Shown: in pieces, positions 1 through 38,986 of the stretch
Numbering within the stretch: the stretch's first letter is position 1
How the letters are laid out: each line of letters opens with the position of its first letter
Source of the DNA: a virus
Lineage: Duplodnaviria; Caudoviricetes
DNA: 38,986 nucleotides
Direction: 5' to 3' (one strand)
Virus record (IMG/VR): IMGVR_UViG_3300010206_000044
Span: 1-38,986 of that record
The notes under the pieces: generated by a model
The model's input: the letters and a program-made list of their open reading frames with translations, nothing else
Told to the model about the DNA's origin: nothing
The model's database searches: none
Made by a program: the position numbers and the translations under genes

Positions 1-579
1 TCAAGTATTCTTTTTTAATACGCGAGACTTTATTCTGCTTAAAGTTTCAGGAGAAACTCCCAGGAATGATGCAATATATTGCTGTGGGACACGCTGAAAT
101 AGTTCTCCCTGTGTTTCTAACAAATCAATGTATCGTTCTTCTGCTGATTTTGTCACAAATGATGCAATTACCTTTTGACAAGTGATTAATTCATTTTCTG
201 TTGCAATTCTGGCAATTACTTCAAATTTGGGAACCTCTTTTAATAAAGTTTCAATTTTTGACTTCTTGAAAATAAATATTTCTGTTTGTTCTACTGCTTG
301 GTAATTCTCAATAGCTGGTATACTATAAGTATAGCTCTCCCCGGCACATATAAATTGTCCCTCGGTATAAAAGAAAGCTGTTTTATCGTTACCATCTATA
401 TTATAAAAAAGTCTCACACAACCTTTTGTAACAAAATAGATTTCGTCCGATATTTTTCCTTCAGTGAAAATTGTCTCATTTTTTTGATAGATTTTCTTAT
501 CTACTACATTATGGAGCAATTGAATTTCTTGTTCGCTAATAGTTATATATAATTTTATGTTTTCGATTAAGTTATTCAT
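1..579 (-). CDS. Crp/Fnr-family transcriptional regulator (host)
   Basis: cNMP-binding-like N-terminus (IFTEGK..IYFVTKGCVRLFY) and C-terminal HTH 'QQYIASFLGVSPETLSRIK'. Confidence 0.92.
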   Translation of the reverse strand: MNNLIENIKLYITISEQEIQLLHNVVDKKIYQKNETIFTEGKISDEIYFVTKGCVRLFYNIDGNDKTAFFYTEGQFICAGESYTYSIPAIENYQAVEQTEIFIFKKSKIETLLKEVPKFEVIARIATENELITCQKVIASFVTKSAEERYIDLLETQGELFQRVPQQYIASFLGVSPETLSRIKSRVLKKNT

Positions 580-614
580 GTTCTCATCTTTGTATTTCGT
601 TTTTCAGCTGCTGC

Positions 615-745
615 CCCTAACGGTTGAGGTATGGTTTCGTTGGCGATTTCATAGCTCTTAATTTTCAAATTAGAAGATAAGAAAAGTTGAAAAACAGACA
701 CCCGCAAACCACGTCCCAGCCAATGAACTATACCGCGTATTATAG
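615..745 (-). repeat. attC-like integron recombination site
   Basis: Minus strand: CTATAAT (degenerate R'', 745-739), imperfect inverted arms GGTATAGTTCATTGGC (734-719) / GCCAACGAAACCATACC (644-628), then GTTAGGG (R', 621-615). The next ORF starts 36 nt downstream. Confidence 0.6.
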
Positions 746-759
746 CCCGTTTTTTATAT

Positions 760-811
760 CTAAATATTGAGACTAGAAAATTTATAAATCCTTAAACTGG
801 TAGTATATTTA
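760..811 (-). pseudogene. 3' fragment of a host ORF interrupted by the prophage
   Basis: Joining the flanks at the TATATTTA direct repeat extends the 38929 minus-strand ORF in frame: ...KFLKTEFKY-TTSLRIYKFSSLNI-TAG(762-760). Confidence 0.55.
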
Positions 812-901
812 TGGGCGTAAAAACAAAACGTACAAAAGTGCATTGTTTAAATGACTGAAAAACAATAAAATGAGAAAATAAAAATAAAAACGATTTGTAC
901 A
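810..901 (+). repeat. Left prophage end with two putative transposase-binding sites
   Basis: TATGGGCGTAAAAACAAAACGTACAAA (810-836) matches the reverse complement of the right end (TATAATCGTAAAATCAATTTGTGCAAA) at 19/27. Second site AAAAACGATTTGTACA at ~886-901. Confidence 0.7.
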
Positions 902-1127
902 TTTACTTTAATTTTACTTTAATTTTTGGATTAAATTTACTCATATAGTAGCGCCATTCTTTAATTGCTTTTTAAAAGACACTTAAAAAGCCTTGTGATA
1001 GCACTGAAACGCTTGTTTTGGGGCTATTTTTATGTGCTAATCTTATAAAGTATTCTGTAATTTTACATTGTTATTCATTAGGGAAAAAGGTGTGCGAAAT
1101 AGCGTGAAAAAGCATATAAATACACGT

Positions 1128-1163
1128 TGGGCTTACTGATGGGCTTACAAATGGGCTTACAAA
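1128..1163 (+). repeat. 12-bp tandem repeat x3
   Basis: TGGGCTTACTGA TGGGCTTACAAA TGGGCTTACAAA. Confidence 0.85.
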
Positions 1164-1353
1164 TTTGTATTATAAAATGCGAATACATTGACCTTTAAGC
1201 GCTGAAATGTGGTTAAAAATAGGTATAAAGCACGAATAAAACACCCTTTAAATCGTTTTTATGGTATATAATACAATAATTATATGACTGATATACATGT
1301 GCATATGTTTAATAGTAACTGATGTTTGTGTGTGATTGGACTTTTTGTGTTTC

Positions 1354-2073
1354 TTATTGGTTAGGTCTGATTGTATTGAAACGCACACTAGCTTTAACTT
1401 GCGCCAATGCTCTGACTCTATTAAGTGGTATGTCTTTTGGTGAGTGATATTGGTTTTGACTAACGAGTTTAATATACCCGGGTTTTTCTGATTCATGTAA
1501 ATATTTAATTACAATATACTCTTCGCCTTCTAAATCATACGACAGCAAATACATTTCTCCCCAAAATATATTGTTTTCCATGTCATTAATCTTCCTGAAG
1601 ATCACTATGTCTCCCGATTTTATTAAAGGATACATAGAATCGCCTACGGCATATACCCCTCCATCAACCTTACCCATGTTTGGTAGTGTAATGTAATCTA
1701 TAGGTATAAAATTACCCGGAGATTGGAATAATGATACAAGTCCGGCAGCAGCTTCAATATTGTATATTGGAATTAATTGTTTCTGAAATTTTTTGTAATC
1801 AGTATTTCGATCACTCAAAATTTGTATTTCATCTGCCACTTCTGTCTTTTGAACATCCAACATCCCTCCACGCTCAGTAATTAACCAGTCGGCGGAAATA
1901 TTCGCATTTGCGAATAATGTTTTTTGAATTACTTCAAACGATGGATTCCCTTGCCTTGTGCCTACAATATTCTCAATAACTGTCGGTGCAACTCCAACTG
2001 ACTTAGCAAAAGCACTTTTATTGCCATTATATAGCTCGTCAATTACTTTTTTAAAACGCTGATTTATAGTCAT
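1354..2073 (-). CDS. Phage repressor, HTH plus S24 peptidase (CI/LexA-like)
   Basis: N-terminal HTH (KSAFAKSVGVAPTVIENIVG..QGNPS); S24 motifs GDSMYP and VIK; divergent from the early operon. ATG 2073 preferred over TTG 2094. Confidence 0.9.
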   Translation of the reverse strand: MTINQRFKKVIDELYNGNKSAFAKSVGVAPTVIENIVGTRQGNPSFEVIQKTLFANANISADWLITERGGMLDVQKTEVADEIQILSDRNTDYKKFQKQLIPIYNIEAAAGLVSLFQSPGNFIPIDYITLPNMGKVDGGVYAVGDSMYPLIKSGDIVIFRKINDMENNIFWGEMYLLSYDLEGEEYIVIKYLHESEKPGYIKLVSQNQYHSPKDIPLNRVRALAQVKASVRFNTIRPNQ

Positions 2074-2087
2074 AACATAAATTATAT

Positions 2088-2150
2088 TACGCAAATGCGA
2101 AAAATAAATCGGGAATTTGTTGCAAGTGTTCGCAAAAGCGTATATATTTG
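2088..2150 (+). promoter_or_regulatory. Lysis/lysogeny switch: two palindromic operators and a Bacteroidota -7 promoter box
   Basis: TACGCAAATGCGAA (2088-2101), TTCGCAAAAGCGTA (2129-2142), TATATTTG (2143-2150) with TTTG at ~2116. A third copy, TTCGCATTTGCGAA, lies at 1901-1914. Confidence 0.65.
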
Positions 2151-2208
2151 CAAAACATTTGAGAACAAAAACACTTTGAAACGGTAAAAGTACAAAAAAA
2201 GTAATAAG

Positions 2209-2406
2209 ATGGAAAAAGGCAACAAAATTATTGTGGATTACAAGGTTAAAGGGATGCTTTTAGAGATTGGGACTTACCCTACTATACGCAAGGCGCTGGC
2301 CGGCAAACAAGACACCCCACAATGCGTGCGTATACGTGAAAAGGCCATTGAGCTCGGAGGAATGGAAATACAAACAAAGAAAATTCGCAAAATAGCTGTC
2401 GGATGA
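2209..2406 (+). CDS. Small basic protein in the Cro/Ner position
   Basis: First gene divergent from the repressor; 65 aa; HTH-like 'TYPTIRKALAG'. Confidence 0.65.
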   Translation: MEKGNKIIVDYKVKGMLLEIGTYPTIRKALAGKQDTPQCVRIREKAIELGGMEIQTKKIRKIAVG

Positions 2407-2428
2407 TTTGAAAAACAATTTGAATAAT

Positions 2429-2569
2429 ATGAAAAAGAAAATTTTATCTGCACTATACGTGCATTTCAAATCGAATATTTACGAGTGGCTGCTTCTTATA
2501 TTATCAATCGCTTTTGTGATCAGCATGATGATAGGTGCTATTTGTCCACGTGACCCTCAACAGTTTTGA
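2429..2569 (+). CDS. Small membrane protein (46 aa, absent from ORF track)
   Basis: MKKKILSALYVHFKSNIYEWLLLILSIAFVISMMIGAICPRDPQQF; fills the gap and stops 2 nt before the transposase ATG. Confidence 0.5.
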   Translation: MKKKILSALYVHFKSNIYEWLLLILSIAFVISMMIGAICPRDPQQF

Positions 2570-2571
2570 TT

Positions 2572-4605
2572 ATGTACGAAACTTACAATAACACCATAGC
2601 GGTTCCGGTAAGACAGATTATAGATGCAGGAATCATCAGTAAGTCTAATTATGATCAACTGGTAGCTCGTAAAAAGGTAAAGGTGTTGCAACGCGGATGT
2701 CTTGGTACTCCTGCGTTGGCTGACTTTTCGAGTTTTCCGGAGCGATTCCGTAGGATTATGGAGACTGTTTTTGGTGACCCTAAAGCCGAAAAAAGCACAA
2801 ACGTACTTGACGAGTTTCTTGGCCAGGACACAAAGGCTATTGAGTTTTATACCTCATACGAGGTGGACGATACCAGGTACCTGCCAGCAGAAACAATAAA
2901 GGAATACTACGCTAACGCGTGCGTGCTGAATGCCATTCATTTATTACTTAACTCGCGCCGATCACTTCAAAAGATGTGCGGAGGCACTGTTAAGGCATAT
3001 TGGCCAACCATAGCTAAAAATGTAATGGACATTGATCGCGAACAATACCCGCACTCATTGCCAATGAATGACCGTCGATTAAAAGACAGGTACAACCAAT
3101 ACCAAAAAGGTGGGTATGAAGTTTTGATTCATAAAAATTTCTGCAACCAAAATTCGCGAATCGTTGACGAAAGGCTTGAAATGCTTATTCTTTCAGTTTA
3201 CTGTATGACTAACAAGCCATATGCAAGTTGGGTTTCGGAGGATTATGAGCGATTCACTAAAGGCGAAATTGAGGTTGTGAACATTCAAACGGGTGAAATA
3301 TTTAACCGTATGGACTTTTACAATGAAAATCGTGGTGAGTTTATAACCGTATCGGATAAAACTTGCTGGAATTACATCAACAAGCCCAAAAACAGAGCTA
3401 TTGTAGACAGTTATCGCGCTGCCGGCCATAGATTCTTATCTACTATCCGCCCACACATGCATCGCCATGCACCTAATTTCTCATTGAGTAAAATATCGCT
3501 TGATGACCGCGATCTACCACGCAAAATGCACAACGGCGACCGTGTTAAAGCCTATTATGCTTATGATGTTGCAAGTGGCTGCCTGATTGGCGCTTCTTAC
3601 TCAATACGCAAAGATGTAGGTCTGTTTATCGGTTGTATTCGTGAAATGTTTCGATTTATTGACTCGCGCGGTTGGGGAATGCCCCTCGAAATGGAGGTTG
3701 AACATCACCTTGTAAGCAACTTTAAGGATGATTTAATGAAAGCCGGTGTTGTGTTCCCATTTGTTCACTGGTGTGCTCCAAGCAACTCACAGGAGAAACA
3801 TGCCGAGCAACTTAACCGACAAAAGAAATATGGCTACGAAAAGCGCTATCAGGATGGTATTGGTCGTTGGTACGGAAAACTCGAAGCAAACCAAACAGGT
3901 GGTGAGCGTATTTACGACGAAGCTAACAACAAGTATACTGTAAAGGAAAAAACATGGAGCTTTGAACAGTTAGTGGCCGACGATATTCACACAATAGCTC
4001 TTTACAATAACGGACTGCACCGGGATCAGAAAAAATACAAAGGAAAAACACGAATGCAGGTAATGGAAGAGAACCTAAATCCGAACCTTGCAAGTATTAA
4101 CCGCCCTTTGCTGGTTCGCTACATTGGCGAATGCACTACTACAAGCATTCAACGCAACATGTACTGTCAGGTTCAGCACTCAGACTATATGCTTCCTAAC
4201 CCTGAAGTTCTTGGAAGACTGCAACCAAACAACTACACAGTTCAGGCTTATTACATGCCGATTAATGCTAATGGGGAGAACCAAATAGACGAAGTGTATT
4301 TGTATCAGCATGACGATTATCTGTGTGAAGCTAAGAAAATTGTGAAATACAATACATCGCATGCAGAATGGACTTATGCCGATACGGAGGCAATGACCGA
4401 ACAGGCAAAATATATCGCACAATTCGACAGAATGATTAAAGATGGTCGCGAAAAAATATCAAGAGTTCAGCTCCTGCAAAATTTGGATCAATATGCCACC
4501 ATTGAAGTAGAAACCGCAAACCCGGAACCGGCAACAGAGCAATATTTTGACCATGACGAAAGCTTTGAAGCCAATGCTGCTGAATGGGGATTAAACAGCC
4601 TTTAA
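2572..4605 (+). CDS. MuA-like DDE transposase
   Basis: 677 aa; 'SLDDRDL', 'YYAYDVASGCLIG', 'SQEKHAE' integrase-core-like segments; directly upstream of an AAA ATPase. Confidence 0.88.
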   Translation: MYETYNNTIAVPVRQIIDAGIISKSNYDQLVARKKVKVLQRGCLGTPALADFSSFPERFRRIMETVFGDPKAEKSTNVLDEFLGQDTKAIEFYTSYEVDDTRYLPAETIKEYYANACVLNAIHLLLNSRRSLQKMCGGTVKAYWPTIAKNVMDIDREQYPHSLPMNDRRLKDRYNQYQKGGYEVLIHKNFCNQNSRIVDERLEMLILSVYCMTNKPYASWVSEDYERFTKGEIEVVNIQTGEIFNRMDFYNENRGEFITVSDKTCWNYINKPKNRAIVDSYRAAGHRFLSTIRPHMHRHAPNFSLSKISLDDRDLPRKMHNGDRVKAYYAYDVASGCLIGASYSIRKDVGLFIGCIREMFRFIDSRGWGMPLEMEVEHHLVSNFKDDLMKAGVVFPFVHWCAPSNSQEKHAEQLNRQKKYGYEKRYQDGIGRWYGKLEANQTGGERIYDEANNKYTVKEKTWSFEQLVADDIHTIALYNNGLHRDQKKYKGKTRMQVMEENLNPNLASINRPLLVRYIGECTTTSIQRNMYCQVQHSDYMLPNPEVLGRLQPNNYTVQAYYMPINANGENQIDEVYLYQHDDYLCEAKKIVKYNTSHAEWTYADTEAMTEQAKYIAQFDRMIKDGREKISRVQLLQNLDQYATIEVETANPEPATEQYFDHDESFEANAAEWGLNSL

Positions 4606-4629
4606 AACACCAATTAAAACACCAAAATA

Positions 4630-5490
4630 ATGAACACGGAAACAAAACAAAGAGTAGTAGAGGCAATGAGAACCGCCCGTACAAACTACGACAGCAACGC
4701 CAAAATGGCCGTATCGCTTGAGATAAGCTCATCTGTACTGAGCAGGATTTTTAATGGCGAAATTGAAGGTTTACTAACCGATGCAAAATGGTTCAGCATA
4801 GCCCGCCGACTTGATGTACAGCTTAGAGATGAGCCTGTATGGGTGACTGCTAAAACTCCGGCTTATCAATTCATTTATGCTCAGTTGCTGGCATGTCAGA
4901 AAAACAGTCTGAGCGGGTTGCTTTGCGACGTGGCCGATTTAGGCAAAACACATACCGCTCGTTGCTTTGTGAAAGAAAACAAATACGCAGTGTACATTGA
5001 TTGCTCACAAGTAAAATCGAAACAAAAACTTATCCGCCAAATAGCAAAAGAACTGGGGTTGGGAAACACAGGAAAGTACAGCGATGTGTACGCGGATTTG
5101 GTGTTTTATCTGCGATCTATTCCCAACCCCATTATCATACTTGACGAAGCCGGCGACCTGGACTATCCGGCATTCTTAGAGCTAAAAGCATTGTGGAACG
5201 CTACCGAGGGAGCTTGTGGCTGGTACATGATGGGCGCTGATGGACTTCGTGAAAAAATCAAACGGGGAAAAGACCTAAGTAAGGTTGGTTTCTCTGAGAT
5301 TTTCAGAAGATATGGCAGCAGATATCAGAAAGTAACACCCGATGGCGCTGATGCTTATGATGACTTTGTTCGCGAACAAGTGGCAATGGTGGCAAAGGCC
5401 AATCATCCGAATGTCAATATCCCGGCAATGATCGCAAAGGTAAACGGAAGTCTTACGAGGGTGAAAATTGAGTTGAATAAAATGCGATAG
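4630..5490 (+). CDS. MuB-like transposition AAA+ ATPase
   Basis: N-terminal HTH-like region, Walker A-like DVADLGKT, Walker B IIILDEAG. Confidence 0.88.
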   Translation: MNTETKQRVVEAMRTARTNYDSNAKMAVSLEISSSVLSRIFNGEIEGLLTDAKWFSIARRLDVQLRDEPVWVTAKTPAYQFIYAQLLACQKNSLSGLLCDVADLGKTHTARCFVKENKYAVYIDCSQVKSKQKLIRQIAKELGLGNTGKYSDVYADLVFYLRSIPNPIIILDEAGDLDYPAFLELKALWNATEGACGWYMMGADGLREKIKRGKDLSKVGFSEIFRRYGSRYQKVTPDGADAYDDFVREQVAMVAKANHPNVNIPAMIAKVNGSLTRVKIELNKMR

Positions 5491-5492
5491 CC

Positions 5493-5684
5493 ATGGTCAC
5501 CAAAAAACAAAGGAACAGATTGTACAAAATTCACTACAATCTGAGAAAGAAGGGAAATCACGTCAACGGCAGAAAAAGGAGCGTAATTAAACGCAAAAGG
5601 GAACTTACGGATATTGAGCGTAAATGGCTTACTGAATTGCAGAATTACGACTACTGCGTATCGGATGATCTTTTTTCAGAATAG
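5493..5684 (+). CDS. Hypothetical basic protein
   Basis: 63 aa ORF closely packed in the early operon. Confidence 0.6.
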   Translation: MVTKKQRNRLYKIHYNLRKKGNHVNGRKRSVIKRKRELTDIERKWLTELQNYDYCVSDDLFSE

Positions 5685-5731
5685 CTAAAAAACGAACGAA
5701 TTATAAACGAATTGCACTGGACAAACGAATA

Positions 5732-6352
5732 ATGGCACTAAAACGAGCTCTCACGGTACAAAACATACTTGATAAAAAATATAAACTTATTGATTTTACC
5801 GGCGCCTGGTACGATGCCTTTAAAAAACCGGAAATGACAGGTGTTTGGTTCATTTGGGGAAACTCCGGGAATGGAAAAACAAGTTTTGTGATTCAGCTGA
5901 TAAAGGAGCTTGCAAAATTCGACAATGTATTGCTTAATAGCAGGGAGGAAGGAACGAAACATACCATGCAGGAAAATCTGATAAAGTTCAATATGAGCGA
6001 GGCAAAAGACAACAAGGTGCATTTTGTTGACGAACCGATAAATGACCTTACAACACGCCTTAAAATGAAGAAATCGGCGCGAATCGTGGTTATTGATTCC
6101 TTTCAGTACATGATGATGAGCTATAAGGATTATATCGAATTTAAAAGTCAGTTCCCGGATAAACTCATAATCTTTATCAGCCATGCTGATGGGAAGAATC
6201 CTGCAGGCCGGAGCGCTAAAAGTGTAAAGTTTGATGCCGGATTGAAGATATGGGTGGAAGGTTACCGGGCATTTAGCCACGGAAGATATAAAGGACCAAC
6301 TGAACAATTTGATATTTGGCCTGAAAGAGCAAACAAGTATTGGGGAGAATAA
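5732..6352 (+). CDS. RecA-like P-loop ATPase
   Basis: Walker A GNSGNGKT, Walker B VVIDSFQ. Confidence 0.85.
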   Translation: MALKRALTVQNILDKKYKLIDFTGAWYDAFKKPEMTGVWFIWGNSGNGKTSFVIQLIKELAKFDNVLLNSREEGTKHTMQENLIKFNMSEAKDNKVHFVDEPINDLTTRLKMKKSARIVVIDSFQYMMMSYKDYIEFKSQFPDKLIIFISHADGKNPAGRSAKSVKFDAGLKIWVEGYRAFSHGRYKGPTEQFDIWPERANKYWGE

Positions 6353-6376
6353 AAATTTAAAATCAAAACAAAGAAT

Positions 6377-6853
6377 ATGAACACAACGGAAATCACTCAC
6401 AAAAATCTTGTAAAGAAGTTTCACACGCTACTGAGCAAGTACTCCATTCGTAACGAGGACAAATTGACCATTCTAGGCACATTTGGAGTTGAAACATCGC
6501 TCGACCTAAGTATTGACCAGTTGGCTCAGGTATGTGATGCAATAGAAAAAACCTTTGGCAAAAAGGAAGATGACCAACTTGCAAAACTTGATACTATGCG
6601 TAAACGCCTGATAGCTTCAATTTTTGCATGGCGTGCGAGTCTTGGGGCTCCGGCTGATATGAATCTTGTAAAGGCAATTGCCTGCCGTGCTGCTGAAATA
6701 CCGGAAGGTTATGCACTAAGCGTAAGATTTAACTCAATACCTGAAGAGAAATTGCGAAGTCTTTACAACGCCTTTAAACACATGGCTAAAGACATGGGCA
6801 AGGTAAAGGAAATGACACAGGAAATGATAGATAAATTAACAACACTTAATTAA
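6377..6853 (+). CDS. Helical early protein, possibly GemA/gp16-like
   Basis: N-terminal 'FGVETSLDLSIDQL' resembles the GemA-type repeat; position in the early operon. Confidence 0.5.
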   Translation: MNTTEITHKNLVKKFHTLLSKYSIRNEDKLTILGTFGVETSLDLSIDQLAQVCDAIEKTFGKKEDDQLAKLDTMRKRLIASIFAWRASLGAPADMNLVKAIACRAAEIPEGYALSVRFNSIPEEKLRSLYNAFKHMAKDMGKVKEMTQEMIDKLTTLN

Positions 6854-6860
6854 TACTCAC

Positions 6861-7007
6861 ATGGAAGAAATTACATTAGAACAGCGCATTGAGGAAGTCA
6901 CAGAGTGGCTCGAAACGCACGAAGTTGACGATCCGGATTACCCGGATAAGTTTGCAGAATTACAAAGATTGGAGGAGCTTTATGAAGCGGAACAGTTTGA
7001 TGAATAA
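6861..7007 (+). CDS. Highly acidic 48-aa protein (absent from ORF track)
   Basis: MEEITLEQRIEEVTEWLETHEVDDPDYPDKFAELQRLEELYEAEQFDE; ATG 7 nt after the previous stop. Confidence 0.6.
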   Translation: MEEITLEQRIEEVTEWLETHEVDDPDYPDKFAELQRLEELYEAEQFDE

Positions 7008-7107
7008 CGGGTGCTTTTGGACCTTTATAGTATCGATGGTTATAACTGTAGGATTTTGGTGGTTTGTGATATGGGGAATTGCTAAATTATTAAACTTAAT
7101 ATTATAA
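6982..7107 (+). CDS. Small membrane peptide
   Basis: Hydrophobic 'FWTFIVSMVITVGFWWFVIWGIAKLL'; start uncertain (6982 or 7000). Confidence 0.5.
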   Translation: MKRNSLMNNGCFWTFIVSMVITVGFWWFVIWGIAKLLNLIL

Positions 7108-7112
7108 AATAA

Positions 7113-7733
7113 ATGGTACAGACAAACAAAAATGAAACATGGATTGACGAGTCGGGGACTCATATTCCATACAAGCGGATAACAAAGTCCGAACGGTTAA
7201 TGGAAGCAAGTGCTTCAGTTCTTGTAAAAAAGGCCACAGCGGTTAACGATCGTTTAATAGCCTTTAAGAAAGAGATTAAACAGATATGCGAGGATGTTGA
7301 ACAGGCATTTTTGGACGAAAACAAAATTACCAGAGATGAAAAGTTTAAGGGTAATTACACCTGGTATAATTTCGACCGATCGATAAGGGTTGAGCGCTCA
7401 GTGAATGAAGCTTTGCAGTACGACGACCAGACGATCATGGCAGCCAAAGAGATTTTGCATGAGTTCCTTAGTGAGTCACTTGATAGTTCAAAGGATTTCG
7501 TAAAAGAAATGATTCTGACGGCATTTGAGAACAAGAATGGCAAGTTAGATCCTAAAAAGATTACACCGCTTACAAGACACGAAAAAAGGGTAAATGACCC
7601 ACGCTTCACTGAAGCATGTAACCTGATTAAAAAGGCGGAACGACGCCCGGACTCTAAAGTATATTACCGCGTATCGGTTAAGAATGTAGCCGGTGCTTAC
7701 GAGGCAATTGAATTGAATTTTTCTAACATTTAA
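7113..7733 (+). CDS. DUF3164-like Mu-phage early protein
   Basis: 'WIDESG..IP', 'KGNYTWYNFD', terminal 'IELNFS' patterns typical of the family. Confidence 0.75.
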   Translation: MVQTNKNETWIDESGTHIPYKRITKSERLMEASASVLVKKATAVNDRLIAFKKEIKQICEDVEQAFLDENKITRDEKFKGNYTWYNFDRSIRVERSVNEALQYDDQTIMAAKEILHEFLSESLDSSKDFVKEMILTAFENKNGKLDPKKITPLTRHEKRVNDPRFTEACNLIKKAERRPDSKVYYRVSVKNVAGAYEAIELNFSNI

Positions 7734-7776
7734 TAATAATAACCAGTTCCTCACACGGAACACAAAACAGAAAATT

Positions 7777-8211
7777 ATGCATACATGGTTTGAAACCGTA
7801 GTCTCCTACGAAAAAACTGCCGAGGAAGGCAGAATTGTAAAAACAACCGAACACTACATGGTAGATGCGCTCACTCACGCAGAAGCAGAGAACAGAATTA
7901 TTGAAGAAATGAAACCGTTCATTAGCGGCGAGTTTCAAGTGTCGAAAGTTGCTCGAAAGAAAATTAACGAGATTTTCTACAACGAAAATGGAGATAAGTG
8001 GTACCGCGCAAAAGTAAATTTTGTAACTCTTGATGAGGACAAAGGAATTGAAAAGAAAACAGGGGTGACGATGCTTGTACAGGCCTGCGACATGAAGGAA
8101 GCGGTAGAAGGTATTATCGAAGGTATGAAGGGTTCTATGGCCGATTATGAGATTCATACGGTGGCCGAAACTCCGATAATGGATATTTACAAATATGAGG
8201 CGGCTGCTTAA
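7777..8211 (+). CDS. DUF4494-like protein
   Basis: 'WFETVVSYEK..YMVDALTHAEAE..IIEEM', 'WYRAKV', 'ETPIMDI'. Confidence 0.8.
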   Translation: MHTWFETVVSYEKTAEEGRIVKTTEHYMVDALTHAEAENRIIEEMKPFISGEFQVSKVARKKINEIFYNENGDKWYRAKVNFVTLDEDKGIEKKTGVTMLVQACDMKEAVEGIIEGMKGSMADYEIHTVAETPIMDIYKYEAAA

Positions 8212-8219
8212 ATTAATCA

Positions 8220-8246
8220 GTGGAAGTACTCTCGCAGTACTTCCAC
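8220..8246. other. Perfect 11-bp hairpin directly upstream of the DGR1 targets
   Basis: GTGGAAGTACT-CTCGC-AGTACTTCCAC. Confidence 0.75.
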
Positions 8247-8260
8247 GTAATAAAAAGAAT

Positions 8261-8740
8261 ATGAAAAAACAACTATTTATAGAAGAATCGGAAGCTCGCA
8301 GCCTTTACAGAACTGCCACTCCTGAATTTAAACAAATGCTCGAAACCACTTTTGGAAAAGAGTTTTTCTCGCAGAAAATTACTGACCGTATTAAAACATA
8401 CGAGGATGCTTGTGCTGAACTTGGAATTAGCTTCTTAACTGAAAAAGAATTTAGCACTTCAGGTCTTAAAGGTGATGAAATTATATTACGTAAAATCAAA
8501 ACTATTACTGAAGCATTAAACGAAGGTTGGAAACCAGACTGGACAAACGCAGATCAATACAAGTACTATCCTTGGTTCCGCATGTCTTCCGGGGGCTTCG
8601 TTTTCTACGCTGCGAGTTACGCTTACTCGCTTGCGTATGCGGGTGACGCCTCGCGCCTTTGCTTTAAAAGCAGTGAACTGGCCGAATATGCCGGAAAACA
8701 ATTTCTGCAATTATACTCTGATTATATTCTATATCAATAA
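8261..8740 (+). CDS. DGR target protein 1 (159 aa, contains VR1)
   Basis: ATG 8261; IKTYEDAC motif; VR1 encodes SSGGFVFYAASYAYSLAYAGDASRLC. Confidence 0.9.
   Translation: MKKQLFIEESEARSLYRTATPEFKQMLETTFGKEFFSQKITDRIKTYEDACAELGISFLTEKEFSTSGLKGDEIILRKIKTITEALNEGWKPDWTNADQYKYYPWFRMSSGGFVFYAASYAYSLAYAGDASRLCFKSSELAEYAGKQFLQLYSDYILYQ
8583..8663 (+). repeat. DGR variable region VR1
   Basis: 81-nt ungapped match to TR1; 15 mismatches, all at TR adenines. Confidence 0.97.
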
Positions 8741-8770
8741 CCGCCGAAAGGCACAAAAACAATTTTACAC

Positions 8771-9148
8771 ATGGAAAAAGAAAAAGCAACAATGGAAAGC
8801 ATCAAAACAGTAGAAGATGCTTGTAATGTAACGGGAATGCCTGCCACTCCTGAGTTTAACGAAGTACCTGAGGAACTTCGCGAGTATTTAAAAGCCGTAT
8901 ATGAGGCTGTAGTTATAACCATGGCACTTGTTGGCGATTGGAAGGCTGACTGGAACGACAGTAACCAACGTAAATGGTTCCCTTGGTTCCGCATGTCTTC
9001 CGGGGGCTTCGTTTTCAGCGATTCGGTTTGCGCTTACTCGTATGCGCGTGCGGGTTACGCCTCGCGCCTTTGCTTCCCAACTGAGGAATTGGCACGATAT
9101 GCAGGCCGTCAGTTTACTGACGTTTACAGCAGAATTATTCTGAAGTAA
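8771..9148 (+). CDS. DGR target protein 2 (125 aa, paralogue of target 1, contains VR2)
   Basis: IKTVEDAC motif; WKADW..PWFRMSSGGFVF..SRLCF shared with target 1. Confidence 0.9.
   Translation: MEKEKATMESIKTVEDACNVTGMPATPEFNEVPEELREYLKAVYEAVVITMALVGDWKADWNDSNQRKWFPWFRMSSGGFVFSDSVCAYSYARAGYASRLCFPTEELARYAGRQFTDVYSRIILK
8994..9074 (+). repeat. DGR variable region VR2
   Basis: 81-nt ungapped match to TR1; 16 mismatches, all at TR adenines. Confidence 0.97.
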
Positions 9149-9156
9149 TAACAAAT

Positions 9157-9365
9157 AGGCTGTTTGTCTTTGTGAGGTTGTCTTCCAGGGGCTTCGTTTT
9201 CAACGATACGAATTACGATAACTCGAATGCGAATGCAGGTAACACCTCGCACCTATGCTAAAAAGATACAGATACAAAGACAAAGGCCTTGCCACTTGGC
9301 AAAAAATAACTTACTCTAATGTGTGCCGGTAGCCAAAGGCGAACGCTCGCAAACGAAAAGCAAAG
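9157..9365 (+). ncRNA. DGR RNA 1: template repeat TR1 (9179-9259) plus structured flanks
   Basis: Non-coding, AAY-rich copy of VR1/VR2 (21 adenines); enclosed by TTTGTCTTTGT (9163-9173) / ACAAAGACAAA (9274-9284); two hairpins before the RT start. Confidence 0.95.
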
Positions 9366-9367
9366 CA

Positions 9368-10363
9368 ATGAAAAGACACGGAAACTTATATGAACAGGTA
9401 TGCAGCGAGGACAATATGGTTCTCGCTTGGGAGAAAGCCAGAAAAGGCAAAACAAACACATACGGTGTGAGGCTCTTTGAAAAGGATTTGGAAAACAACA
9501 TGAAGCAGTTGCGAGATGAACTCGCATCCGGAACTTATCGGACTTCGGAATATAGCGTATTTACCATTTACGATCCGAAAGAACGCGAGATATACCGGCT
9601 TCCTTTCCGGGACAGAATCGTTCACCATGCTATCATGAATGTGATGGAGCCTATATGGACAAGTATATTCATTCAGCATACATACAGTTGCATAAAAGGG
9701 CGCGGAATACATGCCGTTTTAAAGGCTTTGAAACGAGATTTAAACGATGTTGAAAATGCCCGGTACTGCCTAAAAATGGATGTGAAAAAGTTTTATCCTA
9801 GCGTGGATCACGAAATACTAAAAGCAATTATCCGAAAAAAGGTAAAAGATAACCGGTTGCTTAATTTGCTTGATCTGATTATTGACAGTGCGCCTGGTGT
9901 TCCAATAGGAAATTATCTAAGTCAGTTTTTCGCCAATCTGTATCTGAGCTATTTTGATCATTGGTTGAAAGAAACGAAGCAAGTAAAGTATTACTACAGA
10001 TATGCTGACGACATGGTGATACTTGCACCGGATAAGCCGTATTTAAACAAGTTGTTGACCGAAATAACCTTTTATCTGTACATTGAATTAAACCTGCAGT
10101 TAAAGGGCAATTATCAGGTGTTTCCGGTCAATTCTCGCGGCATTGACTTCGTAGGTTACAAATTCTACCATACGCACATTTTAATGCGTAAAACGATTAA
10201 AAAACGGCTTTGCCGAAAGGCTGCAAAGCTCAATAAAAGCAAGCAAATAACAGACAAAGAATATAAAATTAAAATAGCTCCTTGGCTCGGTTGGGCTAAG
10301 CATTGTGATTCAAAAAACTTATTAAAAAAGGTACTCAAAAATGAAACGATTCTCGGATTTTAA
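9368..10363 (+). CDS. DGR reverse transcriptase
   Basis: MKRHGNLY start, FRDRIVHHA, LKMDVKKFYPS, GVPIGNYLSQ (DGR-type SQ motif), YRYADD, GIDFVGY; adjacent to TR1. Confidence 0.97.
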   Translation: MKRHGNLYEQVCSEDNMVLAWEKARKGKTNTYGVRLFEKDLENNMKQLRDELASGTYRTSEYSVFTIYDPKEREIYRLPFRDRIVHHAIMNVMEPIWTSIFIQHTYSCIKGRGIHAVLKALKRDLNDVENARYCLKMDVKKFYPSVDHEILKAIIRKKVKDNRLLNLLDLIIDSAPGVPIGNYLSQFFANLYLSYFDHWLKETKQVKYYYRYADDMVILAPDKPYLNKLLTEITFYLYIELNLQLKGNYQVFPVNSRGIDFVGYKFYHTHILMRKTIKKRLCRKAAKLNKSKQITDKEYKIKIAPWLGWAKHCDSKNLLKKVLKNETILGF

Positions 10364-10658
10364 TATAACAACAGGAACTGACAAAAATATATTTGTAGTG
10401 CCTGTAATTTCAATAGATGAGTTGACTAATTGTGAGGTTGAGATATTAGATTATGAAAAAGGCGTTAAAACACGTCACGGCGAAAACAGGTATATCGTGA
10501 AAGTTAAGTACGAAGGTTCAGAACGAAAGTTTTTCACGAATGCAGCCCCAATTAAAGAGGCATTAGATAAAGTATCAAAGTCAGATTTCCCATTTGTGGC
10601 TGTTATTAAACAGCAGCGTTTTGGAAGTGGGAGTGGTAAAACATTTTATTTTACATGA
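10341..10658 (+). CDS. Hypothetical beta-rich protein overlapping the RT end; candidate DGR accessory factor
   Basis: 105 aa; overlaps the RT 3' end by 23 nt. Confidence 0.7.
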   Translation: MKRFSDFNITTGTDKNIFVVPVISIDELTNCEVEILDYEKGVKTRHGENRYIVKVKYEGSERKFFTNAAPIKEALDKVSKSDFPFVAVIKQQRFGSGSGKTFYFT

Positions 10659-10659
10659 T

Positions 10660-10935
10660 ATGGAACTGAATACTGAATTAGACAGATTACGCAAATATGC
10701 ACCAATTGATGCAGAGCTCAAACGAGCAGAGAAACTACACCCAAATTATCCTAAAGATATGTTTATGCAACTTGCAATAATGCAAGAGGAAGCTGGCGAG
10801 GTAACTAAGGCAGTTTTAGACTATCATTATGCGGCGGATACAGTTGAACACATTAAAGAAGAGTTGATACAAACAGCTGCTATGTGCATGCGAATGTTAG
10901 GGGGTTTAGAAAATGAACAATCTACCGAAAAGTAA
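10660..10935 (+). CDS. MazG-like nucleotide pyrophosphohydrolase
   Basis: EEAGEV...EELIQTAA motifs; ATG at 10660. Confidence 0.7.
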   Translation: MELNTELDRLRKYAPIDAELKRAEKLHPNYPKDMFMQLAIMQEEAGEVTKAVLDYHYAADTVEHIKEELIQTAAMCMRMLGGLENEQSTEK

Positions 10936-11377
10936 AAGTAAATGGGGTATTCGCCATGAGCGGTCAGACGATGAAATTAATAAGATATGCTCTGAGTTCT
11001 TTGCTTCGCTTGAAGTGCCAAAAGAGTGGAATTTTATGGGCTGGGATGTGGCAAGGCAGGCCGACGGAACTACACTTAGCGCAGGAAAAGTATTTCGTGA
11101 TATGCGTACAAGCGGCATTGGTTTAATGGATTATAAAGTTGTTTTTCTTGTTTTTTCGGAAAGAGGTGCAATATGCGAAAAGTCAATAATCGACTACGGT
11201 AAACACTTAAAGAAATGCGTGATAAGTAATCAGACCATCGAAAAGCTTAATTTATTTATAAAAAGCAATTACAGTGAAATCATCGACACAGATAAAACTA
11301 CAGCCGAGGAAAATGACGGAGACGATGGCCTACAGAGTTTTAGAGATAGATTCGGAAATAACATGGCTTCTACATGA
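10913..11377 (+). CDS. Hypothetical protein
   Basis: 154 aa ORF in the operon; no recognisable motif. Confidence 0.6.
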   Translation: MNNLPKSKSKWGIRHERSDDEINKICSEFFASLEVPKEWNFMGWDVARQADGTTLSAGKVFRDMRTSGIGLMDYKVVFLVFSERGAICEKSIIDYGKHLKKCVISNQTIEKLNLFIKSNYSEIIDTDKTTAEENDGDDGLQSFRDRFGNNMAST

Positions 11378-11486
11378 AATAAATGCGAATGATGAAAATT
11401 CGGACACTAAGGACTTAGCAAAACAACTTGAAATTTTAAAACAACAAAAAATAGACTTATATGAAGATTCTTGCAATAGATTTTGA
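11313..11486 (+). CDS. Small coiled-coil hypothetical protein
   Basis: ORF bridges neighbouring genes; start uncertain (11313 or 11325). Confidence 0.4.
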   Translation: MTETMAYRVLEIDSEITWLLHEINANDENSDTKDLAKQLEILKQQKIDLYEDSCNRF

Positions 11487-11850
11487 TGGTACAATTGTAG
11501 AAGATCGTTTTCCTGAGATCGGGCAAATGATACCAGGAGCGAAAGACGCAATTAATGAGCTTTACTCAATGGGATATGAGATTATAATTTGGACGAGTCG
11601 CACACACATACGCATGCTGGAGGCGGTGGAATGGTTAGCAAAAAATGGTATAAAGTATCACCGCATCAACGAAAGCTCTCCGGCAAACCTCAGGATGTAT
11701 GGCAATAGGGACACAAGGAAAATATATGCCGACATGTACATAGATGATCGCGGTTTACATCGATTACCGCCCTGGAGTGAAATAATAGAAACTGTACGTG
11801 ACAGGCATCCTTTATATGCGGACAAAGTAGCGTTTGACGGATTTCTATAA
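11461..11850 (+). CDS. HAD-superfamily hydrolase (BT0820-like)
   Basis: ILAIDFDGTIV, IIIWTSR, KIYADMYIDDR. Confidence 0.88.
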   Translation: MKILAIDFDGTIVEDRFPEIGQMIPGAKDAINELYSMGYEIIIWTSRTHIRMLEAVEWLAKNGIKYHRINESSPANLRMYGNRDTRKIYADMYIDDRGLHRLPPWSEIIETVRDRHPLYADKVAFDGFL

Positions 11851-11872
11851 ATAATAATTAAATAACGATTAA

Positions 11873-12106
11873 ATGGCTCAGAAAAGACAACATAACCATG
11901 AAAGCAGATTAAAGCAAGCTGAACTTGTAAAAGCTCTTGTGAAGGAAAATTATGAGCCAGGTAGGCAAGATCGCTGCAAAAGTTGGATATATCGAAACAT
12001 AATAAAACCTCGAATCGGTATCAGCGAAAAAACATTTTGGAGGTATTTAGGTGTAAAACCTCCACCAAAGATTGAAGATAAAGACCAATTGAAATTATTT
12101 GACTAA
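11873..12106 (+). CDS. Small DNA-binding protein, possible late-gene regulator
   Basis: HTH-like 'IGISEKTFWRYL'; last gene of the early operon; C-terminal QLKLF clamp-binding-like motif. Confidence 0.55.
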   Translation: MAQKRQHNHESRLKQAELVKALVKENYEPGRQDRCKSWIYRNIIKPRIGISEKTFWRYLGVKPPPKIEDKDQLKLFD

Positions 12107-12132
12107 CTTTGTGAAAAAATAAAATTGATATT

Positions 12133-12654
12133 ATGAAAAACACTGCTTTAATTTTATTCTTGTTTTTAACCTTAACGGCCAGCGCCCAGGTTAAATATGA
12201 TACTATCGGTACCGATTTTGTTTACTATGAAAACATTGAAAAATTAAGACCGAAAGTTGACGGTTCTTTGGAGTCTTGTAAACGAAACTTTGCCTTTCTG
12301 AATTCCGAAGATTCGCAATCAACTTTACAGCTTATCTATCAATCTAAAGATTCTATCCGTATTGTATTCAGCTTTGACAAGCTTGTTTCCGGAGAAGATC
12401 AGGCCTTAGAGATAAAGGGTAAAGGGTATTATAAGTTATATACTATAAAAGGCCGGTTCCTTGATTTGTTTCCTATCTGGAAAACTAAATTTGATGATAG
12501 TTCGACACAGGATGCGGTGATAAAGGCTAAAAATTCAACACCTGTATATGTTCGGATTAAGGATAAGGATTATTTATGCAGATTATATGGAGCTGGTGAA
12601 AACTGGACAATAAGCGTTAGCGAACAAATAAAACCACATTATTCTATTAAATAA
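12133..12654 (+). CDS. Exported protein (moron-like)
   Basis: Signal peptide MKNTALILFLFLTLTASA-Q; own TAACTTTG box (12104-12111) and terminator. Confidence 0.7.
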   Translation: MKNTALILFLFLTLTASAQVKYDTIGTDFVYYENIEKLRPKVDGSLESCKRNFAFLNSEDSQSTLQLIYQSKDSIRIVFSFDKLVSGEDQALEIKGKGYYKLYTIKGRFLDLFPIWKTKFDDSSTQDAVIKAKNSTPVYVRIKDKDYLCRLYGAGENWTISVSEQIKPHYSIK

Positions 12655-12680
12655 AAAAAGCGGGTCACCCCGCTTTTTTT
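12653..12680. terminator. Bidirectional intrinsic terminator
   Basis: A7-GCGGG-TCAC-CCCGC-T7 between convergent genes. Confidence 0.85.
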
Positions 12681-13131
12681 ATTCCTCATATTCCTGGTAT
12701 GCCGTAGTGAATTGCAGTTCCCGGATACGAAGTCCAAGGTCGTTTCGGTTGTTACTGCTCAGGCGGGCTCTGATGAGTGGTTGCGTGTAGTCAGGACTCC
12801 ATCCGTGAATAGCTTGTATCAGTTTATGCTCCAACTCAAAATACTCCAAAGCGCCTTTGCGTACCGTAAGTGGTGCATCCTCATAACTTTGCTCAAAAGG
12901 CGCAACCAAAAGGCGCAACGTTACGGCTACTGTGGCTGTTTGTCCACTTCCTGATAAGTTCTCATAGCTTGCATCCGGAAAATCAATAAGAACAGCCGGA
13001 AAAGCCACGTTAGGACGCCACTTGTCAAATACGTCCTGCCCGAAATCCTGCTCTATCCATTCAATTTCGGGAACTTCTGTTTTGATGCGTTCCTGAAGGT
13101 CGAGATATAAGTCTGCGAAATATGATTGCAT
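12679..13131 (-). CDS. Mu gp37-like tail terminator/completion protein
   Basis: 'WIEQDFGQ..PAVLIDF' pattern; position after the morphogenesis gene. Confidence 0.6.
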   Translation of the reverse strand: MQSYFADLYLDLQERIKTEVPEIEWIEQDFGQDVFDKWRPNVAFPAVLIDFPDASYENLSGSGQTATVAVTLRLLVAPFEQSYEDAPLTVRKGALEYFELEHKLIQAIHGWSPDYTQPLIRARLSSNNRNDLGLRIRELQFTTAYQEYEE

Positions 13132-13147
13132 GTTTGATAATTAAAAA

Positions 13148-13699
13148 TTAAGAATTAATATTGGGAAAAATGGTTTTAAGCTCCTTTTCTATTTTGCGTG
13201 TGACAGCTGCATTTAGTATTGGACTTGGACTGCGCTCTGTTGGTGCAAACTGTCGCTGCTCTACGTTGATATTGAGATATGTTTTTTTAGTGAGTGCAAG
13301 CCCTTTCCAACGTTCGGCTTTCGGTTTTCCTTTACCTCCGTTTTTAGCATACATTGCCCATGCAAATTTTCGCATTTTGTCGGTAACGGGTATTTGTACA
13401 TTGCCACCTTCGTTGTGTATGGCTGCATACTTCAGCGCGTTCCGAACCACTACCATACCGGGAGCTGTGTTATAAAAGCTGGCAGAGCGTAAATGTCCTT
13501 TTTGTACTAATATGCGTCCACCTCGCTTGTTTGACTTCCACGGTTGGAATGTTGCACCCTGCCACCCCTGTGCACGAAAGTTTCCATTAATAAAGCGTAA
13601 TGCGGTATCTCCAGCCTGAGCCGGGAAACGGGTGTTAACGTAGGCTTTTACCTCGTTGGCTTTACGACTTATTAGTCGGGTAAATTCGTCGGGCGACAT
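13148..13699 (-). CDS. Virion morphogenesis protein (Mu gpG / P2 gpS-like)
   Basis: 'ILVQKGHLRS', 'YAAIHNEGG', 'QRQF'. Confidence 0.85.
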   Translation of the reverse strand: MSPDEFTRLISRKANEVKAYVNTRFPAQAGDTALRFINGNFRAQGWQGATFQPWKSNKRGGRILVQKGHLRSASFYNTAPGMVVVRNALKYAAIHNEGGNVQIPVTDKMRKFAWAMYAKNGGKGKPKAERWKGLALTKKTYLNINVEQRQFAPTERSPSPILNAAVTRKIEKELKTIFPNINS

Positions 13700-13751
13700 T
13701 ATTTTTTGCTTTAAATGAACAATTTATAAAAATACGTTGTATATTTGCAGT

Positions 13752-13843
13752 GTAAAACGGTCGTCCGGCCACTGAACATGGTAGAGCGGATTACAAAAAT
13801 TCCCGTTTTTCAGATAAAAGCATCCTATTTTAGGGTGCTTTTT
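13752..13843 (+). ncRNA. Putative ~90-nt sRNA convergent with the MuF gene
   Basis: TATATTTG -7 box (13740-13747), nested stems (13754-13809) and terminator AAAAGCATCCTA-TTT-TAGGGTGCTTTTT (13816-13843). Confidence 0.55.
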
Positions 13844-15006
13844 CTGTATAACAACACTCCAGTACGGGTTTTAAAACCCGATTTTGTCAACTCAAACATA
13901 GTTCTTGCTTCATTTTCAACAGCTACTACAAGCATTGTTTTGCCCTGATAATATTTTATGTAATGAGTGGTCAATGGTTCTTTGTCACCGCGCTTCAGCA
14001 CACTCCAAATTTCGTCCGGCTTTTCAATTATACTTTTTACATTTGGCAGCAGTTTGTAACGGTCGCCCTGTTTATGAAAACTTAAATGGCTTTTAAACGA
14101 TTCGGGAACTAACACCGATATATTGTTTTTATCCTTCAGTACAATGTTTTGTTTGTCGCCTTTCAGGCTATTCCAATAAGTATCATATTCGGTTTTATTG
14201 TCGAGCAATTTAACCACTTCCTTTGCTTTTTGCTGCATAGCTTCAGTAGATCGTAATCCGTAGTTTTTCCAATCTAACGGATTTTTAAGGCTATTGTAAT
14301 ACGGGTGATTATCTTTGAATATAAGGCGGGTTTTACCCACATTATTGTCGAATATAGTTCCCTTCACATCTTTAGCCACTTGCTTTTCAATCATCACTTC
14401 ATCTTTGGTTGAGTATTTAGAAGCAACGCCAGGAATAACAGTACATCTACAGTTCCACGCCAATGGCGGATACATACGATTCCATATCGGATGACTTTTT
14501 GGATATGTCAATCCATCGAGTGCTGCGTGTTCTGGGCGCACCCTGTCATCGCCTATAGTTGAAAACTCCAGATACTCACTTTGAAGCGTATCCCACTTAT
14601 GAGCCATAATAGCAGACTGCATTGCGGTGTCGTATTCCGTTTGCAAGTACGTTTCATTGAATAGCTTTCCTTTTTCAACAATAGCTTTGCGGAACTCAGT
14701 AAACGAAAGCATTTCGCCGGTTGACTTATTAAACATTAGGTTACGGAACTCTAATAGTTCAGTAAGTGACTTGGCAGCCGAAAAATGATATATATTTCGG
14801 GTTAAGTATGATTTAAGGATGTTCCTGGTATCATCATAATCGAATGTTTGAGTAGTAAGCCCTCTGCCAACTAAACCTGTACTAATCGCTTTATTCAATT
14901 GGTTTGCCGTTTCAAAATAGAGCCTTTCCGGTATTACTCCGTTTTCCAGTTGTTCACTTAGTAGAGCTGTTGCAATTTCAGTGTAAATGTCATCAGAGTT
15001 ATCCAT
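13825..15006 (-). CDS. MuF (gp30) minor head protein with C-terminal putative BECR-fold (PBECR2-like) nuclease domain
   Basis: MuF motifs 'YLQTEY', 'DDRVRPEH..LDG', 'PPLAWNCRC'; C-terminal 'IIEKPDEIW...YIKYY'. Frame is open to 15102; first ATG at 15006. Confidence 0.85.
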   Translation of the reverse strand: MDNSDDIYTEIATALLSEQLENGVIPERLYFETANQLNKAISTGLVGRGLTTQTFDYDDTRNILKSYLTRNIYHFSAAKSLTELLEFRNLMFNKSTGEMLSFTEFRKAIVEKGKLFNETYLQTEYDTAMQSAIMAHKWDTLQSEYLEFSTIGDDRVRPEHAALDGLTYPKSHPIWNRMYPPLAWNCRCTVIPGVASKYSTKDEVMIEKQVAKDVKGTIFDNNVGKTRLIFKDNHPYYNSLKNPLDWKNYGLRSTEAMQQKAKEVVKLLDNKTEYDTYWNSLKGDKQNIVLKDKNNISVLVPESFKSHLSFHKQGDRYKLLPNVKSIIEKPDEIWSVLKRGDKEPLTTHYIKYYQGKTMLVVAVENEARTMFELTKSGFKTRTGVLLYRKSTLK

Positions 15007-15073
15007 GAAAGCCAAATCGTGTAAGTGATCACCGCATCCACAAGTCTTATAATAATTATTCAGACTTATTTCC

Positions 15074-16369
15074 TCAATCCCTCCAAAAAAAAAAGTCAGC
15101 AATCAGATCGGCCAGATTCTTTTTACTTTTTGCAATAACAACATCTTTTTTACCCGGTATTTTCTGAGCGGTTGGCTGTTGCTGCACTACCTGTTGTTGT
15201 GCCACTTTTTCGGCTTCCTGTTTGGCTTTTAGTTCATCGTAATTGTCTGGTTTCGGCACACCATAAGTTTCATACCAATAATCATCACCAACCGGCACTT
15301 TTGAACTAACTTCTTTATCAATTTCCAAGCGTACTTTAAGTTTATCCAAGTCGAGTTCTTTTTCAAACTCAAATTTACCATCAACCGGGAAGCCATACGA
15401 AGCCAACACATCTTTAAACCATTTCTGATTCAGTTTTTTGACAATAAACTTCAGGTCTGATTTGGTGATTTGCAGCTGCTGTTCTTCGTGGGTTTTGCTT
15501 TGTGCATATCCGCTCGATTGGCTCGATTTACTTGTTTCGGTATTTCCGAGAATAGTAACGGACATTTCATCGTTACAAGCCCCGATAAGGCGTGTTTGCA
15601 GCTCGCCTGTTCCGTTGGATGTTTTACCGTCCAACATCTCAAATTTAGCCTGTTTTGGCACCATCATAGCCAACGATCCGCCCGACTCATTGAGTATTTT
15701 GCGCAATTCATTTTTTGTCTGTGTATCGTAAGCATCGTAGTAGATAATGCGTACAGGCTGACCGAAAATTTCTACATACTGAGCAAAATCGCCAAAACCG
15801 GAGCGTTTGTAAAGCGCATACAAAGAACACTGCAATAGCTTGCCTAAATCTTTAGCATTTCCAATGACATTTATAAATTTATCGGTAGTGTAGTCTGTAC
15901 CGGTATAATCGTATTGCGATTTAGTAATAACTCCTTTTTCCGGACGTATGTGTTTGCGTGGAATTTCAACAAAATCGAACTCCTTACCTACGATAAACTG
16001 AACGCCTGAAATTCCCCAGTATTTACTTTCCATAATCAGTTCGATGAGCCGACCAAAGTTTTCAGATTCAATCAGGTCATCGTAAGCATCTACTTTTTTG
16101 CCATTTTTATCCACAAAGCGTATAGCCTTGTTTTTGACAGCATCGGTACGCTTTTCAATTATCCCGGATAAATGGCCATCGATAGTAAGTACATCGTGAT
16201 ACAAATCGTACAACTGTGTGCGATTTGGCACGTAAATACTTTCGGCACGTTCAATGGCCGCTTTCAGCTTTCCGGCATCTTTGCGGTTACGATCAGGAGC
16301 TACCTGAGTCATGTCATTTATAATGACGTTTTTTGGCATTTTGCCCTTGGTTACTTTTACGTCGGCCAT
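15074..16369 (-). CDS. Portal protein (Mu gp29 / DUF935-like)
   Basis: 'DGHLSGIIEKR', 'YVEIFGQPVRI', 'MSVTILGNTET'; position in the head block. Confidence 0.88.
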   Translation of the reverse strand: MADVKVTKGKMPKNVIINDMTQVAPDRNRKDAGKLKAAIERAESIYVPNRTQLYDLYHDVLTIDGHLSGIIEKRTDAVKNKAIRFVDKNGKKVDAYDDLIESENFGRLIELIMESKYWGISGVQFIVGKEFDFVEIPRKHIRPEKGVITKSQYDYTGTDYTTDKFINVIGNAKDLGKLLQCSLYALYKRSGFGDFAQYVEIFGQPVRIIYYDAYDTQTKNELRKILNESGGSLAMMVPKQAKFEMLDGKTSNGTGELQTRLIGACNDEMSVTILGNTETSKSSQSSGYAQSKTHEEQQLQITKSDLKFIVKKLNQKWFKDVLASYGFPVDGKFEFEKELDLDKLKVRLEIDKEVSSKVPVGDDYWYETYGVPKPDNYDELKAKQEAEKVAQQQVVQQQPTAQKIPGKKDVVIAKSKKNLADLIADFFFWRD

Positions 16370-16371
16370 GA

Positions 16372-16803
16372 TTAAAAGAAATTAGTTTGTTTGGGTAATG
16401 AGTTGAAATACACGCCGTCGTTGGCTTCTGTTTCTGGTGTAACTGGTGCAGCGGGTAAACACAGGTTTATTTTACCTGCCTGAACATCTTCGAGCCATTT
16501 AATGGCGTTTTTATAATCGTCGTAAAACAGTTCTGTGTTTACATTCGGGTTGGCACGTTTGATTAAAAACCATGCAGCAATGGTTTTGATTATGCGCTTC
16601 ACCGATAGGCTTTCGACCGATGGTTGAGTAGTGCCATTACCAAATACAGCTACAAGGTCGTATTTACTTAAATAGCCTTTTACAATGTCCTCGGCTGTAG
16701 CTAATTGTAACTCCGCTTCAGTATTGCTGCCACGGGTTATTTTTTCTATTATTTCGGGATAAAGGTCTGACTGACCTAATTCTTCAACTGATACTAATGA
16801 CAT
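16372..16803 (-). CDS. Mu gp36-like head-tail adaptor (DUF1320-like)
   Basis: 'GYLSKYDL', 'YKNAIKWLEDVQAGK'. Confidence 0.8.
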   Translation of the reverse strand: MSLVSVEELGQSDLYPEIIEKITRGSNTEAELQLATAEDIVKGYLSKYDLVAVFGNGTTQPSVESLSVKRIIKTIAAWFLIKRANPNVNTELFYDDYKNAIKWLEDVQAGKINLCLPAAPVTPETEANDGVYFNSLPKQTNFF

Positions 16804-16805
16804 AA

Positions 16806-18341
16806 CTACATTTTTTTAGAATTCATTTTTTTTACTGATTCAAAACCACCCGGAGCATCTACCGCCTCCATTTCTTTTAGTTTGTGTACTCCGCCTTCCA
16901 CCATATCCGGGCCGTCAAGTTTCTTTTGTTTGCGACTCGCATTTTTGAACTGTGCTTTTAGTCGCATCATATGTGGTTCGTCGGCATACTTTTCATTAAA
17001 TATCAGGTGTCCGAGCCTGTTAATAGGTTCAAGCGTACCTTCAATACGACTCCATTTTTCAGGCTTATCGCGTTCGTCAGGGCTAATTGGCAGAAATACA
17101 CCTGTTGCGTTAGCCTGTTGATATATAAGCGGTAAAAATACCTGCTCATAGAATGGGTTTTGAAGTGTATTATTTTCGATAAATACACGTACAGTATCAA
17201 CTCCCTGAGATTTGCACCATGTATAAAATTCAAATAGATAAGCAATAAATTTGGCATTGCTCATTGTATCGACAGCACACCGAACCACATAATTATCAAA
17301 CCCTTTTTTTGCAATTATACCAATGGCTTTGTCAGAACCTGACGTTTTATCTTTGTTACTGGTTGCAGGGTCGGCATATATTACAATTGAACATCTATTC
17401 AATGGTGGTACTTTTCCGTCGCGTAAATCTTTAAAGGTATCACCGCCATCCATTGGATTGTTGAAATACTCTTTTTGTGCAGATTCGTAGCTAATAAGAG
17501 AAAGAACACGGTCAATGTCTGCTTCAGTGTTTTTTTGTGGCCACGTTGACTTTCCATCCTTATCGCGTATGTTTACAATTTCAAACACATCGGCTTTTTC
17601 TCCTAACTTTTTCACTACACAATTGTCGTGAATGATATTGCCGTTTACAACTATGCGCAGCGCATTTGAAATAGATCGTGTAGCAAATAACGCCTGTTCT
17701 ATCCATGCGAATTTTTGCTTCTGAATGTCTTCGTTACGGCATTCTTCGTCCGTGTCTATATCATCAATGGTGATTGAGTCTGGTCTGAAATTGTCGTTGC
17801 GCGTACCACGTGGAGATTCACCCCAGCCCAATGCCCTGAAAGAACATCCCTTTTTAATAGTAAACTCGTCGGCATTCCAACTTCCGAAACGTTCCTGACT
17901 TCCATAATCATTGATTAACCTTTGATTGCTTTCAAAACAAGCTTTATATGGCAATAAAAGTCTTTCAGCATTTTTATGTGAGTTAGACACTAATAGCTTG
18001 TTTCGTATTTTTCCGGTAACAGCAAGTTTTATGTCTTCCATCATTCCGCGTGCTGATTTTGCAAGCTCACGACTCCATGCCCGAACAATAAATATTTCGG
18101 GTGTAGTCATTACCTTTTTGGTTGACCGCTTGTGAAAATCGGCAGGTTCTGAGCTGTAGAAGTTTGGGAAGTAGTATTTAAACCATTCCTCATCATTTGC
18201 TTCAAGTCGTTTAATGCGCTTAACCTTATCCGACGGCGTTTCATTCAGGTCAACAGGAGTTGCTTTTTTGAAGTTATCCCGGAACGATTGCCACGCTTTC
18301 AGATATTCCGCATCAGATGCTACGCTTATTCCTTTTGCCAT
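16806..18341 (-). CDS. Terminase large subunit
   Basis: SRELAKS (Walker A-like), 'RPDSITIDDID', nuclease 'YADPA' and 'DGPD'. Confidence 0.88.
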   Translation of the reverse strand: MAKGISVASDAEYLKAWQSFRDNFKKATPVDLNETPSDKVKRIKRLEANDEEWFKYYFPNFYSSEPADFHKRSTKKVMTTPEIFIVRAWSRELAKSARGMMEDIKLAVTGKIRNKLLVSNSHKNAERLLLPYKACFESNQRLINDYGSQERFGSWNADEFTIKKGCSFRALGWGESPRGTRNDNFRPDSITIDDIDTDEECRNEDIQKQKFAWIEQALFATRSISNALRIVVNGNIIHDNCVVKKLGEKADVFEIVNIRDKDGKSTWPQKNTEADIDRVLSLISYESAQKEYFNNPMDGGDTFKDLRDGKVPPLNRCSIVIYADPATSNKDKTSGSDKAIGIIAKKGFDNYVVRCAVDTMSNAKFIAYLFEFYTWCKSQGVDTVRVFIENNTLQNPFYEQVFLPLIYQQANATGVFLPISPDERDKPEKWSRIEGTLEPINRLGHLIFNEKYADEPHMMRLKAQFKNASRKQKKLDGPDMVEGGVHKLKEMEAVDAPGGFESVKKMNSKKM

Positions 18342-18781
18342 TTTTGTTTCTCAATTTGGTGGTTTATGAATAAGTCGAAGTATTCGTTTGCTTTTTGGGC
18401 GAACTCAAAATCAATGTCACGACAAAAAGTGACAAAGTCGCGAGCAATAGTGGTGGTTTGGCCGATATTGTATTTGCGTTCCAAATCGGCAATATCGCGT
18501 ATCAATTTACGGCGCACATCTGCCTCCTTTGAATTAGGGAAGCGCATAGTAATATCACGACTTTTAATCATTTTATTGAATGCCGCTAATTCATCGTACA
18601 ACTCTGATAGTCTTTCGGACTTTGAGTTGACTAAGTTTTTTTTCAGATTGTCCCAGTGGTCTAATCCTGCCCACTTGCTAATTGTTGGTTCTGATACTTT
18701 AATCTTGCCTGCTATCTCTTTTTGAGTATATCCCTGCATGAAAAGCACCTTCGCCACTTCGCGTAATTCCGTTTTTGCCAT
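18326..18781 (-). CDS. Terminase small subunit-like HTH protein
   Basis: 'TQKEIAGKIKVSEPTISKW' HTH; overlaps the TerL start. Confidence 0.75.
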   Translation of the reverse strand: MAKTELREVAKVLFMQGYTQKEIAGKIKVSEPTISKWAGLDHWDNLKKNLVNSKSERLSELYDELAAFNKMIKSRDITMRFPNSKEADVRRKLIRDIADLERKYNIGQTTTIARDFVTFCRDIDFEFAQKANEYFDLFINHQIEKQKWQKE

Positions 18782-18961
18782 TTTGACGTATTGTTTGTGG
18801 TGCAAAATTGCGCTTAAAATGCCCTATATAAAAATATATCTGACAAAATGACCGAACTTTTTTGTGTGGTTGAATTTATAATGGATTTTTGCAACTCAAT
18901 CGATGTGTGACACGCTGTCATGACAAAAAAATAAAACATAACTTATATGAAAAAATGATCA

Positions 18962-19894
18962 ATGGCTCTAAAGAAAATTGACAAAGAATATTGCCTGACT
19001 GATAACTCGGTAAATGTGTACGGGTACAGATGTTTGACTGAGGGATTTCAGGCTGACAGGTTTAAGCCGGCTATAGGACTGTTGATGCATAATCGCGAAC
19101 GTGGAGTAGCTGTAAAGTGGGAAGATTTGCGTGTTGATGGCGATAAGTTATGGGGCAAACCGGTGGTGAATACAACTGCATTTCCTGACTTGGCTCAACA
19201 AATAGAAGATGGTTTTTATGACGGTGCCAGTTGTGGAAAAATAGTAGCTCTTGAATGGAGTGATGAGCCTGAAATGAAAATTGAAGGGCAAACCGGAATT
19301 ACAGTTACAAAATGGTTCCCCCGCGAAATTTCGATAGTTGACATACCAGGTAACTATAACGCGTTGGCCAACCTATATGACGAAGCCGACAATGTGCTTA
19401 TGGATTTGAGTGATAACAAACAAGTTTTTAATAATAATCAAAATCAAAACGAAATGCCAGAATTGAATTTAACGGCAGAACAAAAGAAACTGCTCGATTT
19501 GAAAGATGATGCAACTCCTGAACATGTGGGTGTTGTGTTAGCCGATTTGGTAGACAAAGCAAAAAGAACTGACAAAGCCGAAAAGGATTTGGCGGACCTG
19601 AAAGCAGAAACTACCGGAAAGGAAGTTGAAGCCATCCTTACCAAAGGAATGGACGATAAAAAGTTGACTAAAGACTTAGCCGACAAACTGCGCGTAACTT
19701 ACAAGGGAAATCCTGAAGGTTTGAAAGACCTTGTAGATGCTATGCCTGCACAGCAGATCATCGACACCAAAGAAGGTGAAGATGTTCCTGAAAAGTACAA
19801 AGGCAAATCGTTTAACGATTTGTATGTTACCGGCGACTTGGCCGATGTGAAAGCTAACTATCCTGAATTTTACAAAACCCTCAAAAAACAATAA
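18962..19894 (+). CDS. Prohead protease/scaffold (Mu I/Z-like); possible internal scaffold start at 19454
   Basis: 'LLMHNR', 'EISIVDIPGN'; helical acidic C-terminal half beginning MPELNL; upstream of the capsid gene. Confidence 0.8.
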   Translation: MALKKIDKEYCLTDNSVNVYGYRCLTEGFQADRFKPAIGLLMHNRERGVAVKWEDLRVDGDKLWGKPVVNTTAFPDLAQQIEDGFYDGASCGKIVALEWSDEPEMKIEGQTGITVTKWFPREISIVDIPGNYNALANLYDEADNVLMDLSDNKQVFNNNQNQNEMPELNLTAEQKKLLDLKDDATPEHVGVVLADLVDKAKRTDKAEKDLADLKAETTGKEVEAILTKGMDDKKLTKDLADKLRVTYKGNPEGLKDLVDAMPAQQIIDTKEGEDVPEKYKGKSFNDLYVTGDLADVKANYPEFYKTLKKQ

Positions 19895-19900
19895 TAAGCT

Positions 19901-20875
19901 ATGGCTATTAATGCAGGCGCTATCAGCGCAATCCCTGTTGAAATTTTTGCGTCGTACATCGTTGAGAAACTTCGCAAAACCAACCCTCACCTGCAATATG
20001 CAGTTGATGAATCAAGTTCGGTACTTGGTGGCTCTGTGGTTCATATTCCACAGGCAGGTAATTCTCCATCGGTTGTAAAGAATCGTTCATCGTTCCCGGC
20101 TACTGCCGTTCAGCGTGGTGATTCTCATATCACTTATGCATTGGATGTATTTACCACTGATCCTACTCATGTTACCTGGCACGAAGAAAACGAAAACAGT
20201 TATGATAAAACTGATTCAGTACTGAATGATCATGTGGCAACTTTAGCCGAAAGTGTAGGTGATTGGATGATTTATGCATGGGTTCATGGATTAAAATTGA
20301 ATACAGGTACCGGAGCTTACGAAGCTGCCAATATCCCGACTGCCAATATCATTTCCACCACAGGTGCTGATACTGCTGTAAATGCAGAGGACGGACAGAC
20401 CGGAACCCGTAAGGCATTCACTTATAAAGAACTTCAGAAAGCTCAGGCAATGATGAATAAAGCGGGTGTGCCTAAAGAAAATCGTTTTGCCATGATTGAA
20501 AGCTACCAATATCAGCAATTAATTGACTCAATGAGTGCTAACCAAATGGCTGCATTCCAACAGGGTGCCGATCTTGCCAATGGTGTAGTTGGACAATTTG
20601 CCGGATTCAAAATTATGGAGCGCGCCAGCGTATTGGCATTCACTTCGGCAGGTGTTATTCAAACTCCGGGAGCTGCGCTGAACGCAACCGATAACCTTGG
20701 TTCGCTTTGTTGGCAACAGAACTCTGTAGCAAAAGCAGCCGGTGATACCAAACCATTCCAAACTATCGATGATCCACAATACTACGGTGACATTTTCAGC
20801 GCATTGGTGAAAATGGGTGGTCGTTGTCGTCGTCAGGACTGGAAAGGTGTGATTGTGATTCGTCAGGCTGCATAA
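19901..20875 (+). CDS. Major capsid protein
   Basis: 324 aa after the protease; 'GSVVHIPQAG', 'GVVGQFAGFKI'. Confidence 0.82.
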   Translation: MAINAGAISAIPVEIFASYIVEKLRKTNPHLQYAVDESSSVLGGSVVHIPQAGNSPSVVKNRSSFPATAVQRGDSHITYALDVFTTDPTHVTWHEENENSYDKTDSVLNDHVATLAESVGDWMIYAWVHGLKLNTGTGAYEAANIPTANIISTTGADTAVNAEDGQTGTRKAFTYKELQKAQAMMNKAGVPKENRFAMIESYQYQQLIDSMSANQMAAFQQGADLANGVVGQFAGFKIMERASVLAFTSAGVIQTPGAALNATDNLGSLCWQQNSVAKAAGDTKPFQTIDDPQYYGDIFSALVKMGGRCRRQDWKGVIVIRQAA

Positions 20876-20895
20876 AATAAAAACCCGTGTGTGTT

Positions 20896-20944
20896 GAAAC
20901 GGACTCCGATCGCTTTTCGGAGTGTACGAGTCCGTTTCTTGTTT
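20896..20944 (+). terminator. Stem-loop/terminator after the capsid gene
   Basis: GAAACGGACTC (20896-20906) / GAGTCCGTTTC (20928-20938) followed by TTGTTT. Confidence 0.6.
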
Positions 20945-20969
20945 AATCAACTTTTAAATGTTTTTTAAA

Positions 20970-21386
20970 ATGCGTAAAATTGACAAAATAATCATTCATT
21001 GTACTGCCACTCCTGAAAGTAGAGTTACTACGGTAGCTGATGTTACGGCATGGCACAAACAAAGAGGTTTCAATACAATTGGTTACCATTGGCTTATTGG
21101 GCTTAATGGTGAAGTTTGGAAAGGAAGGGATGAAAGTGTTGTCGGAGCGCATTGCGAAGGTAAAAATGCAACAAGCATAGGTATATGCTATGTTGGTGGT
21201 TTGGCTAAAGATGGTAAAACGGCAAAAGACACACGTACTCCTGCTCAGAATGCTTCATTATTGAAGTTGGTCAAAGAATTAAAAGTAAAATATCCACATG
21301 TTACTATTAACGGACATAATGAATTTGCAAAAAAAGCATGTCCGAGTTTCAATGTTAAAGCGTGGTGTAAAAATTCAGAATTATGA
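20970..21386 (+). CDS. Endolysin, N-acetylmuramoyl-L-alanine amidase (T7 lysozyme-like)
   Basis: IIIHCTAT, IGYHW, GAHC, SIGICYVGG, GHNEF..KACPSF. Confidence 0.93.
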   Translation: MRKIDKIIIHCTATPESRVTTVADVTAWHKQRGFNTIGYHWLIGLNGEVWKGRDESVVGAHCEGKNATSIGICYVGGLAKDGKTAKDTRTPAQNASLLKLVKELKVKYPHVTINGHNEFAKKACPSFNVKAWCKNSEL

Positions 21387-21760
21387 GTTTGTTTGATATT
21401 TTAAGCCTCATATTTAATGTTTTGTTAGGTGGTGGTTTGCTTGGAACTATTGTCTCTTTAAAAGCTCAAAAAAATAAAGCAAATGCTGAAGCAAAAGGAG
21501 CTGAAGCAAATGCGGAAAGTACTGAGCTTGATAATGTTGATAAAGCGGTAAAGATTTGGCGTGATTTAGCCGAAAATATGGAACTTCGTAATAAGGAGCT
21601 TCAAAAAAATTATGAAGAATTATTAACTGAAGTTCGTTCTTTGCGTCAGGAGGTTCGAAAACAAAATTCAACCATAAACAAAATTCTTAAAATACTTGAT
21701 TCGATAGATCACGACAATTTAGAACAAAAAGTACAGGAAGCAAAAGACATAGCATCATGA
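21383..21760 (+). CDS. Holin-like membrane protein with coiled coil
   Basis: N-terminal transmembrane segment; position in the lysis cassette. Confidence 0.5.
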   Translation: MSLFDILSLIFNVLLGGGLLGTIVSLKAQKNKANAEAKGAEANAESTELDNVDKAVKIWRDLAENMELRNKELQKNYEELLTEVRSLRQEVRKQNSTINKILKILDSIDHDNLEQKVQEAKDIAS

Positions 21761-21829
21761 TAAAGGTAATTTATTGTATTGGCGTTGATTGTATAGGTCA
21801 GCCAATTTACACAACTCATTTTATTTAGT

Positions 21830-22312
21830 ATGAAAAAGATAGTATTTTTTTTTGTTGTTTTAGTTGTTTTTGTTTCCGGGTGTCGGACGCTACGGCCATC
21901 GACACCCGTTGCAAAAGCTAAAGATAGCATTATATATGTTGAAAAATTAGTTCCTGTAATACTGCCTGCCGATAGTACTTATATCGAAGCATTCTTTGAA
22001 TGTGATAGTACTAATCAGGTAATAATGAAAGAACTTACCGAGGCTAAAACAAAGCGAATAACAACAAATACAGCTTTTAAAGGTGGAAAAACTGCAAGTC
22101 TTGTTTATAGGACCAAAACAGTACATGACACAATTTATGTGAAACAGATTCAGAGTTTGCAATATAAAGAAGTGCCTGTGCCATATCCAAAAATTGAAAA
22201 AGTAAATGTATTGCACTGGTGGCAAAAAGTGCTTATGTGGGAAGGTGTGATATTCACTATTCTTTTTCTCATAGCTCTATATCGCAAAATTAAACCATTC
22301 ATAAAATTATAA
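21830..22312 (+). CDS. Lipoprotein, probable unimolecular spanin
   Basis: Lipobox FVSG-C plus C-terminal TM (GVIFTILFLIALY); position in the lysis cassette. Confidence 0.65.
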   Translation: MKKIVFFFVVLVVFVSGCRTLRPSTPVAKAKDSIIYVEKLVPVILPADSTYIEAFFECDSTNQVIMKELTEAKTKRITTNTAFKGGKTASLVYRTKTVHDTIYVKQIQSLQYKEVPVPYPKIEKVNVLHWWQKVLMWEGVIFTILFLIALYRKIKPFIKL

Positions 22313-22314
22313 AA

Positions 22315-22689
22315 ATGGAAAACGAAAAATTAAAAGATTACTTCACCCGATATCCCAACAACGATGAGGTGTTTGAAAACAATGGTGTGTTGTTTCACAA
22401 CCGCGGAGCTGCCGACAGCTTTGGTAATGCCAAAGAAACGGTAAGATATACCAGGGCTAAAGTGATGGATGAAAAAATATCTCCTGAAGGTGGTAACGAT
22501 GATGCCGAAAAACTTGAAGCTGCTAAAACATCTGCTATTGAATTGCTCAAAGCTACCGATGTGGAAACATTGGACTATAACGCAATGAAAGCACTTGCAA
22601 AAGACTTGCAATTGGTTACAGCAGATAAAAAAGCTGAAACGCTGAAAGTAGCATTGGTAGAGTATAAAACCAAATTAACCGCTGAATAA
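22315..22689 (+). CDS. Hypothetical protein upstream of the sheath
   Basis: 124 aa ORF with helical C-terminus. Confidence 0.65.
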   Translation: MENEKLKDYFTRYPNNDEVFENNGVLFHNRGAADSFGNAKETVRYTRAKVMDEKISPEGGNDDAEKLEAAKTSAIELLKATDVETLDYNAMKALAKDLQLVTADKKAETLKVALVEYKTKLTAE

Positions 22690-22690
22690 T

Positions 22691-23833
22691 ATGGCATTCC
22701 CCGGAGTTTCAATAGAAGTAGAAAACGGCAATCTGCAAAGTGCAGTTGCCGTTCTCGATGGCGTTCCTGCTTTGGTTGCAACTGCTAATACTGCCGGTCT
22801 TATCGGTACTGTTACAGCTGTGTACAGTTTACAGGATGCCATTTCAAAAGGTTTTACACTTGCTGCTGAGCCTTTTATTTATGGATTGCTGAAAGTGTAT
22901 TATGATGAACTTGGTGGTAGTCAGTTGCTGTATGTAATGGGGGTAGCCGAAACGGTAACCATGACTGATGTTGTGACTTCTACCAATGCCAGCGGACTTG
23001 TAAAGTTGTTGAATGCTCAAACAGCGGTAAACTTAGTTGCTATTGCACGTAAACCGGTAGCCGGTTACAATGCAGGTAATGCTTTTCTTGACTCAGATGT
23101 AGCCGCCGCTGTTACTGCAAGTAAAACGCTTTTGGCAGCACGTCAAGCTAAAAATATGCCTGTAAGGCTGTTTATTGAAGGCCGTGTTGTTAATGAAAAT
23201 ACAGCAAACGCCTACAGCCCGAATACGGCAACCAACGGTTTTGCAAGTGTGGTGCTTGGTGGCACTACCGCTAATGGTTCTGCTGCTGTTACACTTGCTT
23301 TGGCACGTGCTGTAAAATATCCGGCTCATGTAAAACTTGGCAGTGGCCAAAATGGAGCTTTGTCGGTAAGTTCAATTTATGTAGGAACTAAAAGTATTGA
23401 TTTGCGTACCGATATGGAAACGCTCCACGATGCCGGATTCCTGACATTTCATAAGCGCCCTGGTATTGCTGGTTATTTCTTTGGCCGGGATAATATGTGT
23501 TCGATTGATGATTTCAATATCCTGGTACATGGACGTGTAATTGACAAAGCGCAGCGCATTGCTGCTATTGCCACCACACCGTACATTGAGGACTATATGC
23601 GAATCAATGCTGATGGAACTATCAACGAAAACGATGCTGATTACATGGAGTCGCTTGTGAAAACTGCGATTATGAGTAAAATGAGCGGACAAATTTCGGA
23701 TGTAAAAGTGGTGATCGATACTGCTCAAAACATTGTAGAAAATTCAACATTGAACATTCAGGTGTCAGTGCTTCCGTTAGGTTATCTGACGTGGATCAAT
23801 ATTACTTTAGGTTTAACCACTCAAACAGTTTAA
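22691..23833 (+). CDS. Tail sheath protein (DUF2586-like)
   Basis: 'PGVSIEVENGNL', 'LHDAGFLTF', 'RVIDKAQR'; precedes the tube gene. Confidence 0.85.
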   Translation: MAFPGVSIEVENGNLQSAVAVLDGVPALVATANTAGLIGTVTAVYSLQDAISKGFTLAAEPFIYGLLKVYYDELGGSQLLYVMGVAETVTMTDVVTSTNASGLVKLLNAQTAVNLVAIARKPVAGYNAGNAFLDSDVAAAVTASKTLLAARQAKNMPVRLFIEGRVVNENTANAYSPNTATNGFASVVLGGTTANGSAAVTLALARAVKYPAHVKLGSGQNGALSVSSIYVGTKSIDLRTDMETLHDAGFLTFHKRPGIAGYFFGRDNMCSIDDFNILVHGRVIDKAQRIAAIATTPYIEDYMRINADGTINENDADYMESLVKTAIMSKMSGQISDVKVVIDTAQNIVENSTLNIQVSVLPLGYLTWINITLGLTTQTV

Positions 23834-23837
23834 AATT

Positions 23838-24275
23838 ATGCCAAACGTAAATGTAAGAAGCACAGAATGTGCATGGTTTCATACTGAAGTAAGTATTTTA
23901 GGTCGCGTGATTAAAGGATTGCGCGGTTGGGAATACAAGAAAACAACTGAAAAGGAAGCTCTATACGGAGCCGGTCAACATGCTATCGATATTCAGGAAG
24001 GTAATATTAAATGCGAAGGTAACTTCAAAGTATTAGGTTTTGAGCGTGATGCTTTGAATAAAGCAGCTAACATTGCCGGATATGATGATATTACGGCAGT
24101 TCCTCATGAGGCCATTATTGCCAAAATTGTATATCAGAAGGCTAAGACTGATCCTAAAACCACAGTAACCATTATCGGCTGTTCATTTACTGAAGTGGGT
24201 GGAGCTATGGAACAGGGCGCTAAGATGAGCGAAGTAACTTTGCCATGGTTGGCCATGGATATTGTGACTATTTAA
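23838..24275 (+). CDS. Tail tube protein
   Basis: 145 aa after the sheath; 'KEALYGAG..I..GN..CEG'. Confidence 0.8.
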   Translation: MPNVNVRSTECAWFHTEVSILGRVIKGLRGWEYKKTTEKEALYGAGQHAIDIQEGNIKCEGNFKVLGFERDALNKAANIAGYDDITAVPHEAIIAKIVYQKAKTDPKTTVTIIGCSFTEVGGAMEQGAKMSEVTLPWLAMDIVTI

Positions 24276-24300
24276 TTCATAATTGATAATGCATAATTAA

Positions 24301-24340
24301 AATACAGGCTTTCAGCAAAAGCCGAAAGCCTGTATTATTT
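24301..24340 (+). terminator. 13-bp hairpin after the tube gene
   Basis: AATACAGGCTTTC (24301-24313) / GAAAGCCTGTATT (24324-24336), then ATTTT. Confidence 0.7.
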
Positions 24341-24351
24341 CAAACACACAC

Positions 24352-24687
24352 ATGGAAACAAACACTCAGCCGGAAGCTCCGGCACGCAAATTTGAAACTT
24401 TACAGGATATATTTAAAGATAAGCAGTTCAGAAAATTTCTGAAAGCCGAAATGGAGAAATATATTTCAGCACGTAAAGTATTACCTCCTGAAGGCATGAA
24501 GTACAAACGAAATGCATTTGATACACTGAATGATGCTGAACAGTTTACTGCTAAATATCTGATTGAACAGTTCCCGGACATTGTGATTAAAAAAAGCAAC
24601 CTTCCCGGATCAATACGTCAACTTATTGAAAACATAATGAATGAGTCAATCAGGCTCACTTACAGACATTATAACATCACATTATAA
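24352..24687 (+). CDS. Hypothetical protein
   Basis: 111 aa ORF between tube and chaperone genes. Confidence 0.65.
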   Translation: METNTQPEAPARKFETLQDIFKDKQFRKFLKAEMEKYISARKVLPPEGMKYKRNAFDTLNDAEQFTAKYLIEQFPDIVIKKSNLPGSIRQLIENIMNESIRLTYRHYNITL

Positions 24688-24696
24688 CACACACAC

Positions 24697-25083
24697 ATGA
24701 AAAAAGATTCAAAAGCCGAACAGGCACAAAAAGAACAGGCTGAGAAAGCAGTCCTACAGGAGTTGGAAACTCAACTTTCTGAGAAATTTGGTGCAAAGTA
24801 CCAGGAGCTCAAAAAACTGTATGCACCCCGCAAACTGAACGTAATTAAAGTGGAGGACAAAATCGCTTTGCTTCGCCCGGTTGGAGCCGCTGAAGTATCT
24901 ACTTTCAGCATGATGACTGTTAACCCTGAAATGGGATTGGATAAAGCATCTGAATACCTACTGAACGAATTATGGCTCGAAGGCGATGATGTGATCATCA
25001 ACGATGAGGAATACTTTATCAGTGCTATGCTTCAGCTTCAAAATGTGGTAGAGCTAAAAAAAAGCTCTTTTTACAAAGTTTAG
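24697..25083 (+). CDS. Tail assembly chaperone (G-like)
   Basis: Directly before the tape measure gene; slippery A8G near the 3' end. Confidence 0.8.
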   Translation: MKKDSKAEQAQKEQAEKAVLQELETQLSEKFGAKYQELKKLYAPRKLNVIKVEDKIALLRPVGAAEVSTFSMMTVNPEMGLDKASEYLLNELWLEGDDVIINDEEYFISAMLQLQNVVELKKSSFYKV

Positions 25084-25241
25084 AAAAGGGTAAAGCGTCA
25101 AAGCACGATTTAGAAACAAATACAGTTTTCGGGCTGATGTGGTTTGGTTCTGAAGCTTTGAAATGGCCGGAAGAGGTTTTTTATTACAGAACAGGAATAG
25201 CCCTGAAATTATGGGAAAAAGGAGTTGGTAAATCATTATGA
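25056..25241 (+). other. -1 frameshift site and GT-like extension
   Basis: A8G at 25056-25064; -1 frame open for 59 codons (KLFLQSLEKG...WEKGVGKSL) to TGA 25239-25241, overlapping the tape measure ATG. Confidence 0.8.
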
Positions 25242-26932
25242 ATATAGTTGAATTTGCATTAAAGTTTAAAGATTTAGCGAGTAGTGAACTGGGAAAGTTC
25301 GGTACTCAGGCTAAACGCACATTCGATAATGCAGGTAGATTAACCAACGACTTAACCGGAAAGAACAAAATACTCGGTAGCAGTTACGATGTACTTCAGC
25401 AAAAAATACGTCAGGTTGAGAGCGTAATCCGCACATCTACTATACCGAGCCAAATACGCGAAGCCCGGCGCGAACTGGCCGCACTGCAACGGCAGTCGGT
25501 CAGACATCCGGGTAATATATCTTTTGGTGGTGGAAGTTCAAGAGGCGGAGGCTTTATGTCCGGAGCTTTAGGTATGGCAGGAATGGCAAAGTTTGCCGGC
25601 CCGGCTGCGTTGCTTGGAGTAGGTATGGCTGCCGGTCGGTTTTTTGGGGAATCATTCAATAAAGGGCTAGAGCGGCAACAAATAAAAACCACTTTCAATG
25701 TACTTGCAGGTAGCGAAGCTGCAGGTGGTAAATTGACACAACAGTTGGTTGATCTTGAAACAAAAACAATTCTTGGTAGCGAAGTATTTAAAAATGCTCA
25801 AACCATGATGGGTTTTGGTTTTAAAGATACCGAAGTGCTTAGCAATATGAAAATGCTTGGCGATATAAGTATGGGTAATGCCGACAGGCTTGGAATGCTT
25901 ACACTTGCATTTTCGCAGTCGAGAGCTGCCGGTAAACTTATGGGTCAGGATTTACTTCAGTTTGTCAATGCCGGGTTCAATCCTCTTGAATATATGGTGA
26001 AACGTACCGGTAAAAGCATGATGGAGCTTAGAACTGACATGCAGGAAGGGCGCATCAGTTTCGGAATGGTTCAACAGGCCTTTAAGGATGCAACCAGCGA
26101 GGGCGGAAAGTACAACAATATGCTCGAAACAATAGGTAAAACGCCTGCCGGTATGAGAGCACAGATTCAGGGACAATGGAATAATATAAAAGTCGGATTT
26201 GGTGAAGCTTTTATGCCGTTTATCTCTATGGGACTGAAATTGATTACTGCGCTTATGCCTGTTATCGAAGGGATCATAAAGCCAATGTCAAATGGAATTG
26301 AAATAGCCGCTAAATGGATGAAGTCTTTAACTACCGAAGCTGGAGGGCTTGGCGGTTGGATTGAAATAATAAAGAATAATTTTACTTATGCTGTTTTTCC
26401 GGTTATTAGTAAAATATGGTCATTGTTTACGGATATAGTTGGTTCTGTAATTGAGTTTGTAAGTCAATCAACATTACTAAAAGATATATTTACAGGAATA
26501 TCTTTGATTTTTACCGGTGTAATGGGTGCTGTTGGATTGTTGATTGATGGTTTAAAATGGGTGTTCGACAATGTAGTTATGCCAATACTTAAAGGCATTG
26601 AGTGGGTTTACCGTGCATTTATGGGTAGAGATACCAAAGGTGTATTTACAAAAACAGTAAAAACTGAAGCGGGAAAAACGCTTACTGAAGCAACAAACAC
26701 CGATCTATTAAATAATATATCTCAAAATACAGCTGCTAATGCTGAGGCTTCAAAAGGTACTGAAAAAGCTATTTCCGGAGGTGGCCCGAAAGTGATCAAT
26801 ATCACTGTCCAAAAGTTTTTAGATGCTATTAATATTAATTCAACTACGTTGGAAGCGGGAGTAACCGATATTGAAGGAAAGATACTCGAAATGTTTGCAC
26901 GTGTTGTAAGTCAGGGAGCAGTTGCAATATGA
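25238..26932 (+). CDS. Tape measure protein
   Basis: 'MLGDISMG..RL..LAFSQ..AAGKLMGQDLLQFVNAGFNPL'; Ala/Gly-rich, helical. Confidence 0.92.
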   Translation: MNIVEFALKFKDLASSELGKFGTQAKRTFDNAGRLTNDLTGKNKILGSSYDVLQQKIRQVESVIRTSTIPSQIREARRELAALQRQSVRHPGNISFGGGSSRGGGFMSGALGMAGMAKFAGPAALLGVGMAAGRFFGESFNKGLERQQIKTTFNVLAGSEAAGGKLTQQLVDLETKTILGSEVFKNAQTMMGFGFKDTEVLSNMKMLGDISMGNADRLGMLTLAFSQSRAAGKLMGQDLLQFVNAGFNPLEYMVKRTGKSMMELRTDMQEGRISFGMVQQAFKDATSEGGKYNNMLETIGKTPAGMRAQIQGQWNNIKVGFGEAFMPFISMGLKLITALMPVIEGIIKPMSNGIEIAAKWMKSLTTEAGGLGGWIEIIKNNFTYAVFPVISKIWSLFTDIVGSVIEFVSQSTLLKDIFTGISLIFTGVMGAVGLLIDGLKWVFDNVVMPILKGIEWVYRAFMGRDTKGVFTKTVKTEAGKTLTEATNTDLLNNISQNTAANAEASKGTEKAISGGGPKVINITVQKFLDAININSTTLEAGVTDIEGKILEMFARVVSQGAVAI

Positions 26933-27507
26933 GCCATATAAGTACAGACCTCTTACAGGTTTATAACACATATTTTCAAAAGCCTTACCGAATTGCAGAG
27001 GCATATCAGGATTTGGGATATGATAACAGAGAAATGACTGATGATGCAACAGCTCAGGGAATATCAGTACGTAAACTTACTGATACTGGTATTGAGGTTT
27101 ATCTTCCTATTGAGTTAACTGATAATTTAGGTAATTCGCTTAAAATTGATTGTTGTACGATAAGAGTTACGGTTAAAAATATAATTGTAAAAACTGAATT
27201 ATCCGAACGAAAAGGTACTGTAAAAGAACAATTCAATACAGGTGACTATGTATTTACTATAAAAGGCGTTTTGATAGGAAAGAATCGAAAATTGCCTGAC
27301 AATGATATTTGGCAATTAAAAGAATTTGCAACTAATCAAACACCTGTTTATTTGAATAATGCTTATGCTGAAATTTTTATGACAGGTGAAAATAAAATAG
27401 CAATTGAAAGCCTGGAGTTCCCGGAACAGGAAGGTAAACATATTCGCTTTCGTCCGTTTGTTCTCGTTTGCGAAACTGATTTTATTGATACACTGATACT
27501 GAAATAA
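26929..27507 (+). CDS. Tail tube initiator / baseplate protein (DUF6046-like)
   Basis: 'KNIIVKT..RKGTVKE...DY.FTIKG'; follows the tape measure gene. Confidence 0.7.
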   Translation: MSHISTDLLQVYNTYFQKPYRIAEAYQDLGYDNREMTDDATAQGISVRKLTDTGIEVYLPIELTDNLGNSLKIDCCTIRVTVKNIIVKTELSERKGTVKEQFNTGDYVFTIKGVLIGKNRKLPDNDIWQLKEFATNQTPVYLNNAYAEIFMTGENKIAIESLEFPEQEGKHIRFRPFVLVCETDFIDTLILK

Positions 27508-27508
27508 T

Positions 27509-28537
27509 ATGTTTTTAATGACAAGTAACATAACGATAGGTGATTACACTGCTATTAAGCCAAAGTCGGTAAAATGGAAGTGTAGTGTTTCTAATTTCGT
27601 TGATACGTGTAGCATTGAACTTCCGTTAAGAACTTATTTAAGAACAAATGACAATATTCTACTAATTTATCCTGACGGAACTACCGAAAAAAGAATATCC
27701 GATTTAGCAGCAAAACAAGGTGTTATTTTTACTGAAGGATTAGCCGTTTCGGTTGATTTGGGCTATAACAACCGAAATACAACCCGATTTATGGGATTTG
27801 TAAAACGAATCAATTATGGAAAACCATTTGTGATTGAATGTGAGGGTTACAGTTATTTACTCAAAGATAAGGTATTTACAAAAAGCTATTCAAATACTTC
27901 TGTAAAAGCTATTTTAAGCGATTTAGTAGCAGGTACCGACATACTTCTTTCGGATGCTATTCCGGTAATTCCACTGAAAAATGTGGTGTTCAAAAACTGC
28001 CCAGGACTAAAGGTGTTGGAATGGATGCAAAAGGAGCTATTGTTGTCTGTGTTTTTTGACTTCAATACACTTTATGTGGGAGCTTCAAAATATGGACTTA
28101 AAAAACCGACGGTTAAACTTCAGCTTGGCTGGAATACTGTTGACGATGGCGGGTTAAAAAAGGCTGTAAAGGGTTCGGACATTATAATACATGTAGTAGC
28201 CAAAGATAGTGCCGGAAAAGTGAAGCGCACAAAATCGGATCAGAAAAAATACAGCACAACTAAAGAGGTAAAAATACGCTCCGGGATGCCGGATGCTATT
28301 GTGAAAGAAATTTCAAACGAGTTGCAGAAACTTGAAAATTTTAGTGGTTACAAAGGAGATATTACCTGTTTTCTTGAACCGCACATTGAAAATGGATTTG
28401 TAGTAAAAAATGTAAATGATAAATTCCCTGATCGCGAAGGAAGCTTTTTTGTAGAATCGGTTGACGGTTCTTTCAGCAGTTCCGGTGGTCGCCAGGTGAT
28501 AACACTCAGATATTATGGCACAGTGGACGGAGGATGA
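27509..28537 (+). CDS. Baseplate hub (Mu gp44 / P2 gpD-like)
   Basis: 'DTCSIELP', 'VDLGY', 'IECEGYSYLLK'; size and position. Confidence 0.75.
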   Translation: MFLMTSNITIGDYTAIKPKSVKWKCSVSNFVDTCSIELPLRTYLRTNDNILLIYPDGTTEKRISDLAAKQGVIFTEGLAVSVDLGYNNRNTTRFMGFVKRINYGKPFVIECEGYSYLLKDKVFTKSYSNTSVKAILSDLVAGTDILLSDAIPVIPLKNVVFKNCPGLKVLEWMQKELLLSVFFDFNTLYVGASKYGLKKPTVKLQLGWNTVDDGGLKKAVKGSDIIIHVVAKDSAGKVKRTKSDQKKYSTTKEVKIRSGMPDAIVKEISNELQKLENFSGYKGDITCFLEPHIENGFVVKNVNDKFPDREGSFFVESVDGSFSSSGGRQVITLRYYGTVDGG

Positions 28538-29027
28538 AGTTAGGAGATTATTGGCTCAGTTTGTTGGCATTAATAAACCTACATTACTGGCTACAGTAAA
28601 GTCAGTTGACAAGTCCGAAAATACATGCGTAATTGATGACGATGGAACGGAAGTACCTGGCATTAGATTAAGAGCCATTACCGGAGAAAATACCGGCATT
28701 GTTGGCTATCCAAAACAGGGAGCTTATGTGCTTTGTGTAAAGGTGGAAGATACTGAAGAATGGGCGGTTATAAAATCAACAGAGTATGAAAGTATTGAAA
28801 TGACAATTGAAAGCCTGGTGATAAATGGTGGTGAGCTTGGCGGGTTAGTAAAGATAGATGCAATGATTGGTTGGATGCAAAAAGTTTATACTGACATGCA
28901 AGCATTGAAAACACAACTCAACACCTGGCCGGTTGCCGGAAACGGTGCTCCATTGGCTTTGGTTTTTAATCCAACTGCACCAAATCCTGTTAAGTCAGAC
29001 TTTGAAGATGCGAAAATTAAACACTGA
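28515..29027 (+). CDS. Baseplate spike (gp45/gpV-like)
   Basis: OB-like N-terminus; 'INGGELGGLVKI'; terminal 'KIKH'. Confidence 0.7.
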   Translation: MAQWTEDEVRRLLAQFVGINKPTLLATVKSVDKSENTCVIDDDGTEVPGIRLRAITGENTGIVGYPKQGAYVLCVKVEDTEEWAVIKSTEYESIEMTIESLVINGGELGGLVKIDAMIGWMQKVYTDMQALKTQLNTWPVAGNGAPLALVFNPTAPNPVKSDFEDAKIKH

Positions 29028-29042
29028 TTAAACGACGTTTAA

Positions 29043-29360
29043 ATGGCAAAAAATAAAGGCATATTATTAACGAATGACATGGAGTTGGATATTTCAGTAA
29101 TACGTGATTCAACCGGATTAATAGTGTCAGGTTTGCAAATTGGCGATGTTACCCAGCAAAATCAGAAGATAATTATCAATGCTTCCAAAGGAGAAATTAA
29201 AGAAGATCCTTTAATGGGTGTAGGCGCTCAACTATTTGTAGAAAGTGCCGATAAAAGTGCATTTGCACGCGAAATAAAAGAACAATTACATCGAGATGGG
29301 CAAACAGTTAAACTGATTAGCATAAGTAATCAGCAAATTATAATTAAATCAAATTATTAA
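29043..29360 (+). CDS. Baseplate wedge protein (gp46/gp25-like)
   Basis: 'KGEIKEDPLMGVG', 'IKEQLHRDG'. Confidence 0.7.
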   Translation: MAKNKGILLTNDMELDISVIRDSTGLIVSGLQIGDVTQQNQKIIINASKGEIKEDPLMGVGAQLFVESADKSAFAREIKEQLHRDGQTVKLISISNQQIIIKSNY

Positions 29361-29364
29361 ATAT

Positions 29365-30885
29365 ATGGTAAGTTGTTATTATGATGTTGACACTAATATG
29401 TGTCGCGTTGGCGGTAAAGATTATTCCGCAGGCAATTGTGTTCTTTCTCAGTCAGATGGTCGCGTTACTCTTGAAATTGATGGCCGGTGTCGTATAGATG
29501 GCGTTTTACTTAGTCAGATAGTCGATAAATACGGTAATGCATATCCGGATTATGATACCTTCCGTACAGCCATAAAAAATTTTTTCGTTAACGCCTCTGT
29601 CAGTAATACCGCTGATTGGACTACTTTGATAGAGGCTCAATTTAGTTACGGTGTTCGAGTTGACTTGTTGAGTTCAAATCCAACACTTACAAGGATAGGA
29701 AATCTTGAACTACATAAAACTTTACCGATTCATAAGTTAATGAGGGGTTGTTTGCAAAAAGAGGACGGATCAGTTAATTATTATTTGAATCCGACAAACT
29801 GGGCGCAAAAATCAGATGGAACTGCATCGGTTCTCGATGGAACTGATGGAGATGTACAAGTTCATCTGCCTAGGCGATATTTTAAATGCGAAAAGATAAC
29901 ACCTATTGTTTGGGATGTCAGATATTCGGACAGACAAATTCCCGGATATACACTTATTCAGGATGAATATGTATCGGCATTTGAAGCATCATTGAATAGG
30001 ACTACTAATAGATTGTGCAGTGTGGTAAATACTAGCATGACATATAGGGGTGGTACAAACGAAGCTACTTATGATGGTACATCTAAATCATTATTGGGAA
30101 AACCTGTTACAAACACAAATCTGACAAATTTTAGAATCTATGCGAGAAACAAGGGATCTATCAGATGGAATTGTAATGTATATTCAATTCAAACGCAAAT
30201 ATTCTGGCTCTTTGCAGTTGAGTATGCTACGTTAAATTCTCAGTTGCCTGTTGCTGGATTAGATGCTAATGGCTATCGTACAGGTGGATTGGGAAATGGA
30301 ATAACAACGGCGAACGATACCGAATGGTTAAATTTCAATGGACGCAATCCATTCTGTAATTGCGGGGTTACTAATTCGCTCGGCAATGGTAGTGGTGAAG
30401 TGTCATTTACTGTCACGGATTTTGGTGGTGCAGGTGTGAACAGATCGTTTACAGCTAACCGATATCGCGGCATTGAAAATCCGTTTGGCCATTTATGGAA
30501 ATGGACGGATGGCGTTTTGGTCGACGTAAAAACAGATGCAGCTGGTGGTACAAGTAAATTATACACTAGCTCTGATGCTTCAAAATTTAGCTCTGTAGCT
30601 TTTACTGACTACGATTATAAAGGCTTAATTACCCGTGATGAAGGATTTATCAAAACAATTATGTTCGGAGCATCTGGAGATATAATGCCGACTACTGTCG
30701 GTGGATCATCCGCTACTTATTTTGCCGACTATTTCTATCGCGACATTACAGCATCAGTTATTAAGGGTGTGTTGTTTGGCGGTTATGCTGCGGATGGTTC
30801 GACTGCGGGTCTCGTTTTTTCGAGTACGGCTTCTTCGCCTTCGCTTGCGTATTCGGCCATCGGCTCCCGGCTTTGCTTTATTTAG
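29365..30885 (+). CDS. DGR target protein 3; tail-associated putative receptor-binding protein with C-terminal CLec-like variable domain
   Basis: 'DGTDGDVQV', 'YRGIENPFGHLWKWTDG', C-terminal 'VLFGG.A..G..AG...IGSRLCFI'; carries VR3. Confidence 0.9.
   Translation: MVSCYYDVDTNMCRVGGKDYSAGNCVLSQSDGRVTLEIDGRCRIDGVLLSQIVDKYGNAYPDYDTFRTAIKNFFVNASVSNTADWTTLIEAQFSYGVRVDLLSSNPTLTRIGNLELHKTLPIHKLMRGCLQKEDGSVNYYLNPTNWAQKSDGTASVLDGTDGDVQVHLPRRYFKCEKITPIVWDVRYSDRQIPGYTLIQDEYVSAFEASLNRTTNRLCSVVNTSMTYRGGTNEATYDGTSKSLLGKPVTNTNLTNFRIYARNKGSIRWNCNVYSIQTQIFWLFAVEYATLNSQLPVAGLDANGYRTGGLGNGITTANDTEWLNFNGRNPFCNCGVTNSLGNGSGEVSFTVTDFGGAGVNRSFTANRYRGIENPFGHLWKWTDGVLVDVKTDAAGGTSKLYTSSDASKFSSVAFTDYDYKGLITRDEGFIKTIMFGASGDIMPTTVGGSSATYFADYFYRDITASVIKGVLFGGYAADGSTAGLVFSSTASSPSLAYSAIGSRLCFI
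30766..30875 (+). repeat. DGR variable region VR3
   Basis: 110-nt ungapped match to TR2; 20 mismatches, all at TR adenines. Confidence 0.97.
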
Positions 30886-30908
30886 CGTTCGCGGGGCTTT
30901 GTTAAAAA

Positions 30909-31132
30909 AGGTTGTTCATTGCAAGTGTGTTGTTTGGCGGTAATGCTACGAATAGTTCGAATGCAGGTCTCGTTTATTCGAATACGAATAATTCGCCTTC
31001 GAATGCGAATTCGACCATCAGCTCCCAGCATTGTAAATTTTTGATGTAATGAAAACCCTGCCTCTTGGCAAAAAAATACATAAAAACAAGATCGTTGGTA
31101 GCGCAAGCGAAGGCGATTAAAGTAAAGCAAAG
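30909..31132 (+). ncRNA. DGR RNA 2: template repeat TR2 (30924-31033) plus structured flanks, with no adjacent RT
   Basis: Intergenic AAT-rich copy of VR3 (27 adenines); enclosed by TTCATTGCA (30915-30923) / TGTAATGAA (31045-31053); same 3' hairpins as the TR1 RNA. Confidence 0.95.
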
Positions 31133-31157
31133 AGTTTAAAGTGATAAATTAAAATAT

Positions 31158-31478
31158 ATGATTGTAACGTACAAAACTATACCGATATCTCTGGAGCTAG
31201 TTCCAGATGGTTATCATCTTTTTCGATTCGACATTCTACAGGTAGATGGTGGATTCACGGCTCACGAAGTGAGAATTGACGGTGCGATTGATGCTAAAAA
31301 AATCAAAGCAATTGCCATATCTGAAAAATGGGGCGATGGCGTTGAAGCGAAGCTAATTAATGACTACAACGAGTACAAGCTCGGCATTGGCGACGTAGCT
31401 GCTGAAGTTGCATATATGCAATTTCTTGCTGATAGAAAAGCATTGAAAAACTATGTTGATCAAGTTGTAGGAGAATGA
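31158..31478 (+). CDS. Hypothetical protein directly after TR2
   Basis: 106 aa; stop overlaps the next ATG. Confidence 0.75.
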   Translation: MIVTYKTIPISLELVPDGYHLFRFDILQVDGGFTAHEVRIDGAIDAKKIKAIAISEKWGDGVEAKLINDYNEYKLGIGDVAAEVAYMQFLADRKALKNYVDQVVGE

Positions 31479-31744
31479 AAGCACTCGAAGGACAATCGTT
31501 TTTAGATATTGCCATTCAGGAGACTGGCTCGGTTGATTCAGCGTATTTTATTGCACTTAAAGCGGATATGAGCATAACAGATGAGCCTCTGACCACTACT
31601 GACATTGATACGTTAAATGTTGTAGCTGCACCTATTAAGCAATACTTTTCAAGCAAAGGATTAAGGCCATCGACTGGCATAAATGCATCTAAAGACGAAG
31701 AAAAAAGAATATTTGATTACACATTTGATTATACATTTAATTAA
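31475..31744 (+). CDS. LysM/gpX-like baseplate protein
   Basis: 'GQSFLDIAIQETGS'; C-terminal IFDYTFDYTFN. Confidence 0.7.
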   Translation: MKALEGQSFLDIAIQETGSVDSAYFIALKADMSITDEPLTTTDIDTLNVVAAPIKQYFSSKGLRPSTGINASKDEEKRIFDYTFDYTFN

Positions 31745-31745
31745 C

Positions 31746-32618
31746 ATGGCAAACACAGCAACATATTGGAAAAACAAAATCGGTGATTATTACATGAGCA
31801 ATGAAATAGTTCAGCGCAGGTATGAGCTTAGTAGTTCTGATCTCGAAGCCGGGTTCAGTGCTGTGTTTAGCATTGCAGCATTTGAATCGATTCTTTTTTA
31901 TGCTGTCGGCTACTGCATATATGTTTTTGAGCTTGTAATTGATATATTTAAAGCAGAAATTCAAGATAAGATTGATGCTAGATATTTGGCAACTTCTCCA
32001 TGGTGGCATACTCAGGCTTTGCAATTTCAAAGAGGAGATGATTTGTACCTAAATAAAAAAACATTTACCTACGAATACGCAACGTTAGATGCGTCTCGGC
32101 AGATTATAAAGCGCGTTGCAGTTCGTGAATCTGCAAGTGGAGAAGCTCCTTGTAAGGTGAAGTTATACGTTGCAACAGAATCGAATGGAACAATTGAGGC
32201 TCTTAGTTCAAATGACTTGGAACTGTTTGATATATATGCTAAAAAAATAAGGCCTGCCGGGGTGCTTGTTGAGTGCATCAGTACTGCAGGGGATACTGTT
32301 TCGTTTGGATTAGTTGTCAACTACAATCCACTCATCCTTAAACAAACAGGGCAAAGGATAACAGGAACTGATTACCCTGTAGAGGATGCTGTTAATGAAT
32401 TTATTAACACACTCAACGATATTAATTTTGGAGGTAAACTGAACTTATCGAAGCTGATCGATCGGGTTCAAATGGCCGAAGGTGTGATTGATGTTCAAAT
32501 AACGAGTTGTGTAATTCGCGACCTAGAACCTGTAACATGGGGAACTTATGCAAGCCAAAGCGGCTGGTTTGTAGTGAATGAAATCAACGTAAATTATCAA
32601 CCACAAACGGAAATATAA
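31746..32618 (+). CDS. Baseplate J-like (gp47) protein
   Basis: 'WW..QAL.FQ.GD', 'IIKRVAV', 'KIRPAGV', 'LIDRVQ..EGVID'; ATG at 31746. Confidence 0.75.
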   Translation: MANTATYWKNKIGDYYMSNEIVQRRYELSSSDLEAGFSAVFSIAAFESILFYAVGYCIYVFELVIDIFKAEIQDKIDARYLATSPWWHTQALQFQRGDDLYLNKKTFTYEYATLDASRQIIKRVAVRESASGEAPCKVKLYVATESNGTIEALSSNDLELFDIYAKKIRPAGVLVECISTAGDTVSFGLVVNYNPLILKQTGQRITGTDYPVEDAVNEFINTLNDINFGGKLNLSKLIDRVQMAEGVIDVQITSCVIRDLEPVTWGTYASQSGWFVVNEINVNYQPQTEI

Positions 32619-33670
32619 TGAATATCGACTTTAAAAGATTACTTCAGCTATTGTTTCCCACGTTATTACGTCGTGACATGACAGCGATTACCGCTATTGG
32701 TGCTGTATTTCAACTTATGTACGATGAGTTCCGTGCATGGCAGGCTGATATCAGATTACAGGCATCTACTACTTGTCAAGTGATGTATTTAGAGCTTATG
32801 TTGAATTATCGATTACTGAATACTTTCAATCGTGTAATTTATATCACCGATGCAGATGGCATATCAACTGATTTTATAATTAATATACCTGAATCTGTAA
32901 CAGTTGATTATAGTCGGCTCCAAAGTTTAATAAACAAATATAAGCTATATGGAAAACGATTTTCGACCGAACAGTCTACATATGCTTACGATGTTATTTG
33001 GACTAATTACGTATGCGAAAAGAAACAACTACAAATTGGTGAATATTATAATGGAGGGTATGTTGGTGCCATTATTGGTGTTCAATATCAAATTGTTTCT
33101 CCTCTTGGAAGACATAATTGGAGCTCTTCTAAACTCATTGCTTCCGGTATGGGTAGTAATTGGCATTTGCCAAGTTACATCGAGTTGCAACAATTTGTTG
33201 GAAATAGAGACAAAATAGGAATTCAATATAATGAAGAGCTATGGTCTTCTGATGAACAGTCTACTGATGAGGCAATAGCTGTTAGGCTCTATCAAGGCGG
33301 AAACACAATATCTTTTCCTAAAACAAATGTCATGTTAGCGTGGGCTGTGAAGAGTATTGCAACCTCCTCTGGTTTCGTCAATTCAGGTCATCAGCGTGCT
33401 CGAACGCTAAGAGTAATAAAATATGAATCAGGCTTGAATATTGGATTTGATGACTTTGATGTTAGGCTCCAATTTGTCTTCGATGGCATTACTTATCAGA
33501 GTGTTGATGTTGATTATTTGTCTACGATGCCGATGATAGAGTATATAGAACGTATCAATGCATATGCTGGGTATATAACTAATTTAAAACAGAATGACTA
33601 TCCTGGGATATTTATTAAAAAAGATGAAGCAAGAATTGAAAACAACGATTCTTGCCCGATTAACAATTAA
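32618..33670 (+). CDS. Baseplate gp48-like N-terminus fused to an Lcl/DUF1566-like domain
   Basis: N-terminal 'QVMYLE..LN..', 'KYKLYGK'; internal 'IGEYYNGG...W..NWHLPS..EL...LWSSDE'. Confidence 0.6.
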   Translation: MNIDFKRLLQLLFPTLLRRDMTAITAIGAVFQLMYDEFRAWQADIRLQASTTCQVMYLELMLNYRLLNTFNRVIYITDADGISTDFIINIPESVTVDYSRLQSLINKYKLYGKRFSTEQSTYAYDVIWTNYVCEKKQLQIGEYYNGGYVGAIIGVQYQIVSPLGRHNWSSSKLIASGMGSNWHLPSYIELQQFVGNRDKIGIQYNEELWSSDEQSTDEAIAVRLYQGGNTISFPKTNVMLAWAVKSIATSSGFVNSGHQRARTLRVIKYESGLNIGFDDFDVRLQFVFDGITYQSVDVDYLSTMPMIEYIERINAYAGYITNLKQNDYPGIFIKKDEARIENNDSCPINN

Positions 33671-33674
33671 ATTT

Positions 33675-33911
33675 ATGACAAAGTTATCAGACGCACAGTC
33701 TAAAGCTGCGCTTATCAAACAAGAAACAGAGCGTGCTGCTAATACGCATCAACGCCTTGGTGAGGCTATTGAGGTTCTAACTGATGCTGTTGAAGCATCC
33801 AGTTCTATTTCTTCTGTTCCTCCAGTAGATGCTCACAATGGAGCAAAGTGGGTTTCGGCAATTTCGGGAAAAGAGTTTACTATGTATAACGGACAATGGG
33901 TTGAATTTTAA
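33675..33911 (+). CDS. Hypothetical tail-region protein
   Basis: ATG 33675; 'IKQETERAANTHQRLG'. Confidence 0.6.
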   Translation: MTKLSDAQSKAALIKQETERAANTHQRLGEAIEVLTDAVEASSSISSVPPVDAHNGAKWVSAISGKEFTMYNGQWVEF

Positions 33912-33914
33912 TTT

Positions 33915-36900
33915 ATGGAAACAAGAGATACTTATAAGAAATATGACGGCTCTATAGCCGGTTTAGTTGTGATTGCAGTAGGCAGTATTAAAGATAATGT
34001 TTTTAAGTCAACAGGAAAGCGTTCTTCAGGATTTTACGTACTTAAAAATAGCATTGTTGGGCGACTCACGGGGTATTCTTCTGACAATTGGTTCGAGGTT
34101 AAACTTTTTAATCCTGTATGGAATTACAACGGAGAGCCTATGTATTATTATGCAGTTAACGATTCGTATTCTCAGTTTGTCGATGATTCAGAGGCAAGGC
34201 TGGAAGCAAGAACTGTGTTTCGCGACTATTCAACTCGTGATACCAACAAAAACACATTTCCACATGTTGCAGCTGATTACAAATCGATGTGTTACAATCC
34301 GAAACAAGATGCATTTGCGCATTGGAATGTAACTGACACCTATTTTGGAAGCGCAGATTGGAGGCGTGAATACATAAATCAGGTTCTAGGTGGAAATGGT
34401 GATCAGTACGTTTTCGTCAGTGAAAATTATGATCCTAAACCAATCGATTCTTTTGGCATTGTCAATTTAATACCTAGCGCTCGAAAGTTAAAGGCTATCT
34501 TTGAAACTTACTGGCTTGATTCATATGTAATATTTTCAGGTATTTGTCTTAGCAAAACTAATAATTTGCCGACGGTTAATGACATATTCGTTAATGGTGG
34601 CACTGATTATCCGTTTAAATTTGATTCAGGAAATCCTCCTTACATTGAGGTTATTGATTTAGAACCAGACACAACATATTTTTGCCGCCCATTCTTTAAG
34701 CGAAACAACGGCACATATGTATATGGTGCTATGCAGTCATTTTCGACCTTAAATGAGCCTGTATTACCGGTTTTGATACTTGATATTCCTGAAGTAAATT
34801 TAACACAAAGTTCTGCTAAAATAATTGTTCGTTGCTTTGATACTGGGGATTCGTCTATCGTTAGCAGAGGCATCAAAATTGGGTCAACAATTGAAGCTGT
34901 TGAAGACGTTGAAATTATTAATGTTAGTACGCAAAGATGGGAGGCTAATCTTGTTGGGCTACTGCCGGCTACAAGGTATTATGTTCAGGTTTATGCCACT
35001 ACTGAAGATGGAACCTCTAGTACTAGTACATATGTTCAGTGGCAAGAACTGTCGCCAGGTTGGGCACATCCTGTAGAAAATAAAACAGGTTATTTTACGA
35101 CAAAGCAGGTTGCAGGTTATCCAGTACTTTATGAGAAATTACCAACAAATATAACAGATAGTTCTGTTATATTAGGTGGTGGAATTAGCTCTGATGGTGG
35201 CAGTACTATCTTGCAGACTGGATTTGTTTATAGTTCTGAAAATATTATGCCGACAGTTTTAGATGCGTATATAGATTCAACTGCAGTGACAGATGATAAT
35301 ACGTTTTATACAAATGTATTAAATCTTAAAGCTGCTTCTAAATTCTATTACAGAGCAGCTGCGCGCACATCGAAAGGTTGGTCATATAGTCCTGGATCGG
35401 GTAGTTTTATTACAGGTGGCGTGAGTCTGAAGACTCTTTCTGTTTCTTTGATAACTAAAAATAGTGCAAAAGTTAGTGCGATAATTGAATCTTCAGAATC
35501 AGAAGTGACCGAACGAGGTATTTGTGTCGGTTTGATGACGCAGCCAACTTTAAAAACAAGTGCTGATCTCGGACTTAAATTGGGTAGTTATGAGGCGAAT
35601 TTAACAGCTTTACAGTCAGGTAAATTATATTATGTTCGATCATATGCTATTGCTGCTGGCAAGGTATATTACGGTTCAGAAATGACATTTATTACGCTTG
35701 CTGACTCTACGTCTTTAGTACCAGTTATTAACATAGTAAGTTCTACTACAGACAGTGAAGGAACCTGGGCGACAATTCGATTAACGTCTATGCCAGTACC
35801 TGTGTTTAGCATAGGTATTGGAATATCTATTGTGCCGCCAGATAATTTCGGCGATTTTATAGATTATTTTGAAAGTGAAGAGTCTGTAATAGAGATTAAT
35901 AGAGGTTATAGAGAAAGGGCTCTTTATAATGATACTTCAGAGTATTACGTTACACCATATGCCAACTATGGAGGTGATGTGGCTCTTGGAGCTCCTGTAA
36001 GATGTATTTATTTACCCAATCCTGTTGGTGATTTTGATGTTACGCATCAATTGGATTATAATTCAGCGGATAATGTGGCAAAGGTTATAATAAGTTCAAC
36101 ATCTTTATCTATTATCAAATGGGGCGTTGTTTGGAGTTCGAATCAATTACCTCTAACTGACGTTTTGAAGAGAACAAAAGAAAGTTCATTGACAAATGTA
36201 ATTGTGCTTGACAATGTCCTCCCAATAGGGATCACATATATACAAGCCTATGCGGTTGATCAGTTAGGGGCGGTTGTTTATTCAAACGTTCAATCTGTCA
36301 TTAATGCTGATAAAACACCTATTTCAACAGATGATGTGTTGACATTTCCGGAGAATGCCTATATGGGTCAGACGCATGAACATAAAGGAAACGTCTGGGT
36401 AAAAACTGAAATAGGCTGGGAAAAGAAGTCATCTGCTACTCCAGCATCACGTAATTTAAGTGCGGCAATTAAAAAGGGAAACGATGATATCATCGCCCAT
36501 TTTAATAATATGTTATCTCGAAAATTAGAGAAGTATAGTGTTGATATTGTCGACGACGATGAATATGTTGCAATTGAAAACTTGAATAAAATATCAGCCG
36601 ATGGATTTTATATATTAACTTACCCTGGAGACTTTCCTGATGTTGGAATCGAAGATGGAATACCATTCAGGATGATAGTAGTAGACGGTGAAGATTCCGG
36701 TTTTATTACTCAATTTTTGATCACAAGGTCTTTTGTCACTAACAAATTGAAAGTGTATGTTCGAAGTCTTATTGATTATGAACCGCTAGAGGATTGGATT
36801 GACCTTATGCCCGATAATTTTGTGGTTTATGATTTTGCTCACGGAGCAGCAATGCCAGGAGATGGAATATCGTATTATATTGGTAGTATCCCAGATTTAG

Positions 36901-37232
36901 CACCAACTAATACGTATATGGTTTCCAGATCATTGATATGTCAGGTTTCGGGATTTGTGACGGAAGTTTCTTTATTGGCTAGCGTCGGAGGTTCCGTAGG
37001 AAGTAATGAATATTCAACTTTTGCAATTCATAATCATACCAAAGGTACAAGTAAGGTATTTGCTACCGATGTGACTCATTCAACATCTGAATTTCTTAAA
37101 AACTATAAGTTGTCGTCATCTTTGCAGGTTACATCTGGTGATCAGTTGTACATAAGATGGCTGACACCAAATTGGGTCACAAACCCAACAACAGTCCGAC
37201 ATAGATTTGATGTAAAAATATTAAATAAATAA
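33915..37232 (+). CDS. Large tail fibre/adhesin-like protein with FN3-like repeats
   Basis: Repeated 'L.P.T.Y..R.Y/F....G..YG...SF.T' units; 1105 aa. Confidence 0.7.
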   Translation: METRDTYKKYDGSIAGLVVIAVGSIKDNVFKSTGKRSSGFYVLKNSIVGRLTGYSSDNWFEVKLFNPVWNYNGEPMYYYAVNDSYSQFVDDSEARLEARTVFRDYSTRDTNKNTFPHVAADYKSMCYNPKQDAFAHWNVTDTYFGSADWRREYINQVLGGNGDQYVFVSENYDPKPIDSFGIVNLIPSARKLKAIFETYWLDSYVIFSGICLSKTNNLPTVNDIFVNGGTDYPFKFDSGNPPYIEVIDLEPDTTYFCRPFFKRNNGTYVYGAMQSFSTLNEPVLPVLILDIPEVNLTQSSAKIIVRCFDTGDSSIVSRGIKIGSTIEAVEDVEIINVSTQRWEANLVGLLPATRYYVQVYATTEDGTSSTSTYVQWQELSPGWAHPVENKTGYFTTKQVAGYPVLYEKLPTNITDSSVILGGGISSDGGSTILQTGFVYSSENIMPTVLDAYIDSTAVTDDNTFYTNVLNLKAASKFYYRAAARTSKGWSYSPGSGSFITGGVSLKTLSVSLITKNSAKVSAIIESSESEVTERGICVGLMTQPTLKTSADLGLKLGSYEANLTALQSGKLYYVRSYAIAAGKVYYGSEMTFITLADSTSLVPVINIVSSTTDSEGTWATIRLTSMPVPVFSIGIGISIVPPDNFGDFIDYFESEESVIEINRGYRERALYNDTSEYYVTPYANYGGDVALGAPVRCIYLPNPVGDFDVTHQLDYNSADNVAKVIISSTSLSIIKWGVVWSSNQLPLTDVLKRTKESSLTNVIVLDNVLPIGITYIQAYAVDQLGAVVYSNVQSVINADKTPISTDDVLTFPENAYMGQTHEHKGNVWVKTEIGWEKKSSATPASRNLSAAIKKGNDDIIAHFNNMLSRKLEKYSVDIVDDDEYVAIENLNKISADGFYILTYPGDFPDVGIEDGIPFRMIVVDGEDSGFITQFLITRSFVTNKLKVYVRSLIDYEPLEDWIDLMPDNFVVYDFAHGAAMPGDGISYYIGSIPDLAPTNTYMVSRSLICQVSGFVTEVSLLASVGGSVGSNEYSTFAIHNHTKGTSKVFATDVTHSTSEFLKNYKLSSSLQVTSGDQLYIRWLTPNWVTNPTTVRHRFDVKILNK

Positions 37233-37234
37233 TT

Positions 37235-37597
37235 ATGAAACTAGTAATAAATTTCTTGCTATTTCTCATTGCGGTGATATTATTTCCGCTGTTAACGCCA
37301 CTAAATGTGGTAATTGTGACAATTCAGAAAAAGAGCATTAAGGCTATGTCGGGTTACTTTTTGGATACTGCCCGAAGGATTGATGTTTATGGTTGTGGTG
37401 AGTTCAGGGCTTTGTTGAACTTAGTTTTTATAACTAAGAATGGAATCACATTTAAATCAGATGGACATACTATCTCACACTTCTTAGGCGTGAACCAACT
37501 TGCTGGCACGCTCAGCCTATCTGGAAGGATGTTTACAAAATTTCTGAATTTGTTGGACAAAAATCATTGCGTTAGGGCAATAGATAATAGTTTTTAG
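37235..37597 (+). CDS. Hypothetical membrane protein
   Basis: N-terminal TM; 'TIS..LG.N...TL', 'LDKNHC'. Confidence 0.7.
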   Translation: MKLVINFLLFLIAVILFPLLTPLNVVIVTIQKKSIKAMSGYFLDTARRIDVYGCGEFRALLNLVFITKNGITFKSDGHTISHFLGVNQLAGTLSLSGRMFTKFLNLLDKNHCVRAIDNSF

Positions 37598-37605
37598 ACT
37601 TAATT

Positions 37606-37753
37606 GGAGGTAAAAAAGCCTCCGCCAATTTAAGCGGCTCCTACACCGCCTAAACATATAAGGTGCACGAACACCCGAGACGAAGGCTTAAAGTCTTCAC
37701 CCGGTGTTCGTGCACCTTTGGTATATATGTAATAGTAGGAGACTACAAAAATA
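37606..37753. ncRNA. Structured RNA element upstream of the methylase (leader or antisense sRNA)
   Basis: 16-bp perfect stem 37660-37675 / 37703-37718; outer CTCCTAC/GTAGGAG; minus-strand TATTTTTG box (37753-37746) and terminal U-run. Confidence 0.6.
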
Positions 37754-37783
37754 GTATTAGTTTTTTAAATAAAAAATAGAAAG

Positions 37784-38620
37784 ATGAGTAAAAATTACAA
37801 TCAAAGTCCCCTGCCTTTTCAGGGGCAAAAGCGGCGGTTTAGTACCGCCTTTAAAGAGGCTTTAAACGAGTTTAAAACAGCGCCGGTATTTGTTGATTTG
37901 TTTGGTGGTTCGGGTTTACTGAGCCATTGGGCTAAGTCTCAATATCCGGATGCAACGGTTGTCTATAATGATTATGATGATTATCATTTGCGTGTAGCTA
38001 ACATAGAAAGAACCAACGCGCTGTTGGCCGAATTTCGCGTTATACTGAAAGATGCACCAACTGACAAGGTAATAAGCAAAGAGGCCAAAGTAGCCATCCT
38101 GAAGGCCGTAAAACACGAAGAAAAGGCGAACGGATATGTTGATTACATTACTATATCTTCAAGCCTGTTGTTTAGTATGAATTACGCAACGAATTACGAC
38201 GATCTGAAAAAGCAATGCATGTATAACTGTGTGCGTAAGAATGATTATGAGTTGGCCTCTGATTATTTATCCGGTGTGGATGTGGTGTGTATGGATTACC
38301 GCGAGTTATTCAACCGTTGGAATCGCGTGTCCGGGGTGGTTTTCTTCATTGACCCGCCGTATTTATCAACTGACTGTAGCACATACAGTAATTACTGGAA
38401 GCTCGCTAATTATCTCGATGTGTTGCAGTGCCTAAAGGGAACGAACTACTTTTATTTTACTTCGAATAAGAGTTCGATATTGGAGTTAACAGATTGGTTG
38501 GAAAAGAACCTGGGCGGTGAGAATCCGTTTAGCGGTGCAACTAAAGTGGAAATGAATGCGCGCATGAACCATAATGCCGGATATACGGATATTATGATGT
38601 ATAAAAAAGCCGGGGCGTAG
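37784..38620 (+). CDS. DNA adenine methyltransferase (D12/Dam-like class)
   Basis: PLPFQGQK, DLFGGSG (SAM binding), FIDPPY (catalytic). Confidence 0.92.
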   Translation: MSKNYNQSPLPFQGQKRRFSTAFKEALNEFKTAPVFVDLFGGSGLLSHWAKSQYPDATVVYNDYDDYHLRVANIERTNALLAEFRVILKDAPTDKVISKEAKVAILKAVKHEEKANGYVDYITISSSLLFSMNYATNYDDLKKQCMYNCVRKNDYELASDYLSGVDVVCMDYRELFNRWNRVSGVVFFIDPPYLSTDCSTYSNYWKLANYLDVLQCLKGTNYFYFTSNKSSILELTDWLEKNLGGENPFSGATKVEMNARMNHNAGYTDIMMYKKAGA

Positions 38621-38631
38621 TCCCCGGCTTT
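38606..38631 (+). terminator. Hairpin over the methylase stop
   Basis: AAAGCCGGGG-CGTAGT-CCCCGGCTTT. Confidence 0.7.
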
Positions 38632-38652
38632 GCCGCGTGTGTTAATTTGAAA

Positions 38653-38699
38653 GCACAAATTGTTTTTATATATTTGCACAAATTGATTTTACGATTATA
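38653..38699 (-). repeat. Right prophage end with two putative transposase-binding sites
   Basis: GCACAAATTGTTTTT (38653-38667) and GCACAAATTGATTTT (38676-38690), inverted relative to the left-end sites. Confidence 0.72.
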
Positions 38700-38929
38700 T
38701 ATTTAAATTCGGTTTTTAGAAATTTCCTAATGCTTGTAAATTTGCTTGGAGGAAACATACCATTTTTAGTATAAAAAATGCCTTCATTGTAATAAATCAA
38801 ATGTATTATTCTTCCTTTTCCAACAACTAATCCTATAACAGTTTTATTTGTAACATTTTTCATAAATTCCCCTTTGTTTGTTATAGAGAATTCTTTAATC
38901 AATTTGAAATGTTTATTCATTATAGTCAT
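38698..38929 (-). pseudogene. 5' part of the host ORF interrupted by the prophage
   Basis: The ORF runs into the prophage end and continues in frame in the left flank when the flanks are rejoined. Confidence 0.55.
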
Positions 38930-38986
38930 TAAAGACGGGCCTGGAATTGCAACATTTTTATCAAATAAATTTATTGTTGTCCGATA

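Follow-up and report, generated by a model that had tools for sequence, protein, structure and literature searches.

The window, which here means the whole stretch of 38,986 nucleotides that was analysed, is a 39-kb provirus record of a transposable (Mu-like) phage. Its genes follow the order repressor, MuA, MuB, ATPase, DUF3164 and DUF4494, after which comes a DGR cassette with two small target genes, a template and a reverse transcriptase (RT); the head and tail genes lie from ~12.7 kb onward. The features are:

1354..8211, early region of the transposable phage: CI-like repressor on the minus strand; MuA, MuB, ATPase, DUF3164 and DUF4494 on the plus strand
8220..8246, perfect 11-bp hairpin directly 5' of target 1, terminator-like on the minus strand
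8261..8740, plus strand: target 1, the longer of the two paralogues (159 aa, pI 5.35), whose N-terminus carries a helical extension of ~38 aa; PHROG 11581
8583..8668, plus strand: VR1, with 17 mismatches to TR1, 17/17 at TR adenines
8771..9148, plus strand: target 2, the short paralogue, 125 aa, pI 5.05; PHROG 11581
8994..9079, plus strand: VR2, with 20 mismatches to TR1, 20/20 at TR adenines
9179..9264, plus strand: TR1, non-coding template with six AAC/AAT codons in the target frame
9271..9365, plus strand: spacer 3' of TR1, resembling the spacer behind TR2 (score 75.5, against 60.5 for the best of 500 shuffles)
9368..10363, plus strand: intact DGR-type reverse transcriptase, 331 aa, with GNYLSQ at 181 and YADD at 212
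10341..10658, plus strand: small basic protein, 105 aa, pI 9.0, PHROG 19665, overlapping the RT stop; candidate accessory factor
29365..30885, plus strand: tail-region protein, a conventional DGR target, PHROG 5302, with a C-terminal VR at 30767-30875
30925..31033, plus strand: TR2, with 19/19 mismatches to the tail VR at adenines and without adjacent RT

The nearest genome loci were found in Bacteroidia, Bacteroidales and Paludibacter MAGs, and in one of them MuA and MuB are 97 and 99% identical to those of the window, respectively. At the place of the hairpin (window positions 8195-8266) related strains have 265 or 576 different letters, which points to a variable insertion site just 5' of the cassette. 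The promoter scan of the window found promoter-like sites in numbers not clearly above chance (36 vs 28.5 ± 5.9). PADLOC gave no match among the nine non-RT proteins scanned from the cassette region, and the local context therefore gives no particular pointer to counter-defence. The plasmid search gave no match.

All mismatches between the two repeats and TR1 are situated at template adenines, which number 26 in the 86 nt (hypergeometric p 8e-12 for VR1 and 1e-14 for VR2). Of the 26 adenine sites, 15 differ between VR1 and VR2, and no site outside the adenines does. Chance repeats were rejected as the source of this pattern by the adenine-only mismatches. The RT matched RVT_1 and PHROG 1423, the latter with an E-value of 3e-135. 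With a template and repeats that differ at adenines, an intact RT near the template, and a template that stays constant in relatives while the repeats vary, the cassette is confirmed as a real DGR with paired small targets in the early region. TR1 has the capacity to encode ~3e10 possible peptides across residues 107-130, and the scaffold codons G111, R132 and L133 are held within the VR. The spacer at 9271..9365 is likely to be an RNA element for RT recognition and priming.

The initial annotation had placed the DGR targets in the early, non-structural region, and this was borne out both by the adenine-only repeats and by the recurrence of the early context in unrelated phages. It had also proposed that the variable peptides of the two paralogues diversified independently. 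Eight adenine sites show the same change in VR1 and VR2 (scaffold codons and AG-to-GG bias), so that independent diversification holds for the central codons. Recent gene conversion between the paralogues was rejected as a general process, since 21 of 33 loci share no bases upstream of the TR match; in the window, VR1 and VR2 have 13 identical bases in common there.

The second template, TR2, is located behind the tail target. Since it has no RT of its own and its 3' spacer is like that of TR1, it is likely, judging from the sequence, to be a satellite template that depends in trans on the RT at 9368; one RT would then serve three targets from two templates. A 96%-identical relative of the tail locus (L093; L numbers denote the loci compared) has no RT within its 1.5-kb flank either, and RT was present in 63 of the 80 tail-target loci.

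Five lineages carry an identical 80-nt TR together with different VR pairs, which have 11-19 mismatches each, 0-1 of them at non-A sites. Three DNA runs (wastewater, bioanode) provided contigs of related strains, in which 14 of the 14 VR differences listed are at TR adenines; as this comparison comprised 40 of 239 rows and the strains differ at many RT positions too, it gives support, not proof, of current activity. Template adenines before G read G in 180 of 185 cases (86 distinct VRs). The residues at AAY codons were mostly those that base bias alone predicts (D 73, Y 67, G 58, N 48 and S 45 of 462), with an excess over the base-bias expectation for just two residues, Tyr (67 vs 51) and Leu (23 vs 10). 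Two close Mu-like relatives, L088 (9494-10381) and L089 (3591-4485), have kept both targets and the TR, and the RT is gone, which indicates that ongoing diversification is not always kept. The RNA data of four runs consisted of sparse, low-depth contigs, one run being empty, and pieces of the TR region occurred in libraries of two studies.

No Avd-like gene was found in the cassette, there is no ORF between target 2 and the RT, and no gene in the cassette qualified as an Avd, HRDC, MSL or CH1 accessory. Homologues of the small basic gene that follows the RT were present in 49 of 53 RT loci and in none of the 27 loci without RT, and this gene and the RT have been lost together in L088 and L089. 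A homologue is also present 3' of the tail-targeting RT in L209, and when loci were retrieved by means of the post-RT protein, one of 24 was without RT (L200). In L014 a gene of the post-RT type is situated upstream of the TR, at the usual position of Avd. Neither the window copy nor 28 homologues matched any Pfam or NCBIfam family, and the protein had no PDB sequence match; the CH1 accessory protein, in the part of Wu 2018 (PMC5758913) available, is 160-169 aa long and acidic. The post-RT protein has an ESM Atlas neighbour at 0.96, with PF17427 (Phi29-type SSB) on 44% of the members, a lead by which the gene could possibly encode an SSB-like accessory factor. It possibly serves as an accessory factor in place of Avd, and would as such suggest a specific way in which DGRs that lack Avd could function.

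The two targets are 49% identical over 114 aa and matched PHROG 11581 (function not known) with E-values of 2e-36 and 2e-18. An in-frame ATG at 8195 would make target 1 181 aa long; the homologues start at the methionine at 8261. The two ORFs of 159 and 125 aa, the motifs that they share and their variable peptides were found as described in the initial annotation, and the ~25 residues that it had placed beyond the VR amount to 22-23 when counted after the repeat. The targets had also been described as lacking a signal peptide, which agrees with a hydrophobicity screen, crude but with a positive score for the control ORF at 12133: none of the 253 family proteins has a hydrophobic stretch at its N-terminus, and five have an internal one.

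A profile search of 50%-identity representatives showed that the target family comprises 5,288 clusters at 50% identity. The viral loci studied were the best 80 of 174 and include near-duplicates. An RT is present in the flank of 53 of them, and in 51 of those with an RT there are 2-3 targets in tandem. An adenine-only template match of at least 45 nt was found for 100 of the 110 target ORFs in RT loci. For the comparison of neighbourhoods, 21 loci were chosen for their long flanks, and 137 out of 233 candidate ORFs were scanned. In 17 of the 21 loci the neighbours are genes of replication, recombination or regulation, including RecT, SbcC-like proteins, NinB, exonucleases, primases, polymerases and an anti-repressor, and one of these loci also has a head gene 3 kb off; of the remaining four, one had only a transposase and three nothing informative.

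In unrelated Bacteroidota phages the family is thus surrounded by replication and recombination genes; the layout of the cassette comes back in Mu-like, lambda-like and polymerase-encoding phages, and homologues occur as stand-alone small genes in Crassvirales. Patchy presence among close Mu-like relatives was not observed, all five relatives found via the ATPase carrying a target. Members of the family are carried also by the cultured phages LoVEphage, BI-TP1, PV4-TP1 and Versailles. The Versailles member is situated between NinB and replisome genes and that of LoVEphage between cytosine methylase, Dam and RtcB, both outside the structural modules, yet the former is annotated 'tail protein'. 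In four gut phage contigs (loci L021/L134, L034/L140, L042/L123 and L059/L116) a single tail-linked TR matches a remote small early member too, with adenine-only differences over the 3' 56-88 nt, the template being 112-113 nt long in three of these contigs. From the replication-type neighbours, the non-structural positions and the lack of N-terminal hydrophobic stretches, we infer early, cytoplasmic action of the targets as the best reading of the sequence data.

The long target precedes the short one in 35 of the 41 two-copy loci. When the VR was left aside, the nearest relative was the gene at the same position of another locus in 76 of 82 genes and the own neighbour in 0 of 82, and recent duplication was therefore rejected as the source of the paired repeats. 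A quick tree on 97 columns, in which many forks were open, had 9 label changes, compared with 34 when labels were shuffled. The long-then-short pair is thus, as far as these comparisons reach, an old and kept arrangement. Two-domain single chains made up 20 of the best 150 library matches, ten of them complete long-then-short fusions, though two-domain matches score higher and are hence over-represented at the top of the list. These fusions, known from protein sequence alone, have a VR-like segment in each of the two domains (among proteins P0003-P0147), and 7 of the 10 checked are single-member clusters. The kept order and the natural fusions favour joint action of the pair as a putative two-headed binder.

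The model of target 1 (pLDDT 89, built on 103 sequences) predicts two N-terminal helices, which form the extension of the long form, then a helical core, strands at 101-109 and 112-121, a loop at 127-130 whose prediction is poor, and two closing helices at 138-156. The variable codons 116-130 map to the second strand and the loop of the model. The 22-23 residues after the VR are predicted to form the closing helix pair, which would account for the internal position of the VR. In the model of a 188-aa member with a longer VR (pLDDT 90) the same hairpin is predicted to gain a helix pair and a third strand. The N-terminal extension of the long form appears exchangeable among the loci: it is helical in most first targets, and the first targets of L048, L050, L053, L054, L057 and L077 and of L020 and L059 have differing extension types, the other types being a different, beta-rich-looking sequence in some and a third type in gut phages.

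Foldseek against the PDB gave no match at E 0.001 for the model of target 1, and for that of the 188-aa member it gave nothing at E 0.001. In VIA wide (48,161 chains) the best match of target 1 had Z 4.0 (rmsd 6.3, 106 aligned), none had Z ≥ 5, and no lectin was present among the best 50 matches listed; in a second fold search its best Z was 2.7. The best match of the 188-aa member, with Z 3.6 (rmsd 3.9, 69 aligned), was a chain of the SSV19 tail entry, the value for target 1 being Z 3.8. These Z scores do not go beyond what common helix packing gives and were obtained without a folded positive control, so that a relation to CLec is still possible. The BFVD matches of the target were uncharacterised phage proteins only, crAss-like ones included, and the ESM Atlas gave only unnamed viral clusters for target 2. 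PDB sequence searches with the target, tail and post-RT profiles found nothing significant. None of 103 members matched the CLec-type Pfam families (FGE-sulfatase, DUF1566/Lcl_C, Fib_succ_major) at E 0.05, a test that is insensitive because the domain of the window's tail target, which we take from its motif to be a CLec, was unmatched too.

When the target family was aligned with the tail-target family of the window, only the last 26 VR columns aligned (HHalign probability 95%, E 3e-8). This alignment does not establish a minimal CLec fold for the small targets. Together with the four gut phage contigs in which one template matches both kinds of target, it would fit the transfer of a VR segment from tail-type targets to a different scaffold; a strongly reduced lectin is possible as well.

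Phage DGRs are mostly understood as receptor-switching devices, and that of the Bordetella phage BPP-1 has the layout mtd-avd-TR-brt. The window shares with BPP-1 the TR, VR, RT and adenine-specific mutagenesis, and also the AG-to-GG bias, which was seen in 180 of 185 sites of the window family. Unlike BPP-1, the window has no Avd-like gene between target and RT but an unrelated small gene 3' of the RT, and its early targets form a pair of small proteins that have the VR inside the chain and are not tail fibres. The small targets differ from those of tail-targeting DGRs also in having only the last 26 VR columns in common with the tail-target family. The AG-to-GG bias has been measured for bRT, according to the available part of that report (10.1101/2025.03.24.644984). 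As in the hankyphage, going by the portion of its description available (PMC12135933), the phage is transposable with a Bacteroidota host, and the tail target and TR2 are of the same general kind. The DGR targets described in the accessible parts of other reports are tail, pilin or kinase proteins (PMC12386605, PMC8143477, PMC8525569, PMC12135933, 10.1101/2025.11.01.686033, 10.1101/2024.11.15.621889), and multiple and very small targets, together with four accessory classes, are recorded in what was available of Wu 2018 (PMC5758913).

One of the closest described counterparts is the second target of Quimbyvirus/LoVEphage (ORF 80/84), which in the accessible part of Benler 2021 (PMC8008677) is called a C-type lectin and proposed to be non-structural and conflict-related; the window's targets are like it in their non-structural position and in the proposed role in phage-host conflict. 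The family member of LoVEphage, found via L065 and L024, is 39-40% identical to the L065 member over 94% of it, and its neighbourhood (cytosine methylase, Dam, RtcB) agrees with Benler's description. In Quimbyvirus/LoVEphage, however, the target is a single gene, described as a C-type lectin and remote from the tail-linked DGR that serves it, whereas in the window the whole cassette is early and its two paralogues have a dedicated template; an RT is missing at the tail template instead. In the available part of Dahlman 2025 (PMC12629997), a distal VR close to methylases is reported for four prophages.

The target family probably corresponds to PC_00007 ('Phage_other') of Roux 2021 (PMC8144416), to which it is linked by traits and shared datasets. 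In the portion of that study available, PC_00007 is viral, from FCB hosts, non-structural or without known function, with primary and secondary targets arranged in tandem beside the RT, and in the 30 rows listed the VR lies at 0.64-0.82 of the length; this portion gives no structure, pairing or function for it, and cautions that unannotated viral targets may be structural proteins not yet known. In the literature outside subscription papers, as far as the texts were available, no structure, partner or virion/proteomic data were found for the target family. The contrast to tail-fibre targets to which the initial annotation drew attention is real but less new than it implied, because a non-structural target of the family is already published. 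What is added here is the pairing, the scaffold, the accessory gene and the satellite template.

The DGR has rewritten a short segment in both early paralogues, at template adenines only, and we consider it fairly probable that the pair is a two-headed intracellular variable binder of a host protein. By what is known of DGR biology, the TR RNA would be reverse-transcribed with errors at A, and the cDNA would replace each VR separately. Each protein is predicted to be a small helical domain in which one beta-hairpin and loop carry the variable residues. The targets would be expressed early and be cytoplasmic, and the long and short forms may pair, with a partner that differs between hosts; in our judgement this would most likely be a defence protein or host machinery, neutralised or recruited early. 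The small gene after the RT would likely act as accessory factor where Avd is missing, and the RT at 9368 would likely serve the tail template at 30.9 kb too.

One alternative is that the lysogen produces the proteins and that their action is directed at other phages or mobile elements, by superinfection exclusion or as a variable sensor for incoming phage proteins, and not at the host. The window is indeed a provirus with a CI-like repressor, many carriers are temperate, and the low-depth TR-region pieces in the RNA libraries of two studies are at most a weak hint in the same direction. However, the targets lie downstream of the repressor in the same orientation as MuA and MuB, which is a lytic early gene position, the promoter-like sites do not clearly exceed chance (36 vs 28.5 ± 5.9), no effector domain is attached to the targets, and homologues occur in Crassvirales. 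We regard lysogenic action as unlikely. Somewhat harder to credit is that the targets, although encoded outside the structural module, belong to the virion as minor components or are ejected, and bind a receptor on the surface or in the periplasm. The four gut phage contigs where a single TR serves a tail protein as well as a family member, the alignment of the VR with that of tail targets and the annotation of the Versailles member would agree with this, as would the caution in the available part of Roux 2021 (PMC8144416). Against it stand the replication or recombination context in 17 of 21 loci, the absence of fibre or anchor domains in the targets (the 95th percentile of the length of single-domain matches is 180 aa) and the separate tail target of the phage with its own template; furthermore, PhANNs called 1.6% of PC_00007 structural in the part of the data available, PC_00007 being linked to the family by traits.

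A near-neutral variation, in which the conserved core has a fixed function, the loop is a passenger of a captured mobile DGR and selection acts on the tail target, seems to us quite improbable. It could account for the persistence of the targets after RT loss in L088 and L089, for the crAss-like homologues that are stand-alone small genes and for a residue usage near mutational bias, and the RT probably serves the tail TR too. On the other hand, a dedicated template with six AAY codons adjoins the small genes, 100 of the 110 targets at RT loci have a template match, the scaffold codons of the VR (G111, R132, L133) are held, and the same arrangement is met with in Mu-like, lambda-like and polymerase-encoding phages.

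The two-headed intracellular binder of a host protein thus remains our preferred reading. A bolder form of it, which we put forward tentatively and think may well not hold, is that the strand and loop of a tail lectin have been grafted onto an unrelated helical scaffold, that two such domains pair into an antibody-like early weapon directed at host defences and that a small nucleic-acid-binding protein replaces Avd. If this were true, the family would give DGRs a display scaffold that has neither the C-type lectin fold nor the Ig fold. A scaffold other than a lectin would also contradict the expectation, expressed in the available part of Roux 2021 (PMC8144416), that VR domains not yet characterised will be variants of CLec, and it would put a 125-aa cytoplasmic display scaffold on offer. 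The very large family of small early targets would imply a second, intracellular arms race, which is open to testing since the cultured phages LoVEphage, BI-TP1, PV4-TP1 and Versailles carry members.

Two further genes of the window were recorded downstream of the cassette. A lone ORF at 12133-12654, with a signal-peptide-like N-terminus and without family match, is situated between the early region and the head genes and is a possible moron. The Mu F-like minor head protein at 13825-15102 has a PBECR2 nuclease-like domain at its C-terminus.

Follow-up and report, generated by a model that had tools for sequence, protein, structure and literature searches.

Diversity-generating retroelements (DGRs) are usually described, and searched for, as one reverse transcriptase (RT) with one neighbouring template repeat (TR). 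The locus analyzed here raises the question of whether a TR with no RT beside it can still serve to diversify its target and, if so, by which enzyme it is copied. The locus belongs to the window, i.e., the whole of record IMGVR_UViG_3300010206_000044 (38,986 bases, an IMG/VR provirus, 63% complete according to CheckV). The window contains one RT, two different TRs and three variable repeats (VRs), of the adenine-mutagenesis type. The TR/VR pairs had been described in an earlier note on this DNA, and all its counts were reproduced on recount.

Phage and early module

The window is a Mu-like transposable phage, with a transposase and a transposition ATPase encoded early and a contractile tail. 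The transposase (2566-4605, phrog_310) is followed by a DNA transposition protein with AAA_22 (4630-5490, phrog_296) and by a DUF3164 gene (7113-7733). The tail sheath is encoded at 22691-23833, tape measure and baseplate hub genes are also present, and a methyltransferase gene lies at 37784-38620. Megablast of 29365-31500 and of 8100-10400 gave no near-identical DNA in named phages. The phages of this group are mosaic, i.e., one of them (G001) has only the region ~29536-38250 in common with the window.

The early module is encoded on the plus strand. Early target gene 1 (181 aa, 8195..8740, phrog_11581, function unknown) carries VR1 (8583-8663) near its 3' end and early target gene 2 (125 aa, 8771..9148) contains VR2 (8994-9074). 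The two targets are paralogs (48% identity). TR1, the template repeat of the module (9179-9259, its BLAST match to VR1 running on to 9264), adjoins the RT, whose start is ~110 nt downstream.

The DGR-type RT is listed as an ORF from GTG 9323 (9323..10363), the ATG at 9368 (MKRHGNLYEQ...), directly after the spacer RNA of the module, being the likelier start. The RT matches RVT_1 (E 2e-15, 9584-10072) and phrog_1423 (E 1e-136), and no NCBIfam model at cut-off. Its translation contains IGNYLSQ and YADD, which we take to be hallmarks of DGR RTs. An A-biased TR/VR pair is found just upstream in 68 of the 80 best viral-contig relatives of this RT. The claim that it is the sole RT agrees with the single RVT_1 match in the 38,986-base record; since the record is rated 63% complete, «only RT» means only within these bases.

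A candidate DGR accessory protein (105 aa, 10341..10658, plus strand) is predicted to be a small OB-like beta-barrel (AF2 pLDDT 90.6). Its homologs are localized directly 3' of the RT in the early-module loci listed and, with ~31-34% identity, between VR and TR in 9 of the 17 tail cassettes listed. The structural matches of the model to SSB/OB proteins are weak (VIA-align, Z up to 5.8). The protein has no Pfam or NCBIfam family, its family profile retrieved nothing below E 0.16 among solved structures, and Foldseek against PDB gave no significant match for this model or for that of the tail target. The known DGR accessory classes are Avd, HRDC, MSL and CH1 (PMC5758913). No Pfam match to an Avd-type family was obtained for 18 ORFs around both modules, and no NCBIfam match for 6 ORFs.

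Tail cassette

The tail target is a protein of 506 aa (29365..30885, plus strand) matching phrog_5302 «tail protein» (E 8e-107). Its identity is 41-48% to metagenomic loci and 32-45% to «tail protein» genes of crAss-like phages. In the AF2 model, residues 124-460 align with the DGR variable protein TaqVP (5vf4) over 219 residues (Z 10.9, rmsd 3.6); the next match has a Z of 5.2, TvpA (2y3c) a Z of 4.9, and FGE-like enzymes are lower (VIA-align). The target is predicted to have a C-type-lectin/FGE-like variable-protein fold, the VR part being modelled at pLDDT 31-47 only.

VR3 (30766-30875) ends 10 nt before the end of this ORF. TR2 (30924-31033, plus strand), a second and different TR, is localized 48 nt past the end of VR3 and 38 nt past the stop codon of the target. 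TR2 had been described as an RT-less cassette, and indeed it is followed by nothing resembling an RT; the nearest RT ends at 10363, at a distance of 20,561 nt upstream. TR1 thus has the canonical TR-beside-RT layout and TR2 does not. The first gene past the cassette (31158..31478, plus strand, 106 aa, phrog_11557) marks the site of the missing RT gene: its homologs (30-32% identity) lie directly 3' of the RT in canonical cassettes (L012, L017 and L019).

Adenine pattern of the TR/VR pairs

TR2 and VR3 align without gap over 110 nt, with 20 mismatches, all of them at TR adenines (20 of 27 A) and none at another base. Read in the frame of VR3, TR2 has 8 AAT codons. The mismatches of TR1 are also A-only: 15 with VR1 and 16 with VR2, upon 21 A. 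The chance that all mismatches fall at A (hypergeometric) is 2e-16 for VR3, 7e-12 for VR1 and 6e-13 for VR2. No further site with ≤3 non-A mismatches to TR1 or TR2 was found in a scan of both strands of the window. VR3 cannot be derived from TR1, as the earlier note had stated: when the two are overlapped without gaps, the best placement covers 79 nt, at 51% identity and with 21 mismatches at bases other than A.

Toward the 3' end of the repeat, an A>G and an A>T recur in all the TR/VR pairs listed, in both DGR families (14 of 57 and 14 of 81 distinct pairs listed). It is thus probable that at least 2 of the 20 mismatches between TR2 and VR3, i.e., the A>G and A>T of the 3' end, are fixed donor/recipient marks and not the product of random mutagenesis.

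Spacer RNAs

Both TRs are followed on the plus strand by a spacer RNA with the Rfam RT-17 motif (RF03020): spacer 1 (9280..9367) lies between TR1 and the RT, and spacer 2 (31049..31134) has no RT gene after it. The scores are 43.8 bits at 9285-9367 and 45.8 bits at 31054-31134, for a gathering score of 40.4 bits, and both matches span the full model (1-95). Moreover, a segment of ~200 nt that begins in the 3' part of TR2 and runs through its downstream flank aligns to the corresponding stretch between TR1 and the RT. TR2 retains a complete structured spacer RNA of the RT-17 class. The motifs RT-1 to RT-19 were named from their adjacency to reverse transcriptase genes (PMC5737381); the match at 9285-9367 has this position, while that at 31054-31134 is followed by ORF 31158-31478.

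A covariance model (R1) was built from 45 early-module spacers, with those of the window and of a second phage of the same layout (G005) excluded. It has 11 pairs, with 96.7% of cells paired and compensatory changes in 9 pairs, and none of 500 shuffles reaches its score. In the window, R1 finds exactly two sites, at 9280-9355 (71.8 bits) and at 31049-31122 (45.6 bits, E 5e-9). One spacer is found in each of 32 canonical tail cassettes (26.7-70.2 bits), thus the spacer is an element common to both RT clades. Of 50 other early-module records, 49 contain a single spacer and no record contains a second one. The mean identity of spacer 2 is 0.60 to the early-type and 0.57 to the tail-type spacers, with no clear difference, i.e., this comparison gives no sign of adaptation to the early RT. 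Promoter and terminator scans of 30500-31400 and 8000-10800 gave nothing of use; the minus-strand terminator-like sites at the spacer hairpins were rejected, being due only to the A run of the plus strand.

Origin of the RT-less cassette

A TR and then an RT within 600 nt, i.e., the order target-TR-spacer-RT, is found in 138 of the 184 loci with a relative of the tail target, which leads to the conclusion that the RT-less form is the derived one. A TR with at least 1,500 nt of room after it and no RT is found only in L002 and L223, which have identical sequence. The earlier note had considered that an RT right after TR2 in close relatives would point to a recent deletion leaving a frozen relic. 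One part of this stands: distant relatives (41-48% protein identity) have an RT directly after their TR, thus the origin of this cassette is a canonical one. The other part does not: the sole close relative is also without RT and nevertheless appears freshly diversified (see below), thus TR2 is probably not a frozen relic.

The RT of the window is 54-64% identical to the RTs beside canonical tail cassettes and falls on a different branch in a quick tree (22 early-type rows; split, short and duplicate rows were left out and the closest relatives, L082-L086, are also absent). It is assumed that the early RT can use a tail-type template across these branches. An intermediate having both an early and a tail RT was sought in 31 canonical tail-DGR records, and no extra early-type RT was found. 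In one record (G083), a second RT-like frame of 33% identity contains a stop codon. Several loci (L040, L048 and L060-L062) have an RT that is split or interrupted beside an intact-looking TR/VR pair, and G079 has one stop codon.

Variation after the loss of the RT

The close relative, G001, is 98.4% identical to the window over ~29536-38250, with 8,717 bases aligned and 141 of them different. The RT-less junction is the same, the spacer is identical, and so is TR2, at 110 of 110 positions. On the contrary, the two VR3 differ at 13 positions where ~1.8 differences are expected, and all 13 are TR-A sites (P = 8e-10). As judged from these sequences, VR3 changed after the loss of the RT, and at TR-adenine sites only. 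The recent activity of TR2 that had been proposed, as opposed to a long-dead relic, is in keeping with this restriction. It must be added that 9 identical non-A substitutions are common to the VR3 of the window and of G001, thus part of the VR3 pattern is inherited or selected and not newly drawn.

Further sequences of this kind were found in sequencing runs, where assembled contigs were compared, so that the differences are differences between contigs. L223 lies in a 34.8-kb metagenome contig of a G001-type phage. Contigs of runs X2 and X3 have the G001-type VR3, and a 20.9-kb contig of X2 has the RT-less junction after TR2, as in G001 and L223. A 456-nt contig of run X6, with 16 differences, has a third VR3 combination among the positions listed.

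No RT is present in the 27 kb of the G001 contig, which is rated 27% complete and stops short of the early region. A 3.6-kb contig of run X2 carries a diverged TR1-RT-accessory stretch at a depth of 9.5, vs. 9.0 for the TR2 contig, which is a hint of an early-type RT in the G001-type phage. When the runs were compared with window positions 8100-10700, X7, X10 and X2 gave diverged pieces only and X6 gave nothing, which does not prove absence.

The survey of related phages for RT-less TR cassettes that had been suggested shows that the split layout recurs in a distant phage, G005, of which the RT is 73% and the tail target 48% identical to their counterparts in the window. VR1, VR2, TR1, spacer, RT and accessory gene are at ~7.7-9.8 kb of G005; VR3, TR2 and a spacer scoring 49.4 bits are at ~28.0-28.4 kb. 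The 13 mismatches of this TR2 are all at A, and G005 has no second RT.

Comparison with known DGRs

The DGR of BPP-1 (mtd-avd-TR-spacer-brt) has in common with the window a tail receptor-binding protein with the VR at its 3' end, an adenine-specific transfer from TR to VR and a structured spacer RNA that immediately follows the TR. The BPP-1 spacer, between TR and RT, is Rfam RT-10 (PMC5737381) and is required beside the TR for cDNA priming (PMC6182149); avd, TR and brt are reported to be functional in trans from a plasmid (PMC5758913). The differences are that: (i) BPP-1 has one TR beside RT and Avd, whereas in the window a second, different TR is separated from the only RT by 20.6 kb; (ii) no Avd was found around the two modules of the window, a 105-aa OB-like protein being in the accessory position; (iii) the spacer is RT-17 and not RT-10.

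The canonical tail-protein cassettes of Bacteroidota, Bacillota and crAss-like phages (target-[accessory]-TR-spacer-RT) are closer: the target is homologous, the spacer belongs to one class with that of the window, the TR has a length of ~110-117 nt and the fixed A>G and A>T of the 3' end are the same. However, the RT is 100-250 nt past the TR in the canonical cassettes (138 of 184 loci) and is missing from the tail cassette of the window.

In the earlier note, one TR was taken to be normally common to all extra targets; this premise should be put less strictly, since DGRs with several TRs are already in print. More than one TR per DGR is reported, e.g., in Stenotrophomonas sp., and the window resembles the DGRs so reported in having one RT and several TRs, each with its own VR. 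In Lera, non-A substitutions are present in the TR2 and TR3 pairs, which, as its authors suggest, are no longer active; the second pair of the window differs from these by 0 non-A mismatches, its own spacer, a position 20 kb from the RT and changes between phages. DGR loci that are remote or incomplete and act in trans are described in Thiohalocapsa PB-PSB1 (PMC10907252) and among nanoarchaeal partial DGRs (PMC4372165); the Trichodesmium DGR has one TR for 12 targets (PMC4143802), and the only target of two phage DGRs is 20 kb away (PMC5758913). The likeness to the window is that of far targets diversified by machinery encoded elsewhere. As described in these sources, such remote loci are targets matching the TR beside the distant RT, or loci of which the intact variants still have an RT. 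On the contrary, in the window a different TR and a spacer are part of the remote locus itself, and only the protein(s) would be borrowed. Multi-TR DGRs and trans-acting DGR parts are thus already published, and the RT-less TR2 layout is a variant thereof.

Possible explanations

It is probable, on the whole, that the tail cassette (VR3, TR2 and spacer 2) lost its own RT and is still in use, the early RT and the accessory protein being predicted to act on it in trans; that the early-region RT is the enzyme copying TR2 is what we infer. TR2 and spacer 2 would be transcribed, the simplest case being a tail-gene transcript that ends with them. Spacer 2 would be bound by the early RT in the same manner as spacer 1, perhaps together with the 105-aa OB-like protein; the RT would make an adenine-mutagenised cDNA of TR2, and this cDNA would replace VR3. 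In this way, TR1 would provide the variation of two small early proteins and TR2 that of the tail receptor-binding protein, both through one enzyme.

TR2 could also be active and served by another RT, i.e., one encoded by a second DGR in the host chromosome, by an unassembled part of the prophage, or by a canonical tail DGR of that family in a co-infecting phage. The incomplete rating of the record (63%) leaves room for such an enzyme, RT-bearing canonical tail cassettes with a spacer of the same class are common (138 of 184 loci), and G001 has the cassette and no RT in 27 kb. However, the record looks like most of a Mu-like phage, since it spans the transposase genes (2566-5490) through the tail genes and the methyltransferase (37784-38620). 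Moreover, the window and G005, which have both the RT-less cassette and the early region, each have exactly one RT, of the early type, while an additional early-type RT is found in 0 of 31 canonical tail-DGR records. This origin of the enzyme is thus rather unlikely. Less likely still is a dead relic, in which the RT was deleted, retrohoming stopped, VR3 was frozen and the adenine-only pattern is a fossil. The ancestral form did have an RT beside its TR, decay of such cassettes does occur (the interrupted RTs mentioned above), and zero non-A mismatches are also expected soon after the loss. Nevertheless, the window and G001 differ at 13 VR3 positions, all TR-A, for a background of 1.6% and with TR2 and spacer identical; spacer 2 is intact, above the Rfam threshold and slightly higher in score than spacer 1, and G005, though distant, also retains TR2 and spacer without RT.

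An assembly artefact, i.e., a chimera of the early region of one phage with the RT-less tail region of another, would fit an assembly of metagenome type and the mosaicism of this phage group, of which G001 is an example. It is very improbable: the same layout is present in G005, an independent record from another assembly, and a chimera does not explain the missing RT after TR2, which is seen too in G001, L223 and the 20.9-kb contig of X2. A broader view starts from the reading in trans. RT-less units of TR and RT-17 spacer may be portable cassettes, moving with tail-fibre modules from one mosaic phage to another and read by any compatible resident DGR RT, that of another branch included; this generalization is tentative and on balance doubtful.

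Significance

The results suggest that DGR surveys anchored on RT genes or on nearby sequence would miss targets of this type, and an RT-17 RNA without adjacent RT may mark a working template. If the use of TR2 by the early RT is true, a DGR RT serves more than one template RNA, and the enzyme needs the spacer fold and not gene linkage; the variability of the tail protein would then be tied to an enzyme of the early region. Engineered DGRs already use reprogrammable TRs (PMC12875486). The window would be a clean genetic test bed, with one RT, two templates and three targets. If the cassettes are portable, one phage RT would run two separately programmed hypermutation targets, and the recognition of template by RT would be modular, i.e., set by the fold of the spacer and not by linkage.

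Reverse transcriptase and genome profile

The window is the entire 38,986-base record of an IMG/VR provirus (CheckV completeness 63%). Its sole match to RVT_1 lies in the ORF 9323-10363, whose translation contains IGNYLSQ and YADD. The earlier note had counted one reverse transcriptase (RT) only, and this holds for these 38,986 bases, rated 63% complete. The PHROGs and Pfam profile is that of a Mu-like transposable myophage, with a transposase (2566-4605), transposition ATPase (4630-5490), tail sheath (22691-23833), tape measure (25238-26932), baseplate hub (27509-28537) and, after the tail genes, a methyltransferase (37784-38620). DUF3164, DUF4494, terminase, portal and major head protein are also encoded.

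Template and variable repeats

The template repeat TR2 (30924-31033) and the variable region VR3 (30766-30875) align without gaps over 110 nt; their 20 mismatches fall on 20 of the 27 adenines of TR2 and nowhere else. Over 81 nt, TR1 (9179-9259) differs from VR1 (8583-8663) at 15 and from VR2 (8994-9074) at 16 of its 21 adenines, again with no non-A mismatch. All the counts claimed beforehand are thus reproduced. The chance that every mismatch falls on A by random placement is 2e-16 (VR3), 7e-12 (VR1) and 6e-13 (VR2). No further site with at most 3 non-A mismatches to TR1 or TR2 was found on either strand of the window. TR1 is ruled out as template of VR3, as had been proposed: the two, in their best alignment without gaps (79 nt), show 51% identity and 21 non-A mismatches.

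Read in the VR3 frame, TR2 contains eight AAT codons; AAY codons are described as abundant in templates of diversity-generating retroelements (DGRs) in passages of the published work. Every TR/VR pair listed for the two DGR families (14 pairs per family set, of 57 and 81 distinct pairs) has the same two differences close to the 3' end, A>G and A>T. The TR form is ...CA(G/C)CTATG and the VR form ...CG(G/C)CTTTG (e.g., window 31020-31033 vs. 30862-30875, and 9246-9259 vs. 8650-8663); in the VR these differences encode the conserved Arg-Leu of SRLCF. Judged from such sequence recurrence, they look like fixed donor/recipient marks, not random mutagenesis, and may be likened to IMH and IMH* of phage BPP-1.

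The early module

The early targets (8195-9148) are tandem paralogs of 181 and 125 aa, 48% identical, both belonging to phrog_11581 (function unknown). Their VR-encoded ends share 13 of 27 residues with that of the tail target, terminating in SRLCF. These hypervariable targets are notable for their place among the early genes of a Mu-like phage rather than in a tail gene.

The 80 closest relatives of the RT, all on viral contigs, are 62-88% identical to it. An A-biased TR/VR pair lies just upstream of the RT in 68 of them, often with two VRs in tandem small genes, and in the early-module loci listed a homolog of the 105-aa ORF (10341-10658) comes directly 3' of the RT. The early module is thus a DGR of an ordinary kind, found widely. 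Of 17 tail cassettes listed, 9 also have a homolog of this ORF (about 31-34% identity), placed between VR and TR; examples of homologs are L105:4019-4333 and L036:11446-11706 (collected loci). This ORF matched no Pfam or NCBIfam family. AF2 predicts a small OB-like barrel (pLDDT 90.6), which resembles SSB/RPA-type structures only weakly (Z up to 5.8). The protein may be an undescribed DGR accessory protein in place of Avd.

A quick maximum-likelihood tree was built from 99 RT rows, 22 of them early-type (the filter dropped many early-type rows). Together with two tail-type rows, 21 of these 22 form one set (SH-aLRT 99), nested among the tail-type RTs; the window RT and that of a distant viral record, G005, belong to a common nine-row group. 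The window RT is 54-64% identical to the RTs of canonical tail cassettes (target, TR, spacer and RT side by side), so cross-use by the early RT is assumed.

The tail target and the missing neighbouring RT

The VR3 target (29365-30885) matches phrog_5302 («tail protein»). Foldseek alone gave no match for its AlphaFold model; residues 124-460 align with TaqVP (5vf4), a DGR variable protein, over 219 residues (Z 10.9, rmsd 3.6), vs. 5.2 for the second-best structural match.

Relatives of this target are encoded in 184 loci (80 viral, 24 species genomes, 80 metagenomic). In 138 loci an RT comes no more than 600 nt after a TR; the TR is too near a contig end to judge in 3, and there is no TR by the criteria used in 41. 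Of the loci with a TR, only L002 and L223, which are one and the same sequence, have 1,500 nt or more after it without an RT; the RT-less state is therefore derived. Window ORF 31158-31478 begins 36 nt after spacer 2, and in three loci (L012, L017, L019) its homolog comes next after the RT. This arrangement fits a clean loss of the RT gene from the tail cassette. TR2 does form an RT-less cassette, as claimed: the junction holds no RT and the next gene is ORF 31158-31478. The place of the 105-aa gene also fits such a loss: the window has it in the early module only, so its tail cassette is without both proteins.

In some canonical tail cassettes, L040, L048 (record G074) and L060-L062 (record G079), the RT is in two frames or interrupted by a stop and the TR/VR mismatches are still of A type only; these may be decaying DGRs or sequencing errors. 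Tail-target homologs (41-46% identity) also occur in L202 (a Runella salmonicolor contig), L208, L257, L279, L022 and L034, where the 10 kb to each side hold no TR-like repeat, RT or RT-17 spacer. The tail protein is thus found also without a DGR, or with a template farther off.

The spacer RNA

About 200 nt, i.e., the 3' part of TR2 plus its downstream flank, align with the corresponding TR1-to-RT stretch. The alignment of spacers from 45 other early modules (window and G005 excluded) gives a five-pair hairpin, an A run, then a second helix around a short hairpin, with conserved GGUAG and GAA bordering this hairpin. It comprises 11 pairs, with 96.7% of cells paired and compensatory changes in nine pairs; none of 500 shuffles equalled the observed covariation score. 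The covariance model built on this alignment has exactly two matches in the window, 9280-9355 (71.8 bits) and 31049-31122 (45.6 bits, E 5e-9), two in G005 (78.1 and 49.4 bits), one in G001, the record behind L002 (45.1 bits), one in each of 32 canonical tail cassettes (26.7-70.2 bits) and none in 4 TR-less loci. Spacer 2 is no nearer to early-type than to tail-type spacers.

Rfam RT-17 (RF03020) also exceeds its gathering score at both window sites, with 43.8 bits (9285-9367) and 45.8 bits (31054-31134). RT-17 is the TR-to-RT spacer in both DGR families (45 early-module and 32 tail-cassette loci), and since no RT adjoins 31054-31134, an RT-17 RNA occurs here without a neighbouring RT gene. In the passages of PMC5737381 bearing on this point, motifs RT-1 to RT-19 are located near RT genes, RT-10 lies between TR and RT in BPP-1, and other RT motifs are said possibly to act in other DGRs; RT-10 is the only motif tied there to a DGR. 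In BPP-1 the spacer adjoining the TR is reported, in part of PMC6182149, as needed for cDNA priming. A description of RT-17 as a DGR spacer was not found in open-access papers and bioRxiv; supplements of large surveys may differ.

Change of VR3 after the loss

G001 matches the window over about 29536-38250 with 98.4% identity (141 differences in 8,717 aligned bases) and is unlike it elsewhere. What the two share is the distal tail module only: it starts within the target gene (left break at about 29536) and runs past the gene of a large 1,105-aa protein. The junction is the same, without RT; TR2 is identical (110/110) and spacer 2 differs by one A in an A run. VR3 shows 13 differences where about 1.8 are expected, all 13 at TR-adenine sites (P = 8e-10). 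Since the RT-less junction is common to the two phages, the simplest reading is that these changes post-date the loss of the RT. The sequences thereby favour recent activity, as the earlier note had suggested, over a long-dead relic. Nine identical non-A substitutions in VR3 are common to both; at least two of them, the A>G and A>T described above, are the recurring ones.

Contigs of sequencing runs X2 and X3 carry the G001-type VR3. A contig of run X6 has another combination (16 differences in all; among the positions listed, three G001-like and ten window-like). In a 33-kb contig of run X4, 29600-31487 is replaced by 1,986 unrelated bases, both flanks matching the window. What is exchanged is the TR2 cassette together with four-fifths of the tail target at its C-terminal side, an allelic or module swap exactly around the diversified part. 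The insert exceeds the 1,886 replaced bases by only 100, too few for an extra RT gene (about 1 kb).

Recurrence of the split layout

Of ten long records with an RT of the early type, G005 is the only one that encodes the tail target as well. It has VR1 (7714-7799), VR2 (8117-8202), TR1 (8300-8385), an RT (8443-9480) 73% identical to that of the window, the 105-aa ORF (9461-9775) and, 18.5 kb beyond, VR3 (27988-28100), TR2 (28157-28269; 13 A-only mismatches) and a spacer. G005 has just this one RT. Its target is only 48% identical to that of the window, so the two cassettes are long diverged. The survey of relatives for RT-less TR cassettes thus returned the same split layout in distant G005 and the RT-less junction in G001/L002 and L223. 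Exactly one spacer is present in 49 of 50 other early-module records and two in none of them, 11 of these records having a completeness rating of 90% or more. No two-RT intermediate was found, as all 31 canonical tail-DGR records lack an additional early-type RT.

Interpretation

Passages of the published work state that DGR parts can work in trans and that targets can lie far away. DGRs with more than one TR are also in print, for Stenotrophomonas SKA14 and for the zeta crAss-like phages Lera and ct1yV3, whose extra pairs were deemed probably inactive by the authors in the text concerned. Open-access papers and bioRxiv gave no natural RT-less unit in which a distinct TR and a spacer RNA of its own lie far from the only RT and comparative data speak for activity; survey supplements may list cases. 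Trans action, remote targets and multi-TR DGRs are thus known already, and the RT-less unit of TR and own spacer appears new to the literature searched.

The early RT is probably the enzyme that copies TR2. Another RT outside the record could serve TR2 instead; this is rather unlikely, though the single RT was counted in one provirus record rated 63% complete. That the cassette is a dead relic is improbable, being contradicted by the adenine-only VR3 differences between two phages with identical TR2 and the same RT-less junction. An assembly chimera is the least credible, since G005 has the same layout and the RT-less junction is found locally in G001, L223 and X2.

With the early RT as the enzyme, TR2 and spacer 2 would be transcribed, in the simplest case at the 3' end of the late tail-gene mRNA; a terminator scan, of limited value, gave no convincing plus-strand terminator between the tail gene and TR2/spacer 2. 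Alone or together with the OB-like protein of 105 aa, the early RT would then bind spacer 2 and make an adenine-mutagenised cDNA of TR2, and this cDNA would replace VR3.
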